From: an uncultured Clostridia bacterium | GTDB lineage: Bacteria; Bacillota; Clostridia; Christensenellales; UBA1242 | Assembly: GCA_944383375.1 (NCBI GenBank) | Contig: CALWPG010000002.1 | Span: forward strand, 19,007 to 83,006 | Length of the DNA: 64,000 nt | Reading direction: 5' to 3' | Shown: one piece after another, positions 1 to 64,000 of the stretch | How the letters are laid out: each line of letters begins with the position of its first letter | Numbering within the stretch: position 1 is the first letter of the stretch | Position numbers and translations under genes: made by a program | The notes under the pieces: model-generated | What the model saw: only the letters and a program-made list of their open reading frames with translations | The model's database searches: none | Told to the model about the DNA's origin: nothing

Positions 1-3000
1 CAATTTGTAATTCAAGACGGTTCAAACGGCGTGGCAACAGATGGCTTAAGCATGGTTTATGGTGGCACAACACAACCAAGCACACCAATAGGCTCATTCA
101 CATATGATCAATCTCAGGCATATGGCTATGGCTCATTTAGTGGTGGAGCATATGAAAATATGGATTACATGCATCACGACACGGGCGAGGGTACACTAGA
201 AAACCCATACCAAATACCAAACCTAGGTAAACTATATCAACTGCGAAATTTTGCTGAAAATGAAAATTTACTATATTTCAACCTCGTATCCAACATCAAT
301 GCAAGTTATGCAGGAACACAACTTGGCAACTGGACAAGTTTTGATATTCAAAACATCAATCTCAATGGCTATGACAGCCTAACTCAAGATTTTAGTGAAA
401 TTTCTAATCTAACATCTCGTGGTGGTGGAATGTTTGACCAAGTTACAAACAGCAACATCTCAAACATGAGACTTAATAATATTGGTTATGCAAATCCAAA
501 TGGAAAACCTTATATTGGTGCATTAGCAAATGAGGTTTTTGGTGCTTCGTCAAGTATTAGCGGAATTATTTTAAGCGATATAGACATTGATGAATCTTCA
601 TCGCAATTTTTTGATAATTACATATATGTCGGGGGAGTAGTTGGGCGCCTTGGCGAAAATGCAACGCTTGAAAATTGTTCCATCATAGAAGATTCCTTTG
701 ACCAAGATGCAGGCTTCAACATCGTCTTACCACATAACAAATCACTTACATTTGGTGGTTTTGTTGGACTTGTTGAGGGCGGAACAATAACTGGATGCAA
801 TATCAGCAGGCCTTTCACGGCGACATTAGACACAGGTACAACAACTGGTGCGCCGACATACATTGTCGGTGGCATTGCGGGTATGATGACTTCAGGCACG
901 ATACAAAACTGTACTTTAAACACCGATATGATGGCGGCTGCCACTGCCGCAGGGGACTCAAGACTGCAAGCCACAGCTGATGCTAACAGCGCAACCATCT
1001 ATGTTGGTGGAATTGTCGGTGTAGTTGGAGAAAAAGTAGATAACCAAATTTCCAATTCAGCAAACAGCGGAACTATTTCAAATTGCTTTGTTGCATCAAA
1101 TGCAACCATTATTGCTGGAAATGCATACAACGTTAAAACTGCCTATGTTGGTGGCATAAGTGGTTTTGGTGGAACAATCTTGAATTGCTACAACAATGCA
1201 AGCCGACTTGTTGGCATTGCAAAATATAACTATACCTCCCCATCTGACGAAGAATATCTAAATTCAGACTATGAGTATAACAACGGAAGATGGGAAGAAA
1301 GAACAGAGGAAATAGCTTATACTCACACAAAAATTTACACCAATGCAACTGAGTCGCTTAGTTTCAACAGAAGCAAAAAATTGACATATGGTACAGTGGA
1401 ACAACATGCATATGTTGCAGGAATTGCAAACAGTTATGACAATGTAGATTACGTTGTAAACAATTGCGAGTACATTTCAGGTGGTCTGGATGCTAGGCGC
1501 GCCATTGGCTACTATGATGTTGATACCGATGCGATGAATAGGATAACAATAAATTCTAAAGTATGGTTGAATGCGGCCCTGGCTGCCTTTAAATATGCTA
1601 AAAGTGTTGGTGCCTTGTCGCATTTGATTCGCAATATTGCCATTGGAGTAGGCATTGTTGCAGGATATAAACTATTTAATACACTTAACTCCGATGTCAG
1701 TGTAGACCAATATTATATGGACGGAAGTGGCTATCAATACACAACAGACAGTACGAACTATTATGATAATAATATTTTCAAAAATAATAGAGATGCTTGG
1801 GATCTTATTCTCCAAATTTTCAGTGCTGCGACTATAGGCATGGGTGATCTCATTCAAATGACAGAGTCGACAGGACTAGACTTCCCAGTTGGTTCTCCAA
1901 ACTACCAAGATGTATATATGTCCGCTTTGGATGAATTCTTTACAGGAGACGACTGGGTTGGACTTAGCGAATTAAGCCTAGACGATGGTTTGTCATACAT
2001 ATATAACTCCAGAGTATTTGAAGGCAAAAATAGTAACCTTTATGTCTATGACGTCTACTCACACTCAATTGGTAGCCCTGCTATCACAACAGGCACAACA
2101 GGCAATGTGGCTTGGAAAGAAGGGGTTATGAAAGAAGTTCCTGTCATGACCAATTCAGGCATGTCAATAAATTTGTACAACTTTAATGATTACACAATGC
2201 TAAATGAATATAAGGGATTGATTGACCTTAGGGCTTCAAATTCACAATATTCATACCTTTGGGAAGTAAGCAATGATGTTTTGGAAAAACTTGATGGAAC
2301 TACTTATAGTCAAACAAATAGTTATGGTAGCACAGAAAGCTGGGGTGATGATTGGATTGAAGTTGATGGAAATATCGTCAATACCAACTCACCAGAATAC
2401 CAAACAACAACTGACGGTGAGACAATAAACAATGCAGAAACAGATGGTGAAACAGCTACCATAACTGTGCAAGATGTTGCAGACTATCGTGGAGCTGTCA
2501 ATGTTGTAAATGCCATTTTGGGAGAGAGTGCAGAAAATCCATACAACCCAGAAAATGTCGATACAGATAAGTTAAATGCACTGAAAACTGCAGTGAATAG
2601 TGGCAATATCACAATTGTGTTTGCTCCATCATCAAATGGTATGAGTTTGAAACTGTTAGATTTTGCTGGATACTCCGTGGGTGGATTTGGAACTGACGAT
2701 ATGCCATTTAGTGGAACCTTAACTGCACAAAATTACTCAGGTGTTGAATTGACCGGTTTCTCACCAAACAGCAACTCAAATGCTTTAACAACTGGCCTTG
2801 TAAACAATGCAGGCGATGTTGAGATCTCAAACATCAACATTTCCTACTCATCTTCCTTTACTATGCTTTCACTCAACAACGCAGCACAAGACCCTATCAA
2901 AAAGGTTGGTGGTTTTGTTGGTAAAGTGCAGAATGGTGGAAATGTCACAATAACAAATAGCACTGTTGCATTTGTTGGCAGTGATTACAACAAAAATGGC

Positions 3001-6000
3001 CAAAGAAGCACTCAAAAACTCGACGTTGGTGGTTTTGTTGGTTACTTGGGACAAAATGCCACACTTGATATCACATATGGTGAAGTGGAAAACTTTGATG
3101 TCAACCTCACAGGTTCACTTAGTGATAATAGTGCAAACAGTGGCATAGGTGGACTTGTTGGGAACATGGCACAAGGATCAACTGTTACCATCAACAGCAA
3201 TTTGGAAATCAACCTTGGTACAAATGGCATACAATCAAATTCTTCAAACAATGTTGCAGGTGGCGCTGTTGGTATAATGCAAGGTGCAACCTTATCTGGA
3301 AATGGAACACTGACTTTGTCAAGTGGTGGAAACATTCAAGTTGAAAACACCTCGGGAACATCTTCCTATGCAGGTGGTGTGGTTGGATACATGACTGGTT
3401 CAAACACCATAGACTTTGCTTTAGTAGACATTCAGTTAAGGAAAATTTCTGCCACCACAGCAGTGCAAGGCGCTACAACCTATGCAGGTGGTGTAATCGG
3501 CGCTGCACAAAACGCACCAACAATCAGTGGAATCATAACGGTTGGACTTGATCAATATGATGTAACAAATCAAACCATCATAAGTTCCGGCATTGGTGGA
3601 AGTGAGTATTCAAACCTTGCCTATGCTGATGTGTTTGGAACTGTGATTGGTAATAACACAACATCTCGACTTGAAATAGCAAATGCCACAGTCAATGCAC
3701 GCGCAATGGCTTTTGCAGATCCAAAATATGATCCAGATCCATCTTTAGATATCTTAAAGCCTAGTCAAGATCCAATCAGTTCAAGACAAGTTGTAAGGAA
3801 TATTTTGGAAAACACAACAACCACTAATAATGGAAATACTGAAAAAACTGGCGAAGAATTCTTTACAGTTGATGTGTTTGAATATCCTACCCAAGTTACT
3901 CAAAACATTGAAAATGCATACATCAATGGCGAAGCATTCACTTTGTACAACTATCAAAAATATGTGTACATCATAATCACCAAAGGCACTACAGCATTCA
4001 ATGATGATTTCAACACATATTCCATCAAAGAGAGCGTATATCGTCTGTCAATCTCAGGGCAGATGAGTGATGGTGATTTTGACATTGTCAACCAAACATC
4101 TCTTGAATTTGTCACAGCACACTCATTTATGACAACAAGCCCAATATACAGAAACGCAGTGCAAAGCGGTGTGCCAATTTACATGAGTGAAAGAGGGGAT
4201 GATTTTGTACCAAACCAGATAAATTCAAACAATTTGGTAAACACAGACGCAGGAATTGATGATGATATAGAGATGGGCGGAAGTGTTCAAACCATTTCCT
4301 CATATTCTATCAGAACCGATGGTGATGGCAATAGTTATATCGACATGCAAGAAAGCATAAAAGGCACGAGGTCAAATATTACAATTAATGATACAACTGG
4401 GGACAGTTTAACTAGCCCAAATGTCACAAACGAAGAAACATCTGTGACATATGGTACCATAACTTTAACTGATGAAGCCTTGGTACTTGAATACCAAAAT
4501 GGCAACGGTGGTGTGGTGTTGGAGAATACTTTGTACACTCTTTTAAGTAATAACATCTACAGTGATGTAAGTAGCATCAATGGAAATATAACCTTAAACA
4601 CAACGATGGGTTCGGAAAAAATAGATATTAATTCAATAAAAAATACCGAACAGTTGAAATTGGACATTAAATTAAACAATGGCAATTATTCACTACAAAA
4701 CCAATCAACAGAAAGTGATATTTCATTTGACATAGTTGCAACATTGAGCAATACCATCAGAGTGGATGGACAACGCGACAGGCAATATCGTGTAATATTC
4801 CTGTCAGTGTACAACGGCACATCACAGATTGCTCAAAACATAAGTGGATATTTGTATCAGGAATATGTCTATTTAACAGACGGAACCAACCTTTATTATC
4901 TCGGTGATATAAGTTATGTGACAGATAGTCTAATAGAAGATTTTGTTAATATCTCACGTAATGCTCAATTTTTCCCAAATGCCATAGCCATAACAAATCA
5001 CAAAAATAATTTAAAATCGCTAAGCCAAATTACTGACCCTATCTCATCCTATAGCGATTTCCCTGAAATTACTGTTACAACACACAATACTGTCAGTGAA
5101 TACTATATAGATGCATCAACACCAATTACAAATGGTGTGTATCAAATCATTGGCAATACCAGTGAAGTTCAAATTGATTATACCTTAATGTTGGACAACA
5201 TTGTTATCAATTCAATAAATAGTGTTGAGGTAAACTTTACTTGTACACAAACTGAAAGAGAAAGTGGAGGCAACGAAGAGATTTCTTCAACCATTGCACT
5301 TGGCAACACCACTTGGAACATTGTGAATGCCAATGTATATGAAGACTCAGTAAGCGAAGACAATCTTCTTTCAAATACTCTTGTATTGCAAAAACAAGAG
5401 GTTAACGATGGTACAATTTCATTAACTACCGAAATATATCATTTTGATTTTAGCAATGACGACGTTTTGACCGGATTTACACTTTACACAACCGGCGACT
5501 TCACTGTTGATCGTGACGATAATTACATAATCACAGGAAATGGAACATCGTACGGCCCAGATGGTAGCAGTGCAGTGGCAAATAGGTCAGACGATGAAAA
5601 TGGCTTTGGCTACGATGTGACCTTAAATGGTTCAAATACAATTGTTGAACTTACCGAGGGTGATGTTACACAATATTTCCAACTTCCTGGATCTGCCACA
5701 GCTGGAGGTGTTGAATATAGCAATGATGCACTGACAATAAAAATTGGAGATTGTAGTTATCAGTTTAGATTTAATGGAACAAACTTCATATTGAATAGTT
5801 ACACCTTCACTCAATCTCATAACAATGAGAGCTATACCATTACCGAAACTCACACATCACAAACTGAAAAAACCATTTCAATTTCATATGGCACAAGCAG
5901 CAATACAGTGGGTTTAACCGACAGCAGTTGGCAATACATAACAGGTGGAACAATTAGCCAGCCAACAGTAGTGGATAAGTTCTTCAGCTACAGCATAGAA

Positions 6001-7461
6001 GATTACATAAGCGAGGTTACGGGCAGTGAAGGAATCATAAACATAACAGCTCGTGACAATCAAACGATTCTTGCCACCTTTGAAAGGGAGACACTTTTGA
6101 GTATTGATTATTTTAGCGCAAACTTTGGTGATGTCGAAGCACAAGTTTATGTGGACTCTTCAAACCATGTTGTGGTTCTTGTCAAAAACAACGGTGAATG
6201 GGCTACATTGAAAGATAAGAACACCGATGTATATCTAGATTTTGGAGGCTCGGGCGATCTTGAATTGACAAATGTGACTGTCATGGATAAAGGTGGTGTC
6301 ACAGTGGTAAGACTGTCACAAAATGGCACAAACTTGGACTATGACATAACAAATGGCTACATACTTGCAAGTGTTGTAGCACAACAAGCATCGTCAAGAT
6401 ATTCTGATCAAACGTTAGATTATACAAAGTATAATTACGATACAACATACATCAATGGCATAGAGAGCCAGATAACAAAAATAATTTATGACACAGTAAC
6501 CCTTGAAGTGAACTTTGGTGTAAACTCTGTTGAACTCATTCCATTCAATAATGATTATGCAATACGCTTAACAGATGCCACTAACCTTACAGACGATGGT
6601 ACAAATAATGCATATTTCACCATGAGAGCTGGAAATGAAATCTCTGGCACCGTTGGTGAAGAGCAAGAAATTAGTTCAAGTTTAGGCGTGCAAGTTCCTA
6701 ATGGTGGTGTTTATGTTCTTTTAAACAATGCAACGATATTAATTAACAACGACAATATAGCAGTAACTGAATATGTCTATATAAGAAATACAGAGGATAC
6801 CAACTGGTATTCAGGACTAAATGATGGTTTTAGTATTGTATATGAGAGTACCGACGAAGAAGGCACAACTCAAACAATTTCAAGAGCGCAAGGCACATGC
6901 ACAACAACTGATGGTTACACAACCTTCACAGAAAGGCTGGTGACTACAACTGGATCAGGCTCAGTTACAGTTGTCTATAACTGGTCGTTTAGATCAGGCA
7001 AGGTGGTTGAGTACTATCAAGTAAGCCGTTTATCTGACTTGGTAAACAATTACAATAGATACACGAGTTTGGGTTTAGTGGCTGGCACGACTTCTGGTGA
7101 AACTTCAAACATACAACAAAGTGTGTTTGTGCTAGATGGAGGAAGGGTGCTTGATGTTGTGTTTGGAATGATGACCTACAGTCAGACCATAGAGTCCGTA
7201 ACTAAAACTGATGACGATAGTGGTTTTGGCTACTCGGTTGACTTTAGTGGTGAAAACACAGTAGTTGTACTGACTGAGGGTGAAACAGAACAATCATTTA
7301 CCTTATCTGGCACTGACGGTGATGTAACATATGGTACTGATGAAAATAATAATGTCACACTCACAGTTGTAGTGTTTGACAGTCAAGGCGACTCATACAC
7401 ACATACCTTTAGATGGGACAGCCAAAGTAACACATTTACACAAGAGACACAACAAGTTTAA
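1..7461 (+). CDS. Giant surface/secreted beta-helix protein with GLUG-type repeats (5' end lies outside window; 2486 codons visible)
   Basis: The frame is open from base 1, with no stop before the GTG at 31 used by the ORF track, so the gene is truncated by the window edge. There are two blocks of reiterated [YF]-[VA]-G-G-[IVF]-x-G ... N-[CS] turns (nt ~620-1450 and ~2900-3535). Each block is preceded by an E-N-P-Y leader (nt ~187-250 and ~2524-2592), the layout of GLUG-motif / parallel beta-helix surface proteins. Composition is N/T/S/Y-rich and almost Cys-free. An odd hydrophobic stretch IRNIAIGVGIVAGYKLF lies at nt ~1630-1680. There is no LPXTG-type C-terminus. Confidence 0.85.
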   Translation, partial: QFVIQDGSNGVATDGLSMVYGGTTQPSTPIGSFTYDQSQAYGYGSFSGGAYENMDYMHHDTGEGTLENPYQIPNLGKLYQLRNFAENENLLYFNLVSNINASYAGTQLGNWTSFDIQNINLNGYDSLTQDFSEISNLTSRGGGMFDQVTNSNISNMRLNNIGYANPNGKPYIGALANEVFGASSSISGIILSDIDIDESSSQFFDNYIYVGGVVGRLGENATLENCSIIEDSFDQDAGFNIVLPHNKSLTFGGFVGLVEGGTITGCNISRPFTATLDTGTTTGAPTYIVGGIAGMMTSGTIQNCTLNTDMMAAATAAGDSRLQATADANSATIYVGGIVGVVGEKVDNQISNSANSGTISNCFVASNATIIAGNAYNVKTAYVGGISGFGGTILNCYNNASRLVGIAKYNYTSPSDEEYLNSDYEYNNGRWEERTEEIAYTHTKIYTNATESLSFNRSKKLTYGTVEQHAYVAGIANSYDNVDYVVNNCEYISGGLDARRAIGYYDVDTDAMNRITINSKVWLNAALAAFKYAKSVGALSHLIRNIAIGVGIVAGYKLFNTLNSDVSVDQYYMDGSGYQYTTDSTNYYDNNIFKNNRDAWDLILQIFSAATIGMGDLIQMTESTGLDFPVGSPNYQDVYMSALDEFFTGDDWVGLSELSLDDGLSYIYNSRVFEGKNSNLYVYDVYSHSIGSPAITTGTTGNVAWKEGVMKEVPVMTNSGMSINLYNFNDYTMLNEYKGLIDLRASNSQYSYLWEVSNDVLEKLDGTTYSQTNSYGSTESWGDDWIEVDGNIVNTNSPEYQTTTDGETINNAETDGETATITVQDVADYRGAVNVVNAILGESAENPYNPENVDTDKLNALKTAVNSGNITIVFAPSSNGMSLKLLDFAGYSVGGFGTDDMPFSGTLTAQNYSGVELTGFSPNSNSNALTTGLVNNAGDVEISNINISYSSSFTMLSLNNAAQDPIKKVGGFVGKVQNGGNVTITNSTVAFVGSDYNKNGQRSTQKLDVGGFVGYLGQNATLDITYGEVENFDVNLTGSLSDNSANSGIGGLVGNMAQGSTVTINSNLEINLGTNGIQSNSSNNVAGGAVGIMQGATLSGNGTLTLSSGGNIQVENTSGTSSYAGGVVGYMTGSNTIDFALVDIQLRKISATTAVQGATTYAGGVIGAAQNAPTISGIITVGLDQYDVTNQTIISSGIGGSEYSNLAYADVFGTVIGNNTTSRLEIANATVNARAMAFADPKYDPDPSLDILKPSQDPISSRQVVRNILENTTTTNNGNTEKTGEEFFTVDVFEYPTQVTQNIENAYINGEAFTLYNYQKYVYIIITKGTTAFNDDFNTYSIKESVYRLSISGQMSDGDFDIVNQTSLEFVTAHSFMTTSPIYRNAVQSGVPIYMSERGDDFVPNQINSNNLVNTDAGIDDDIEMGGSVQTISSYSIRTDGDGNSYIDMQESIKGTRSNITINDTTGDSLTSPNVTNEETSVTYGTITLTDEALVLEYQNGNGGVVLENTLYTLLSNNIYSDVSSINGNITLNTTMGSEKIDINSIKNTEQLKLDIKLNNGNYSLQNQSTESDISFDIVATLSNTIRVDGQRDRQYRVIFLSVYNGTSQIAQNISGYLYQEYVYLTDGTNLYYLGDISYVTDSLIEDFVNISRNAQFFPNAIAITNHKNNLKSLSQITDPISSYSDFPEITVTTHNTVSEYYIDASTPITNGVYQIIGNTSEVQIDYTLMLDNIVINSINSVEVNFTCTQTERESGGNEEISSTIALGNTTWNIVNANVYEDSVSEDNLLSNTLVLQKQEVNDGTISLTTEIYHFDFSNDDVLTGFTLYTTGDFTVDRDDNYIITGNGTSYGPDGSSAVANRSDDENGFGYDVTLNGSNTIVELTEGDVTQYFQLPGSATAGGVEYSNDALTIKIGDCSYQFRFNGTNFILNSYTFTQSHNNESYTITETHTSQTEKTISISYGTSSNTVGLTDSSWQYITGGTISQPTVVDKFFSYSIEDYISEVTGSEGIINITARDNQTILATFERETLLSIDYFSANFGDVEAQVYVDSSNHVVVLVKNNGEWATLKDKNTDVYLDFGGSGDLELTNVTVMDKGGVTVVRLSQNGTNLDYDITNGYILASVVAQQASSRYSDQTLDYTKYNYDTTYINGIESQITKIIYDTVTLEVNFGVNSVELIPFNNDYAIRLTDATNLTDDGTNNAYFTMRAGNEISGTVGEEQEISSSLGVQVPNGGVYVLLNNATILINNDNIAVTEYVYIRNTEDTNWYSGLNDGFSIVYESTDEEGTTQTISRAQGTCTTTDGYTTFTERLVTTTGSGSVTVVYNWSFRSGKVVEYYQVSRLSDLVNNYNRYTSLGLVAGTTSGETSNIQQSVFVLDGGRVLDVVFGMMTYSQTIESVTKTDDDSGFGYSVDFSGENTVVVLTEGETEQSFTLSGTDGDVTYGTDENNNVTLTVVVFDSQGDSYTHTFRWDSQSNTFTQETQQV

Positions 7462-7491
7462 AAAAATACAAATTTGATAAATGGAGAGAAA

Positions 7492-10400
7492 ATGAAAAAA
7501 TATTTATGGATTAGTTGTTTAATATTCATTTCAATATGCACACTGCTTTTGGGTGCCTGTGGAGAAGATTACACTCAATTTTCTCTCCGTTTTTCAAGCC
7601 CAAGCATAGAACTTGAACAAAACACGTCTTCTGATTATGAGATAATCATAGACAACTATTTTGAAACAGATGTCAATTTTCACTTCGCATTTGACACACC
7701 TATTGTTTCCATAAGTCAGCCAACAGAGCAGGGAAATGGTCATTTTAGAATCACTGTGACGGCGACTGAAATGGTGGGAAATGCCACTCTAACCATCACC
7801 TTGCTCGAGGGTAACAAAAAACTCATGATTCCCGTGTCTGTCTATGAACCAGTACAGTCCATGCAATTAAAAGATAGTGTGGATATGTTTGTGCTTAGAG
7901 GAGATTCAATCACACTTCACAGTGATATGTTGGACTACTATCCATCATCCACACGACAAAGAGAGGTCAATTTTGAAATAGATGGTCAAGTTTTGACCGA
8001 TGGAATACTCACAACTGACGCAAGTACTGCCGATGTCATCACCGTGACCGCTGTGAATGTATACAACCCAAATGTCACATACACCTTTAATGTCACAGTT
8101 TTGGATGCAATAGACACACAAAACATAAGCCTCTCCTATGAAAATGAGGTGATTTTGCCAATTGATGAAGATGAGACAAGCTATATTGAACTCATTGAGA
8201 ACAGCGATACCTTATTTTCAAAAACCTTGTCACTTGTATTTGATCGAAGATATGAATATCAAATATTTGTAAAGAGCAACTCAAGAACTGTGGAAACTAT
8301 GGTTTCTCCAAACTTTGAAAATATGCTCTTTGTTCCAATTCAAGCCACAGACTTTTCACTTGATGAAGACGTCTTGGTGGTTAGGGTCAAATATCCAAAC
8401 TATGATGCCTACCATGTGGACATTGAATACAGAGTGGAAACCGTGGCAATGCCAAGTGGGGTGTTGATCAACGGTGAACAAGATTTGGGAATTATCAACC
8501 TCTTTGACAATGATGATGATTCTCGCGCAAAAGACCTTTTGCTCACTGTCACTCCAATGACAGCCGATTATGAAAATATAGCGCTTGAGTTCTATATTTC
8601 AAACAATTCTCAGCTCACAAGAGTTGACTATGAAGATATAGATGACTACATCTGCATCAAATATGGCATAGGTGAAATTTCAAATGAAACTCAAATAACA
8701 AACCTCACACAGCCACTGAGTGTATTTGGAAGAAATGCCTTGCCACAAAACTTAGGTCAATATGTTGTTGTTCGCTTTGTGGTGCAAAACGATTTTAGCA
8801 CTCAACCTGTCTACAACGATGTCACGTTTGCCATTAACAAAAGCGCTTCAAATTTCTATGTGAATGACGAATACACAAATTCCACAATTTATGTAAAAAA
8901 TGGCGAAAGTGTTATCTTCAACGGCTTCACCGTAGAGGAAGAGGATGCTGTTGTTGGAATAATAACGCCAACAGGCAGTCTACTTTCAAATAGTATATGT
9001 ACTGTGACACAGACACAAAACAGTTTGGATAATAACATTGCGGAAATTGAGATCACAGCACATCAAAATGGTGATGCGCAGTATTATCTAGTGCTAGAAA
9101 GTGGCATATCCACAAGAATAAACATCCTAGTTCGTGATGAACTTGATTTAAACAACCTTTGGTTTTATGTCGAAGACACCGACAACAATGTTGCACAGGT
9201 AGAATACAAGCAATCGAATTCAGACAACAACACCTTATCTTTTGTTGCTGTAAGAAATGGTGGAGAAGTCAACATCATGGCAAACATTGCACCAAGAGGT
9301 GTAAGTTCGTCAATGTACAGCATAGCACTTTCAAACAACGACCTTACAATCAATGGAAGCAAAATTTCTTTTGCTTCGGCAGATAATATAAGACGTGAAG
9401 TCACTGTCTCCATAACAAGGTACATAATTGAAGATTTTAAACTTCAAGCAGATGACAGTCTTGCACAGGGTGGAGTTTACAACTTTGATATATTATGTTT
9501 TGAACCTATATCCACATTTAGTTTTGATGCCAAAAATTCAAGTGATCTTGAAGAGGGATTTTCAAACAATGTCAACGTGTACGATCTAAACACACCTCTT
9601 GGCTTTGTGGATAGAATTATGGCAGAAGTGGATTTTAGATACACTATTGGAGGTGTTGAGTATAGTTTTGAAGATCTGAACAGATTTTCACCAGAATTCT
9701 CTTTTTCGGTGAATGAAACACGAGATCCAAATACTGGTGAGTATCAATTAAGCGATTCCGGTAGTTTGATCTATGGATACTTCAATCCAACAACGGGGAA
9801 ATTTTTGTGCAATGCCACGGGTAGACCTCGTGGAAGTTTCACGATCACTGCAAGACTTTATGAATATGGCAATGTCATTTCATCCACGGTACAAATAAAT
9901 ATCGTGGAATATGTTCAAGTTGAAGAGGTTTGGCTGTACAATTACATGGAAGAGATATACCTTGACCCAACTAACACACAGCAAATAATATATCCATATT
10001 TGCTTCCTCAAAATGCCACAAACCAAAATTTTGTCGCTTGGTTTGAACCTGACGAGAATACAAGTTCAACAATTGTTCAACTTCAATATGATGCAAACAG
10101 CATAACCGTGACCTACACCGGAAGTGGTGGTGGAAGTGGCAATATTGTAATTGTTCCTTCCTCTTGGTTTAGAAGCAGTGATAGAAATGATGTGTTGTCA
10201 CGCAAAGAGATAGAAATAAATGTTGGAGATGGTTCAAAAGAAAATCCACTTCATATAAACACGTTTGAACAGTTTAAAAACATTGACTTGACAAAATACT
10301 ATATAATTGACGGACTCATTGATGCAGGTGGTGAATCAGTAGCCACCTTTGGCGAGCTAACTGGTGGAATTTCTGGAAATTCTGCATCAAGTGGTATAAT

Positions 10401-13400
10401 AAATTTTGTGGTATCCACACCATATTCCATATCATCGGGACTTACTCGTGGTGATTACTATGGATTATTTTCAAGTATCGCAAGTGGTGCAGAACTTTCA
10501 AATTTGACTTTAAGTGGAACAATTACTATAGATAGTTTATCCAACACTCAATCATCATACATTGGCCTAATTGCTGGTGTAAACAATGGCACCATTACAA
10601 ACGTCAACGTCACACTGCTTGAAAGCGAAATAACATCTTCTGCCAACAGTGCAGTTTATGTGGGTGGTGCTTTGGGTCAAAATAATGGACAGTATATCAT
10701 AGACACCACCAACAACTTGACTCCTTCATCAACCATGTTTGTGTATATGGGTGAAAATGAGTTCAATATCACAACATCCAGCACAGCATATGTCGGTGGT
10801 GTTGTTGGAGATAACAACGGAACCATACAATTTATTGGTTCAACTGTTGCCATGTATAATAACTATGGCCTTTCTACAAATGTCAACATTGTTGCCAACA
10901 CAAGTGTAAGTAACATGTTACACTTAGGTGGCGTTGCTGGACGAAATACATCAGTTATAGAAAATCTGATTGCAACAGGTAGAGTTAGGGCAGACAACGG
11001 CCGTTATGTTGGTGGTTTGATTGGTATCATGCCATCTGGTCGAGTTTATGGCAATATTTCAAGAGTTTTTGTAAGAGGCAATACATTTGTTGCGGGTCTT
11101 ATTGGTGACGTTAATGGAGGTGCAATCGAGAATAACAAAGTTCAAGCCACAGATGATAGACAAAGTACAGGACTTGATGCTTCGCTTATTGTTGGTGGTT
11201 CAAACACTACTTCACACATTTTCAATTCTTCAAACAACGTTCAAGTTGATACATCAAATACAGCACAATCATATGTGAACAGAACAAGGGTAGTATATCC
11301 ACAAGCCATCAGTGACATAAACAACTATTACGGCGAAGTTGTGATACTTTCATACACAAGTGGTCAAGAAGATGTAAAGCAGTTTGAAAAAGCTGAATCA
11401 GGGCAACTTAGTCAAATTATAAACAGTGAAAAATATATAGACAATTTAATAGTTTTAAATTACTATCAAGCGCAAAATTCTGAGCTACAAAGCTATCTAT
11501 CTATACTAAATACACAGTATCTACCAGCTGATCTTTTCACTGAGCAGGCACAGATATCAATAACATCAAGGGCAACATCTATAATTTCAGTAACAAACGA
11601 TGGACAACTTGTTGTCCATTCTGTGGGAACTGCCGTTTTGACATTGGCAAACATGCTTAATGCTGCTGACAGCATTGATATTACCTGTGTTGTTACTCAA
11701 TATGTTGGCAACATTGAATTGTACTTGACCTCAGATTACACAGTACCTTTGTCGCAAAACAGCCTGCTTAACATTTCAAATAGGAACACCGTATCACTTT
11801 ATCCACGTTTCAATGCCTATGCCGTTGCTGGTAATATGCAAATACAACTTTCAGAAAACAGGTCAGCAAAAATTGAGGTGATAGGAAATGAATTTGTTGA
11901 AGTGTCGCAAACTTCAAATACTATCATTCTTTCGGGCAAAGGCAACGAGAACAGTGCGCGTGACACAGTTGAATTTTATGTATACGTTGATGTGAATGGA
12001 CAAAAGCGATATCTTAATCTGCAAACCAATATGTTTGATGTGACAAACATAGAAGATCAGAATGTGTATTCGGCTACCATCTATACATCTTACACCCAAG
12101 GAATATACAATATCGAAGTAGATAAACGCAATATAACTGTTGCTCCTAGTGACAGGTTTTCAATCAGTGTTGGATATTTGACAGATGATGAAAACGATGA
12201 GTTAACACTATCTATAACATATCTAGAAAATGGTGAAACATTTACAATAAATGATGAAGACCTTTCAAATTATTTCACAGTTTCCTACGATTCATCTCCT
12301 ACCTATGATGAAGAGAGTGGAAGATATTACTTAACCTATACATTTGAGATGAACACAAGTGGGCTTATTAGGTTGGGTGAATATTTGTTTACATTTGCAA
12401 GTGAAGATTCTCTTGTTACAAAAAATGTTTATGTGACATATCAAAGTCAACCAATAAACAGTGTAATAATTAAAAATTATAGTTTCACTGACAATGAAGA
12501 AATCATATTAATTCAAGATGATGACACCTATCGTATTTACAACACAAGCTACACAATGACCGAAACCAACATTGTCACAGCTGGCCAACCAAATATTTTG
12601 AAGGTACTTATCACACCATTATTTGCAGATTATGAGTATATTGAAATAACAAACGCACCACAAAATATTCAAAATGGCAATGTGGTGTTGTTTGGATTGC
12701 TAACTCAATATCAAAACAATCCAGGGCAAGCAGTGGTATCCTCTGATGCCTACTTTACATCCACTGGAATTCGTGTGCTAAAATCATCAATTCAATCTGG
12801 AGAACTCAATGTTCTTTACAGGCTCGCCACAAATGTAATTGAGGGTCAAAGTATAACCTTATACATCAATTTCTACAACACAGAGGGCGAAATTGTCTAT
12901 TCTCAGCAACAAAAGATACTAACCATCACTTTAGACAAAACAGTTGAAATAACTTTAGCCAACAGAGAACCAAGCGATTCATACTATGTCGCAAGAGGTT
13001 ATAACTACCTTTTAAACATCAGTACTCAAGGATATGCAATTGAAGATATAGTCATTGAATCTTCATCGCCATACGGAACAATCGTCAACGACAACGGTTC
13101 GTACTATTTAAGAATTGCTGACAATGTAAACTATATCTCCACTCAAGAGGGTTATTCATTTACAGTAACATATTATGGCACTACAACGGTTAATGGGGTA
13201 GTGACTTCTGGCATTCGAAAAACCTTTGTCTGCACCATTGTTGAGTATGTGGTAGGAAATATCAGAGACTTAAATGAAGTTTTCTCCGACGATGAGATAA
13301 TCGTCAACCGTGGAAACACTCAAGATATAAGAGATCTAATAGTTGATAAAATTGAAATTGAATATGCAAGTGGAGCAACTGCCGCTGTGCAGGCACTCAA

Positions 13401-16400
13401 GCAGAGTTTAAAAAGCAACGCATTCTTCTATTTCAAAAATGGTGACACTTTTGATTTGGTAGACGATGATTATTCATATGAAGATGACAATGTGCGTCTA
13501 ACAGGTTTTATGATGACGGGTAAATTTGTTGGCGAAGATGTTTTCACCCTTGGAGTATATGCAAGTCTTCACTATCTTGCCGGATATTTGCAAGTATCAA
13601 CTGACGTGGATATAGATGACGTCAGTCCTATGGACATAAAGACATTCGCTGTTTCTGTTAATCAACAATCATCACTTGAGAACCAATTGCCGATATATAC
13701 TCTTGATGATTTCTATTCAATGAGTGAGGGGAATTACTATATCCTCATGAATGACATAGAAATTCCTTCAGGCTATACTCCAATCAACACACAGATAGCA
13801 AGATTTGATGGCAATGGTCACAGGTTCATCTTTGGTGGAGTGTATGCAGAATATGTAAATGTAAACAATTTTGGTTTATTTAGTGAAATTGGCGAAAATA
13901 CCGTTATTGCAAATGTTACTATTGCAATTGATGCATCGCGTAGTGCAGTTTTGAATTTTAGAAATGAAAGTGGAACGCAAGCTTTCAATTTTGGACTTTT
14001 GTGTGGGATAAACAATGGCACAATAACAAATTGCAACGTCGTATGCCAAAGCGATGTCACATCACTTATAGTCACTAACTCTGCATTGGTGGCAGTAACA
14101 TCAACATCAAATATTGCTGGATTGGTGGCTATAAATAACGGATACATCACCAATTCAAGAGTTAGTATCAGAATTGAAAGTTATGGTGCTAACCTTGCAG
14201 GCTTTGTAGCACAAAATAACGGACATATCTCAACAAGTTATGTCAAACAAAGTTTGATACGAAACTCAAGTACAAATGTAAACAATGCTACTGGTGGATT
14301 TGTTGTTGCAAACAACGGCAATATATTCGCAAGTTTTGTTGAGGGAGCATATACATCAGGCCTTAGTAGCCTTTATGCTAGTGATACAAATTATATCGTA
14401 AGAGCGACATCAATAGCAGGAGCATTTGCTTACATAAATGAAGGAACAATTTCAAATAGTTATGCAAATATTCCAGTAACTTCATCCTCAATCAATTCAG
14501 GTTTTGTTTGCACTAACAATGGCGAAATCATTTCCTCGTACACCACAAGTAGGTTGGGAGACCGTGATACTGGAAATTATCCATTCTTCATAACTTCCAC
14601 GGGAAGTATAAGTGATTGTTATTATTTGCAGGCAGAAAACTATAATGTTGGCATCAATACCTCAAATGAAAATGTTGAAGGCTTAAGAGCAACCAGCATA
14701 ATAGAATTTGCAACTGGTTATGAGGCCTTGGGCACAAACACTGAATACACCTTGGGCGAAAAATTATTCACTGGATTCGCCTTTAACTCAAATAATGATA
14801 TCAATAGTGGTGTTTGGTTCTATGCGACAGACAATAACTCTTTTGAAAATGCAACTGGCATTTCGTTACAAACTGGTACAGTGATAACACTTGCACAGTA
14901 TCGCAATTACTTACAATACAGTCGACAAATCAGCGTTTCAACATATCTTCAAGATGGTCAGCCATTGCTACTTAGAGAAAATAGACCTCAACTAGTTGGG
15001 GCAAATATTATAGCATTTTCTCAAAAGATAATACTTGAACAAAGATATGACGAAACCACAGGTGAAACAATTTATGACTATGCAATAAATTCAAACTCCT
15101 ATGCTGAGGGAACTATGTTTAACCCATATATAATAACGTCAGCAGTAGAGTTTGAGGAGAATTTCATAGCCAATAGCAATTCTTTTGCAAATACAAATTA
15201 TTATAGATTGGTCAAAGACATCAATTACACCTTGGAAGGACTCGTGACAAGTTCATTATACAATTACATTTTAGCCGGATATATCGAGGGAAATGATTTA
15301 ACAATTTCCAATTTCTCGATAAATACTAACGCAACACTGATGTCCGGTGGATATTTCTCGCAAATTGGATATGGTAGCAATTATGCAACAATCCAAAACA
15401 TAACTTTTGCACCAAGATACATCAACTTGCCAAATGCACTCAATGTTGGGACAATTGCAGGAACTGTCAATCGTGCTTATGCTTACAATGTCACAGTTGA
15501 TGGGTATAATGGTGAAAATACTTCAAAAGTTGTGCTTGGCAAAAATATTGTAGGTGGTGTGTTTGGTAGAACTATTTCTGCTTTCGACATGCAAAATATC
15601 TATTCTTCAATTTCCACCAATGCATACTTTACAAACACAAGTCTTGATTGGACATCTCAAAGTGTGCAAAATGCAATCCTTTATGAAGAAGGAGGCTCAA
15701 ACAACACTACTGTCTCATATAGTGGAAGCATCATCGGTTATCTTGGTGGAATTGGAACCATCAAAAATGCCAATATATTAAATCAGGTTGCTATTATGGG
15801 CATGGTAGGTGGATTTATGTTCGGTGGCATTGGACTTAATGCAACAGCCAGTGATATCACCTTCATGATCACACCTGGTGAAAATAACTTCCTTCGCGTA
15901 AGTGCTTATGCAGGTTTCATAGTCGGCGATCTTAAAGGTGTACTTAAAAACGTAAATGTCTTATCTCCTGATCAAACCGAAGAGCAATACCCACTATTCA
16001 AACTTCAACCAAAAGTCACAATGGCAATCGGTGGCCTTGCAGGAATAGCGAGAGGTAACACTGATCAGATTGAAAATATCACAAATTGTCATGTGTATCT
16101 AGATATTACATTTAGTAACACTGATATAATCATTCCTGAAACAGTTGGTGGACTGGTTGGAAAAGTCATTGAAAATATCAAAATTTCTAACAGTACATAT
16201 GAAGGTGGTTCAATTACAGGAAAAAATTATGTGGGAGGATTTATAGGTTCAATAACATTCTATGATACATTCAAGAATGTTCAAATCACAAATTCAAAGG
16301 TCGGAACTGATGAAAACATTTTAACCAATGTTCAAGGCATCAAACCAGCCCAAGATGAAGAAAGTTTGTCAACCTACATAGGAGCACTCATCGGCGCAAT

Positions 16401-16830
16401 CGTTAGCGATAGCAGCTTTGAAAATGTTCTTTCTCTACAAGGTTTAGAAATTACAGACACAACTATCTATGCTTTGGTTTCTTCCGATGTCAAAATATAT
16501 GGTGCACTCTTGGGTCAGGGAAGTGGAACTATGTATTCTATACATGCATCAGCCGTCATAGGTGGGCTTAATGCAAATGTTCAAGTTATAGAAAGTGCAA
16601 CCTTTGACAATGTATTAGGATCAGTTGAGATAGAGCTTTTGGCAAGCAATTTAAGAAATCCAGAATTAGATGACAATGGATGCCCAGCTGACTATAACAT
16701 TTACCTATCCCAAGCATTATATAACTTTGATAGTGGATGTGCTCTAATAAGTAGTGAAGAAGGTGACATGACATTAAATAACATTCCAGTTAATTTCTTA
16801 AATTCGGAGTATATTTCATTATCTAACTAA
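7492..16830 (+). CDS. Giant lipoprotein (3112 aa): N-terminal Ig-like domain array followed by three GLUG/beta-helix cassettes
   Basis: I prefer the ATG at 7492 (GGAGAG SD at 7483-7488) over the TTG at 7474 in the track. The N-terminus MKKYLWISCLIFISICTLLLGAC is a signal peptide with lipobox L-G-A-C. GLUG-like turns such as YVGGVVGDNNGTI, YVGGLIGIMPSG, ETVGGLVGKV and NYVGGFIGS occur in three blocks (~10555-11150, ~13984-14545, ~15440-16410). It starts 30 nt after the upstream giant ORF, so the two are probably one operon. Confidence 0.85.
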   Translation: MKKYLWISCLIFISICTLLLGACGEDYTQFSLRFSSPSIELEQNTSSDYEIIIDNYFETDVNFHFAFDTPIVSISQPTEQGNGHFRITVTATEMVGNATLTITLLEGNKKLMIPVSVYEPVQSMQLKDSVDMFVLRGDSITLHSDMLDYYPSSTRQREVNFEIDGQVLTDGILTTDASTADVITVTAVNVYNPNVTYTFNVTVLDAIDTQNISLSYENEVILPIDEDETSYIELIENSDTLFSKTLSLVFDRRYEYQIFVKSNSRTVETMVSPNFENMLFVPIQATDFSLDEDVLVVRVKYPNYDAYHVDIEYRVETVAMPSGVLINGEQDLGIINLFDNDDDSRAKDLLLTVTPMTADYENIALEFYISNNSQLTRVDYEDIDDYICIKYGIGEISNETQITNLTQPLSVFGRNALPQNLGQYVVVRFVVQNDFSTQPVYNDVTFAINKSASNFYVNDEYTNSTIYVKNGESVIFNGFTVEEEDAVVGIITPTGSLLSNSICTVTQTQNSLDNNIAEIEITAHQNGDAQYYLVLESGISTRINILVRDELDLNNLWFYVEDTDNNVAQVEYKQSNSDNNTLSFVAVRNGGEVNIMANIAPRGVSSSMYSIALSNNDLTINGSKISFASADNIRREVTVSITRYIIEDFKLQADDSLAQGGVYNFDILCFEPISTFSFDAKNSSDLEEGFSNNVNVYDLNTPLGFVDRIMAEVDFRYTIGGVEYSFEDLNRFSPEFSFSVNETRDPNTGEYQLSDSGSLIYGYFNPTTGKFLCNATGRPRGSFTITARLYEYGNVISSTVQINIVEYVQVEEVWLYNYMEEIYLDPTNTQQIIYPYLLPQNATNQNFVAWFEPDENTSSTIVQLQYDANSITVTYTGSGGGSGNIVIVPSSWFRSSDRNDVLSRKEIEINVGDGSKENPLHINTFEQFKNIDLTKYYIIDGLIDAGGESVATFGELTGGISGNSASSGIINFVVSTPYSISSGLTRGDYYGLFSSIASGAELSNLTLSGTITIDSLSNTQSSYIGLIAGVNNGTITNVNVTLLESEITSSANSAVYVGGALGQNNGQYIIDTTNNLTPSSTMFVYMGENEFNITTSSTAYVGGVVGDNNGTIQFIGSTVAMYNNYGLSTNVNIVANTSVSNMLHLGGVAGRNTSVIENLIATGRVRADNGRYVGGLIGIMPSGRVYGNISRVFVRGNTFVAGLIGDVNGGAIENNKVQATDDRQSTGLDASLIVGGSNTTSHIFNSSNNVQVDTSNTAQSYVNRTRVVYPQAISDINNYYGEVVILSYTSGQEDVKQFEKAESGQLSQIINSEKYIDNLIVLNYYQAQNSELQSYLSILNTQYLPADLFTEQAQISITSRATSIISVTNDGQLVVHSVGTAVLTLANMLNAADSIDITCVVTQYVGNIELYLTSDYTVPLSQNSLLNISNRNTVSLYPRFNAYAVAGNMQIQLSENRSAKIEVIGNEFVEVSQTSNTIILSGKGNENSARDTVEFYVYVDVNGQKRYLNLQTNMFDVTNIEDQNVYSATIYTSYTQGIYNIEVDKRNITVAPSDRFSISVGYLTDDENDELTLSITYLENGETFTINDEDLSNYFTVSYDSSPTYDEESGRYYLTYTFEMNTSGLIRLGEYLFTFASEDSLVTKNVYVTYQSQPINSVIIKNYSFTDNEEIILIQDDDTYRIYNTSYTMTETNIVTAGQPNILKVLITPLFADYEYIEITNAPQNIQNGNVVLFGLLTQYQNNPGQAVVSSDAYFTSTGIRVLKSSIQSGELNVLYRLATNVIEGQSITLYINFYNTEGEIVYSQQQKILTITLDKTVEITLANREPSDSYYVARGYNYLLNISTQGYAIEDIVIESSSPYGTIVNDNGSYYLRIADNVNYISTQEGYSFTVTYYGTTTVNGVVTSGIRKTFVCTIVEYVVGNIRDLNEVFSDDEIIVNRGNTQDIRDLIVDKIEIEYASGATAAVQALKQSLKSNAFFYFKNGDTFDLVDDDYSYEDDNVRLTGFMMTGKFVGEDVFTLGVYASLHYLAGYLQVSTDVDIDDVSPMDIKTFAVSVNQQSSLENQLPIYTLDDFYSMSEGNYYILMNDIEIPSGYTPINTQIARFDGNGHRFIFGGVYAEYVNVNNFGLFSEIGENTVIANVTIAIDASRSAVLNFRNESGTQAFNFGLLCGINNGTITNCNVVCQSDVTSLIVTNSALVAVTSTSNIAGLVAINNGYITNSRVSIRIESYGANLAGFVAQNNGHISTSYVKQSLIRNSSTNVNNATGGFVVANNGNIFASFVEGAYTSGLSSLYASDTNYIVRATSIAGAFAYINEGTISNSYANIPVTSSSINSGFVCTNNGEIISSYTTSRLGDRDTGNYPFFITSTGSISDCYYLQAENYNVGINTSNENVEGLRATSIIEFATGYEALGTNTEYTLGEKLFTGFAFNSNNDINSGVWFYATDNNSFENATGISLQTGTVITLAQYRNYLQYSRQISVSTYLQDGQPLLLRENRPQLVGANIIAFSQKIILEQRYDETTGETIYDYAINSNSYAEGTMFNPYIITSAVEFEENFIANSNSFANTNYYRLVKDINYTLEGLVTSSLYNYILAGYIEGNDLTISNFSINTNATLMSGGYFSQIGYGSNYATIQNITFAPRYINLPNALNVGTIAGTVNRAYAYNVTVDGYNGENTSKVVLGKNIVGGVFGRTISAFDMQNIYSSISTNAYFTNTSLDWTSQSVQNAILYEEGGSNNTTVSYSGSIIGYLGGIGTIKNANILNQVAIMGMVGGFMFGGIGLNATASDITFMITPGENNFLRVSAYAGFIVGDLKGVLKNVNVLSPDQTEEQYPLFKLQPKVTMAIGGLAGIARGNTDQIENITNCHVYLDITFSNTDIIIPETVGGLVGKVIENIKISNSTYEGGSITGKNYVGGFIGSITFYDTFKNVQITNSKVGTDENILTNVQGIKPAQDEESLSTYIGALIGAIVSDSSFENVLSLQGLEITDTTIYALVSSDVKIYGALLGQGSGTMYSIHASAVIGGLNANVQVIESATFDNVLGSVEIELLASNLRNPELDDNGCPADYNIYLSQALYNFDSGCALISSEEGDMTLNNIPVNFLNSEYISLSN

Positions 16831-16847
16831 TAAATATTTTAGTTAAG

Positions 16848-16931
16848 ATTTCTCGCCGATAGCTTGAAATGACAGAAAAGTACACACTTTGGTGCCATTT
16901 TGAACCTTTAGGTGAGAAATTTTTATTTTTC
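16848..16931 (+). terminator. Possible branched intrinsic terminator / structured 3' UTR of the giant operon
   Basis: A 10-bp stem ATTTCTCGCC (16848-16857) / GGTGAGAAAT (16911-16920, one G.T pair) closes a 53-nt loop. The loop contains an inner AAATG/CATTT hairpin, and the stem is followed by TTTTTATTTTT. The loop is unusually large, so this call is tentative. Confidence 0.35.
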
Positions 16932-16999
16932 ACTTCGCTCAAAATGACAAAAGGTATGCCCAAAATGACAAAAAGTATGCTTGAAATGACGAAGTGTAC
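16864..16999. repeat. Four copies of a ~20-nt AAATGAC-containing direct repeat
   Basis: The copies are TTGAAATGACAGAAAAGTACAC (16864-16885), CTCAAAATGACAAAAGGTATGC (16938-16959), CCAAAATGACAAAAAGTATGC (16960-16980) and TTGAAATGACGAAGTGTAC (16981-16999). The last three are head-to-tail with a 21-22 nt period. CACTTCG (16931-16937) and CGAAGTG (16991-16997) form an inverted pair around them. Confidence 0.8.
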
Positions 17000-17021
17000 T
17001 TAGATTTTTTCATAATGTTAT

Positions 17022-17049
17022 TTGAAAAAAAATATATTTGTGCTAAAAT
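17022..17049 (+). promoter_or_regulatory. Sigma-70/SigA-type promoter with extended -10 directly upstream of holB
   Basis: TTGAAA (17022-17027), a 16-nt spacer, then TGcTAAAAT (-10 at 17044-17049). The -10 ends 6 nt before the GTG at 17056. Confidence 0.45.
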
Positions 17050-17055
17050 TAACTT

Positions 17056-18021
17056 GTGGATTATCAAAACTATATATTAAATCAACCATATATGAGAAAC
17101 TTCATACAAAAAAAGGCAAATAGTATGACAAAATCTGCCTATATTTTTGCTTGCCCAGATGACGAAACATTGTATGAGATCACGATGTGTGTTGTAAAAG
17201 TTTTTTTGTGTGAAAACAATGGTTTTGACAATTGCCCAACCTGTCAAAAAGTTGAATGTGGTTCACATCCAGATTTGCTCACATATCCTAAGGGTGAAGC
17301 TTTTAGTACTCAAGATGCAAAGGACATAATTGAAAATGCAAACAAAAAACCAATGCTTTCGAAAAATAAAATTATTTTAATAAAAGATTTAGATAATTCC
17401 AGTGATCAAGCACAAAACAAGCTTCTAAAAATATTGGAAAGCCCACCAAATAACGTGATTTTTTTGATATATACAACAAACATCAACAAGGTGCTTTCAA
17501 CAGTTGTTTCGAGATTAATTAAAGTTGATGTCACACCATTTGACTCAAAAACTTTGCGCCTTATGTTTAAACATTATGAAAATAATGAAAATTTTGAGCT
17601 TGCAATGCAAAGTAGCAATGGTTATATTGGTTACACAAAAAGAATTTTAATAGATGATAATTTTCATAAATGTCATCTCACTGCTCGCAACATAGTAACA
17701 AAATTAAAAAATAGTGCGAGTGTTGTGGATTATATAATTCCAAAGATAAGCAAAAGTCAGTTTGATGACATTTTGCAGAATATGCAGTCCATGTACAGAG
17801 ATGTGGCGATGCTAAAATGTGGCAAAGATGATTTGGTAATCAATAGATCCATAATCTCAGACTTAAAAGAGGTGCAGGATGAATTTTCGCTTAAAGCAAT
17901 TACTAAAATTATAAAGAAAATAAACGATGTAAACAAAAAACAATTTTCAAATGTGAGCTTATCATTGCTTTTTGAAAGTTTGCTTGTAAACATATTGGAG
18001 GTAAAATATTTATGCAGATAG
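17056..18021 (+). CDS. holB: DNA polymerase III subunit delta' (clamp-loader subunit)
   Basis: It has the SAYIF motif where delta' proteins carry SHAYLF and lacks an intact Walker A. It also has the Zn module CPTCQKVECGSHPDL, and SRLIKV in place of the SRC motif. It sits in the Bacillus-type holB-yaaT neighbourhood. The start is uncertain (GTG 17056 versus later ATGs). Confidence 0.8.
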   Translation: MDYQNYILNQPYMRNFIQKKANSMTKSAYIFACPDDETLYEITMCVVKVFLCENNGFDNCPTCQKVECGSHPDLLTYPKGEAFSTQDAKDIIENANKKPMLSKNKIILIKDLDNSSDQAQNKLLKILESPPNNVIFLIYTTNINKVLSTVVSRLIKVDVTPFDSKTLRLMFKHYENNENFELAMQSSNGYIGYTKRILIDDNFHKCHLTARNIVTKLKNSASVVDYIIPKISKSQFDDILQNMQSMYRDVAMLKCGKDDLVINRSIISDLKEVQDEFSLKAITKIIKKINDVNKKQFSNVSLSLLFESLLVNILEVKYLCR

Positions 18022-18827
18022 ATAAAGTTGATGTAAGTTACTGCGCTGGTGGGAAAACATATTCCTTTTTAGCCAACAACTTACCACTAAAAAAAGGAGA
18101 TGCGGTGGTTGTGGATACGTCACGAGGTAGTGAACTTGCATATGTCGTCAAAGACGTTGAATATTTGGATAATTATGAGTATGAAAGCCAATTGAAAAAA
18201 GTTCTAAGGCTGGCAACCAAAGAGGATATAGAACAAAAACAAAAAAATTTAATAAGAGAAAAAGAAATCCAAAAAATTGCAGAAAAATTTAGCAAAGAAT
18301 TAAAATTGGATTTAAAAATTACAAATGCAGAACTTAGCTTAGACCAAAGCAAAGTTGTTATCAACTTCACATCTTCAGAGAGAGTTGACTTTAGAGAACT
18401 TGTGAAAAAATTGGCAGGGACATTAAAGTGCAGGATAGAACTTCATCAAATTGGGCAAAGGGTGGAGACTCAACTACTAGGTGGTTTGGGACCTTGCGGT
18501 AGAGAAGTTTGCTGTAGCGGATTTTTAAAAGACTTTGACCATGCGACAATAAAGATGGCAAAAAATCAGGGGCTTAGTTTAAACCCAACAAAGATAAGTG
18601 GACTTTGTGGCAGGCTAATGTGTTGCTTGGCATATGAAAATGACCATTATTCACAGATTACTGAAAAGATGCCAAAGATAAACTCAATTGTCACAACAAA
18701 AGATGGAGAAGGTAAAGTGGTTTACAACAATTTACTTAAACAAACTGTGGATGTTAAATTTGAGCATGGCGACAACTTTGAAATCATAAACTATAAACTT
18801 GAAGAGATCACTTTTTCAAAGGATTAA
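18012..18827 (+). CDS. ricT: PSP1-domain protein, stage 0 sporulation protein YaaT / RicT
   Basis: GGAGG SD at 17996-18000. Cys-rich C-terminal part (GPCGREVCCSGFL ... GLCGRLMCCLAYE) typical of the YaaT/PSP1 family. It lies immediately downstream of holB, as in Bacillus. Confidence 0.85.
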   Translation: MQIDKVDVSYCAGGKTYSFLANNLPLKKGDAVVVDTSRGSELAYVVKDVEYLDNYEYESQLKKVLRLATKEDIEQKQKNLIREKEIQKIAEKFSKELKLDLKITNAELSLDQSKVVINFTSSERVDFRELVKKLAGTLKCRIELHQIGQRVETQLLGGLGPCGREVCCSGFLKDFDHATIKMAKNQGLSLNPTKISGLCGRLMCCLAYENDHYSQITEKMPKINSIVTTKDGEGKVVYNNLLKQTVDVKFEHGDNFEIINYKLEEITFSKD

Positions 18828-18828
18828 T

Positions 18829-19548
18829 ATGGAATTAAGACTAGACGACTTACAACTTGATGGACTTAAAATGTATCAGTTTAAAGATGGTTACAATTTT
18901 ACAAGCGACAGTGTGTTGCTTGCAAATTTTGTTTCTTGCAAACACAAAGATATTTGTGTAGAAATTGGCACAGGCAGTGGAGTGATTTCAATACTTGTGT
19001 CACACAAACAAAAACCAAAGCACATCTATGCTTTTGAATTGCAAAGTAAATATGCCAATTTAGCCCAAAAAAATATTGATTTCAACAAAATTGAAAACAT
19101 AACTGTAATAAACGATGATGTGCTCAACTTTAAAAAACATCTATCACAAGAGGTGGAGGTGGTGTTTTGCAATCCGCCATATTTTGACGGAGAAATCAAA
19201 AGTGTCAAAAAAGAAGTTGCCATTTGTAAACACCAAAAATTTTTGTCCATGGAAAAACTAATAGTTTGTGCAAAAGATATGTTGAAATTCGGTGGCTCCT
19301 TTTTTGTTGTCTACCCAGCACAAAATATTAGCAAATTGATTTATTTGTTGACAAAGCATAATCTTATGCCCAAAAAGATGTTTTTTGCACAGCCAAAAGA
19401 AAATAAAAACGCAAACACAGTGTATATAATGTGCAAAAAAGGCGGAAAAGAGGGCACTTTGGTCTTGCCGACACTTATCACAAACAATGACCAAGGTGAC
19501 TATGTGATGACAATACAGAAATTGTACCGTGATAAGGAGGTCAAATGA
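18829..19548 (+). CDS. SAM-dependent N6-adenine methyltransferase, YabB / tRNA1(Val) m6A37 MTase-like
   Basis: ATG at 18829, right after the ricT stop; the track's TTG at 18799 overlaps ricT. SAM motif VEIGTGSGVIS and catalytic FCNPPYF. It occupies the yabB position between yaaT and rsmI. Confidence 0.75.
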   Translation: MELRLDDLQLDGLKMYQFKDGYNFTSDSVLLANFVSCKHKDICVEIGTGSGVISILVSHKQKPKHIYAFELQSKYANLAQKNIDFNKIENITVINDDVLNFKKHLSQEVEVVFCNPPYFDGEIKSVKKEVAICKHQKFLSMEKLIVCAKDMLKFGGSFFVVYPAQNISKLIYLLTKHNLMPKKMFFAQPKENKNANTVYIMCKKGGKEGTLVLPTLITNNDQGDYVMTIQKLYRDKEVK

Positions 19549-20348
19549 TTTTCTTTGTTTCGACACCAATTGGAAACCTAAAAGACATCACACTTCGTGC
19601 CATCGAAGTTTTAAAATCAGTGGATGTCATTGCATGTGAAGATACACGCAACTCATTAAAGCTTTTATCTCACTATGATATACACAAAAAGTTAATTGCC
19701 TACCACAAATTCAACGAAAATGCAAGCGCCAGTGGAATTGTCAAACTTGCAAAAGAAGGTAAAAATATTGCCATAATTTGCGACAGTGGTACACCACTTG
19801 TAAGTGATCCTGGAGAAGTTCTGATAAATTTGTTGAAAGCTGAAAATTTGGAGTACACAGTGGTTCCAGGTGCAAGCGCAACTTTGGCCAGCTTGGTATT
19901 AAGTGGCTTTGGAGGTGGAGCTTTCGCTTTTGTGGGTTTTTTAAATGAACAGAACAAAAAAAGAGAGCAGCAGCTTGAAAATGTAAAAAATTTTAGTGGA
20001 GCAATAATTTTTTATATCTCGCCACATAATTTGTATGAAGATGTTGAATACATCCATTCCATTTTAGGTGAACAAAAGGCATGTCTTTTAAATGAAATAA
20101 CAAAGATGTATGAGAAAAAAATATTTTTCACCTTGGGAGAAAAACTTGATATTGAACCACTTGGTGAATATGTTTTGGTTGTGTATAATCAAAGTTACTT
20201 TAAGCCTAAAGAGGATATAAAAGTCCAATTAAAAAATGCCATTTTAAGTGGAATTGAAAAAAATGAAGCAATCAAGATGGTTGCAAAACAAAATGGCATC
20301 AAAAAAAGCGACGTTTATAAAATTGCACTAGATTTAAACATCAAATGA
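19545..20348 (+). CDS. rsmI: 16S rRNA (cytidine1402-2'-O)-methyltransferase
   Basis: N-terminus FFVSTPIGNLKDITLRAIEVLKSVDVIACEDTR is the RsmI/YabC signature. AGGAGG SD. ATGA overlap with the upstream stop. Confidence 0.88.
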   Translation: MIFFVSTPIGNLKDITLRAIEVLKSVDVIACEDTRNSLKLLSHYDIHKKLIAYHKFNENASASGIVKLAKEGKNIAIICDSGTPLVSDPGEVLINLLKAENLEYTVVPGASATLASLVLSGFGGGAFAFVGFLNEQNKKREQQLENVKNFSGAIIFYISPHNLYEDVEYIHSILGEQKACLLNEITKMYEKKIFFTLGEKLDIEPLGEYVLVVYNQSYFKPKEDIKVQLKNAILSGIEKNEAIKMVAKQNGIKKSDVYKIALDLNIK

Positions 20349-20847
20349 CCCTGCACAAAAGACAACTAAGTATTGCACTGACAATGCCGCCGACAAGTGC
20401 GATGGCTATTGCAGGTGCGATATTTTTTTGTTTTGAGCCTGCAAAATATACTGATGATACATAAAACACCGTCTCACTGCTTCCGAGTATACAACAAGCA
20501 CACCTTGAAATATAACTATCTGCACCATATCTTGAAATTATATCTTCCAATAGAGAAATGCTTCCGCTGCCGGTGAATGGTCTAAGTAGCACTAGTTCGC
20601 AGACTTCACTTGGGATGCCAAATAAGTTGAAAAGAGGTGTCAAAATGTCCACTAAAACGTTTCCTAGTCCACTTACTCTAAACAAAGCCACACATACCAT
20701 GATTGCAACAATGTATGGGAATATTGATTTTACAAGATCAAATGCACCTTTGGCTCCTTGACAAAAAGCAGAATAAACATTAACCTTTTTATATACTGCG
20801 TAAATTATCAATATTATTAAAATAATTGGAATTATATAAACGCTCAT
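20341..20847 (-). CDS. spmB: Spore maturation protein B (nucleoside-recognition/Gate domain membrane protein)
   Basis: Polytopic membrane protein with the LLRPFTGSGS motif. Its start overlaps the stop of the upstream spmA-like gene by 4 nt. Confidence 0.72.
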   Translation of the reverse strand: MSVYIIPIILIILIIYAVYKKVNVYSAFCQGAKGAFDLVKSIFPYIVAIMVCVALFRVSGLGNVLVDILTPLFNLFGIPSEVCELVLLRPFTGSGSISLLEDIISRYGADSYISRCACCILGSSETVFYVSSVYFAGSKQKNIAPAIAIALVGGIVSAILSCLLCRVI

Positions 20848-21404
20848 AGTTTTTTAATCTTTTTATAAATAAATAACAAGCCGACAGCGATAGTTGTGGC
20901 AATTAAACTAGAAATTAAAGTTGGCAAAATTATATCTGCGGCAGCAGTGCTTTGTGCACTAGCTCTAAGCCCAATAACGGTTGTGGGCAAAAATTGAATT
21001 CCAGTGGAATTTATAACTAGCAACATAAGCATTGCAAACTTTGTGTGTTTTAAGTCTTTTTCCATGCTTTTGATGGCTTTAATGCCGCTTGGTGTCGCTG
21101 CATTTCCAAGCCCTAAAAGGTTACAACTTAGATTGTAAGAAACATATTTTATTTGCTCTGCGTCATTGATTTTGAACAATCTCTTTATGACAGGGGAGAG
21201 AAATTTTGCCAGTTTATCTCCAAGTCCAGATTTGTCCACAATTTCCAAAATTCCAAGCCAAACTGCATAAATTGCCAAAAGATTTATACAAAGACTAACC
21301 ACATCTTTTGATTGGTTAATCATAGTGTTAATTATCAGATTAGGTTCAACGAATATTAGCACAACTAAGCTAATAAACATCATGCCTGTCCAAATTTTGC
21401 TCAT
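20844..21404 (-). CDS. spmA: Spore maturation protein A (nucleoside-recognition domain membrane protein)
   Basis: I prefer the ATG at 21404 (MSKIWTGMMFISL...). The track's longer start at 21494 would overlap the tatD start. GLGNAATPSGIKAIKSM motif of the SpmA family. Confidence 0.72.
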   Translation of the reverse strand: MSKIWTGMMFISLVVLIFVEPNLIINTMINQSKDVVSLCINLLAIYAVWLGILEIVDKSGLGDKLAKFLSPVIKRLFKINDAEQIKYVSYNLSCNLLGLGNAATPSGIKAIKSMEKDLKHTKFAMLMLLVINSTGIQFLPTTVIGLRASAQSTAAADIILPTLISSLIATTIAVGLLFIYKKIKKL

Positions 21405-21480
21405 ATTAATGTGTATGTACAAGCCCAGTAAAATATTTGTGTTTATGCAAAAAATGTAATATACTATACACGGAGAAAAT

Positions 21481-22248
21481 ATGTTTATCGACACCCATGC
21501 ACATCTTCAAGATCAGCTCTATCCAAATCTTAAAGACGTGCTAGAAAATGCAAAACAAAACAATGTACAAAAAATCATATGTGCAAGTTATGATTTAAAT
21601 TCTTCTATTCTTTCATGTAATTTAAGCGAGGAGCATGAAGAAATTTTTGCCACGGTTGGCGTGCATCCTGAAAATTGTGTAGAGTATAATGAACATGTTG
21701 AGCAACAACTTGAAACTCTTTGCAAAATGCAAAAAAAAGCAATTGCAATTGGTGAAATTGGACTCGATTACCACTACACAAAAGAAAATAAAGAAACGCA
21801 AAAAAGAGTTTTTATTGCACAAATTAAACTTGCACACAAATTAAAACTTCCAATAGTAATTCACACCAGAGATGCGATAGGTGATACACTTGAGATTGTA
21901 GAAAATTATTCGGAATATATCAAAAATGGTTGTGTATTTCATTGTTTCCATGGCTCAAAAGAAGTGTTAAAAATTATCATGGACAAAGGATTTTATGTGT
22001 CGTATGGTGGAGCAATTACATTTAACAATGCAAACACGCTTAGAGAAATTGTGAGTTTAACGCCTCTTGACAGAATTTTAACAGAAACAGATTGTCCCTA
22101 CATGTCGCCAGTACCATTTAGAGGTAAAACCAACCAGCCAAAAAATATTCCAATAATAGCACAAAAAATAAGTGAAATTAAAAATATTGAAATAAATAAT
22201 CTTGAAAAAATATTAGAGGAAAATACAAAAAATATATACAAAATATAA
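21481..22248 (+). CDS. tatD: TatD-family metal-dependent DNase/hydrolase
   Basis: MFIDTHAHL N-terminal motif, EIGLDYHY, and the ETDCPYM C-terminal motif. GGAG SD upstream. Confidence 0.88.
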   Translation: MFIDTHAHLQDQLYPNLKDVLENAKQNNVQKIICASYDLNSSILSCNLSEEHEEIFATVGVHPENCVEYNEHVEQQLETLCKMQKKAIAIGEIGLDYHYTKENKETQKRVFIAQIKLAHKLKLPIVIHTRDAIGDTLEIVENYSEYIKNGCVFHCFHGSKEVLKIIMDKGFYVSYGGAITFNNANTLREIVSLTPLDRILTETDCPYMSPVPFRGKTNQPKNIPIIAQKISEIKNIEINNLEKILEENTKNIYKI

Positions 22249-22250
22249 AT

Positions 22251-23063
22251 ATGAAAAATAATGAATTAAATAATTTTAAATTTAATAAAAAATATGGTCA
22301 AAATTTTATTTTTGATACAAATTTGTTGTGCGCCATTGTTAAAGATTCAAAAATAAATAAAAATGATGAAGTGCTTGAAATTGGAACGGGCGCAGGTACT
22401 CTCACATTGCAGATAAGCAAGGTTGCAAAAAAGGTTATAAGCTATGAAATTGACAAAAATTTAAAAGATTTTCTTTTGGAAAAATTCCAAAAAATCCATA
22501 ATGTTGAAATTGTATTTCAAGATGCATTAAAAGCTGATTTAAATGAAATTGAGGATAAATTTAATGAAAAATATCATATAATAGCAAATTTGCCTTATTA
22601 TATAACCACCCCGTTGATTTTTAAATTTTTAGAGTCACAAAAAGTTGCTTCTTTAACAGTTATGGTGCAAAAAGAAGTTGCACAGAGGATGGTGGCAAAC
22701 ATAGGCACAAAAGATTATGGAATTTTAAGTGTTATGCTTGCATTTTATTCTGACGTAAACATAACAAGAATTGTAAATAGGAAAATTTTTTATCCTGTTC
22801 CAAATGTTGATTCGGCCGTAGTTCACATAGCAAAGAAGCCAACACCTTGCGATGAAAAATTGTTTTCTAAAGTAGTTCATGCAAGCTTTTCAATGCGCAG
22901 GAAAACCATACTGAATAATTTAAGTTCATCATTGAAATTGGACAAACAAACTGTTTCATCTTGGCTTGAAAAATGTAATATAAGCAGTGATAAACGAGCT
23001 GAGCAGTTGGTGCTTGAGGATTTCGTCAACCTATGCAAGTCATATTTCGACATAAATAGCTAA
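22251..23063 (+). CDS. rsmA: 16S rRNA (adenine1518/1519-N6)-dimethyltransferase
   Basis: KKYGQNFIFD (the KxxGQNFL signature), EIGTGAGTLT SAM motif and ANLPYYITTP. It starts 2 nt after the tatD stop. Confidence 0.9.
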   Translation: MKNNELNNFKFNKKYGQNFIFDTNLLCAIVKDSKINKNDEVLEIGTGAGTLTLQISKVAKKVISYEIDKNLKDFLLEKFQKIHNVEIVFQDALKADLNEIEDKFNEKYHIIANLPYYITTPLIFKFLESQKVASLTVMVQKEVAQRMVANIGTKDYGILSVMLAFYSDVNITRIVNRKIFYPVPNVDSAVVHIAKKPTPCDEKLFSKVVHASFSMRRKTILNNLSSSLKLDKQTVSSWLEKCNISSDKRAEQLVLEDFVNLCKSYFDINS

Positions 23064-23142
23064 TATAGTATATTTTAATGTTCACCAACATAAAAATATT
23101 GCACTATAATATATAGTGTAATTTTTTTTAGGAGATAATATT

Positions 23143-24027
23143 ATGTTGAAAAAAACATTGGTACTTGGTGCCGTGGATGGTGGCAACGAAAAAGCAGTAC
23201 TTAGTATAGAAAAAGATAATGGAGATTATTTTGGTCAGATTAAATTATACAATTTTCACGATGAACCAAATGGAATTTTGTCACTTGGACTTAAAGAGGA
23301 TGACAGGGTCATAAAGATAGGCTTGACCAGAATTGGAAATTTTAGATACACCTTTTCAACTCCAACACCATTAAAGCTTGGTGAATTTTCTTGTGCAGTT
23401 GTAAACATTTACAAGGGTGAAGCGAAAGCACTTTTACATGGTTGCACTCAAAATTCAAAACTCTCTGATGAATTTTTGTCACAAGCTGTTATCCAAATGC
23501 AGGATGCAACTTCGATGAAAGATTGTGAAGATATATTGGATCAAAATAATATCCACTTAGAAGATCAAAATAAAATTGAGAAAATGATAGACGATAATTT
23601 ATCTTCTTGTGGAGACAAATGCACTTCATGTAAGTATAGATATGCTTTTTTTAGCGATGATGAAACATCAAAAGAGCAAAAAGAAAGCTTTTATGATAGC
23701 ATAAGTGAAGATATATCTAACCTGTTTTCAACTCACAATGAGGAGGAGTTTCTTTCCCAGATTATTCCTTTTTCCAAATGGGTGAGGATAGACAACGAAG
23801 ATGGTGATGATTACTACGTCTTGGGATTGATTTACGAAAATGATCAAGTCAAATACATATGTTATGGTGTTCCTGGGCTCTATACGGACGAACCACCAAA
23901 AGAGCTTAAGGGTTATGCTGAATGGCTGCCATTGGATAGTACAAAGGAAAATGACTATGGCTACTGGATAACTTATCAAGATGCCGAAAGTGGCGAAAAT
24001 GTTAAAGCAAGTTTTACGGTAGTTTGA
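23143..24027 (+). CDS. Hypothetical protein (294 aa), no family recognised
   Basis: AGGAG SD 8 nt upstream of the ATG, and a clean ORF. Acidic middle region with CGDKCTSC. C-terminal YYVLGLIYENDQVKYICYGVPG ... YGYWITY segment. It sits where Bacillus has yabG/veg after ksgA. Confidence 0.6.
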   Translation: MLKKTLVLGAVDGGNEKAVLSIEKDNGDYFGQIKLYNFHDEPNGILSLGLKEDDRVIKIGLTRIGNFRYTFSTPTPLKLGEFSCAVVNIYKGEAKALLHGCTQNSKLSDEFLSQAVIQMQDATSMKDCEDILDQNNIHLEDQNKIEKMIDDNLSSCGDKCTSCKYRYAFFSDDETSKEQKESFYDSISEDISNLFSTHNEEEFLSQIIPFSKWVRIDNEDGDDYYVLGLIYENDQVKYICYGVPGLYTDEPPKELKGYAEWLPLDSTKENDYGYWITYQDAESGENVKASFTVV

Positions 24028-24045
24028 TAACTTTTATTCATCTTA

Positions 24046-24074
24046 TTGACAAGCAACCACTGATGGGGTATACT
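24046..24074 (+). promoter_or_regulatory. Consensus-like promoter for the gmk-like gene
   Basis: TTGACA (24046-24051), a 17-nt spacer, then TATACT (24069-24074). A GAGGT SD precedes the ATG at 24098. Confidence 0.55.
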
Positions 24075-24097
24075 TTTTTCAAACATGAGGTATAAGT

Positions 24098-24673
24098 ATG
24101 CTTATAATTATTTCAGGTTCAGCTGGGGTGGGTAAAAATACCATAATCACACATCTTTTGGAAAATCATCCAAACATTAAACTCATACAAACTTGCACAA
24201 CTCGAGTCCCTCGACATACTGATAAGGATATGCATAATCCTTATATCTACATTACAAGAGAAGACTTTGAACAGAAGATAAAGGATGGTGAACTTTTTGA
24301 ACATGAGGAAATTCACAATAATTTTTACGGTGTTTTAAAATCTTCCATTGAGGAGATAAAAAAAAGACAATTCCACTTCATTAAAGATATCGGGGTCTTG
24401 GGGCAAATCAATTTGAAACGGGCACTTAAAAACAAGGTTGAAGTTTTATCGATATTTCTAACGGCACCAAAAGAGGAATTGATTAAAAGGTTAAAAGCGA
24501 GAGGAGATCATGATATTGATCTTAGAATATCCAGAATGGAATTTGAGCTTAGTTATGTAAAAAATTACGACTATTGCATAGAAAATATGAATTTGGAAAA
24601 AACCATAAAAAAAATAGAAAGTATAATAAAAAAGCATGAAAAGATAGAACAAAAAAAATTTAGCAATAAATAA
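24098..24673 (+). CDS. gmk: Guanylate kinase-like nucleoside monophosphate kinase
   Basis: P-loop GSAGVGKNT followed by TTRVPR ... YIYITREDFE ... EIHNNFYG, the guanylate kinase fold pattern. The P-loop differs from the canonical GPSGxGK, so substrate assignment is tentative. Confidence 0.65.
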   Translation: MLIIISGSAGVGKNTIITHLLENHPNIKLIQTCTTRVPRHTDKDMHNPYIYITREDFEQKIKDGELFEHEEIHNNFYGVLKSSIEEIKKRQFHFIKDIGVLGQINLKRALKNKVEVLSIFLTAPKEELIKRLKARGDHDIDLRISRMEFELSYVKNYDYCIENMNLEKTIKKIESIIKKHEKIEQKKFSNK

Positions 24674-24703
24674 AAAGAGTCACTAAAAAGTGGCTCTTTT
24701 TGT
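24673..24703. terminator. Bidirectional hairpin terminator between convergent genes
   Basis: AAAAAGAGTCAC-TAAAAA-GTGGCTCTTTTT: an 8-bp stem (one G.T) at 24676-24698, flanked by an A-run and a T-run. Confidence 0.6.
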
Positions 24704-27147
24704 TATTTGATTTTCGTCAATTCTTGGCTGTTTTGAGAAGAAATTTGAGGTTCTTGCTGTTTTTTTGCTTCCTTTTTCTGTTTTAATGATTTAAGCTTTG
24801 GAAGGCTATCAACAAGTTCTTTAGTTGATATAGACATTTTTGGACTATTTATATTATTCTCTGTTGCTAGATCGGTGAATGTCTTTCTACTAATGTCCTT
24901 GTCTGTAGATAACCATTTTTGATCAGGATTTTCTTTCAGCTGTTTTGCCGTCACATCCAAGAATTCTTTATTGTCTTTGTATGTGGTGTTTTCCATCTCT
25001 TTGACTTGTTGTTTATAACTTTCAAGATTTTTTATATCTTTTTGTATTGTTTGAGTTACATTTTCATTGATGAATTCGCCAGTTTTTTCAAGGAAATCTT
25101 GACGTGATTTAATTTCAAAATCAATATTTTGTAATTCCTCTTGTCTCGACAACTCAAAATTGATGTTTTGTTGTTCGGTAAATTTTGTCATTTCTTCCAA
25201 CTTTTTTGAAGCTGGTCTGTTGCCAAGATCATGGTTATTTTTAACATCTTGTTTGTATTCAGCATGAGAAAGCTTGTTTTTAACTCTTGTGTCATAATAG
25301 TCAAACTTATCTTGTTCATGCTGTGACAAATAAGGCTTTATCTCTTGTTTTTTGTTCAGTTTATTGTATCTTTCAAGCTCTTTCTTCGTCATGTTGTCAC
25401 CATTGAGTTTTTTCTTTCGCAACGCATCAAACTCGTTTAGTTCTTTCTCATTCAATGGCTTTGTTCCATTCTTTTTGTTTTCAAGTTTTTCTAATTGTTT
25501 TTCTTTCTTGGTTCTTTGCTCTTTCGTTAAATTAGGATTTTTTAATTGCCTAATTAGACTATTCAATTTTTCTTGTTCTCTTCTAGTTAGCCTACTTTGA
25601 CTTTTTTGCATCAGTTTCTCGTATTTTCTTTGTTGGCTAGGGGTCAATTGCTTGATATTTTGTTTTGCCTTAACATAATCTTTAATGTCTTTTCCGATAC
25701 TAAATATTGAACTAAATCTAAACTTTGATGTCTGTGCGACCCATGACGTTGTCATACCAAATAAGCACATAAGTGACACGAGAATGAATGCTGGATTTGC
25801 CAACATAAAGCCTGCCATAAAGAAGTTAGCACCCAAGATCAGCAATATTATTCTAAGACCTTTATGCATTGCTTGTGAAGCTGCCTTGTTCTTTTCTGCT
25901 TCAAGTTTTTCGTCACTTTTTTTATTGTTTTCAGCTCCAACCTGATTATTGTTATTATTATTTTGAGCAGGTGGAGCTTCAGGAGTTTTAGGTGGTTGCT
26001 CATGTTTTTGTGCTTTATCATCATCTTGTTCGCTTTGTTTATTAGGCGAGACATTTTCGTCTATTCTAAAATCATGAGCTGGATCTGTTGGATTGCCATT
26101 TGAATTGTCATCTGGATTATCTGTAGTATTTTCCACATCTTGAGTTTGTGGTGGGTCGTTTGTTTCTTGTTGAGCTTGCGTGTTGTCATCTTGTTCATTC
26201 TCATCAACTGACAATTCTGGCTTGTTAACATCAGCAATTTCATTATTTGACTGATTATCATCAGCTATATTAAAGGATGGCTGTGCATTTGTATTGGCTG
26301 CTTGAGATTGTTCCTCTGAAATTTTATTCCTTGCAATTCTATATGTGTTTTTGGGAGATTTAATGGAAGTAAAAGTTGCCTCTTTTGGAAATTCTTTTAT
26401 TTTTTCTTCATCATATTCAAGTCCCAAAAATTCACTTAAGTTTTTGGCATCATTTTTTGATAGGCGAGTACCAGCACTTATTCTATTTTCTGCAGGTTTT
26501 GTCAATTCACTCCTAGGTAAAAAAGTAACTAAATTTCCATCTTCATTTTTTCTCATTTCAACTTTTTTTGCTGAAATTATTTTTGTACCATCTTGATACA
26601 AAATTTCACCATCTGGAGATTTTAAAATATTTACACCATTTTCAAACGTCAATTGGTCATAACCATAACTATCTCTCAGAGTTTTTAACATTTGTGAAGG
26701 GAAATCCGTCATAATGATATCTTTGTTTTTAATTTGCTTAGGTAAATTATATGGAAGAGAAACATCAAGTGGTTTATCAAATTTTGCAATGGATTCAAAG
26801 TTTTTGCCAATCTTCATGCTGATTTCATTGTGTGTAATTTTGAATGTTCTTTTGCCTTGTTCTGTATCAGCTGTGATGGTAAAGTCCGTATTGTACTTTA
26901 TTTGTATGTTTGAAACATCTTTTAAAATTATCACATTGTCTTTGGATATGGCATCAAACTGATGTGAAGAATTGTCGATAGTGAACTCATGATTTTTAGT
27001 CTCAAGCATCATCAGGGCATTTTTAGAGTCCTTAAGATAAAGACAAAGTGCGTCGTCACCCTCTGCCACACGGAAGTTTTGCTTTTCAGTGTGATCGCCA
27101 TATTTTATATCAATGCTAAATCCATTTTTTATATCAGGCATTTTCAT
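24703..27147 (-). CDS. Large (812-814 aa) membrane-hairpin protein: globular N-domain, acidic/Q/N-rich linker, two TM helices, K/E-rich coiled-coil tail
   Basis: The upstream sequence is GGGAGG-ATGAAAATG. The SD abuts the first ATG (27147), so the second ATG (27141) is the likelier start. TM hairpin LRIILLILGANFFMAGFMLA-NP-AFILVSLMCLFGMTTSWVA at nt ~25740-25866. Low-complexity D/E/N/Q/P stretch at nt ~25872-26295. The K/E-rich C-terminal third carries degenerate L-T-x-x-E-Q-x-K-x-x-x-L units. No signal peptide. Confidence 0.75.
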   Translation of the reverse strand: MKMPDIKNGFSIDIKYGDHTEKQNFRVAEGDDALCLYLKDSKNALMMLETKNHEFTIDNSSHQFDAISKDNVIILKDVSNIQIKYNTDFTITADTEQGKRTFKITHNEISMKIGKNFESIAKFDKPLDVSLPYNLPKQIKNKDIIMTDFPSQMLKTLRDSYGYDQLTFENGVNILKSPDGEILYQDGTKIISAKKVEMRKNEDGNLVTFLPRSELTKPAENRISAGTRLSKNDAKNLSEFLGLEYDEEKIKEFPKEATFTSIKSPKNTYRIARNKISEEQSQAANTNAQPSFNIADDNQSNNEIADVNKPELSVDENEQDDNTQAQQETNDPPQTQDVENTTDNPDDNSNGNPTDPAHDFRIDENVSPNKQSEQDDDKAQKHEQPPKTPEAPPAQNNNNNNQVGAENNKKSDEKLEAEKNKAASQAMHKGLRIILLILGANFFMAGFMLANPAFILVSLMCLFGMTTSWVAQTSKFRFSSIFSIGKDIKDYVKAKQNIKQLTPSQQRKYEKLMQKSQSRLTRREQEKLNSLIRQLKNPNLTKEQRTKKEKQLEKLENKKNGTKPLNEKELNEFDALRKKKLNGDNMTKKELERYNKLNKKQEIKPYLSQHEQDKFDYYDTRVKNKLSHAEYKQDVKNNHDLGNRPASKKLEEMTKFTEQQNINFELSRQEELQNIDFEIKSRQDFLEKTGEFINENVTQTIQKDIKNLESYKQQVKEMENTTYKDNKEFLDVTAKQLKENPDQKWLSTDKDISRKTFTDLATENNINSPKMSISTKELVDSLPKLKSLKQKKEAKKQQEPQISSQNSQELTKIK

Positions 27148-27168
27148 CCTCCCTTATACTTTGTCTAT

Positions 27169-27197
27169 AGTATACTCTTTTATATTATGTTTGTCAA
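27169..27197 (-). promoter_or_regulatory. Consensus promoter for the 814-aa gene
   Basis: On the minus strand: TTGACA (27197-27192), a 17-nt spacer, then TATACT (27174-27169). Confidence 0.55.
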
Positions 27198-27250
27198 TAC
27201 TGTTGAGTAGCAAAAATCTTTTAGTTACGACGCAATATTATGCAGGGTGC

Positions 27251-27388
27251 TAAAAAAGAAAAAAATTAATAATAAAAAAATAAAAAAAATATTTTTTTAA
27301 TAATTTATTTTTTTAAAATTATTTTTTAAAATATTTTTTGTTTTTATTGATTTTAAAAATTATTTAAAATAGATTTTAAATTGTTTGA
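27251..27388. other. 138-nt C-free, almost pure A/T tract (A-runs then T-runs) upstream of the giant-gene promoter
   Basis: Direct reading shows no C between 27251 and 27388 and only six G. The 5' part is A-tract-rich (27251-27290) and the rest is T-tract-rich, with reiterated TTTTTTAAAAT(T)AT units. Confidence 0.85.
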
Positions 27389-27413
27389 CTTAAATAGATG
27401 TAAACTATATAAT
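27385..27413 (+). promoter_or_regulatory. Near-perfect promoter for the 3765-aa gene
   Basis: TTGACT (27385-27390), an exactly 17-nt spacer, then TATAAT (27408-27413). The AT tract immediately upstream is placed like an UP element. Confidence 0.7.
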
Positions 27414-27474
27414 TATTTTGTCTAATAATGTAAATAATAATTTTAAAAGTCGTTTGTGTGTGTGGAGAAAAATT

Positions 27475-30400
27475 ATGAAATTTACAACATTTTTAAAAGT
27501 TTTTGCGATATCACTTGCCGTGTTTGTTGGCGCAACCGGAATTGGCATTGGAATATTGGCAATAGCTGGTTTTTTCAATAAGCCAATTGTTCAACCAGAA
27601 AATATGGTTTTTGACCAAAGCGAATACAATGTTGATGGCGATTTCCAAATTACCATTTCCACACAAACAGAAGATGTTACACAAACCACTTTGACTCTTT
27701 CTTTGCCTTACAGCACAAACACCCAAGTTAGAGATGGAAGAATTAGTGATGGAGTAATCTCAATTCCACAAACGGCAACATTAAACCAACCATTCGATGT
27801 AATAGTCATCAGAAACACAAACGACCAAGAATGTGATGGATTATCCTGGATAGCTGGGGGACATTCCACCATAAGAGCTACTTCTGAAAATCTACAAATA
27901 AATTCTATAGAAGCCAATGTTAATGTCGATGTTCCAGTTTATAGAACTGAACTACAAACCAAAGTCAGTGTGCAAGATGAAGATAGTGATATATTTGCAG
28001 TTGGATCAACAATTGAAGCAAGTTTAAAATTTTATCCAGCGCGCAGCGCTTATAGGTATAGTCAAGATGGATCAAACGGTGGTGGAATTGTTTATAAAAA
28101 TACATATTTCATGCCGGCTTCTGCAAATGACGAAAATATAACCCAGATAAATAATTCAAATAGATTTACTGCTAATAATGTCTCAAGTGGCAGTACACTT
28201 GTGGGCTATGTATTTACAACTGCCAGAATTGAAGAGAGAATTTTGCTAAGATATGCGGACCTTGAAGAAAATGCTAGATATCAAGAGATTTTAAGAGAGC
28301 TTGAACAATTATCACAGGATAGTCCTTCTTCAACAAAACAGGCTCATAGAGCAAGTAAATCTGTGGATATTGTTGAAGTTGAAGTGGATAGTATGCAAGT
28401 TAATGGTTTTATGACCAATGCCAACATAGATACTGAATTTACTCTTTATGCAAACAAAACTATAACCAGCAATGCAACTCAGGCAAATTTGGGTATTAGG
28501 TTATTTTCAAGTCTAGACGACTCCATATCGCTTCAAAATGAGCTTAAAAATGTGGGAATAACATTTTTGTATAGGGTTTCAGGTGTGTACTATGATGCAG
28601 TAAACAATCCAAACAGTCTTTACAATGTCATCACCATTCCAGAGTATGGATACAGTCAAACCAGACAGATCACTGTAGATGGAGTTGATTATACATATTA
28701 TTTTCCAATAATTACTGAAAGTGTTGATGATTACTTTTGGCAATTTTCAGCAAACTCCTTCGTGGATGCCGACAATCTTTGCATTGAAATAAGGTATTCT
28801 GGCGATCAAGAAGTTGAGCCAATTCGTATCCACTTTTCTACAAATAGAATAAATGAGTCACAGATAACTTGGTCCACCTCTCAGTTGGATTTAACAATAA
28901 TAGATGGCCAAACTCCTGATTTTAGAAGTTTGGATGTTTCGGCATATGCTAATGTTCCAAGTACAAATCTTTATCAAAGCAGAAGATATTTTGTCATATC
29001 ACGACAAGACATCAACATAAGTGATTACATAGTTACAGCCGGTGAGGCCACTGAATATACTTTGGGCTCACAACCATACACACTTTATGAAATAGAAAAT
29101 GGTATCATCCAGCCAAAGACCACTCAATGCTATGGAATGACATTTGAGGTTGTCTTTGTCACAATACAAACTTATTACAATGGAAGTCCAAAATATGATG
29201 ATGGTAAATATATCATTCAAATGTTCAGTCAAACCTCTTTAGGTTCAATTTCCACTCTTGAGGTAAACATTGACAAAACATTGTATGGTCTGACATCAAA
29301 TCTTCAAACGGCACTACCAGAAGAGGAGTTGATTATAAATGGTAATGACATTGCATATGTCCAAAATCAAACTGCACCTTTTGAAATTGTTGTTGGATAC
29401 ACATATCCAAATAACGCAGCGACCGATGTTATGCAAAATGAACAACTCATATTTAGAAATGCCATTGCAAACGATGAAATCAGTATTGTTGCAAAAGTAG
29501 ATGGAGTCACAACAAATCTTATTTACAGCACATCACATACGGAACAGGATGGTGATGTGGCAGGTACCATTGAATATATATTTTCAATGAATATTGCAGA
29601 ACTTGCAAGTGGTTTTAGAAGAGTAAAACTTTATGTGGTTTACCAAAATGACGCACTTGATCAGCCGGTGGAAATACCTATTTCTACATATAATGATAAC
29701 ATTGCTCTTGACTGCATTGAAGTCTATGATGGCGCAGCAGAATTGTTTAAGTTTAACTTAAATAATCATGAAGAATACTTGACTGGTCCTGATAATAGAA
29801 TCAATATTTCAACCGAAATTACTTATAATGATAGCGGAAATGCAAACTATGCAACTGGCATAACAACACGCTATATGCTTGCAAACACTGACATAGCACA
29901 ATATCTGTTCCAGTCACAAGATGGAATTATAGACTATACGAGATTGAGTGTTTTGGTTCAAGATAAATATGGTAAATTACCAATTTCAAGTGAATACACT
30001 TTGGAAAGTTCCGACTCTTCAATCTTAGTAGTCAGCAATCAAACATTCACCTTTAACGGAGAAGGTGATGTTGAAGTTTATCTAAAAGATGCTAATGGTG
30101 ATGTAAAGGATACATTGTACTTTACTATACAAAGAAGTGGAAATGTTTCAAAGGTTGAACATCTTCGTGAAAATGTCGTTGGTGATGTTGCCACAAAGGT
30201 TTCTAATGTCGCTTATGATTATGCTACATCAACATCTTCTTACACTTTCCCACAAATCTCAGTACCATTGATTGGGTATAAAGGTTCAACCATTTATCTA
30301 AATTCAACCAATGCCAACATTGTTAACCTTATCAGTTACACTTATAACTATAATAATGTTGATATATTACTTACAAGATTAATCAGATTTTCTCTTGTAA

Positions 30401-33400
30401 ATTCAGAGGATGAAATCACTTATGGTGATTATGTCAACTTCCATTTAAACAACACAACTGCATATTTGGAATTTGCCAAAGACTTTGGGCAAGCACAAAG
30501 TATTCATATTTTGGCGACAGTTCCAGAACTTGGAATTTCACAAGTCATAGTACTTGACATTTCACCAAATATTGACATTACTTTTGAAGAAATACAAAAC
30601 CAACGAGGCGAGGATTACATAGGTGACCAAATATACATTGGTGCTTATGCCGATTCAGCATATCATGTAAGAATTACACTTAATTATATAATTGGTGGTT
30701 CCACCCAAGATTTTGAACTTGACGATTCAATTTTCTCACTTTATTTGTACAAAGATGGAACTGGACAATTAATGACGTTCAATCAAAATGCAGATAATGG
30801 ATATATTGCAAGCTTTGTTAATTCCAAAAATTCAGAGGATGTAAACACAAATGCAATTTCAAGAGGAGATGCAAATACCTCAAATTATGTTTATGATATT
30901 TACATCGTGTTCAAGTCATTGAGTGAAGGTGACGGATTTAATAGGCTTATTGTTTCGTTAGAGAAAAATCAAAATCATAATTATAGCATAGATAATTCTG
31001 CATCGTTATATTTAAATATAAATCCAAATATTCATTTAAATCAAACCTCAAATGATTTATATTTGAATGTTGCTTATGAAAATCTTGGAAATCATTATGC
31101 TTATGGCGAAGCGTTTCTCTTTAGTCCAACTGATGAGAATTCACCAATTGAAATTGATCGCGTGGTACAAAACAACGATAGTAATATTACAATTTCTGAT
31201 ATCGATTATTCTTTAGTTGAATTTGAAATCACTCGTGGAGAAAGTTCTTTTGAGATTAATAAAGTTGGCACAAATGAATTCTACTTACGTAGTATTTCAA
31301 ACATACACAACAGCTCAAAATTTTCTGCGAACGTTACATACAATGGTGTTGTAATAGGTAGTGTTGAATTTGACGTATATCCAAATATAGTTCGCAATGA
31401 TGAAACAAATTTATGGGTAAAATATAAAGGAGAATATTATCTAAAACTTGTCAATGGTGAGCAGTATTCATTTGCAGCAATTGTCAATGCGTTTAGAGTT
31501 AATAAGGTAAATCCAGATGACTCCTCAATTTCTGTTAGCTTTGAAATGGTAGGGTCACAGTATTTAACCATTGATGATAACAACAGTTTAATAACAATAC
31601 AAAACGTAATCAATAACATAGTTATTGCCGACCAGGGTACTTTGAGATTAAGTAACGGCGACAGCATAAGTTTTAACGTGATTTTATTGCCATTTGATGT
31701 TCCATTTGTTTTGTATCCTAATGTAGATGTTTCCTCCTATGACCTTTATGACTTGCTTGATGCTCAATACCTTATTGCCAACAACATGTACTTTACTCTT
31801 GAAGGTGCAGGAAATGATGAGGGTACCGATATCTTGTTCACTTTAGATCAAGAAAACGATGAAAATACATATGGAATTAAATACGTAAGCGGCATGATTT
31901 TATCTGTTAGAAATGTAAATACACAAGATAACAACATCTACGCATATTTCGATATGAATGGTGCTAAACCAATACTAAAAACTGAAGCCGTAGGTCAAGA
32001 TACATTCGTTATTGTTGAAGCAAGACTTAGTATGGCAAGCAACAGTTTGGTAATCCCATATCTTATAATGATTAAGGCTGAACTGAGCCTCAGAACATAT
32101 TACCCATATGTTGAAGGTCATTCTCAAAATGGAAATATCTCAGGAAATGATCTAATTACAAGTCTTGAAAATGTATCATTTGATATGGAATATCTTAATT
32201 TTGATCAAGACGGCAAAGCTCAACTTGACCTATTTGCAAGATTTGATAACATTTTACTACCAAATTATTCTAATTCAAGCAGATTTGTCATTGGAAAACT
32301 TAATAGTGAAGGTGTATTTGAACCAAATGATAACAGTGATTTAACTTTGTCATCCAGCATAGTGGTCACTATTTCCGAACTTTGGTATTATTACTATGGT
32401 TGGAAAAATGCTCAAAATGTACAAAACTATGCAACTATTACTTCAAATATCAATGGAAATGGCTTGCTTACGGTCAATAAGAATGGTGCAAGTTATTTGC
32501 GTATAAAATTGACATTGACTACTAGAAGTGGACTTATTGCGTATTATTATGTAAGTGTTGGCGAAATTCCAGCATTCACTTTGACTCAAAGACAAGCAGA
32601 CGATACTTTCTCGACGCAAATTACAAATATCTCTTTTAAAGCAGGAACTGAATTTGGCTTGGCTGGAAGATATCGTTTATCCTCTCCACTAGGCCAGTCA
32701 TCGGGTGTAACAGATGTGACTAATTTACTCAAATTTTATTCTCCTGCAGAACTTGACGACGTGCATGTTCTCTTTATAAATGACCAAACCCAAACATTAG
32801 AGGCACAATCTTCAACTGAAAATTGGTCAACAGATCTTGTACTTTACACAAAATATGGACCACTAGTTTCAATAACAGTAGACATTTTGTCAAATTACAA
32901 TATTGGACTCGTTGAAGGACAAAATGTAGTCACATATAATTCATCTGGATACTATGAAGTTCTTTCTGGAAATGTCATTGATGTATTGTCAACATTCAAA
33001 ATAAACAAAGATGATGAGCCAGCGTTTGAGCCTTTAAATATAGATGTGGAAATCACACTCGATGATGACATCGACTCAACAAAATTGTATTTAGGTGGAG
33101 AGAATAATCAATCCATATTCATTGGTCTATTTACTCAAACCACGATGACAACAATCAACATAAGGTTCAATTTCCAAGACGAAGGGAATGACGCAGTTTA
33201 TAATTTTACTTTAAATTTAAACATCATAAGCGCACTAACTGTTGCCCAATTAGCTGGACAGAGCATCAGCCAAAATAATAAGTTGCCTGTTGGTGGAATT
33301 GTTGCTGGACAAAATGGACAGGAAATTGATGTGTTGATTTCATCAATTGAAGATGGATTATTTAACTTCAATTCACACAATGGCATAACATTTGATTCGT

Positions 33401-36400
33401 GGTACAAAAATGTCCTAGGTAGGGGACTGGGAGAATTAAGAGTTGAACTTTTATCACAAAATGTCTATGGAAGTTTTTCTGGTGATATAATTAATAATGG
33501 CACTGATGATGCTCCAAACTATGTTATAGGTTTAAACATAAGCGAAGTGGCGACTTCCACGGATTTATCATTTAGAGTTTCATTCTATTCCAGTGGTGGA
33601 GATATGATACTTTCATCATACTTCATGTTAAGTGTGGAGCCAAACTTTAGGGTTGTAACAAATTATCCAAGCCCTAATGACATCACTGCTGTAGTGGCAG
33701 AATCGTACTATTGGGTAGCTGGGGAAAATAATACCATCAACCTCCAAGAGGCACATGAACTCGCCAACCAATTAAGAGTTCAGGTATTGAGCTTGGATGG
33801 CAGCGAATCCACGCAACACGCAACCAACATAAATGTGTATCCATCTACCGGCAGTGAGTTTATAACTGTGGGAGGACAGCCATTTACACAGGGTCAACCA
33901 CTTGATACCACTTTTGAAATTAATAATATTGAAGAAACATTCACAACCATTGTCTTTGAATTGAGATATGTAAATGGATCAGTGAGTATACCTATTGGAG
34001 TATATAATCTCATTATTCTTCAAAGCGATATTTACTCTATGTCGGGCTATAATTACAACACCACATCAAATCAAAATAGTTTAAACAACAGAGAAAATAT
34101 ATATATCGGTGATAATGATAACATACTAAACACCATTACTGCATCGTTTATTGTCCCAACAGACTTAAATCTTGAAGTTGATAAATATCTTGAAATAACT
34201 CAAATAAATGGGGTGCAAGTTCAAGCTAGCATGGTCACCTTGCAACAAGGAATGCAGGGCACCACGCAGAGTGTCCGAGTACTGCTTTTGGGAGATTTAT
34301 CGAACTTTGGTCGAGCTGAATTTAATGTCCAATTTAGCATCTACGAGTTAAACACGAGTGGAGAATACATCCCTTCCAATCTTTATGACGAAGATGGAAA
34401 TATTTTACCAAGTAGTGAAATATCATTTACATTCCAATCAAGAATCAGAGTGATGTATAGGGCAGTGACATCTTTAAGTGATACACAGCCACAATTTAGT
34501 GATGCCCAAGTTGAATTCTTTAAACAATATTCATTGATCGACATAAACGCAAGTAATTTAGTAGTAGGCCAAATTCAAAACGAGGGAGAAATTGATCAAC
34601 CTATCAGTTTACAGAACGGCCGTGAAATAGGAACGTATTACGTCAATTACGACTTTGATATACAATTTGATCAAACTACGATAGAATTAACGACTGGACA
34701 AAACACTAATGTTCTCTACACCACGTCACAAGCTGCAAACTTCAGATCTGTCATCAACATGAAAAGGGCATCAAACGGTAGCTATTACACACAAAGCGAT
34801 TTCTCTAATGGTGGCTTACAACTACGCATTGATAGTGCCGACGTTACGAATATCCCAACAGATTTTACATATGGTTCAGATGCATATAATGATTTCATGA
34901 GTGGATCGGCATCTAGATTATCATATTTAACATTCACACCTTTCATGAGTGAAGATGGTACTATTTACGATTATAATTTCATGGCTCAAGGTTCACCAAA
35001 GGAAACAAGGGTTACCGTAACCATTCCACTTACCATTGTATTTGGTGCAATAGAAAAGGAATACACATTAACCTTTATTGTTAAACACGACTATAATGAG
35101 AGTACATTGACGCTAAGAAATGCAGATAATTCTATAAATTCTCAGACCTCTAGAAATAGGATACAAAGCTTTGATTCATTTATCACATTTGCTACTTGGG
35201 GAAGCACTTCTCCATTTGACAATTTCATATTTATCGAGCACACAAATGAAAGTCAAAATGAACCTGGCAATATAGCTTCATTATTCAACGTAACGTATGA
35301 ACAAAATGGTAGTTATGTTGAGAAGTTGCCTCAGTCAAGTTCGAATTATAACCTATCATTTAAGTTTACCGATGTAATGTTTAATGACATAAATATCGAT
35401 ATAAAACTAACAGATGACTATGGTTACAGTGTGATGTACTATGTGACAATAGTAGCAAGGTACAATATTAACTATACATTATCAAATATCAATGTGTTTG
35501 AAGATGATAGTGTTGCGGTTTTTGGTGGAAACAATATTTCTAATTCGCCATACAATCAAACTATTCCAATAACTTTCCAAAAAAGAAATAGTGCTTACAA
35601 CGACATCACAATAGGTGACCTTGGCGAATGGTCAGCTCAATTTGTTGCCAACTACAATTATGACATAAATGAAGACGGCTACATTAATGATGCCGACAGC
35701 TATAATGTTGATTATTCCTTGATTTCACAAGGAAACTATAGGTACTTCATCACAGAATTCGCACAGGCCAAGTACTTTACTCAAACGGGCATGATAAGTG
35801 GAACTTTAAAGTTAAAATCCACGTATTCTGATTCAAATGGTACTCAATATGATATTTCATTTGAAATACCTATGAATGTTCGCGAAAGATACTCATTGCA
35901 AGCATCTAGTACACCTTATGTTCGTGATGGTGTTGCATTCAGTTTATTGGATGTTGTTGATGTTGTGGACAATAGCAAAAATTATACAGTTGCACAAAGG
36001 GAATTGACTGATTCTTACACGATTTATTTTGATTATTCCATACTCGATGAAAGTCTTTCTGAAATTCAAGCTGACCTATCCTCATTCGTTACACTCGGAA
36101 TTCGTGCTTACAACACACAAAACCAAGGTTACGTAGATATGTCATTGGCTAACGTAGAAAGACAGCAATATGTATCACTCACTGAGTTGTTTGGCATTGA
36201 TGACATACAAAACTATGAGTTTACATGGATATGCTACTACACTGAATATAATTTTGAAGGTGACGAAGTCATATCATCTGAAGCAAAAAGAGAAACTTTT
36301 ACTTATACAAATAATGGCAATTCCGTTCCATATGTAATTTCTCTTGAAAATTCTGACGGTTATCAGCTGTCATCGAATGCAATCACATTCAAAACTTCAG

Positions 36401-38772
36401 ATAACAAGACTTATCAAATAAAAATTGACTCTTCATACATAATTGAAGATCAAACATTTACAATAGGACTAAGAGAACTTGACAATGACCAACGCATATC
36501 TGTTTGGTTTGTAGACACAGAAGATAGCGCCAATACAAAAGTGCTCAATGTAGTTTCAAATACCAATTCACAAGTGACATATTCATTGAGAGAACAAGGT
36601 ATTACCTCAGTTAGCGAAAAAGTTTCGCTATATACAAGTCAAGATAAGACCATTGTAAACGGACTTTCAAATTCTGACATTGCTAAACTTAAAGGCATTA
36701 GTTTTGAGAGTGTAAGTGGTGGAGACACAATTGAGTCAAATTATCAACTTACAAAATACATTGAGCCAAACCCAGATGGTACTGTAACCTTCAAGACAAG
36801 TAACGATGGACTTAATGTTGAATATGTTGATGGTGAAATAAACATTAAAGTTAACTATGCGATTGTTGACGGCGAGCCAAAGAAGACCGAGGACAATTTC
36901 AGGGATGACATTTGGATTACACCAAAATTCATTTCTGTTGATTCAACACTAGCATATGGCTCAGGAGTTACTAAAAATGTGCTATTGCCAGACGGGGTGG
37001 GAATAGGTTCTCCAATTTCATTGTCCACTTGGGCGGGGACAACCTACAGACAATTTGAATTGATTTCTGGATACACTTCAGCTACATCATTTGTTGACAG
37101 TGATGACTCAACATTCAGTGCAAATGTCGATGATCTATACTTTGCTATAAACACCTTGCAGTCTCAAGAAGGTGCTAGTTACGCAAGCATAGATTCTCAA
37201 TCAGGAGCAATTACACTTAGTGATGAATTTAACTATCAATATCACTACTTAATAATTGACGTATTTGTTAAATATGGAGAAGATCAATCACGCACGAAAC
37301 AAATTGGAAGTGTGAGAATTCAATTTACGCCTTCTTCGTCCACCAGTTTTACAGTAAGTGCTCCGGTTAAACAGTTGCCATATACATCTAGTGACAACAG
37401 TGTGACAATAAAATCAATTGACATATTGCAAATGTTAAGAGTGAGTGACAACATTTCAAACACATATCAAGGTACGGATATTTTAGATGTATTTCCAAGT
37501 ATAACTGTACTATTTTACTCAAGTCGCACGGGAAATAGTGAGGATGGCTATATATACACCCCTATTAGCTCAGAAATTTCACCGGAAACTACTGAAGATG
37601 TGACATTCACTATGTCAACCATTCAACCCGTAAATCTAAGGGTGAGACTTACCAGTGATGGAGAAGATAAAGTCATTGAAGACATAGAATTAGTTAATGA
37701 TAAATACACGGCGAATAGTCTCGCAAGCAGCAGTGCATATTCATACTTAGACGTTTCAAATGCTGGCGAGAGTGCCATATTTGCTGCAATTTACGACAAA
37801 ATTCGTGTACGAAATATATATGGCAATCTTGACAATGCAGATACAGTATTTGACATTGAAGGGAATTACGATTACAACGATTTGAAAGATAGTGGAAAAA
37901 TCACACACTTAGCTGAGACTAAAAGTTCTCTTGTTACAACTCACACTTTCACATTGGGAGATAACTTAAATTCTGATGGTATTGTCTATGGAAAAATAAG
38001 TGTTGATGTCTACACAGAGCCCAATGAAATAACTGATAATCTTAAATTAGAAATGACTGTGGGGGATAGTCAATCTGATTTGTTTAGAAATGAACTCTTT
38101 TGTTATGAAAGTTTTCCAGTTCATGGTTACATGACAAAATCGACCCCTGGCACAGATGGAGCCGACCCTCTAACAGAGTATTATTTAAGACTGCCAATAG
38201 ATAGTGGCAATGAGATAGCAGTAGCCAACGCTATTAGTAATAATTACTTTGATATCTATCAAAATGGATCTTTGCTTGAAAATGCGCAGTCAAATGCATT
38301 TACTCTTGCTTTGGAAGCTGGAAATCATATATTGTTTACATTCAATGCAGCAACTGGCGAAACTGTACCAAATTTGAGTGGGTATGACAATGATATGTTT
38401 GTTTTGGTATTTAAAGATTCAAATGAAAGTACCGCAAATATTGTGTACAGCACTGCATTTGTGTTTAAAAATCAATCAGAAGAAACAGATAGTAGAATCT
38501 CCGAATTTGAAAACATTTTCCAATTACTTTCATACATGTATGGATTGGATCAAAGCAGCCTTTATGTCAGACTTACTGATGAAACAAACAGTGTAGTTTT
38601 GAGGACTGAGAATGGAAACTATAGTTTGTTCGCTATAAAACAAGGTGCTCTTATATCCGTGAAATTAGAGATATATATTTCTATAACCGATGTTAATTCT
38701 GGCGTTGAGGATATAGTTTTATACTCCAATGATATATCAATTACAATAAGCCAACCACAAATACAAGGATAA
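27475..38772 (+). CDS. Giant (3765 aa) N-terminally membrane-anchored extracellular protein, family not recognised
   Basis: I prefer the ATG at 27475 (GGAG at 27464-27467) over the TTG at 27418 in the track. N-terminus MKFTTFLKVFAISLAVFVGATGIGIGILAIAGFF is a signal-anchor. The rest is a continuous N/T/S/Y/D-rich, very Cys-poor ORF with beta-sandwich-like boundaries (for example VNVDVPVYRTEL). It has no reiterated GLUG blocks and no LPXTG or other recognisable C-terminal anchor. Confidence 0.85.
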   Translation: MKFTTFLKVFAISLAVFVGATGIGIGILAIAGFFNKPIVQPENMVFDQSEYNVDGDFQITISTQTEDVTQTTLTLSLPYSTNTQVRDGRISDGVISIPQTATLNQPFDVIVIRNTNDQECDGLSWIAGGHSTIRATSENLQINSIEANVNVDVPVYRTELQTKVSVQDEDSDIFAVGSTIEASLKFYPARSAYRYSQDGSNGGGIVYKNTYFMPASANDENITQINNSNRFTANNVSSGSTLVGYVFTTARIEERILLRYADLEENARYQEILRELEQLSQDSPSSTKQAHRASKSVDIVEVEVDSMQVNGFMTNANIDTEFTLYANKTITSNATQANLGIRLFSSLDDSISLQNELKNVGITFLYRVSGVYYDAVNNPNSLYNVITIPEYGYSQTRQITVDGVDYTYYFPIITESVDDYFWQFSANSFVDADNLCIEIRYSGDQEVEPIRIHFSTNRINESQITWSTSQLDLTIIDGQTPDFRSLDVSAYANVPSTNLYQSRRYFVISRQDINISDYIVTAGEATEYTLGSQPYTLYEIENGIIQPKTTQCYGMTFEVVFVTIQTYYNGSPKYDDGKYIIQMFSQTSLGSISTLEVNIDKTLYGLTSNLQTALPEEELIINGNDIAYVQNQTAPFEIVVGYTYPNNAATDVMQNEQLIFRNAIANDEISIVAKVDGVTTNLIYSTSHTEQDGDVAGTIEYIFSMNIAELASGFRRVKLYVVYQNDALDQPVEIPISTYNDNIALDCIEVYDGAAELFKFNLNNHEEYLTGPDNRINISTEITYNDSGNANYATGITTRYMLANTDIAQYLFQSQDGIIDYTRLSVLVQDKYGKLPISSEYTLESSDSSILVVSNQTFTFNGEGDVEVYLKDANGDVKDTLYFTIQRSGNVSKVEHLRENVVGDVATKVSNVAYDYATSTSSYTFPQISVPLIGYKGSTIYLNSTNANIVNLISYTYNYNNVDILLTRLIRFSLVNSEDEITYGDYVNFHLNNTTAYLEFAKDFGQAQSIHILATVPELGISQVIVLDISPNIDITFEEIQNQRGEDYIGDQIYIGAYADSAYHVRITLNYIIGGSTQDFELDDSIFSLYLYKDGTGQLMTFNQNADNGYIASFVNSKNSEDVNTNAISRGDANTSNYVYDIYIVFKSLSEGDGFNRLIVSLEKNQNHNYSIDNSASLYLNINPNIHLNQTSNDLYLNVAYENLGNHYAYGEAFLFSPTDENSPIEIDRVVQNNDSNITISDIDYSLVEFEITRGESSFEINKVGTNEFYLRSISNIHNSSKFSANVTYNGVVIGSVEFDVYPNIVRNDETNLWVKYKGEYYLKLVNGEQYSFAAIVNAFRVNKVNPDDSSISVSFEMVGSQYLTIDDNNSLITIQNVINNIVIADQGTLRLSNGDSISFNVILLPFDVPFVLYPNVDVSSYDLYDLLDAQYLIANNMYFTLEGAGNDEGTDILFTLDQENDENTYGIKYVSGMILSVRNVNTQDNNIYAYFDMNGAKPILKTEAVGQDTFVIVEARLSMASNSLVIPYLIMIKAELSLRTYYPYVEGHSQNGNISGNDLITSLENVSFDMEYLNFDQDGKAQLDLFARFDNILLPNYSNSSRFVIGKLNSEGVFEPNDNSDLTLSSSIVVTISELWYYYYGWKNAQNVQNYATITSNINGNGLLTVNKNGASYLRIKLTLTTRSGLIAYYYVSVGEIPAFTLTQRQADDTFSTQITNISFKAGTEFGLAGRYRLSSPLGQSSGVTDVTNLLKFYSPAELDDVHVLFINDQTQTLEAQSSTENWSTDLVLYTKYGPLVSITVDILSNYNIGLVEGQNVVTYNSSGYYEVLSGNVIDVLSTFKINKDDEPAFEPLNIDVEITLDDDIDSTKLYLGGENNQSIFIGLFTQTTMTTINIRFNFQDEGNDAVYNFTLNLNIISALTVAQLAGQSISQNNKLPVGGIVAGQNGQEIDVLISSIEDGLFNFNSHNGITFDSWYKNVLGRGLGELRVELLSQNVYGSFSGDIINNGTDDAPNYVIGLNISEVATSTDLSFRVSFYSSGGDMILSSYFMLSVEPNFRVVTNYPSPNDITAVVAESYYWVAGENNTINLQEAHELANQLRVQVLSLDGSESTQHATNINVYPSTGSEFITVGGQPFTQGQPLDTTFEINNIEETFTTIVFELRYVNGSVSIPIGVYNLIILQSDIYSMSGYNYNTTSNQNSLNNRENIYIGDNDNILNTITASFIVPTDLNLEVDKYLEITQINGVQVQASMVTLQQGMQGTTQSVRVLLLGDLSNFGRAEFNVQFSIYELNTSGEYIPSNLYDEDGNILPSSEISFTFQSRIRVMYRAVTSLSDTQPQFSDAQVEFFKQYSLIDINASNLVVGQIQNEGEIDQPISLQNGREIGTYYVNYDFDIQFDQTTIELTTGQNTNVLYTTSQAANFRSVINMKRASNGSYYTQSDFSNGGLQLRIDSADVTNIPTDFTYGSDAYNDFMSGSASRLSYLTFTPFMSEDGTIYDYNFMAQGSPKETRVTVTIPLTIVFGAIEKEYTLTFIVKHDYNESTLTLRNADNSINSQTSRNRIQSFDSFITFATWGSTSPFDNFIFIEHTNESQNEPGNIASLFNVTYEQNGSYVEKLPQSSSNYNLSFKFTDVMFNDINIDIKLTDDYGYSVMYYVTIVARYNINYTLSNINVFEDDSVAVFGGNNISNSPYNQTIPITFQKRNSAYNDITIGDLGEWSAQFVANYNYDINEDGYINDADSYNVDYSLISQGNYRYFITEFAQAKYFTQTGMISGTLKLKSTYSDSNGTQYDISFEIPMNVRERYSLQASSTPYVRDGVAFSLLDVVDVVDNSKNYTVAQRELTDSYTIYFDYSILDESLSEIQADLSSFVTLGIRAYNTQNQGYVDMSLANVERQQYVSLTELFGIDDIQNYEFTWICYYTEYNFEGDEVISSEAKRETFTYTNNGNSVPYVISLENSDGYQLSSNAITFKTSDNKTYQIKIDSSYIIEDQTFTIGLRELDNDQRISVWFVDTEDSANTKVLNVVSNTNSQVTYSLREQGITSVSEKVSLYTSQDKTIVNGLSNSDIAKLKGISFESVSGGDTIESNYQLTKYIEPNPDGTVTFKTSNDGLNVEYVDGEINIKVNYAIVDGEPKKTEDNFRDDIWITPKFISVDSTLAYGSGVTKNVLLPDGVGIGSPISLSTWAGTTYRQFELISGYTSATSFVDSDDSTFSANVDDLYFAINTLQSQEGASYASIDSQSGAITLSDEFNYQYHYLIIDVFVKYGEDQSRTKQIGSVRIQFTPSSSTSFTVSAPVKQLPYTSSDNSVTIKSIDILQMLRVSDNISNTYQGTDILDVFPSITVLFYSSRTGNSEDGYIYTPISSEISPETTEDVTFTMSTIQPVNLRVRLTSDGEDKVIEDIELVNDKYTANSLASSSAYSYLDVSNAGESAIFAAIYDKIRVRNIYGNLDNADTVFDIEGNYDYNDLKDSGKITHLAETKSSLVTTHTFTLGDNLNSDGIVYGKISVDVYTEPNEITDNLKLEMTVGDSQSDLFRNELFCYESFPVHGYMTKSTPGTDGADPLTEYYLRLPIDSGNEIAVANAISNNYFDIYQNGSLLENAQSNAFTLALEAGNHILFTFNAATGETVPNLSGYDNDMFVLVFKDSNESTANIVYSTAFVFKNQSEETDSRISEFENIFQLLSYMYGLDQSSLYVRLTDETNSVVLRTENGNYSLFAIKQGALISVKLEIYISITDVNSGVEDIVLYSNDISITISQPQIQG

Positions 38773-38801
38773 AATTTATTAAAATTGCTTAAGGAGAAAA
38801 A

Positions 38802-40268
38802 ATGCCGGCAGGTACAATAATCTTAATTGTAGGCTATGCAATAAACCTATTGCTTTTGCTATTGATGATTTTTGTTGAGCGAAAACAGCCCCAAAGCATA
38901 TTCGCTTGGTTTGCTATTTTGGCAGTTTTTCCCATTGGTGGTTTCATTTTATACATTCTTTTTGGTGGTGGCTTGAGTATAAGAACAAGAGTATACATAC
39001 GACGAAAAAGAAGATACACACAGGACTATCTGCAATTTGTGTCTTGGCAGCATATCAATTTTGACAAGCTTCGTGCGAAAAATGAAAAATATGATTATGC
39101 CTTTAAACTTATCAAGTTTGTTAAATCCAACGATAATAATGTATTCTCAACAGGGAACAAGGTCGAGGTTTTCACAAATGGAATTGACAAACTTGAAAGT
39201 TTAAAAAGAGATTTACTCGCCGCAAAACGTAGTATCAATATTGAGTACTATATTTTTGATGATGACAAAACAGGCAAAGAGATTATGGAAATCCTTTGCC
39301 AAAAGGCCAGAAGTGGAGTCAAAGTCAAACTTGTCTATGACAGTGTCGGCTCGCTAAAAGCGCCACGTAGATTTTTTAAAAAATTGAAGAAAGCAGGCGG
39401 TCAGGTGGCAGAGTTTTTTCCACCTTTTATGGGAATCAGACTTATAAATTTCAAAATTAATTATAGAAATCATAGAAAAATTGTAGTAATTGATGGCAAA
39501 ATTGGTTACACTGGTGGAATAAATCTTCGCGATGACCATATGGGTAAGAAAAAGAGGCTTTCACCTTGGAGAGATACCCACATACGAGTGCAAGGCCCCG
39601 TTGTATGGGATCTTCAAAACATTTTTTTCAATGATTTTAGGTGTGCAAAAAGAGAAAAATTAAACGCAAAACAATTGGTCAAAGAAGGATATTTTTTGGA
39701 GCAATCTTTGTCCGATGTTGGTGATGTCGGGGCACAGGTGATCACCAGTGGGCCTGAAAGCACTCAAAGATACATTGAAGATGCGTATATCAGGATGATT
39801 TCGTTTGCACAAAAGAGGATTTATCTTCAAACACCATATTTCATTCCGGATGAAATGTTTTTAAAGTCACTAATAATAGCAAAAAAGTCCGGCGTCGATG
39901 TGAAGGTGATGATTCCGGCGAAGCCTGATAAGCGTACCGTATATTATGTTACATTGTCATTTGTGAAAGAGCTTTTAGAAGCAGATATAGAGGTGTATTT
40001 ATACAACGGCTTTTTGCATTCAAAAACATTGCTTGTGGATGATTTATGTGTATCTATTGGAACTTGTAATGCAGATAATCGTTCTTTTGCACTTAATTTT
40101 GAACTCACAACACTTTTATACGATAAAGATTTCGTAAATAAAAATGCGCAAATTTTTGAAGAAGATATGAAATCTAGCAAGTTCTTAACTCTTGCAGACT
40201 ACAATAGAAAATTTTTTGCAAGCAAGATGGTGCAGGCGATTTTCAGGCTCTTCTCGCCTTTGTTATAA
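38802..40268 (+). CDS. cls: Cardiolipin synthase
   Basis: Two N-terminal TM helices and two HKD motifs (NHRKIVVIDG, LHSKTLLVDD). AAGGAG SD. It starts 29 nt after the giant ORF with no intervening hairpin. Confidence 0.9.
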   Translation: MPAGTIILIVGYAINLLLLLLMIFVERKQPQSIFAWFAILAVFPIGGFILYILFGGGLSIRTRVYIRRKRRYTQDYLQFVSWQHINFDKLRAKNEKYDYAFKLIKFVKSNDNNVFSTGNKVEVFTNGIDKLESLKRDLLAAKRSINIEYYIFDDDKTGKEIMEILCQKARSGVKVKLVYDSVGSLKAPRRFFKKLKKAGGQVAEFFPPFMGIRLINFKINYRNHRKIVVIDGKIGYTGGINLRDDHMGKKKRLSPWRDTHIRVQGPVVWDLQNIFFNDFRCAKREKLNAKQLVKEGYFLEQSLSDVGDVGAQVITSGPESTQRYIEDAYIRMISFAQKRIYLQTPYFIPDEMFLKSLIIAKKSGVDVKVMIPAKPDKRTVYYVTLSFVKELLEADIEVYLYNGFLHSKTLLVDDLCVSIGTCNADNRSFALNFELTTLLYDKDFVNKNAQIFEEDMKSSKFLTLADYNRKFFASKMVQAIFRLFSPLL

Positions 40269-40279
40269 TAGGAGTAGTT

Positions 40280-40567
40280 ATGAAAAATATTTTTGCAAAA
40301 ATAATGAGTGTGGTACTATGTTTGTTTATAGTAGTTCTAATAGTGCTAAGTTTTGTCTTTTCGCCAGATAAATATGTATTAACAGGCGGAATTGTGGTGG
40401 CGTTGATGCTACTATTGGTTATTGTTTTTGCTGAAGTTTTTGATCATTTTAAGTTCGGTAAGATAATAGAACTTGAAAAAAACGTTAAAGTTAAGGATGA
40501 AGAACTAAATAATTCAAAAAAAGAAAACGAGGTTCTTAGAAATCAATTGTTAATGCTCTTTCAATAA
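40280..40567 (+). CDS. Small membrane protein (95 aa) with two TM helices and a short coiled-coil tail
   Basis: AGGAG SD. TM segments MSVVLCLFIVVLIVLSFVF and GGIVVALMLLLVIVFAEVF. C-terminus KVKDEELNNSKKENEVLRNQLL. Confidence 0.5.
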   Translation: MKNIFAKIMSVVLCLFIVVLIVLSFVFSPDKYVLTGGIVVALMLLLVIVFAEVFDHFKFGKIIELEKNVKVKDEELNNSKKENEVLRNQLLMLFQ

Positions 40568-40721
40568 CCAGTACAAACACAAATAACTTAATTGTGGGCA
40601 AGGAATTTGCAAATATATTTGCCGGAGTAAAATTAGCACAAAATGAAGATGCAGTGGATGGTGTAAACGTCGACCAAGAGAAAAATCAAACCACTGATGA
40701 CGCTAATGATGCTTTATCTAA

Positions 40722-41177
40722 ATGACTAAAAAACATGAAGCAAACAAGAAATTGGAAAAGTGTTTACTTGATAAGTACATACAAGAAAATCAATTTGATC
40801 AGACCTATTTCTTCCAACGCATAGAATTTAAAGAAAGATTTATAGGCATCGATCCAATCATGGATCTAAATGTGAGCTTTGACGGCTACTATAAAGATAA
40901 TAACATAGAGCAGTTCATCGAGGTGAAAATTTCTTCAAGCATCATGGACTATTATAGGATTTATTACCAATTGAATAAAGCGTATCTTTACAGAAAAACT
41001 GCAAATCCATACGCGCAGGTGGTTTTGCTTCTCCCTGCAATTGAGGATGACATAGAGAATTTAAACAAAACGAGACAATCGGCTGTTGAAAGATTAAAAA
41101 ATGTTTTCATGCCAGCTATAACCAGTGGCTTGTTGGTAATTAAAAATATAAAAGTAACAAACGAAGATATGAAATAA
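40722..41177 (+). CDS. Hypothetical 151-aa protein, possible PD-(D/E)xK nuclease-like core
   Basis: Clean ORF with no SD. Its ATG overlaps (ATGA) the stop of an open frame covering 40570-40725. VSFDGYY ... EQFIEVKIS gives a D-x13-E-V-K spacing reminiscent of PD-(D/E)xK. This is motif-level only. Confidence 0.45.
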   Translation: MTKKHEANKKLEKCLLDKYIQENQFDQTYFFQRIEFKERFIGIDPIMDLNVSFDGYYKDNNIEQFIEVKISSSIMDYYRIYYQLNKAYLYRKTANPYAQVVLLLPAIEDDIENLNKTRQSAVERLKNVFMPAITSGLLVIKNIKVTNEDMK

Positions 41178-41208
41178 AAAATATCCACGGCAAAATGGAT
41201 ATTTTTTT

Positions 41209-41209
<1 letters not shown>
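41176..41209. terminator. Bidirectional hairpin terminator (after the 151-aa gene and tRNA-Arg)
   Basis: AAAAA-ATATCCA-CGGCAAA-TGGATAT-TTTTTTTT: a 7-bp stem at 41181-41201 with flanking A and T runs. Confidence 0.55.
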
Positions 41210-41285
<76 letters not shown>

Positions 41286-41297
41286 ACGACCATGATT

Positions 41298-41326
41298 ATA
41301 TTATCACAATTTGCAAACATTTGCAA
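41298..41326 (-). promoter_or_regulatory. Promoter for tRNA-Arg
   Basis: On the minus strand: TTGCAA (41326-41321), a 17-nt spacer, then TGaTAATAT (-10 at 41303-41298), about 12 nt upstream of the tRNA 5' end. Confidence 0.45.
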
Positions 41327-41395
41327 TTTAAAAATAAAAAATGCTGGAGATTTATATTTATAGTTTCGTTTTTAGAAGTTAAAATGCTTTCGCAC

Positions 41396-41427
41396 AAAAA
41401 AACCTCTTGGGACTCCAAGAGGTTTTT
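41396..41427 (-). terminator. Intrinsic terminator directly after tRNA-Asn
   Basis: AACCTCTTGG-GACT-CCAAGAGGTT: a 10-bp perfect stem (41401-41424). On the minus strand it is followed by a T7 run. Confidence 0.7.
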
Positions 41428-41502
41428 TGGCGCCACGTGTCTGGCTCGAACAGACGACCTACCGGTTAACAGCCGGTTGCTCTACCACTGAGCTAACGAG
41501 GC
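41428..41502 (-). tRNA. tRNA-Asn (anticodon GTT)
   Basis: The reverse complement is GCCTCGTTAGCTCAGTGGTAGAGCAACCGGCTGTTAACCGGTAGGTCGTCTGTTCGAGCCAGACACGTGGCGCCA. It has the anticodon loop CT-GTT-AA, discriminator G and an encoded CCA. The acceptor stem has one U4.U69 mismatch. Confidence 0.9.
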
Positions 41503-41523
41503 ATAATTTCAAAAAGCAATATA

Positions 41524-41552
41524 ATCATAGCAAAATAGGTTTGTTATGTCAA
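41524..41552 (-). promoter_or_regulatory. Promoter for tRNA-Asn
   Basis: On the minus strand: TTGACA (41552-41547), a 17-nt spacer, then TGcTATGAT (-10 at 41529-41524). Confidence 0.6.
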
Positions 41553-41566
41553 CAGTTTTTTAAATG

Positions 41567-42040
41567 TTAATTTAAAATTTTTAAGAACCTGATGTTTGTA
41601 AAAAAATAATCTTTGAGTCGCTTGTTTAAGACGTCGTTTGTGTGGCAGGTGACATAAATATTTTCAAGCGAAGGTGTGCCATCTATCTTGGTTATTATAA
41701 CGCAATGGTTAAAAACCGGTTTGCGCTGGCAAAGTTGGATAATATCTCCGATTTCAAGGTTATCAATTGTGGTAAGTTGTGCTTTGACTCCAACATTTTT
41801 ATGATTGGAAGTTGAATATGTGAAAAACTGCTCAACCCCTGTGAAGGCAGGTGAGCGATAATTTAAATTTTTATAAAACCAGCCAAGGTATGAAATATCC
41901 ATTTCAATAAGGCCAAAGTTTAAACACTGAGAAACGAAATTGGTACAATCGCCACCTAAATTGTCAAAATTATAGAACTTGGGATTTCTTGAGTTCCACC
42001 ATTTTTGAGCATATTCAACTGCCAATTTTCTGTCATACAT
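41567..42040 (-). CDS. Putative amidase-domain protein (Amidase_6 / NlpC-P60-like cysteine peptidase fold)
   Basis: YDRKLAVEYAQKWWNSRNPKFYNF...GGDCTNFVSQCL is the typical N-terminal signature of this family, with the catalytic Cys in the DCTNFVSQC context. Confidence 0.7.
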   Translation of the reverse strand: MYDRKLAVEYAQKWWNSRNPKFYNFDNLGGDCTNFVSQCLNFGLIEMDISYLGWFYKNLNYRSPAFTGVEQFFTYSTSNHKNVGVKAQLTTIDNLEIGDIIQLCQRKPVFNHCVIITKIDGTPSLENIYVTCHTNDVLNKRLKDYFFTNIRFLKILN

Positions 42041-42056
42041 ATAGCTTTATATGCAT

Positions 42057-42446
42057 CTAAAAGATATTTTGCCAACTTGTACCCATGATTTTATGGTAGT
42101 CGTCTGCAAGGTGATATATCACTCTTAAGCTGGCTGTAAAGTCCTCATATTGATTTACCTCGATGTTTCCTTCAAGTTTTTGAATTTCTATGCAAAGGTC
42201 ACGCATATCCTTATGATTTGCAAAGATACATAATATCTCTTCATGATGTATCCAGGTCTCTTTAAGAGTTGCAACTTTTTCTCTTATTTCATCTGTCTGT
42301 ATGTTTTCTGTACCAGTGGATATTGTAATTAATTCTTCGGTCATATCTTGAATTTCATTGAGGTAATTATTGATAGTTATCTGTTCAAAAATCACTGCTC
42401 CCAAAAGTATCAAAACGACAATTATAATTGTTATAAGTTTTTTCAT
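42057..42446 (-). CDS. DUF4363-family protein
   Basis: I prefer the ATG at 42446 (MKKLITIIIVVLILLGAVIF signal-anchor). The track's start at 42527 overlaps the upstream gene. It is helical, carries the W..HEE...F.NH.D motif, and has the usual partner position downstream of a DUF421 gene. Confidence 0.6.
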   Translation of the reverse strand: MKKLITIIIVVLILLGAVIFEQITINNYLNEIQDMTEELITISTGTENIQTDEIREKVATLKETWIHHEEILCIFANHKDMRDLCIEIQKLEGNIEVNQYEDFTASLRVIYHLADDYHKIMGTSWQNIF

Positions 42447-42450
42447 TTCT

Positions 42451-43155
42451 TCACCCTTTAAGGTTAGTATCCATACTCTGTGCTCTTTTATGCATCTCCT
42501 GAAAATACACTTTTCCATTGTTGTCAAGGGTTAAGATCAGTATATTTTTGATTTTAACATTAAGAGATGCTATGAAATCCATAACTTGTTTTTTCTCGAC
42601 TTTTATCTGTTCAAAATTGTCGTTGAGAAGTTTTCCCTCACTAACAATTGCGATTGGCACTGAATTTTCTTCACCTTCAATATTTAAATCTTGTCGAGTT
42701 ACCGGAGTGTTGTTTGCCTTTGGAAGTACACTTATCTTTCCATTTGTTTCCATTATTGCAAAGAGCACTTCATCAGGGCTGAAATATCCAGCTGATCGAA
42801 GTGACTCCATGATATCTTCAATTGAAAGGTTGAGCTTTTGGACGGCTTTGTAGTCTATACCATTTTGATTGATGACAATCACAGGTTTTCCACTAAATAC
42901 TTCGCTAAACTTAGGAAAATGTTTTGCAAGAATGGTTATTACATAGTGAATTACCAAAAGTGCCAAAAGAGGAACTATGCCATGAACGAGTGGGACACTC
43001 ATTTCTGCCATTGGTATAGTTGCGAGGTCAGCTAAAATAAGCGTCAAAACAAGTTCAAAAGGTTGCATTTGTCCAAGTTGTCTTTTCCCCATAAGTCTAA
43101 AGACGATTAAAACCACAAAATATATGATTAACGACCTTATGATTAATGTAAGCAT
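42451..43155 (-). CDS. DUF421 (YetF/YdfS-like) membrane protein
   Basis: N-terminus IIRSLIIYFVVLIVFRLMGKRQLGQMQPFELVLTLILADLA is the hallmark of the YetF/DUF421 family. Confidence 0.8.
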   Translation of the reverse strand: MLTLIIRSLIIYFVVLIVFRLMGKRQLGQMQPFELVLTLILADLATIPMAEMSVPLVHGIVPLLALLVIHYVITILAKHFPKFSEVFSGKPVIVINQNGIDYKAVQKLNLSIEDIMESLRSAGYFSPDEVLFAIMETNGKISVLPKANNTPVTRQDLNIEGEENSVPIAIVSEGKLLNDNFEQIKVEKKQVMDFIASLNVKIKNILILTLDNNGKVYFQEMHKRAQSMDTNLKG

Positions 43156-43183
43156 AGATTAATTATTGCATTATATTAATTTT

Positions 43184-44719
43184 TTAAACTTTCTTCTTGC
43201 GATGATGAATTTTGAGTGGATTGTTTTGTTTGAACCAGACCATGACGGCATGAAATTGGAAAATATTGAATACAAGACACAAAAGCACAAAGAATAGAAC
43301 TCCGAGTAAGCATGTTATTAACAAATTAAAAAACAATGGCATAAAAAGATTTAATAGGCTTCCAACAAAACTACATAGGGCTACCACAGGGATTGATATT
43401 GCAATAAACTTTAAAAAGTATTTACTTATTTTAAGCGATGGACACACTTGTTTTTTTATCATTCGGATATTGAGCAAGGCAGAGGTCGTAAAGCATCCAC
43501 CCATTGCCCATATAAGTGCATTTATTCCAACGTATTTAGGCAAGAACCAAATGCATGCCAGCATAATGATCGCTCCTAGGATATAGTTTTTAAAAGATTT
43601 CAGTTCAAGCCCCATTGCGTTTAAAATAGAGGATGATATATTTGTTAAACATAGTGGAATTATCGTCCATGCAGAGGCACTAAGAAGTATTCCACTTGTT
43701 GCATTGTCGAAAAAGAATATACCAATAAGTTCTCCCACACCCATAAAGATTGGTGCCACCAAAAAGGCAACAAACAAGGAAAACACGATAGATGTTGTAA
43801 CTCTTTGACTTATATATTTTTCATCGTTTTTTGCTGAGGCACTGGCAAGGTCAGGCACCAAGGCAAACGATAGAGAGGCAATTATGGTCATGGGGATATA
43901 AAGTAGTGGTAACGTCATTCCACTGGCAATACCATAAAGACTAAGCGCCTGAGCATTTGTGTAACCTGCAGCAACTAATCTTAAAGGAATAATGAGTGCA
44001 ACAACAGGTTGGATCAAACTTGATGCAACTCGCATAAAAGTGATTGGCGAACTCGTTTTTAAAATATCGATATATTGCTTTTTATCTGGTTTTGAAAATC
44101 TGCCACCAGTTTTAAAATACCAAATCGTGACAAATGTACATGAAAGCACACATGCGATTGTGAGTGATAATGCGGCACCTATTTCACCACTTATACCAGG
44201 GAATATCCCACACAACAAGATGAAGCATACGATGATACGCATAACCTGTTCAAATAGTTCTGAGGAGCAGCACGCAAGATAATTATTTTTACCCCAAAGA
44301 CTGCCTCTTATTGTGCTGTAAACACTTGAGAAGATGAGTGCTGGAAGCAATACCAAAAGCAGTATTATACAACTTTCATCTGCAAATATGTGGGAAATTG
44401 GGCCAGCGAAAATAACTACAATAACCGATACGACTGCACTGATTATTAGCGCTAAAATTAAGGCAGTAGTGACAGTTTTGCTTTCTGTTTTTTTATCTTT
44501 TGTTGCGCTGCATTTTGCTGTTATTCTTGAAACAATGAGTGGTATACCACTTGACACTAGTGTCAAAAGTACCATGAAAACAGAAAAACTGATCTGATAG
44601 ACACCAAGTGCCTCTGCTCCTATTGTGCGAGAGAGCCAAATTCGAAAAATAAAACCAAAAAGTCTTGTGAGTCCACTAAAGATGATGATTAAAAAAACTG
44701 TTTTGAATAGAGATTTCAT
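43184..44719 (-). CDS. MOP-superfamily flippase (SpoVB / MurJ-like polysaccharide or lipid II exporter)
   Basis: I prefer the ATG at 44719 (MKSLFKTVFLIIIFSGLTRLFGFIFRIWLSRTIGAEALGVYQ). The protein is about 511 aa and polytopic. The SpoVB-versus-MurJ assignment cannot be made by eye. Confidence 0.7.
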   Translation of the reverse strand: MKSLFKTVFLIIIFSGLTRLFGFIFRIWLSRTIGAEALGVYQISFSVFMVLLTLVSSGIPLIVSRITAKCSATKDKKTESKTVTTALILALIISAVVSVIVVIFAGPISHIFADESCIILLLVLLPALIFSSVYSTIRGSLWGKNNYLACCSSELFEQVMRIIVCFILLCGIFPGISGEIGAALSLTIACVLSCTFVTIWYFKTGGRFSKPDKKQYIDILKTSSPITFMRVASSLIQPVVALIIPLRLVAAGYTNAQALSLYGIASGMTLPLLYIPMTIIASLSFALVPDLASASAKNDEKYISQRVTTSIVFSLFVAFLVAPIFMGVGELIGIFFFDNATSGILLSASAWTIIPLCLTNISSSILNAMGLELKSFKNYILGAIIMLACIWFLPKYVGINALIWAMGGCFTTSALLNIRMIKKQVCPSLKISKYFLKFIAISIPVVALCSFVGSLLNLFMPLFFNLLITCLLGVLFFVLLCLVFNIFQFHAVMVWFKQNNPLKIHHRKKKV

Positions 44720-44749
44720 ATCATATCTTATTGTATGGAGGCAAAATTT

Positions 44750-45043
44750 ATGCAAATTACGACAAAATCTAATTTGATTTATAAAGTAAAAAATAAGGAT
44801 ACAATTCAAAGCATTTGTCGTATGTTTAAAGTTGACGCAAATTCTTTGAAAGCACTTAATAAAATAGTAGATGTACAGGAAAATGATGTAATTTTACTTC
44901 CCAAACCTTATGAACATATATATGTTGTAAAACCACTAGATACTTATGAAAAAATAGCACATGAGCTTGGAGTGAGTGAGGAAAAAATTATACAGGTTAC
45001 AAAAGGCAAAAAAATGTTTATAGGTCAGACTATTGTTTTTTAA
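44750..45043 (+). CDS. Small double-LysM-domain protein (98 aa), no signal peptide
   Basis: GGAGG SD at 44737-44741 points to the ATG at 44750. There are two LysM-like units: YKVKNKDTIQSICRMFKVDANSLKALN and YVVKPLDTYEKIAHELGVSEEKIIQV. Confidence 0.72.
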   Translation: MQITTKSNLIYKVKNKDTIQSICRMFKVDANSLKALNKIVDVQENDVILLPKPYEHIYVVKPLDTYEKIAHELGVSEEKIIQVTKGKKMFIGQTIVF

Positions 45044-45050
45044 AAATTAG

Positions 45051-45079
45051 TTGACTAAGTCAACAAATGAATATATAAT
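45051..45079 (+). promoter_or_regulatory. Consensus promoter giving a leaderless-type transcript for the next gene
   Basis: TTGACT (45051-45056), a 17-nt spacer, then TATAAT (45074-45079). The ATG lies at 45086, 7 nt after the -10. The -35 lies inside the perfect palindrome GTTGACT-A-AGTCAAC (45050-45064). Confidence 0.6.
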
Positions 45080-45085
45080 TAAAGT

Positions 45086-46243
45086 ATGATTAATATAATA
45101 GAAGTTAAAACAGCAAAACAAAGAAAACTTTTTGTTGATTTCCCAACAAAATTATACAAAGGCGTGAAGCAATATGTTCATCCACTAAGGTCTAGTGAAC
45201 TTGAACTTTTTAACCCAAAGAAAAATGTTTCATTTGAAGATTGTGAAGCCGTATATTTTTTGGCTTATAAAGACGGTGAGTTGGTTGGAAGAATCGCCGG
45301 AATAATTCAAAGGTTGTACAATAAAAAGGTGAATGAAAAACGTGTAAGATTTACTCGTTTTGATGCGATTAATGACAAAGAAGTTGCAAAAGCACTTTTT
45401 GATAGTGTAGAATCGTGGGCAAAACAAAAGGGCATGAACATAGTTCATGGACCAATGGGCTTTAACGATCTTGATCGCGAGGGTATGCTAATTGAAGGAT
45501 TTGATGAAATTGCAACTTTTGAAGAAGCATATAACTTTGACTATTATAAAGATTTGATGGAATACTGCGGATACGAAAAAGAAATTGATTGGATTGAATT
45601 CAATTTGACAATTCCAAAAGAAATTGATCCAAAAATAAATGCCGTTGCCGATGCTGTTATGAAAAAATACAACCTGAAAAATGCCGAAAAACATTCAAAA
45701 AGTGCATTCATTAGGCGATATCAAAAAGACATATTCCATTTACTTGATGAGGCTTATGGTCCACTTTATGGCGTTGTTCCTTACACCGATAAGGTTAGAA
45801 AGCAGGTTATAGATCAATTTAGGCTTTTTATAAGCCTAGACTTTATGAGTTTGATAGTTGACGAAAACGATGAAGTTGTTGCCTTTGGATTTGCAATTCC
45901 TTCACTCAGTGAAGTTATAAATAAGTATGAAGGAAGGCTAAATTTAAAAAGCATCTTCCCACTCCTCAACGCAATAAGACATCCTACAATGCTGGACCTT
46001 GCTCTTATAGCAGTTAAACCAAAATGGCAAGCACGTGGAGTTCCCGCACTCATCATGCGTGAAATGCTTGCAAGTTTTATAAGACGAGGCATAAAAACTT
46101 GTGAAACAAATTTGAATCTTGAAAATAACGTAAATATAATTCAACTTTGGAAACATTTTGAACATCGCGAACATAAACGTCGCAGATCTTGGATAAAACA
46201 CTTGGAAAATAAATCAAGCGAGGAGAATAAATCCGAGGATTAG
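45086..46243 (+). CDS. GNAT-related N-acetyltransferase-like protein (385 aa)
   Basis: N-terminus IIEVKTAKQRKLFVDFPTKLYKG...HPLRSSELELFNPKKN and ...FLAYKDGELVGRIAGI resemble a widespread family of ~380-aa proteins annotated as GNAT acetyltransferases. No SD is visible. Confidence 0.5.
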   Translation: MINIIEVKTAKQRKLFVDFPTKLYKGVKQYVHPLRSSELELFNPKKNVSFEDCEAVYFLAYKDGELVGRIAGIIQRLYNKKVNEKRVRFTRFDAINDKEVAKALFDSVESWAKQKGMNIVHGPMGFNDLDREGMLIEGFDEIATFEEAYNFDYYKDLMEYCGYEKEIDWIEFNLTIPKEIDPKINAVADAVMKKYNLKNAEKHSKSAFIRRYQKDIFHLLDEAYGPLYGVVPYTDKVRKQVIDQFRLFISLDFMSLIVDENDEVVAFGFAIPSLSEVINKYEGRLNLKSIFPLLNAIRHPTMLDLALIAVKPKWQARGVPALIMREMLASFIRRGIKTCETNLNLENNVNIIQLWKHFEHREHKRRRSWIKHLENKSSEENKSED

Positions 46244-46321
46244 AATAATAAAACAAAAAAAGCAATTACAAATAGTTTTTGCTTTTTTGTTTTTTTGGTA
46301 TACTCTAACTAGAGGTGTAAT

Positions 46322-47752
46322 TTGGCAAAAAAGAAAAGAGAAGAAGTTGATATAGACAACGCTGAAGTATCAATACAAAATGATAACAACAACATTAAAC
46401 ATAGTTTTAAACAAAAAATTGACGATTTTTTTAAAATTTCACAGAGGGGTAGCAGTTTTAAAAAAGAATTTATTGGTGGTCTCGTAAATTTTATGGTCAT
46501 AAGCTACATCATGGTTGTTATTCCAGGCTTGTTTAGTGGGATTGGAGGAGAAGGTCTTTGGAAAGCGCTTTTTGTTGCTACAATTTTAACTACTGTTTTG
46601 GCAACTCTTTGTATGGCACTTTGGGCTAATTTGCCTGTGATTTTAGCTCCGGGCATCGGGGTTGCAAGTTTTATTGTTGGGCTTATTCAAACTGGAGAAT
46701 ATTCATATAGTCAAGCAATGGCAATTAGTTTTATGGCTGGTGTGTTGTTTGTCATTTTAACAGTTACCGGTCTTAGAAAAAAAATTGTAAACGCAATCCC
46801 AAAAAGTATTAAATTGGCAATTCCTATTGGTGTTGGGCTTTTTATTTTAAACGTTGGACTTTCATCATCAAACAGTGGAATCTTGGATTTGATATCTGGA
46901 ACAGCCACTGGTTTTTCGGCAATAGTTGCTCTTGTTAGTTTCATCATAATGGCAGTTTTGTATGTAAAAAATGTCAAGGGAGCCATATTTTTTGGTATTT
47001 TGGGCGGTACTGTGCTAGATATCATTATCAAATTTTGTATTGGCATAAATCCATTTGAGGTACTTAGGACAAATAGTTATATTCCACCATTTGGCGAATT
47101 TTTTGAAAATAGCTTTTTGCAGTTTGATTTCGCTGGACTATTTGCAGGCAATTTGTTCTCTGCCATATCTAGTGTTGTCTTAGTCGTGTTTGCGGTGGTG
47201 CTTATGGACTTATTTGATACAGTCGGAACACTTCTTGCCACTGCACAGAAAGGAAATCTCTTTGATGAAAAAGGAGAGGTCATAAATCAGGGTAGGGCAA
47301 TGCTCGTGGATGGCTCCAGTGCAGTGGTTAGTTCTTGCTTTGGTATTCCAAATGCATCAAGTTATGTTGAGAGCACATCTGGCATAGCAAGTGGAGCAAG
47401 GACTGGACTAAGTGGCATATTCACGTCTTTGTTCTTTGCGTTGTCTTTGTTCATAAGTCCCATAATCATGCTCATACCAGTCTATGCTACGGCTCCGGCG
47501 CTCATTTTAGTAGGGATCTTAATGTTTGATGGCGTCAATAAACTTGACTTTACAGATCTAACCGTGGCAATTCCAGCAGTTTTGACGATGATAATGATGC
47601 CACTTACAAACAATATAAGCATTGGCATAGCCGTTGGTTTAATTTCTTATACCTTTATAATGATGTTAACTGGTCAATTTAAAAAGATTAATGCCTTTAC
47701 TTACGTAATCACAGCCTTATTTATTGTTTATTTTGTTACTTTATATATATAA
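46322..47752 (+). CDS. NCS2/AzgA-family purine permease (guanine/hypoxanthine/adenine)
   Basis: TTG start with GAGGTG SD at 46311-46316. FKISQRGSSFKKEFIGGLVNFMVISYIMVV is the PbuG/AzgA N-terminal signature. The protein is polytopic. Confidence 0.82.
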   Translation: MAKKKREEVDIDNAEVSIQNDNNNIKHSFKQKIDDFFKISQRGSSFKKEFIGGLVNFMVISYIMVVIPGLFSGIGGEGLWKALFVATILTTVLATLCMALWANLPVILAPGIGVASFIVGLIQTGEYSYSQAMAISFMAGVLFVILTVTGLRKKIVNAIPKSIKLAIPIGVGLFILNVGLSSSNSGILDLISGTATGFSAIVALVSFIIMAVLYVKNVKGAIFFGILGGTVLDIIIKFCIGINPFEVLRTNSYIPPFGEFFENSFLQFDFAGLFAGNLFSAISSVVLVVFAVVLMDLFDTVGTLLATAQKGNLFDEKGEVINQGRAMLVDGSSAVVSSCFGIPNASSYVESTSGIASGARTGLSGIFTSLFFALSLFISPIIMLIPVYATAPALILVGILMFDGVNKLDFTDLTVAIPAVLTMIMMPLTNNISIGIAVGLISYTFIMMLTGQFKKINAFTYVITALFIVYFVTLYI

Positions 47753-47802
47753 AATTATCCAAAAGTATGATTTAATTACGAAATCATTACTTGTGGATAA
47801 TT
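47753..47802. terminator. Long hairpin between convergent genes (probable bidirectional terminator)
   Basis: An outer 9-bp stem AATTATCCA (47753-47761) / TGGATAATT (47794-47802) encloses an inner GTATGATTT / AAATCATTAC stem. The flanking U-tracts are weak. Confidence 0.45.
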
Positions 47803-47833
47803 TGTGAACTATATATAAAATAGTTGAGAGTAT

Positions 47834-48043
47834 TTAAGATAATTTTTCTGTTATTTTACTCAATAATTTCAATGTCTGCTCATCTTTGACGTTGTTGGCA
47901 AGCGCAGTAATCAGTTTGAGTTGAGCTTTTTTGTCTTTATCTTGCTCTACTTTTTTTGCCATATCATTGAGTGCTTCGCCACAATATGGACAAAAATTGT
48001 ATTCATTTTCAATGTTTTGATTGCAAAAAGGGCATTTTTCCAT
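47834..48043 (-). CDS. Zinc-ribbon protein (69 aa) with helical K/E-rich tail
   Basis: CPFC-x13-CPYC at the N-terminus. AAGGAG SD inside the end of the upstream gene. It starts 4 nt after that gene's stop. Confidence 0.6.
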   Translation of the reverse strand: MEKCPFCNQNIENEYNFCPYCGEALNDMAKKVEQDKDKKAQLKLITALANNVKDEQTLKLLSKITEKLS

Positions 48044-48047
48044 TATT

Positions 48048-49232
48048 TTATTCTCCTTTTTCTTTATCTACAAGATTTTTGAAGTTAGGTTGATTATTAT
48101 AATAATTTTTTAATGCTTCGTCAATTTTATTTTTGCAAATTTGAGCCAATACATTTACTTCATTTTCTAGTTTTGCTTGTTTCTTTTCAAGTCCATAAGT
48201 TTGTGGGTTTATAAACTGTGTGGAACGGGCAATCTCCATCTTGTGGTTTTCATTGCCAAGAACCAATGTAAATGAGTTGTATCCTTTTGTGGATACCGTT
48301 GGCACATAACTTCGAGTTGCGTCCTTGTATCTCGCAAGACCAGATGAGAATATGACATTTGAATAACTTCCAACTGCGTTTTCAGAAGGTACAAAGATGT
48401 AATCCGCTTTTGCAAGCTCGCCATGTTGATTTACAGCGGCACGTTTGTTTCCTTCCATTGTCCTTGATGTGGTTTTTAAATTTGTGTGAATGGATATATC
48501 ATAATAATAAACTTTCCCATCAACTGTACGTTTGATATTAAACACCTTTTTGACACCCGGAACATATGACATTTTGACCCTTTTTGATTTCCCATTAGTC
48601 TTATTTACTGCATAGGAGAGCAAAACTTTGTTGTATTCGTCCAAAAGCGCATCTTTTAAAATATCACGGTTCAGTTTGCGCTTTGCCTGGTGTTCATCTC
48701 TGCCGTTCATTAGAATAATTTCATCTGCACCATTTTTTGCAACATATTCCAAATAATCTATAAGTTTATTTACACGTTTTTGAAGTCCCCAAAAAAGTAT
48801 TTTTCTATTTTCTATTGAGGCATTTTGCAAACTTGTAATGTTGAATTCTTTTCCAATAATATCTCCACTAAAGAAGACCAATGTCTTATCATTTGGATTT
48901 TTATTCGCCAGGGCGCTTTTAATCGCCTTAAATGACGATGCATCATCAACACCTTTTTGTGGATTAGACATGTCATATAAATTGAAATCGTGTAGGAAGA
49001 CAATATGCATATTTTTGTCTCCACGTACGTCAATGTCATGCTCCCAAACAAGTGGGATATCTTTTCTTTTGACTTCATTGATGTATTCACGAGTGCCAGC
49101 TGGGACGGAATTTGCGACTTCGTCATTTGTGGCTAAATTGACTTTTTCAAATTTCTTTCCGGTTAGAGCATACCAAAGCTGAACAATGTCATTTTGCTTT
49201 TGTTGATTGTTTTTCGGATTAAGATCTTGCAT
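48048..49232 (-). CDS. Degenerate metallophosphoesterase-like protein (394 aa)
   Basis: The motif order resembles the calcineurin fold, but with substitutions: IVFLHDFN in place of D-x-H, FFSGDIIGKE (GD), and MNGRDEH in place of GNH[DE]. GGGAGGG SD. Its ATG shares one nt with the upstream TAA (TAATG). Confidence 0.5.
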   Translation of the reverse strand: MQDLNPKNNQQKQNDIVQLWYALTGKKFEKVNLATNDEVANSVPAGTREYINEVKRKDIPLVWEHDIDVRGDKNMHIVFLHDFNLYDMSNPQKGVDDASSFKAIKSALANKNPNDKTLVFFSGDIIGKEFNITSLQNASIENRKILFWGLQKRVNKLIDYLEYVAKNGADEIILMNGRDEHQAKRKLNRDILKDALLDEYNKVLLSYAVNKTNGKSKRVKMSYVPGVKKVFNIKRTVDGKVYYYDISIHTNLKTTSRTMEGNKRAAVNQHGELAKADYIFVPSENAVGSYSNVIFSSGLARYKDATRSYVPTVSTKGYNSFTLVLGNENHKMEIARSTQFINPQTYGLEKKQAKLENEVNVLAQICKNKIDEALKNYYNNQPNFKNLVDKEKGE

Positions 49233-50371
49233 TACATATCCCTCCCATCACTTTCTTCTTTTGTTTTTTCACATAATTCTGCTGAAACCTTGTCTAGTGA
49301 TTGCTTTGACCAATGTTGCTTAAAAGTTTTGCTTGTTTCAAGAGCATACTTTTTTTGATACATAGCAAGAAGCATACTTTTTTCATCTTTTTCAATATCC
49401 AAGGCATTAAAAGCATTTATCATAGGTTTGTATTTTGGCTCTTGTGTTGCATTATGTTGTGTATGATAAGGGTTGATTTGCCAACTCAAATCATATACTC
49501 TGAGGTTTGTTTTGTCTCCAAACATGTTTTGAGCACCATAAATTGTGCTACCGTTTTGAAAACTATGTCCCATGCCGATAAACACCTCATGATTTTTGTC
49601 TCCAAGACGTTTTCCGTTTTTGTCATATACTGGCACAGGGACAGTGTAAAGAGCTTCTTGACCTTGATGAAGGTGTTCAATCATTATACCATCAACTAAA
49701 ATACCAATTTCGTCCTCAACGACTGTCACAAGCCTCAACGCTTTGTCAAGAGTACCTGCATCGTGGATGAATAGATAATTTTGATACTTGACTTCAAGTG
49801 TGTCAGGGGTGAGTAATGGTATGCTGTAAACAAGTGCGTATGGCACATAGTCAATGTCCAAGGCATCAGCAATATGGTGAGATAATGATGTGTCATTTTG
49901 TTTGTTTCTATTACCGTATTCGGCATCATGATTTCCACCGAGAATGGCTATTATTTTTGATTTTATTTGATCATCTTTTAATAAGTCATATACTACTTCT
50001 GGAGCCTCACTAGGTCTAACTCTATTGCCAAAAACATTTGTTGCGCAATTAGGGTTAGCATTGGCATTGTCAACACTGTCACCACCAATGTATATGTGTG
50101 CATTAAAACATTTCGAAACTTCAGAGAGTGCCAATTTGCACCTGTTGGCATCAAAACCTTGACCTCCGGCATGAATATCAGTTGCTGGAACCAACAATGC
50201 ATGCGAATTAACAGTCAGTGCCTGTTTTTTTATAAATTTTATTTCATCTGCACGAGAATCTTTACTTCGCTCAAGGATAAATTCTTTTTTTGAATTAAGC
50301 TCTGTTCTATCTGTCATAATACGAGGATTATTCGTATCTTGTGTAAAATTCGTGCTTTTTATAAATGACAT
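49232..50371 (-). CDS. Calcineurin-like metallophosphoesterase (379 aa)
   Basis: Full motif set in the canonical order: TDIHAG (DxH), IGGDSVDN (GDxxD), LGGNHDAEYG (GNHD), FIHD and IEHLHQG. AAGGAGG SD at 50376-50382. Confidence 0.75.
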   Translation of the reverse strand: MSFIKSTNFTQDTNNPRIMTDRTELNSKKEFILERSKDSRADEIKFIKKQALTVNSHALLVPATDIHAGGQGFDANRCKLALSEVSKCFNAHIYIGGDSVDNANANPNCATNVFGNRVRPSEAPEVVYDLLKDDQIKSKIIAILGGNHDAEYGNRNKQNDTSLSHHIADALDIDYVPYALVYSIPLLTPDTLEVKYQNYLFIHDAGTLDKALRLVTVVEDEIGILVDGIMIEHLHQGQEALYTVPVPVYDKNGKRLGDKNHEVFIGMGHSFQNGSTIYGAQNMFGDKTNLRVYDLSWQINPYHTQHNATQEPKYKPMINAFNALDIEKDEKSMLLAMYQKKYALETSKTFKQHWSKQSLDKVSAELCEKTKEESDGRDM

Positions 50372-50396
50372 TTTTCCTCCTTAAATTCACACATTT

Positions 50397-50425
50397 AGTC
50401 TAACACAGCACGCCACTTATGTCAA
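50397..50425 (-). promoter_or_regulatory. Promoter of the phosphoesterase operon
   Basis: On the minus strand: TTGACA (50425-50420), a 17-nt spacer, then TGtTAGACT (-10 at 50402-50397). Confidence 0.6.
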
Positions 50426-50485
50426 CCTACTACATGTTGCAAAGGGGGCATAAGGGTAATCAATATGTGGATTGTGTATTAACAA

Positions 50486-50766
50486 TTAATTATCCTGACC
50501 CTTCTTTTCTTTGCGATATTCAATTATGGTTGAGATTAGCATTACAAAATTTATAATGAATATTGCACTGCAAGGAAGGATGAAGACAAAAAATGTTATT
50601 AGATTAAAATTTTCTATATCTATGACTACCGACCATCCTATGATAAAAGCCCAAACGATAAGTGAAAAAACAAAATTTTCATTGTGTATGATACTTTGTC
50701 ACTTCCACTCATCACCAAATATGTTATCAATAATATAATGACTGCAATGCCAAATAAAATCTCCAT
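50486..50766 (-). pseudogene. Frameshifted small (about 93 aa) three-TM membrane protein gene
   Basis: From the ATG at 50766 the frame reads MEILFGIAVIILLITYLVMSGSDKVSYTMKILFF and stops at 50638. A second frame continues as LIVWAFIIGWSVVIDIENFNLITFFVFILPCSAIFIINFVMLISTIIEYRKEKKGQDN to the TAA at 50486. The switch is at a T6 run (top-strand A6, 50665-50670). Confidence 0.45.
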
Positions 50767-50903
50767 AATATATATTTTTTTAATAGCTCCTTTTCCACAT
50801 AATATCACATTTTTGATTACCAAACAATTTAGATTACAATTTAACATTTTAAGTAGCTAATTCAAAAAAAACTGTGAGCAAGAAAACTATTTTCATATTT
50901 GGG

Positions 50904-50932
50904 TTGACTTTTGGAATTCTTTTTGTTATCTT
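50904..50932 (+). promoter_or_regulatory. Promoter for tRNA-Gln(CTG)
   Basis: TTGACT (50904-50909), a 17-nt spacer, then TGtTATCTT (-10 at 50927-50932). Confidence 0.45.
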
Positions 50933-50963
50933 ATAAAAGTTATCAGTTGCAATTTGGGTTTAG

Positions 50964-51038
50964 TGGGGTATCGCCAAGCGGTAAGGCATTGGACTCTGAC
51001 TCCAACATCCGTAGGTTCGAATCCTACTACCCCAGCCA
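50964..51038 (+). tRNA. tRNA-Gln (anticodon CTG)
   Basis: The sequence is TGGGGTATCGCCAAGCGGTAAGGCATTGGACTCTGACTCCAACATCCGTAGGTTCGAATCCTACTACCCCAGCCA. It has a U1-A72 acceptor typical of tRNA-Gln, the anticodon loop CT-CTG-AC and an encoded CCA. Confidence 0.92.
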
Positions 51039-51084
51039 ATTTTAACTAATAATTGAGAATTGTATAAAAATGTTGAAAAAAGTC

Positions 51085-51113
51085 TTTACTTTTTTTTACA
51101 AGTTTTATATAAT
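51085..51113 (+). promoter_or_regulatory. Promoter for the tRNA-Gln(TTG)-tRNA-Lys pair
   Basis: TTTACT (51085-51090), a 17-nt spacer, then TATAAT (51108-51113), 12 nt upstream of the tRNA. Confidence 0.6.
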
Positions 51114-51125
51114 GTACAACGGCAT

Positions 51126-51200
51126 TGGGGTGTAGCCAAGCGGTAAGGCACGAGACTTTGACTCTCGCATGCGTAGGTTCAAATCCTGCCACCCCAGCCA
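51126..51200 (+). tRNA. tRNA-Gln (anticodon TTG)
   Basis: The sequence is TGGGGTGTAGCCAAGCGGTAAGGCACGAGACTTTGACTCTCGCATGCGTAGGTTCAAATCCTGCCACCCCAGCCA. It has the anticodon loop CT-TTG-AC and an encoded CCA. Confidence 0.92.
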
Positions 51201-51206
51201 TTTTGT

Positions 51207-51282
51207 GGTTCACTAGCTCAGTTGGTAGAGCACTTGACTTTTAATCAAGGGGTCCCGGGTTCGAATCCCGGGTGAGCCACCA
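51207..51282 (+). tRNA. tRNA-Lys (anticodon TTT)
   Basis: The sequence is GGTTCACTAGCTCAGTTGGTAGAGCACTTGACTTTTAATCAAGGGGTCCCGGGTTCGAATCCCGGGTGAGCCACCA. It has the anticodon loop CT-TTT-AA and an encoded CCA. Confidence 0.92.
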
Positions 51283-51306
51283 CAAGAAACCCTTTATTCA
51301 TATGAC

Positions 51307-51339
51307 ATTCAGAGCAATTTTGTGCCCTGAATTTTTTTT
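51307..51339 (+). terminator. Intrinsic terminator of the tRNA cluster
   Basis: ATTCAGAGCA-ATTTTG-TGCCCTGAAT (one A.C mismatch) followed by T8. Confidence 0.6.
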
Positions 51340-51366
51340 GATAAAATGCTCAATTTTGTTAAAAAA

Positions 51367-51400
51367 CTGTGTCAAAAGTTGTGTCAAAAACTGTGTCAAC
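51367..51400. repeat. Three tandem 12-nt repeats YTGTGTCAAAAR
   Basis: CTGTGTCAAAAG (51367-51378), TTGTGTCAAAAA (51379-51390) and CTGTGTCAAC (51391-51400). The complement carries three TTGACAC units. Confidence 0.85.
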
Positions 51401-51540
51401 TTTTTAAGTCTTTAGCCCTCTGGTATTTTGCCATAACTCTTGTTAAAATTATAATTACTTGATGAAATATTGTCGAGTGGAGCAAAGCAAGCACAAGTTG
51501 TGGCAAGCGAAACTCTAAAAAGAGCAACAAAAGCACTTGG

Positions 51541-51605
51541 ATTGAATTAAAAAATAAAACGAACTTTATACTTGAGAGTTGTTCTCTTTCAAGGTTCGTT
51601 TTATT
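51541..51605 (-). terminator. Intrinsic terminator after tRNA-Leu
   Basis: A 12-bp stem AATAAAACGAAC (51553-51564) / GTTCGTTTTATT (51594-51605) encloses an inner CTTGAGAG / CTCTTTCAAG hairpin. On the minus strand it is followed by TTTTAATT. Confidence 0.5.
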
Positions 51606-51611
51606 CTTGCT

Positions 51612-51694
51612 TGGTGCGGATGAAGGGACTTGAACCCCCACGGTTGCCCACAGGATCCTAAGTCCTGCGCGTCTGCCAATTTCGCCACATCCGC
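51612..51694 (-). tRNA. tRNA-Leu (anticodon TAG), class II with long variable arm
   Basis: The reverse complement is GCGGATGTGGCGAAATTGGCAGACGCGCAGGACTTAGGATCCTGTGGGCAACCGTGGGGGTTCAAGTCCCTTCATCCGCACCA. It has the anticodon loop CT-TAG-GA and an encoded CCA. Confidence 0.9.
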
Positions 51695-51709
51695 ATAATT
51701 GACTCAAGT

Positions 51710-51738
51710 ATGTTAACAAAATTTTATTTTTTTGTCAA
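51710..51738 (-). promoter_or_regulatory. Promoter for tRNA-Leu
   Basis: On the minus strand: TTGACA (51738-51733), a 17-nt spacer, then TGtTAACAT (-10 at 51715-51710). Confidence 0.55.
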
Positions 51739-51828
51739 CCCTTCAACATAAGAATTTAAATTTGTTATCGGCTATTTATAGATTTGCGATATTGACTATT
51801 TATGCTACAATATTTAAAAGGAGACGAC

Positions 51829-52365
51829 ATGGCATACTTTAATGGAACAAGAGCAAATTTGCCCATCAAACAATTTAAAACTGAATTATCAAAAGATGGT
51901 TATGTTTATGCGACAACAAGCAGGCTGGTTGCACTTACATACATTGCAAGAGTTATCCCAAATATGTTCACATCGCAAAAAGGCAAAGAGATTTTCATTG
52001 AACCAATTCCAAATTTTTTTGAAAAAACGACTAAAGGTGTCAGTGGCTATTTGTACACTTTAGAAGAGGAAGAGGGCTTTGAAGAATTTTTGCAAGGAAA
52101 ACGTTGTGGACATCAAAATGTTGTTAGAATAAAAAAAGATGTAGATGTTAAAAGTGTAGAGCATATAAAAGATATTTATGAAGAATTGCAAAAATACATA
52201 GAAAATGGAGAGCTTGAAATTTTGCGTTTTGAAACACTAAGTAGTGAGTTTGTCACAAATCTTCAAAAAATGCTGATATATTCTGCAAATAATCCACATA
52301 GAGAGATAGATGACTCAATAAATAGATTTTATGACATAGAAAAATATTTTAATGGCAAACCTTAA
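51829..52365 (+). CDS. Hypothetical protein (178 aa)
   Basis: AAGGAG SD at 51817-51822 favours the ATG at 51829 (MAYFNGTR...) over the track start at 51802. No family recognised. Confidence 0.55.
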   Translation: MAYFNGTRANLPIKQFKTELSKDGYVYATTSRLVALTYIARVIPNMFTSQKGKEIFIEPIPNFFEKTTKGVSGYLYTLEEEEGFEEFLQGKRCGHQNVVRIKKDVDVKSVEHIKDIYEELQKYIENGELEILRFETLSSEFVTNLQKMLIYSANNPHREIDDSINRFYDIEKYFNGKP

Positions 52366-52385
52366 TTTGGGGAGTATGTTTTTTT

Positions 52386-52831
52386 ATGAAAATTGTTAAG
52401 GTAAAAAATGAGAATAAAAGAAAATATATGAACTTATTACTTTTGGCCGATGAGTCGGAAATTATGGTCAACAAGTATATTGAAAATGGAAGTATGTACA
52501 TACTTTATGACCATGGAGTAAAGGTGAAATTTTAGTATTGGATGTTGGTAATAAAGTTTTGGAGATTAAAAATCTTGCTGTGTTGCCTGAATATCAAAAA
52601 AAAGGCTACGGCCGTATGTTGATTGATTTCGTGTGCCAAAAATACAAGAATTCATTCAAAGAATTACAAGTGGGTACTGGTGATAGTTTACTTACCATTC
52701 CTTTTTATGAAAAATGTGGTTTTGTAAGATCACATATAATAAAAAATTTCTTTATAGACAATTATGACCATCCAATAATAGAAAATGGTACAAGACTTAT
52801 AGATATGGTTTATTTAAAAAAACAATTATAA
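52386..52831 (+). pseudogene. GNAT-family N-acetyltransferase split by a 1-nt frameshift
   Basis: From the ATG at 52386 the frame reads MKIVKVKNENKRKYMNLLLLADESEIMVNKYIENGSMYILYDHGVKVKF and stops at 52533. The next frame continues KGEILVLDVGNKVLEIKNLAVLPEYQKKGYGRMLIDF... (the acetyl-CoA Q/RxxGxG/A motif) to 52831. One extra A in the A3 run at 52520-52522 would fuse the halves as ...DHGVKGEILVLDV... Confidence 0.65.
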
Positions 52832-52875
52832 AATATAAAAGTGAAAGGTAAAAAAATATTTATTTTACATACAAT

Positions 52876-52904
52876 TTGACAAAGCCCATTCAATATTGTA
52901 ATAT
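52876..52904 (+). promoter_or_regulatory. Promoter for argS with a very short leader
   Basis: TTGACA (52876-52881), a 17-nt spacer, then TAATAT (52899-52904). The predicted start site near 52911 lies downstream of the track's ATG at 52908. Confidence 0.5.
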
Positions 52905-52919
52905 TCAATGAGGCTTAAT

Positions 52920-54662
52920 ATGGAACTTATAACTGAAAAATTAAATAATATTTTTTTAAAGGCATTTCGTGATGCGGGATATGATGAACAGGATATAAAG
53001 GTGGGTGAATGCGCTATAGAAAAGTTCGGTGACTTCTCTTGCCAATCACCACTTTTTCTTGCAAAAAAATATTATAAAGCACCTTTAATTATCGCCAACG
53101 ATGTACTTTCACATTTGCCACAAAATGAAATTATTAAGGATGCAACTGTGGCCAGCCCTGGCTACATAAATTTTTTTGTTGATGACAAATATCTGGCAAA
53201 ATATTTGCAGGAATATTTGTTTGATGTAGACAAAGCAAGAAAGGCAACGGGTAAAAAGATGCTCATTGACTATGGTGGAGCAAATTGTGCAAAGCCACTA
53301 CACGTTGGACACCTTCGCTCCGCCGACATTGGTGAGAGTATCAAAAGAATAAGGAAATATATGGGTGATGAGTGCATAGCAGATGTTCATCTTGGAGATT
53401 GGGGGCTTCAAATGGGCATGGTTATTTATGCTGTGTGGGAAAAACATCCTGACCTTGTGTATTTTGACCAAGAATACACTGGAGAATATCCAACCCAACC
53501 TCCTTTTAGCATGGAGGAGCTAAAAGTCATGTATCCCGACATCAGCAAAAGGTCAAAAGAAGATGAAAATTTGCACGAAAAAGTCCAACAAATAACATAT
53601 GAATTGCAGCAAGGCAGGCGTGGATATGTTGCACTTTGGCGACATATAATAAATGCGTCAAAAAAACTTATTAAACAAGACTATGACAAACTCAATGCAC
53701 ATTTTGATCTTTGGCTTGGCGAAAGTGATAGCAAGGTATATCAAGATGAGGTTATAGACTATGTCATAAAAAATGGTTATTCGCGTAAAAGCGATGGAGC
53801 AACAATTGTCGATATATCTTTACCTGAAGATAAAGCGACAATCCCACCATTTATGCTTTTAAATTCCGCCGGATCAGCACTTTACAGCACGACAGAACTT
53901 GCCACCATTGTTCAACGTGAAAGAGAACATAATGTAGATGAAATCATGTATGTAGTGGACAACCGTCAAGAGTTGCACTTTGTGCAGGCTTTTAGATGTG
54001 TTAAAAAAATAAATATACTCAAAAAGGATATCGTTTTGCAGTTTGTCGGTTTTGGAACCATGAATGGTCCTGATGGCAAGCCATACAAAACTCGTGATGG
54101 CAAGGCAATGGGGCTTGATGAACTTATGGGCATGGTCAAAAGCAAAGCACTTGAAAAAGTGAGAGAATCTAGACCAGATTACAGTCAACACGAAATTGAA
54201 AATATTTCAGACGTTGTGGCATTATCTGCTCTTAAGTTTGCAGATCTTAGTGTCCTTAGGACAAAAGATCTTATGTTCGATGTTGATAAGTTTTGTTCCT
54301 TTGAGGGAAAGACTGGTCCATATATTTTGTATACAATCACCAGAGCAAATTCCATACTTGCAAAGGTAGAAAAACCAAGTGGAGATTTTTGCCTCCTAGA
54401 CGAGGATAGAAAACTTGCATTGTGTTTGATTAAATTCACAGATTCCATAAAACAGGCATATGAAAAATCCGCACCATCATATCTGTGTGATTATGCTTAT
54501 AATTTGGCAAATGAATTCAATACATTTTACGGAAAATCTAGCATAATATATGAAACAAATGAAACAAAAAAATATTCAAAAATAATGCTCACAAATTACA
54601 CAAAAAATATGTTGAAAAAATGTATGGAATTACTTGCAATAAACACACTGGAAAAAATGTAA
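52920..54662 (+). CDS. argS: Arginine--tRNA ligase
   Basis: KPLHVGHLRSADIGES (class I HIGH region in the ArgRS context) and a C-terminal DALR-type anticodon-binding region ending in M. The ATG at 52920 (GAGG 6 nt upstream) is preferred over 52908 because of the promoter position. Confidence 0.88.
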   Translation: MELITEKLNNIFLKAFRDAGYDEQDIKVGECAIEKFGDFSCQSPLFLAKKYYKAPLIIANDVLSHLPQNEIIKDATVASPGYINFFVDDKYLAKYLQEYLFDVDKARKATGKKMLIDYGGANCAKPLHVGHLRSADIGESIKRIRKYMGDECIADVHLGDWGLQMGMVIYAVWEKHPDLVYFDQEYTGEYPTQPPFSMEELKVMYPDISKRSKEDENLHEKVQQITYELQQGRRGYVALWRHIINASKKLIKQDYDKLNAHFDLWLGESDSKVYQDEVIDYVIKNGYSRKSDGATIVDISLPEDKATIPPFMLLNSAGSALYSTTELATIVQREREHNVDEIMYVVDNRQELHFVQAFRCVKKINILKKDIVLQFVGFGTMNGPDGKPYKTRDGKAMGLDELMGMVKSKALEKVRESRPDYSQHEIENISDVVALSALKFADLSVLRTKDLMFDVDKFCSFEGKTGPYILYTITRANSILAKVEKPSGDFCLLDEDRKLALCLIKFTDSIKQAYEKSAPSYLCDYAYNLANEFNTFYGKSSIIYETNETKKYSKIMLTNYTKNMLKKCMELLAINTLEKM

Positions 54663-54680
54663 AATTATTGGAGAAAAAAA

Positions 54681-55091
54681 ATGACTAACTCAAAAAAAAT
54701 TTGTGCAATATTTTTGGTATATAGACGAAAATTTAAACAGCTTAATGAAGAAATTAATTTGGCATTAAAACCATATAAAATAACAGTTCAACATGCTGTT
54801 TATCTTATTGCATTAAAGGCGCAAGGCGCTTTGACCATAAAAGATTTAAATGCCTATGTAGACAATGACAAAGCAATTACAACAAGAGTAATAAAAACTT
54901 TAAAAAGACATGATTATGTTGAAAAAATAGGCAGTAAAATAAAAAAATATAAAATTGCAATTACGGCTGACGGCGAAAAGGTATTTAAAGTTATTTTAAA
55001 TGTAATAAATAAATTTAAAAAATCGCAATTAAATGTTATTACTCAGGAAGAATTAACTTTGCTTGCCGGCATTGCTGAAAAATTAAATTAG
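54681..55091 (+). CDS. MarR-family transcriptional regulator
   Basis: 136 aa. Winged-HTH pattern ITVQHAVYLIALKAQGALTIKDLNAYVDNDKAITTRVIKTLKRHDYVEK. Confidence 0.7.
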   Translation: MTNSKKICAIFLVYRRKFKQLNEEINLALKPYKITVQHAVYLIALKAQGALTIKDLNAYVDNDKAITTRVIKTLKRHDYVEKIGSKIKKYKIAITADGEKVFKVILNVINKFKKSQLNVITQEELTLLAGIAEKLN

Positions 55092-55102
55092 GAGGAAAAG
55101 TT

Positions 55103-55459
55103 ATGGGGTTTTTAAATGGTTTTTTAAGAACACTTGGCTTTGAGGGAGATAAAAAGAAAACACCACCAAAAGAAAATGATCAACAAAAACAAAAAATGCA
55201 ATCTACTCAGGCACAGTATGATTTAAAAAATTTAAAAGAGAAGCCTGTGCTGTATGAGCCTAAATCGCAAAGCGAAGTGCAAACACTTGTTGATAAATTT
55301 AAAAATGGGGAAGATATACTTGTCGATTTAAAAAATATGGAACCAAAAGAACGCACAAGAGCACTTGATTTTTTCTCTGGCGCAACCTATGCATTGTCTG
55401 GAAAAATAAAGCAAAGTGATACAACAACCTATTTCTTTTGTCATTTGGAGTTGGAATGA
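55103..55459 (+). CDS. sepF: Cell division protein SepF
   Basis: N-terminal amphipathic MGFLNGFLRTLGF. Its C-terminal domain reads YEPKSQSEVQTLVDKFKNGEDILVDLKNMEPKERTRALDFFSGATYALSG, which matches the DUF552/SepF pattern. Confidence 0.8.
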   Translation: MGFLNGFLRTLGFEGDKKKTPPKENDQQKQKMQSTQAQYDLKNLKEKPVLYEPKSQSEVQTLVDKFKNGEDILVDLKNMEPKERTRALDFFSGATYALSGKIKQSDTTTYFFCHLELE

Positions 55460-55971
55460 AGTTTTTGAACAAACCGTTTTTCTATAAAATTCGATATGGA
55501 ATAATCACGACACTTGTTGTGGTTGTGTGTTTGTTTTGGGATTTGTTTACAAAAATTATAACTGATGGATTTGATATAATAGTTATTGATGGATTTTTAT
55601 GGTTTTCATCAATTCACAACACAGGTGCTGCTTATGGTATATTAAGTGGGCAAACTACACTTTTGATAGTTTTGTCGTGCGTGATGATCGTGCTTATTTT
55701 ATTGTATAATTATTTTCACAAAAACAAGAGTATTTTTTACACCATCACCATGGGCTTGATTCTTGGTGGTGCAATTGGAAATTTGATAGATAGAATTTTC
55801 TTGGGCTATGTGAGAGATTTCATTAAATTCAGCTTTTTCAGCTTCACTTTTAACCTGGCTGATGCTTTTTTGACTGTAGGGGTTGTCATGTTTGTTATTT
55901 ATCTGTTGTTTTTTGACGGTCTGTTTAAATCAAAAAAACGTCGTGGTGGTGGATATGACGGTAGAAGTTGA
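55456..55971 (+). CDS. lspA: Lipoprotein signal peptidase (signal peptidase II)
   Basis: The ATG at 55456 overlaps the sepF stop (ATGA). Four TM segments. NTGAAYG and FNLADAF motifs carry the catalytic Asp residues. Confidence 0.85.
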   Translation: MKFLNKPFFYKIRYGIITTLVVVVCLFWDLFTKIITDGFDIIVIDGFLWFSSIHNTGAAYGILSGQTTLLIVLSCVMIVLILLYNYFHKNKSIFYTITMGLILGGAIGNLIDRIFLGYVRDFIKFSFFSFTFNLADAFLTVGVVMFVIYLLFFDGLFKSKKRRGGGYDGRS

Positions 55972-56875
55972 CAAAAAAAATGTGAGGCTTGATGTTTTTT
56001 TGCAAAGTAAAATTGATGACTATACTCGATCACACATACAAAAGATGATTGACTGTGATCTTGTCAAAGTAAATGGCACAGTTGCAAAAAAATGTGGGCA
56101 AAAGCTCAAAAGTGGTGATGTAATCGAATATGAGTTATTGCCTATCAAAAAGCTTAGCACTAAAGCAGAAGACATCGACCTTGACATTGTGTATGAGGAC
56201 AAAGATTTGCTTGTAATAAATAAACCTCAGGGGCTTGTAGTGCATCCGGCAAGTGGCAGTGAAAGTCATACGCTTGTCAATGCACTTATGTACCATGTGC
56301 ACGACTTAAGCTCAATCAATGGAGTAATTCGTCCTGGCATTGTGCATAGACTTGACAAAAATACCTCTGGACTGTTGGTCGTGGCAAAAAATGACAAGGC
56401 ACATTTGTGTCTTTCAAAACAAATTCAAGAAAAGACTTGCAAAAGATGTTACATTGCACTTTGCGATGGCAATTTCAAAGAGGACCAAGGCACAATAGTT
56501 ACTCACATAGCACGAAGCAAAAAAGATAGAAAAAAAATGGCAGTGTGTGATGACAATGAGGGCAAACTCGCAATAACAAATTATCGTGTGGTTGAAAGGT
56601 ACCAAGATTATACACTGGTTGAATTTGAATTGAAAACTGGCAGAACACATCAGATAAGGGTACATGCAAGTTATATTCATCATCCCATAGTCGGTGACGA
56701 TGTATATGGCAAAAAATCCAAGTTTAAACTTTCCGGGCAACTTCTTCATGCCTACAAAATAGAATTTCATCAGCCATCCACAGATGAATTGATTTGTGTC
56801 ACATGTGATTTGCCTCAGTATTTTAAAGATGTACTGCAAATTTTGGAAAATAAAAAAAACAGTTGCAAAATTTAA
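55955..56875 (+). CDS. rluD: RluA-family 23S rRNA pseudouridine synthase (RluD-like)
   Basis: ATG at 55955 (GGTGG SD). S4 domain RLDVFL. Catalytic HRLDKNTSGLLVVAK. HQIRVH motif. lspA-rluD adjacency as in Bacillus. Confidence 0.85.
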   Translation: MTVEVDKKNVRLDVFLQSKIDDYTRSHIQKMIDCDLVKVNGTVAKKCGQKLKSGDVIEYELLPIKKLSTKAEDIDLDIVYEDKDLLVINKPQGLVVHPASGSESHTLVNALMYHVHDLSSINGVIRPGIVHRLDKNTSGLLVVAKNDKAHLCLSKQIQEKTCKRCYIALCDGNFKEDQGTIVTHIARSKKDRKKMAVCDDNEGKLAITNYRVVERYQDYTLVEFELKTGRTHQIRVHASYIHHPIVGDDVYGKKSKFKLSGQLLHAYKIEFHQPSTDELICVTCDLPQYFKDVLQILENKKNSCKI

Positions 56876-56921
56876 GTAAAGTAAATATACTATATGACGT
56901 AGATTTATAAAGGAGATAATT

Positions 56922-57179
56922 ATGAAAAAGTTTATGAATATGCTTGCCTTCATTGGTATTGTGGTTGTTGCTGTTGCATTGCTTATTGCAAAAATTCTTG
57001 CATTGGTCAATGTAAGTGCAGGTGCAGTTACAGCATTGCAAATGGTTGGTGAATGTATCGCTTACATAGTCACAATGGTTTATGCATTCTACTTTGTCAA
57101 GAACAAACGCAATGTTTGGTGGTGGGTTGCATATGTCGCTGCCGTTGTAGTCGTGGTTTTACTTGTCATTTTGCGTTAA
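56922..57179 (+). CDS. Small membrane protein (85 aa, three predicted TM helices)
   Basis: AAGGAG SD and a hydrophobic sequence throughout. It is followed by a strong terminator. Confidence 0.55.
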   Translation: MKKFMNMLAFIGIVVVAVALLIAKILALVNVSAGAVTALQMVGECIAYIVTMVYAFYFVKNKRNVWWWVAYVAAVVVVVLLVILR

Positions 57180-57194
57180 TAGATGGAGTGGCAA

Positions 57195-57229
57195 AAAGGC
57201 ACAAGTGGCGAGCTTGTGCCTTTGTTTTT
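57195..57229 (+). terminator. Intrinsic terminator
   Basis: AAAGGCACAAG-TGGCGAG-CTTGTGCCTTT followed by GTTTTT. Confidence 0.75.
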
Positions 57230-57311
57230 AAAAGTGAAAATATAACAAAGTTAGACAAATTGTCCATGTTAAATATCATCTTTATGTGCTAAAATATTTT
57301 GGTGTAAAATT

Positions 57312-57339
57312 TTGGAATATTTGCACACTGTGATATAAT
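57312..57339 (+). promoter_or_regulatory. Promoter of the tig-clpP-clpX cluster
   Basis: TTGGAA (57312-57317), a 16-nt spacer, then TGaTATAAT (-10 at 57334-57339). Confidence 0.55.
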
Positions 57340-57371
57340 CGACCTGGAAAACATTAAGGAGAAAATATAAA

Positions 57372-58652
57372 ATGTACAAAATTAAAAAATTAGAAAATAA
57401 CAAATATCAAATTACAATCAGTGCAGACAAACAAACATGGGAGAAATATGTTGATCATGCATATGAAGAAAACAAAGAAAAATTTAATATTGAAGGTTTC
57501 AGAAAGGGCAAAGCACCAAGAGCTATAATTGAAAAAAATTATGGTGCATCAGTTTTTTATGATGATGCACTTGATCATCTTTTTGCCCACGAGTATTCAG
57601 AAGCACTCGCAAGTGAAAAAGATATTGAGCCAGTTTCAAATCCAGAGATAAAGATAGACAAGTTTGATGAAGATGGCATTGTCCTTATCGCTGAAGTTCA
57701 GTCGATGCCAGATGTAAAACTTGGTGCTTACAAAGGCCTCACCATTGAAAAAGCAAAAGGTGAAGTTAGCGAAAAAGATGTTGAAAAAGAATTAGAGCAG
57801 GCGCGTGAACGTCAAGCAAGATATGTTGAGGTTGACAGAGAGGCAAAAGAAGGTGACTATGTGGTAATCGACTTCACAGGATACACCGATAATAAAGCTT
57901 TTGATGGTGGTGCAGCACAGGACTATAGGTTGAAATTGGGTTCTCACACCTTCATTGAGGGCTTTGAGGATCAACTTGTTGGTCTTAAAAAAGATGACAA
58001 AAAGGATGTAAAAGTCACATTCCCAGTTGATTATTTTAGTGATGAACTTAAAGGCAAGGATGCAATTTTTGATGTCACAGTGAAAAAAGTTGAAGAGAAA
58101 ACTCTTCCACCTCTAGATGATGAATTTGCATCAAATATATCTGAGTTTGAAACTTTGGCAGAGTACAAGGCGGATATAAAGAAACATTTGGAAGAAAATT
58201 TGCAAGCAAGGCTTAAACGCGAAGATGAAAACAAAATCATTGAAACTATAGTTGCTTCAAGTGAAGTTGAGATACCAGATGTTCTTGTCGAACGCCAGTT
58301 GGATAGCTTCATCGACGATTTTTCAATGAGACTTAGTTATCAAGGCTTTAAACTCGATGATTACCTAAAACAAGCCAACATAAGCCTAGAAGACTTAAGA
58401 AATGAAAGAAGAGAACAAGCTAAAGAAGTTGTAAAAACCAGACTTGTTTTGGAGGCAATTGTAAAACAAGAAAATCTTGATGTCACCGATGCTGAGCTTG
58501 ATGAAAAATTAACTGAAACAGCTCAAAAATATGGCAAGACATTGGAAGAATACAAGAAAAATCTTGGCGACAGAAATATTGCTTACATTCAAAATGATAT
58601 ACTCATGACCAAACTTATAACATTACTTACAAATGGAAACACTTTAAAATAA
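57372..58652 (+). CDS. tig: Trigger factor
   Basis: GFRKGKAP ribosome-binding signature near the N-terminus, a central FKBP-type PPIase region (DFTGY...FDGG) and AAGGAG SD. Confidence 0.92.
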
Positions 58653-58669
58653 TAGTAAAAGGAGAAATT

Positions 58670-59266
58670 ATGCTTATACCTATGGTAATTGACCAAACCA
58701 GCCGTGGTGAAAGGTCATATGACATCTACTCAAGACTTTTGGAAGATAGGATAATATTTGTGACAGGTGAGATAAATGATGACACTGCAAATGTGGTTGT
58801 AGCTCAACTTATTTACCTTGAGGGCAAAGATCCTAAAAAAGATATTTCAATGTATATAAACAGTCCCGGTGGTTCAATTTCTGCCGGAATGGCAATTCTT
58901 GATACCATGAAATACATCAGTTGTGATGTTAGCACAATTTGCATTGGCTGTTGTGCCTCCATGGGTGCTGTGCTTCTTGCAAGTGGAACAAAGGGCAAAC
59001 GTTTTGCTCTTCCAAATAGCGATATCATGATCCATCAGCCACTTGGCTATGGTATTCAAGGTCAGGCTAGTGACATTGAAATTGCTTCAAAACGTATAAT
59101 GAAAAATAAGATGACAATAAATCAAATGCTTAGTGACTTCACTGGTCAGCCAGTTGAAAAAATTCAGCAGGACACTGATAGAGATAATTTTATGACAGCC
59201 AGTGAAGCAATGGAGTATGGACTTATAGATAAGGTAATTGATAAAAGACAAGTAGAAATCAAATAG
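58670..59266 (+). CDS. clpP: ATP-dependent Clp protease proteolytic subunit
   Basis: [29 protein letters not shown] and the active-site context [13 protein letters not shown] (Ser) plus IMIHQP (His). Confidence 0.95.
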
Positions 59267-59275
59267 GAGGGGAAA

Positions 59276-60547
59276 ATGAAAGATAACGAAGATATGATTT
59301 GCTCATTTTGTGGGAAATCTCAACGTGTTGCAAAAAAACTCATAGCAAATCCAACTGGTGATTGTTATATCTGTGATGAGTGTGTTGAAATTTGCCGTGA
59401 CATAATCAAAGATTCTGTAACAAGCAGTGATTTTGAACCTATTGATTTGCCAGCACCGCACGAAATCAAAGCCGCTTTGGACCAATACATCGTTGGTCAA
59501 GAAGATGCAAAAAAGGTACTTTCGGTGGCAGTATACAACCACTACAAACGCATAAATTATCTATCCGACCAAAAAAATGTTAAAAATGATGACTACGTTG
59601 AACTTGAAAAATCAAACATATTGATGGTTGGACCAACAGGCTGTGGCAAGACACTGCTCGCAAAAACTCTTGCAAAGATACTAAAAGTTCCTTTTGCAAC
59701 TGCAGATGCCACAACATTGACTCAGGCAGGATATGTTGGTGAGGACGTTGAAAATATTCTTTTAAAACTCATACAAAATGCAGACTACGACATAAAAAAA
59801 GCAGAAAGAGGCATTGTGTATGTCGATGAAATAGACAAAATTGCAAAAAAGAGTGAAAATGTTTCCATCACACGTGATGTTTCTGGTGAAGGCGTGCAGC
59901 AGGCATTACTGAAGATAATTGAAAGTACTGTTGCATCTGTTCCACCACAAGGAGGAAGGAAGCATCCACAACAAGAAAACATTCAAATAGACACATCAAA
60001 CATATTGTTTATATGTGGAGGTGCCTTTGTGGGACTAGATAAAGTTGTTGAGTCCAGACTCAATCAGTCTTCGCTTGGGTTCAATGCAAATGTGACAAAA
60101 TTTTCAGAAGATTCATCAAAACTGATACAAAATCTTCAGCCACAGGACTTGATTCAGTATGGACTTATTCCAGAATTTGTCGGGAGGCTTCCTGTTGTTG
60201 TTGGACTCAGTGACCTTAATGAACAGGCACTTGTTGAGATCATGACAAAACCAAAAAATGCAATAATCAAACAGTACAAAAAACTTTTTGATATTGAACA
60301 TATTGATCTTGAAATCAAACCTGCGGCAATCAGAGCTGTGTCTAAAAAAGCGCTTGAACTCAAAACTGGTGCCAGAGGACTTAGAACAATTCTTGAAGGC
60401 AAGATGCTTGATCTTATGTATAACGTTCCTGATGACAAAAAGATTACAAAAATCATCATAGACGAAGATTGTATAACAAAAAACGCGAAACCTACAATAA
60501 TCCGCGAAGAAGAGCAGCCAGAAAAAAAAGTCGTAGGTCAGGAGTAA
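59276..60547 (+). CDS. clpX: ATP-dependent Clp protease ATP-binding subunit ClpX
   Basis: N-terminal zinc finger CSFCGK...CYICDEC, Walker A GPTGCGKT, Walker B VYVDEIDK and GARGLR sensor motif. Confidence 0.95.
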
Positions 60548-60552
60548 ATATT

Positions 60553-60581
60553 AAAAAAACCGAGCTAAACTCGGTTTTTTT
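60553..60581. terminator. Bidirectional terminator between clpX and the convergent gene
   Basis: AAAAAAA-CCGAG-CTAAA-CTCGG-TTTTTTT. Confidence 0.7.
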
Positions 60582-60774
60582 ATGCTTCTTCATTTAATTT
60601 TTTAAGTACGAAATCAAGATCAAGTCCATGTGCTGCACAAGCTTCTTCCAATGTTTCCATTTGGCTTAATGGGCAGGTGAAACAGTGCATGCCAAATCCA
60701 GCCAAAACATCCAAAAGGTCTTCATTGTAGTTTGCAACATCCATAATAGTCCAATCTTTGGTTATTTGTTCCAT
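60580..60774 (-). CDS. DUF1858-domain protein (hybrid-cluster-protein-associated redox disulfide domain)
   Basis: 64 aa. TIMDVANYNEDLLDVLAGFGMHCFTCPLSQMETLEEACAAHGLD matches the typical DUF1858 pattern with the C-x-x-C pair. Confidence 0.7.
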   Translation of the reverse strand: MEQITKDWTIMDVANYNEDLLDVLAGFGMHCFTCPLSQMETLEEACAAHGLDLDFVLKKLNEEA

Positions 60775-60829
60775 ATAGTTCTCCTTTTACTAATTTAAAT
60801 TTCCAACTTTGTTCGAAATGATATGATTT

Positions 60830-61423
60830 TTAACTTATTGTCTCATCTAAATATGTCGCCATGTTGTCGGCAATGTGGAGCATAAAAGCATGTGGAAATT
60901 TATAATATATATCACTTAAACTCACCCCACCTTTGGCACGCATGTCATACTCGCCCATATGCCAATTTATACACATTGCCTCTTCGCGTGTAAGGCGCAT
61001 GAAGCCATTCACAATATAAACCGACTTCTCGCCATGACCATATGGGAGTTTGTCGTTTGTGGTGAAGTAAGGCACTTGCACCCAAATACCATTTTGTTTG
61101 ACATTTTTGTAGTCTTGAACATATGTATCAACTTTACATAAATCATGAAACAGGGCAACAATTGTTGCACTTTCAAGTGAAAAATGCTGCTGCCACTCCT
61201 CGCTATACTCTGATTTTAAAATTTTGACAAATCTTTCAAACACGTTTAAACTATGTTTGCACAATCCACCCGAGTAGTTGGAGTGATATCTTGTTGAGGC
61301 AGGAGCAGTGAAAAAGTCCGTCTTTTGCAAGTAGTCAAGTAGTGCGTCCAACCCCTCTCTTTTTATGTTGGTTTTTGCCAAATCTAAAAATATATTTTTA
61401 TTTTCTTGGATAATATCATCCAT
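60830..61423 (-). CDS. HD-domain metal-dependent phosphohydrolase
   Basis: RYHSNYSGGLCKHSL (H) and ALFHDLCK (HD) motifs. 197 aa. Confidence 0.7.
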   Translation of the reverse strand: MDDIIQENKNIFLDLAKTNIKREGLDALLDYLQKTDFFTAPASTRYHSNYSGGLCKHSLNVFERFVKILKSEYSEEWQQHFSLESATIVALFHDLCKVDTYVQDYKNVKQNGIWVQVPYFTTNDKLPYGHGEKSVYIVNGFMRLTREEAMCINWHMGEYDMRAKGGVSLSDIYYKFPHAFMLHIADNMATYLDETIS

Positions 61424-61488
61424 TTCTTTGCTCCTTTGTTTTATTATGTTACCATAAATTTAATCACATCACAACATTACAACATAAA

Positions 61489-61653
61489 ATGATACATATG
61501 AATGACAATGAAATTGAACAAATAATAGGTCTAGCAACGGTATTTTCAACCACACTTTCAAAAAATTGTAGCAGAGAAGAACTTGTGCAATACAGAGTGT
61601 TTTTTCAAACCGTTACCAATAATTTAAACTCAATATTGTCCTCAAAAAAGTGA
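61489..61653 (+). CDS. Possible unannotated small protein (54 aa)
   Basis: An ATG-to-TGA ORF below the track's length cut-off fills an otherwise empty 240-nt gap. It reads MIHMNDNEIEQIIGLATVFSTTLSKNCSREELVQYRVFFQTVTNNLNSILSSKK and looks like a helix-turn-helix-like hairpin. No clear SD. Confidence 0.3.
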   Translation: MIHMNDNEIEQIIGLATVFSTTLSKNCSREELVQYRVFFQTVTNNLNSILSSKK

Positions 61654-61664
61654 AACTTATCTAT

Positions 61665-62585
61665 CTATTTTTTCAGTCTTAAGTCGCTGTTTTCAACATT
61701 AAGTACGAGCGAACTGGTTTGGCATAACAACCTTGAAAACACTCTATCGCCGTAGTAATCTTGAATTTGCTTTGGGGATAGGTTAGTGGAAATAACTGTT
61801 TTTTTGTTGTTTCTCATTCTTTCTGAAATGACATTATACATCCCCTCCACGGTAACATTTTTAAGCAATGGTTCTGTTCCCAAATCATCAATAAATAAGT
61901 AATCTGGTTCAAGCAAAAGCGCAATGTTGTCAGCTTTTGTTTCATCAAATGTCGTGTGGTATTTAAGTAAATTTTGGTTCATCTCAAAAGCAGAGGTGAA
62001 ATACACGATGCTTTCACTTTCTATCAATTTGTTAGCCATGCACTGCATCAAATATGTTTTTCCGGCACCCGTTTTTCCTATGAGCAGGACATTTAAGTAG
62101 CCGTTATCTTTCTTACACCAATTTTCAAGAAGTACATATAGTTTTTTTGTTTTTTGTGCATCATCAAAGATATTAAAATCACAACTTTTGAAATTGTTAT
62201 TTCTTACTTTTGCGAGGCCACTTTTTTCATAAAGTATATTATTTATTTCATGTTTTAGACATGAACAGATCAAGCCATTTACATAACCTGTGTCATCACA
62301 CTTTGTGCAGGTATAATGAGGTGAGATTGCCTTTGGCTCAATACCAATTTGATTTAATATTTTTTCTTGTTTACTATAAAGTTTTGGCAAATCATACGCA
62401 AGTGGTTGCCCATAGACCTCTGCCTTTGCATTTTCCATTTCAGCCTGTTTAATTTGTCTAAAATTTTCTTTAAATTCATCATTTTGCATTGCTTTTTCAA
62501 AAAAAGTGTAGGCAAGGTTGTCAGCTTCTTGATGTTTTTCTTTGATTTTTTGCAATGCTGATTGGACAATTTGTTTGTTTAACAT
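61665..62585 (-). CDS. dnaI: Primosomal helicase loader DnaI (DnaC/IstB-like AAA+ ATPase)
   Basis: N-terminal zinc module CTKCDDTGYVNGLICSC, Walker A GKTGAGKTYL and Walker B YLFIDDLGTE. It lies directly downstream of a DnaB/DnaD-type gene, as in Bacillus dnaB-dnaI. Confidence 0.8.
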   Translation of the reverse strand: MLNKQIVQSALQKIKEKHQEADNLAYTFFEKAMQNDEFKENFRQIKQAEMENAKAEVYGQPLAYDLPKLYSKQEKILNQIGIEPKAISPHYTCTKCDDTGYVNGLICSCLKHEINNILYEKSGLAKVRNNNFKSCDFNIFDDAQKTKKLYVLLENWCKKDNGYLNVLLIGKTGAGKTYLMQCMANKLIESESIVYFTSAFEMNQNLLKYHTTFDETKADNIALLLEPDYLFIDDLGTEPLLKNVTVEGMYNVISERMRNNKKTVISTNLSPKQIQDYYGDRVFSRLLCQTSSLVLNVENSDLRLKK

Positions 62586-62587
62586 AT

Positions 62588-64000
62588 TTATATCTCCACT
62601 TCATCAAGATTGGTAAACAAAGAGTTGATTTCTTGTATCGTGTACTCTCGGTTGTCGTAATTTCTCGTAGTTTTTTTATTTGAAATATTTTTTGGCGCAT
62701 GCTCCTTTGCATCTTTAACCGTCTTTACTCCATCTTCATGCCAAGAGCAAATAAGCTTATTTGCATAAGATATTGCCTTTGGTTTGCCTTTTGCAAGTTC
62801 ACATGCAAGGTCCAAAAGTTCATCACTTATGCCCATTTGCATCCAATTTTTATAGAATTCTCGGTCTATGTTGTTGACATTTCGATCAGTGCCAAGTTTT
62901 ATCAATATTTCTTTGATTTTATTTTCAGTGTCCAAGACATCGTTGAAATAACTGTTTAGTGCATCTACTGTGACAATTCCAAGTTTGAAAAATTTTAATA
63001 TTTGCTTGTCCATATATTCCAGTGTTCGCACGGAGTTTTTAAAGCAATATGTGCTGATTTGCAAAAGTGCTTCATCCTCAAATCCCATAACTTTCCAAGT
63101 GCTTATGTAGTTCTCCACCACGGGTTCAACGTTTTCGTAATATACACCCAAATTTCTGCAAATATTTTTTGCGAGTTCAAATAGCTTTTGTTTGTTCAAT
63201 TCATACTGTTCCACATCTTCAATGGTGAAAAGGTGCATGGAATAATACTTTTCCAAAATGGTGTCAAGATACTTGAAATTCACACTAGTTTTTGATTTTT
63301 TTTGTGTTTTTGCCACAAAGATAATAAGGTTTGGCAAAAATCCCATATTTTTCCATTTTGTATACAAGTCCTTTTCGAAAGGATCAATTGTTCTTTTAAT
63401 ACCCATAGCCCGAGCGATCAGCGACAAATCTTCGCTGTCTTTTGAATATCCAAGAAGTTTTTCTTCAACACCCTTTGATGTTGTGACTCCCTCATTTGCC
63501 CAGTTTTTTGCAACTGTAAGAATGTATGCGTAACCAACATTATCGCCCTTAAGGTCGACACAGTACTTGATTATCATAAGCATCGCCGTTGGCTCAATTT
63601 TCAAACTCTCCATGACAGCATAGTACTCATAATATTCATTTGGAGTAATCATCCTTCCACCAATGATTTCTTGTGCTTGGAGATTGAAGGAATTGTATTT
63701 TCCGTCCTTTATCTTTGGGTGCTTGTATGTAGCATTTTTTATTGGCAAATATCTAACTTCAAATGGGATGGTGTCAAGAATTTGCACCAGTCCTTTGTCT
63801 TGCCAATAGACAAAAGCACTTTCAATGTCCTCTTCGCTCATACCAAGAGTTTTGCTAAACTCTTTAATGGTGTTGTGCATTGGGTTGCTTACACTGCAAG
63901 CCAAAAGCCCATATAGATAAACCTTGACACACTCCGAAGGCGCAGATGGCATAAAAGAAGTGATAAACAAATTGTCTATCTGTGTGTACTGTTCAGCAAT
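62588..64000 (-). CDS. dnaB: Replication initiation and membrane attachment protein (Firmicute DnaB / DnaD-domain protein), N-terminus outside window
   Basis: The frame stays open from 63970 to the window edge (…IAEQYTQIDNLFITSFMPSAPSECVKVYLYGL), so the TTG in the track is probably internal. It has repeated DnaD/DnaB_2-type C-terminal modules (W..MGF, FYKNWMQMGIS). Confidence 0.7.
   Translation of the reverse strand: MAEQYTQIDNLFITSFMPSAPSECVKVYLYGLLACSVSNPMHNTIKEFSKTLGMSEEDIESAFVYWQDKGLVQILDTIPFEVRYLPIKNATYKHPKIKDGKYNSFNLQAQEIIGGRMITPNEYYEYYAVMESLKIEPTAMLMIIKYCVDLKGDNVGYAYILTVAKNWANEGVTTSKGVEEKLLGYSKDSEDLSLIARAMGIKRTIDPFEKDLYTKWKNMGFLPNLIIFVAKTQKKSKTSVNFKYLDTILEKYYSMHLFTIEDVEQYELNKQKLFELAKNICRNLGVYYENVEPVVENYISTWKVMGFEDEALLQISTYCFKNSVRTLEYMDKQILKFFKLGIVTVDALNSYFNDVLDTENKIKEILIKLGTDRNVNNIDREFYKNWMQMGISDELLDLACELAKGKPKAISYANKLICSWHEDGVKTVKDAKEHAPKNISNKKTTRNYDNREYTIQEINSLFTNLDEVEI

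Follow-up and report, generated by a model that had tools for sequence, protein, structure and literature searches.

Giant surface proteins have mostly been studied as stand-alone adhesins. In Mycoplasma, proteins of the HMW1, HMW3 and P65 type lie on the cytoplasmic side, combine acidic, proline-rich, low-complexity segments with helical regions, and place or stabilise very large adhesins. In the LapD/LapG system of Pseudomonas, the giant adhesin LapA is retained at the surface under the control of LapD, a membrane protein with two close transmembrane (TM) helices and large domains in the cytoplasm. The Inc proteins of Chlamydia carry a bilobed hydrophobic hairpin of ~40–60 aa that leaves both termini on the same side of the membrane, with helical or coiled arms as binding platforms, and oleosins, reticulons and caveolin-type proteins have a long uncharged hydrophobic stretch with a central proline turn and both ends in the cytoplasm. 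Hairpin proteins with helical arms and basic juxtamembrane segments often organise membranes, as do flotillins and reticulon-type hairpins. Firmicute partner proteins of the EzrA, MapZ, RodZ and GpsB type combine a cytoplasmic interaction domain or helical region with TM segments and disordered linkers; to our knowledge, none of them is paired with the gene of a giant surface protein.

How does a hairpin protein encoded back to back with a giant surface protein compare with these systems? In the window (the whole 64,000-nucleotide stretch of DNA analysed here), the minus-strand ORF at 24703..27147 encodes 814 aa from its first ATG to the stop codon at 24703–24705. Translation is likely to start at a second ATG in the same frame (27141), for a product of 812 aa, because a GGGAGG Shine–Dalgarno sequence abuts the first ATG and lies 7 nt ahead of the second, and because all of the homologues open with M-P/S-D-x-K-x-G-F. 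The giant gene (27475..38772, plus strand) encodes an S/N/T-rich protein of 3765 aa that belongs to no known family; a cardiolipin-synthase-like (cls-like) gene follows it, with no terminator between the two. A sequence-only reading of this DNA had described the smaller product as a protein of 812–814 aa in four parts, transcribed divergently from the 3765-aa gene and of no family that it recognised. The length and the orientation held, and hydropathy analysis and the AF2 model recovered all four parts, namely an N-domain, a linker, a hairpin and a helical C-half. The same build, including the basic flanks of the hairpin, was found in 34 of the 34 long family members.

Within a set of 1.84 billion representative proteins, the family forms 31 clusters (50% identity), and all of its named genomes are uncultured Clostridia MAGs; a metagenome scan with a subgroup alignment returned two loci. 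The window comes from a Clostridia MAG of free-living type, and genes associated with sporulation lie nearby. At E ≤ 0.01, the 814-aa protein matched none of the Pfam-A families, and PHROGs and PADLOC gave no matches. The only NCBIfam match, to the SepX/GlpR divisome protein (NF045516), reached 16.8 bits (E 0.0048) against a cut-off of 160 bits, covered aa 272–455, that is, the linker and the first hydrophobic arm, and was rejected. No structural neighbour was found in the PDB or BFVD, and full-text literature searches found no description of the pair. By these comparisons of sequences and models, the hairpin protein is a new family and forms, with the giant, a new gene pair.

The N-terminal globular domain (aa 6–272; 26332..27132, minus strand) is predicted to be cytoplasmic and mostly β, with four short helices, and its model is confident (pLDDT 88, pTM 0.82; AF2). 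As the sequence-only reading had stated, the protein lacks a signal peptide: its polar N-terminus (MKMPDIKNGFSIDIKYGDH) has no cleavable n-h-c signal, and the hydropathy profile contains no hydrophobic window in aa 1–429. Could this domain be an enzyme? It is conserved in the 31 clusters, and only six of its residues are invariant across the wide family, none of them polar. The lack of an invariant polar residue argues for binding over catalysis, and the enzyme assignment was rejected on this ground. Comparison with known enzymes and families in Pfam, NCBIfam, the PDB and Foldseek also gave no match. The N-domain profile alone found nothing in a PDB sequence search, and the N-domain and full-length models matched nothing in the PDB or BFVD by Foldseek at E ≤ 0.001 (TM ~0.2). 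A tandem (double) PH-like fold, as in the FACT middle domain (Spt16/Pob3/SSRP1) and Rtt106, was rejected because no structural superposition was significant. Furthermore, when 20 N-domains were scanned at E ≤ 5, no family was matched by more than one member. A GldM Pfam match, confined to a single member, was rejected as inconsistent. The N-terminal SPOCS domain of SpoVID (PF20918, cut-off 27.1 bits) was matched by 1 of the 20 (P0024, residues 96–157; 17 bits, E 0.0053) and by none of the other 19; it was not adopted, and the P0024 match is an unverified lead only.

The N-domain is followed by a disordered acidic linker of ~135 aa (aa 273–408; 25924..26331, minus strand) that is rich in D, E, N, Q and P, contains an N6 run, carries a net charge of −21 and is modelled at pLDDT < 35 (AF2). 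Both its length and its sequence vary among the homologues (pairwise identity 22%), one of which has insertions of several hundred residues. The only PDB sequence match, to EssB/YukC (9qks_C, E 1e-5), fell at profile positions 304–442, approximately covering the linker and the first part of the membrane segment, and was rejected as compositional. In EssB/YukC of type VIIb secretion, one TM helix connects an N-terminal cytoplasmic pseudokinase to a C-domain folded outside the cell, whereas the protein here has a hairpin. With the Mycoplasma cytadherence accessory proteins, it shares an acidic, proline-containing linker, a helical half and a connection to a giant surface protein, which here is one of genetic linkage. 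On the other hand, those proteins are peripheral cytoskeletal components from another lineage, while the present one is anchored by a hairpin, matches no EAGR-box or Pfam family and shows no homology to them.

The sole hydrophobic stretch of the protein lies at aa 430–472 (hydropathy). A basic juxtamembrane helix (aa 409–428; 25864..25923, minus strand) runs into the first arm of a hydrophobic hairpin (aa 429–472; 25732..25863, minus strand), which consists of arm 1 (~430–450), an N451-P452 turn and arm 2 (453–472). In the AF2 model, a continuous helix at 409–449 is followed by a break and a second helix at 452–470, which agrees with the earlier description of two closely spaced TM helices separated by N-P. 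The charge-free block is 42 aa long (aa 433–474), with N451-P452 at its centre, and each flank of the hairpin has four K/R against one D/E (the upstream flank being 15 aa). The hairpin is followed by a conserved basic segment (aa 473–500; 25648..25731, minus strand) with the pattern FSSxFSIGKDIKDYxKAK, a pairwise identity of 57% and, at 484–496, a helix with a hydrophobic moment of 0.47 (AF2). No segment of the protein is better conserved than the hairpin, whose mean pairwise identity is 66% compared with 53% for the N-domain. In all 34 long members, a charge-free block of 34–56 aa has a central P or G and an uncharged turn, and both flanks are net positive (mean +2.1 upstream and +1.5 downstream).

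The two adjacent arms, the minimal uncharged turn and the positive flanks place the protein in the hairpin (in/in) class of membrane proteins, which is a topological class and implies no homologous family. Because there is no signal peptide and both flanks of the hairpin are net positive, the N-domain and the C-half are most likely both cytoplasmic (N-in/C-in), a topology deduced from charge and hydropathy rules and favoured also by the uncharged two-residue turn. Could both large halves lie outside instead, as a surface co-factor of the giant's ectodomain? A hairpin puts the two halves on one side, and hydropathy alone gives no side. However, ~430 residues, including the strongly acidic 135-aa segment, would then have to cross the membrane N-terminally with no signal peptide, and all 34 members combine net-positive flanks with an uncharged turn. 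In addition, the charge-free block is only 34–37 aa in four members, which would leave little room for two complete spans and an exposed loop as well. We regard the inverted topology as highly improbable.

The N-P turn and the uncharged stretch of the hairpin protein are like those of proline-knot or re-entrant hairpin proteins, with no sequence relationship to them. The oleosin, reticulon and caveolin types are eukaryotic and reside on lipid droplets, the ER or caveolae, whereas the arms here (~20 aa each) can span a bilayer. In LapD, a periplasmic output domain separates the TM helices and HAMP-GGDEF-EAL domains lie inside, whereas the present protein has a two-residue turn and no such domains; LapA and the giant described here also differ in adhesin type and secretion route. 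The EzrA, MapZ, RodZ and GpsB-type scaffolds of Firmicutes have a general layout logic in common with the hairpin protein, but they are single-pass anchors from recognisable Pfam or NCBIfam families, none of which was detected here.

Beyond the hairpin, the 339 residues of aa 476–814 include 60 K and 35 E. An array of six ~20-aa charged helices (aa 501–626; 25270..25647, minus strand), each opening with L/M-T/S/N-x-x-E/Q, accounts for the degenerate L-T-x-x-E-Q-type units that had been read from the sequence. All five of the quoted units were located (L-T/S-x-x-E/Q...K...L at aa 501, 520, 540, 586 and 607), and a sixth, degenerate one (L-N) was added at 566. The five-match count exceeds chance, being reached in 0 of 2000 composition-preserving shuffles (mean 0.12). 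The opening motif of each unit looks like a helix N-cap; in the AF2 model, the array helices begin two residues past each motif. The copy number of the units differs among homologues, and the alignment shows gains and losses. The array is followed by a C-terminal helical region (aa 627–740; 24928..25269, minus strand; helices 645–689, 695–716 and 721–739; pLDDT 76–90, pairwise identity 34%) and by a low-confidence tail (aa 741–814; 24706..24927, minus strand) with a basic helix at 775–796. Most of the close homologues terminate in a conserved K-x-D-D-G-x-T-F-T-P-T-I-I, which is absent from this copy.

The sequence-only reading had called this half a K/E-rich coiled coil. It is indeed K/E-rich and helical, but its helices are mostly 13–18 aa long, followed by three longer ones (AF2), and the label of coiled coil is not supported, since in the 45-aa helix no heptad register puts hydrophobic residues at more than 5 of 13 a/d positions, by a crude home-made test. 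The combination of a hairpin with helical arms recalls the Inc proteins, a likeness that is architectural only, with no sequence similarity detected. Inc proteins are type III-secreted into a host-derived vacuole and have no large β-rich N-domain, whereas the present protein has one, stems from a Gram-positive-type lineage and would reside in the membrane of the cell that makes it.

The gap between the hairpin-protein gene and the giant gene is 327 bp. What had been described as a shared control region is a divergent intergenic stretch, but one with two separate, back-to-back, near-consensus sigma-70-type promoters. The promoter of the hairpin-protein gene (27169..27197, minus strand; TTGACA, 17 nt, TATACT) matches 11 of 12 consensus positions, and TTGACAAA and a −10 box stood at the equivalent place in 13 of the 13 intergenic regions read. 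The promoter of the giant gene (27385..27413, plus strand; TTGACT, 17 nt, TATAAT) has a conserved leader of ~60 nt just 3′ of it (27414–27474, plus strand), and promoter and leader are almost identical across the group-A relatives. Divergent gene pairs are a classic regulator–target layout. This layout, together with the strong conservation of the intergenic region and of the giant's leader, would suit a membrane-tethered regulator that senses the status of the envelope or of the giant and feeds back on transcription of the giant gene. However, searches of the hairpin protein revealed no domain for DNA binding or signalling (kinase, anti-sigma or other), its hairpin has no external loop for sensing the outside, and its N-domain would be tied to the membrane, which hardly suggests a role in DNA binding. 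Such a regulator is, in our judgement, very unlikely.

Co-occurrence of the two genes was evaluated across relatives. A giant homologue lies divergently upstream in 15 of the 16 loci with upstream DNA, including those of distant family members with an N-domain identity of ~20–28%. The neighbouring giants are homologous to that of the window, with 40–60% identity in close relatives and E values of 1e-35 and 5e-25 in distant ones. In the exception, L022, the upstream neighbour is an endolysin-like gene, and the contig stops 1 kb out. The opposite flank occurs in nine arrangements (gmk/ksgA/tatD, ABC transporter, TyrRS, LRR/M50, LysR, GatCAB, Fe-ADH and two others). Without selection on the pair, it would be difficult to account for a pairing kept over nine flank rearrangements and down to ~20% N-domain identity, and this conserved divergent arrangement of the genes suggests a two-gene module. 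Gene adjacency alone is no proof of partnership, and the synteny may partly be inherited rather than selected, as the family members all belong to a single, sparsely sampled lineage. The hairpin protein might thus be an independent membrane scaffold for division, morphogenesis, curvature or lipid domains, its adjacency to the giant gene reflecting inherited order or shared regulation. Its likeness to membrane-organising proteins with a hairpin and helical arms, the cls-like gene behind the giant gene and the restriction of the family to one lineage would all fit. Nevertheless, the persistence of the pairing through flank rearrangement and N-domain divergence speaks against this explanation, as does the failure to match any known division or morphogenesis family (SepX/GlpR lying far below its cut-off), and we consider it unlikely.

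The giant protein has a cytoplasmic stub of ~5 residues, a single N-terminal signal-anchor helix (aa ~6–34) and a very large extracytoplasmic part. Family searches and a PDB sequence search returned nothing usable for it, and a homologue search with its first 600 aa yielded three fragments only. The host uncultured gut Clostridia carry several giant surface proteins; a survey of giant genes covers other Clostridia giants, of the RCC1 and Listeria-Bacteroides repeat types, and not the present one (bioRxiv 10.1101/2023.11.21.568195). With essentially no cytoplasmic part, the giant would need a membrane partner for any cytoplasmic coupling. Its anchor helix is its most conserved segment (77% identity versus 41–58% elsewhere); in each of the two proteins, then, the membrane segment is the most conserved part. 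The signal-anchor is also unusually long (~30 aa), and there is no normal signal peptide.

These features would also suit a dedicated biogenesis or quality-control factor that acts transiently in the targeting, insertion or export of the 3,765-aa protein, holding its signal-anchor or nascent chain at the translocon rather than serving as a stable scaffold. Such a role would account for the conserved pairing, for a highly conserved signal-anchor in place of a normal signal peptide, for the conservation of the partner's hairpin and for the strong sigma-70-type promoters of both genes. On the other hand, the hairpin protein resembles no secretion accessory protein, chaperone, ATPase or insertase that is known, and its long, variable disordered tether and its helix array of variable copy number suggest a structural spacer or platform more than they do a chaperone. 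We give this explanation a modest chance. Strict co-variation of the hairpin and the giant's anchor was not found: L018 retains a group-A-type giant anchor, yet the hairpin of its partner, P0023, is quite different in sequence. The conservation of the hydrophobic segments could instead reflect constraints of the insertion machinery or of lipids.

The reading that we favour, and put forward tentatively, is that the hairpin protein is a cytoplasmic-side adaptor or scaffold of the giant that meets it within the membrane. The β-rich N-domain (aa 6–272) would hang on the ~135-aa acidic flexible tether on the cytoplasmic side; the 42-aa helix-Asn-Pro-helix hairpin would enter the membrane from the cytoplasm and return there; and the charged helical C-half (aa 484–796) would lie past it, on the cytoplasmic face. 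Contact between the hairpin and the giant's anchor helix would take place inside the bilayer, while the N-domain and the short-helix array would provide binding platforms for positioning the giant, retaining it or coupling it to cytoplasmic components. The sequence-only reading had likewise proposed a scaffold or partner of the giant. None of the three findings that it had named as fatal to this proposal (a gene that occurs independently of the giant's, a cleaved signal with an extracellular location, or an N-domain matching an unrelated enzyme) was made, and the proposal is partly supported. A physical partnership or scaffolding role, like the in/in topology and the intramembrane contact, is one that we infer, in this case from gene order and conservation. 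More speculatively, and at rather long odds, the pair might be a new type of device for coupling across the membrane, transmitting force or positional information for adhesion or surface movement. The giant would form an extracellular fibre or "leg" whose single anchor helix is clamped in the bilayer by the partner's hairpin, and the β-domain, the linker as an entropic spring and the variable helix array would form the cytoplasmic platform. By analogy, and just as doubtfully, such a device could be a functional counterpart of integrin–talin or of the gliding-leg machinery of Mycoplasma.

No described family contains either member of the pair, and the gut bacteria that encode them have yet to be grown in culture. 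Our claim of novelty is for the family and the gene pair, with the mechanism outside it. If the favoured reading is true, a dedicated cytoplasmic-side partner would mean that a giant surface protein is placed, held or coupled from the inside through intramembrane contacts. The small partner gene, its conserved hairpin and the conserved anchor helix of the giant would then offer a handle on how giant surface proteins are organised.

The minus-strand gene at 24703..27147 is a real ORF of 814 aa. A GGGAGG Shine-Dalgarno sequence touches its first ATG and lies 7 nt ahead of an in-frame ATG at 27141. Since this spacing and the starts of all homologues, at an equivalent M-P/S-D, fit the ATG at 27141, the product (the hairpin protein) is probably 812 aa long. 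Its composition agreed with the four-part build proposed in the sequence-only reading: a charge-balanced N-domain (aa 1–285); a D/E/N/Q/P-rich acidic linker with a net charge of −21 and an N6 run (aa 286–425); a charge-free block centered on N451-P452 (the hairpin, aa 433–474); and a C-half of 339 residues that includes 60 K and 35 E (aa 476–814). In a Kyte–Doolittle scan, aa 430–472 formed the sole hydrophobic region, with none at the N-terminus. A bidirectional terminator-like hairpin (24669–24704) ends the gene.

The protein has no signal peptide, the hairpin turn consists of two uncharged residues, and the 15-residue flanks each carry 4 K/R versus 1 D/E. In all 34 long family members, the charge-free block measures 34–56 aa, has a P or G at its center and is bordered by net-positive flanks. 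Furthermore, the export of a 430-residue N-terminal part with a strongly acidic segment and no signal sequence would be unusual for Sec/YidC insertion. For these reasons, we favor a cytoplasmic location for both the N-domain and the C-half, in line with the earlier proposal that the two large parts share one side of the membrane; the topology is inferred from sequence features, not measured. The inverted topology, with an extracellular protein, would call for such an export and is highly improbable. In four members, the block is just 34–37 aa, so a re-entrant hairpin, instead of a fully spanning one, is conceivable.

The five repeat units quoted earlier for the C-half (L-T/S-x-x-E/Q...K...L) were located at aa 501, 520, 540, 586 and 607, and another, degenerate one at 566 brings the number to six; a count of five was reached in 0 of 2000 C-half shuffles (mean 0.12). 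A full-length AlphaFold2 model built from a 14-sequence family alignment showed a confident N-domain, a linker (aa 274–419) with pLDDT below 35, a hairpin made of a helix up to aa 449, a break and a second helix at 452–470, and 15 helices in total, 13 of them in the C-half. Each of the six units precedes the start of a 13–18-aa helix by two residues, and the motif (L, S/T/N, x, x, E/Q) resembles a hydrophobic staple with an N-capping box. Consequently, the predicted repeat region is a string of short charged helices and not a single long rod. The coiled coil once assigned to the C-half was not supported: in a crude test, at most 5 of 13 heptad a/d positions were hydrophobic in the longest helix (aa 645–689). 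Most close homologues (P0002–P0005, P0011 and P0012 in the family alignment A1) end, behind a weakly conserved tail, in K-x-D-D-G-x-T-F-T-P-T-I-I, which resembles a docking peptide; this ending is missing from the window's protein, which terminates in …QELTKIK.

A word-indexed search found 14 relatives with 30–43% overall identity, all of them unnamed and lacking Pfam domains, and all six genome records encoding a relative bear the title 'uncultured Clostridia bacterium'. An exhaustive HMM search of 1.84 billion representatives with the N-domain profile returned 31 proteins at E ≤ 0.001 (28 at E ≤ 1e-10), and all the full-length ones share this build. Two distant members, P0038 and P0040 (loci L019 and L025), carry an additional A/K/E/T-rich, probably helical extension of ~150–380 aa before the N-domain; their genes still adjoin a divergent giant gene. 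Among close family members, pairwise identity averaged 66% in the hairpin, 57% in the post-membrane segment, 53% in the N-domain, 44% in the repeat helices, 34% in the C-terminal helices, 28% in the tail and 22% in the linker.

Predicted by itself, the N-domain (pLDDT 88, pTM 0.82) is mostly beta and consists of ~20 strands plus four short helices. In a set of 20 diverse N-domains, the invariant residues are limited to I104, L131, P132, P150, G187 and F240; the lack of any conserved polar residue speaks against an enzyme. For the hairpin protein, Pfam, NCBIfam, PHROGs and PADLOC yielded no usable match. A PDB sequence match to YukC spans profile positions 304–442, approximately the linker plus the first part of the membrane segment, and the N-domain profile alone had zero PDB matches. 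Foldseek against PDB and BFVD gave nothing at E ≤ 0.001; its top matches, double-PH histone-chaperone domains, had TM ~0.2 and rmsd ~13 Å. The SpoVID N-terminal (SPOCS) domain was a sub-threshold match in one N-domain, absent from the other 19. The membership tests thus placed the protein in no known family, and the initial impression of an unrecognized family stands; the N-domain matched no known enzyme.

The giant gene (27475..38772, plus strand, 3765 aa) is divergent from the hairpin-protein gene, as first described, across a 327-bp gap. Its product begins with a ~5-residue stub and a single long hydrophobic helix, FLKVFAISLAVFVGATGIGIGILAIAGFF; the remainder is S/N/I/T-rich and non-repetitive, and Pfam, NCBIfam and PDB give no match. 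We read it as a surface protein with a type II anchor and no cytoplasmic part. The anchor is its most conserved part, at 77% pairwise identity versus 41–58% elsewhere among close relatives and 58% versus 30–50% across all relatives.

Co-occurrence, a check proposed in the sequence-only reading, was scored from the hairpin-protein gene to its upstream neighbor. A divergent giant homologue lies upstream at 15 distinct loci (the window, L001–L005, L007/8, L009/10, L011, L012, L017–L019, L023/24 and L025), including some whose N-domain shares only ~20–28% identity with that of the window's copy. Nine arrangements occur on the opposite flank (gmk/ksgA/tatD, the L001 set, ABC transporter/HD, TyrRS, LRR_5/M50, the L017 set, LysR, GatCAB and Fe-ADH); therefore, the pair remained together through repeated rearrangement. 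The sole locus with another neighbor is L022, whose contig stops ~1 kb upstream; there, an endolysin-like ORF (193–895, plus strand) with M15-type peptidase motifs and PG_binding_1, apparently frameshift-split, could be what is left of a prophage that entered between the two genes; alternatively, the pair may be broken at this locus. Nine further loci (L006, L013–L016, L020 and L021 among them) were left out because the contig ends within ~1 kb upstream or inside the gene. Most of these contig ends lie within ~40–310 bp. The A/T-rich intergenic region or the giant gene may be a recurrent breakpoint in assemblies, in which case such giant genes are probably under-represented in protein catalogues.

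Both genes have near-consensus sigma-70-type promoters, TTGACA-17-TATACT (27197..27169, minus strand) for the hairpin protein and TTGACT-17-TATAAT (27385..27413, plus strand) for the giant, separated by a very A+T-rich spacer (27240–27380, ~140 nt, is almost pure A/T). Relatives keep both promoters and the ~60-nt giant-gene leader (27414–27474), which is near-identical in group-A relatives whose proteins are just 40–60% identical. Neither leader nor inter-promoter stretch matched an Rfam family at threshold or showed a convincing stem by eye, and the expression signals of either gene gave no sign of sporulation-specific control. An unrelated membrane scaffold, kept close through history or regulation, has to be weighed against the persistence of the pair; we consider it distinctly unlikely. 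That the 812-aa protein is a regulator seems scarcely probable.

Could the 812-aa protein be the giant's cytoplasmic-side adaptor or scaffold, with the two proteins meeting inside the membrane? This is our tentative preference, held at somewhat under even chances, and the simplest reading: the giant has no cytoplasmic domain, and its neighbor would have two large cytoplasmic parts and a loop-less hairpin. A meeting in the membrane is suggested by the membrane segment being the most conserved part of each protein. On the other hand, L018 retains a group-A-type giant anchor while the hairpin sequence of the partner is quite different, which opposes a strict TM–TM lock. A transient biogenesis factor, which the same pairing would accommodate, is unlikely; it ranks first among the rivals, followed by the unrelated scaffold, then the regulator and the inverted topology. 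As an adaptor, the protein would resemble, by analogy, the hairpin-anchored platforms of Inc proteins, flotillin and reticulon-type hairpins, and cytoplasmic accessories that serve giant adhesins, for example Mycoplasma HMW-type proteins and LapD.

In the window, a cardiolipin-synthase-like gene (38802–40268, plus strand; two PLD domains and PLDc_N) begins 29 nt past the giant-gene stop. With no terminator-like site in between, the two genes may share a transcript, and it is suggestive that an anionic-lipid synthase lies near a protein whose juxtamembrane segments are basic. A 294-aa ORF (23143–24027, plus strand) between ksgA and the gmk-like gene keeps its position in close relatives and has no Pfam or NCBIfam match, including none to YabG (Peptidase_U57), whose gene follows ksgA in Bacillus. 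Nearby minus-strand genes (20341–21494 and 41567–44809) are of sporulation- or germination-associated types (SpmA/SpmB-like Gate proteins, Amidase_6, DUF4363, a YetF-like protein and a SpoVB/MurJ-like flippase). The organism probably forms spores and has a normal peptidoglycan wall.

Literature searches on the family and the gene pair, which come from a narrow lineage, found no description, and we consider both the family and the module new. Two further giant ORFs lie upstream in tandem on the plus strand, one of 2476 aa (31–7461) and one of 3118 aa (7474–16830) with a lipoprotein-type N-terminus (…LLLGAC). Both products are T/N/S/G-rich, have no Pfam or NCBIfam match and, by BLAST, are dissimilar to each other and to the 3765-aa protein; in a close relative, the counterpart of the 3118-aa giant is a conserved 3174-aa gene adjoining holB. 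The lineage therefore encodes three or more unannotated giant envelope proteins within a 40-kb span.
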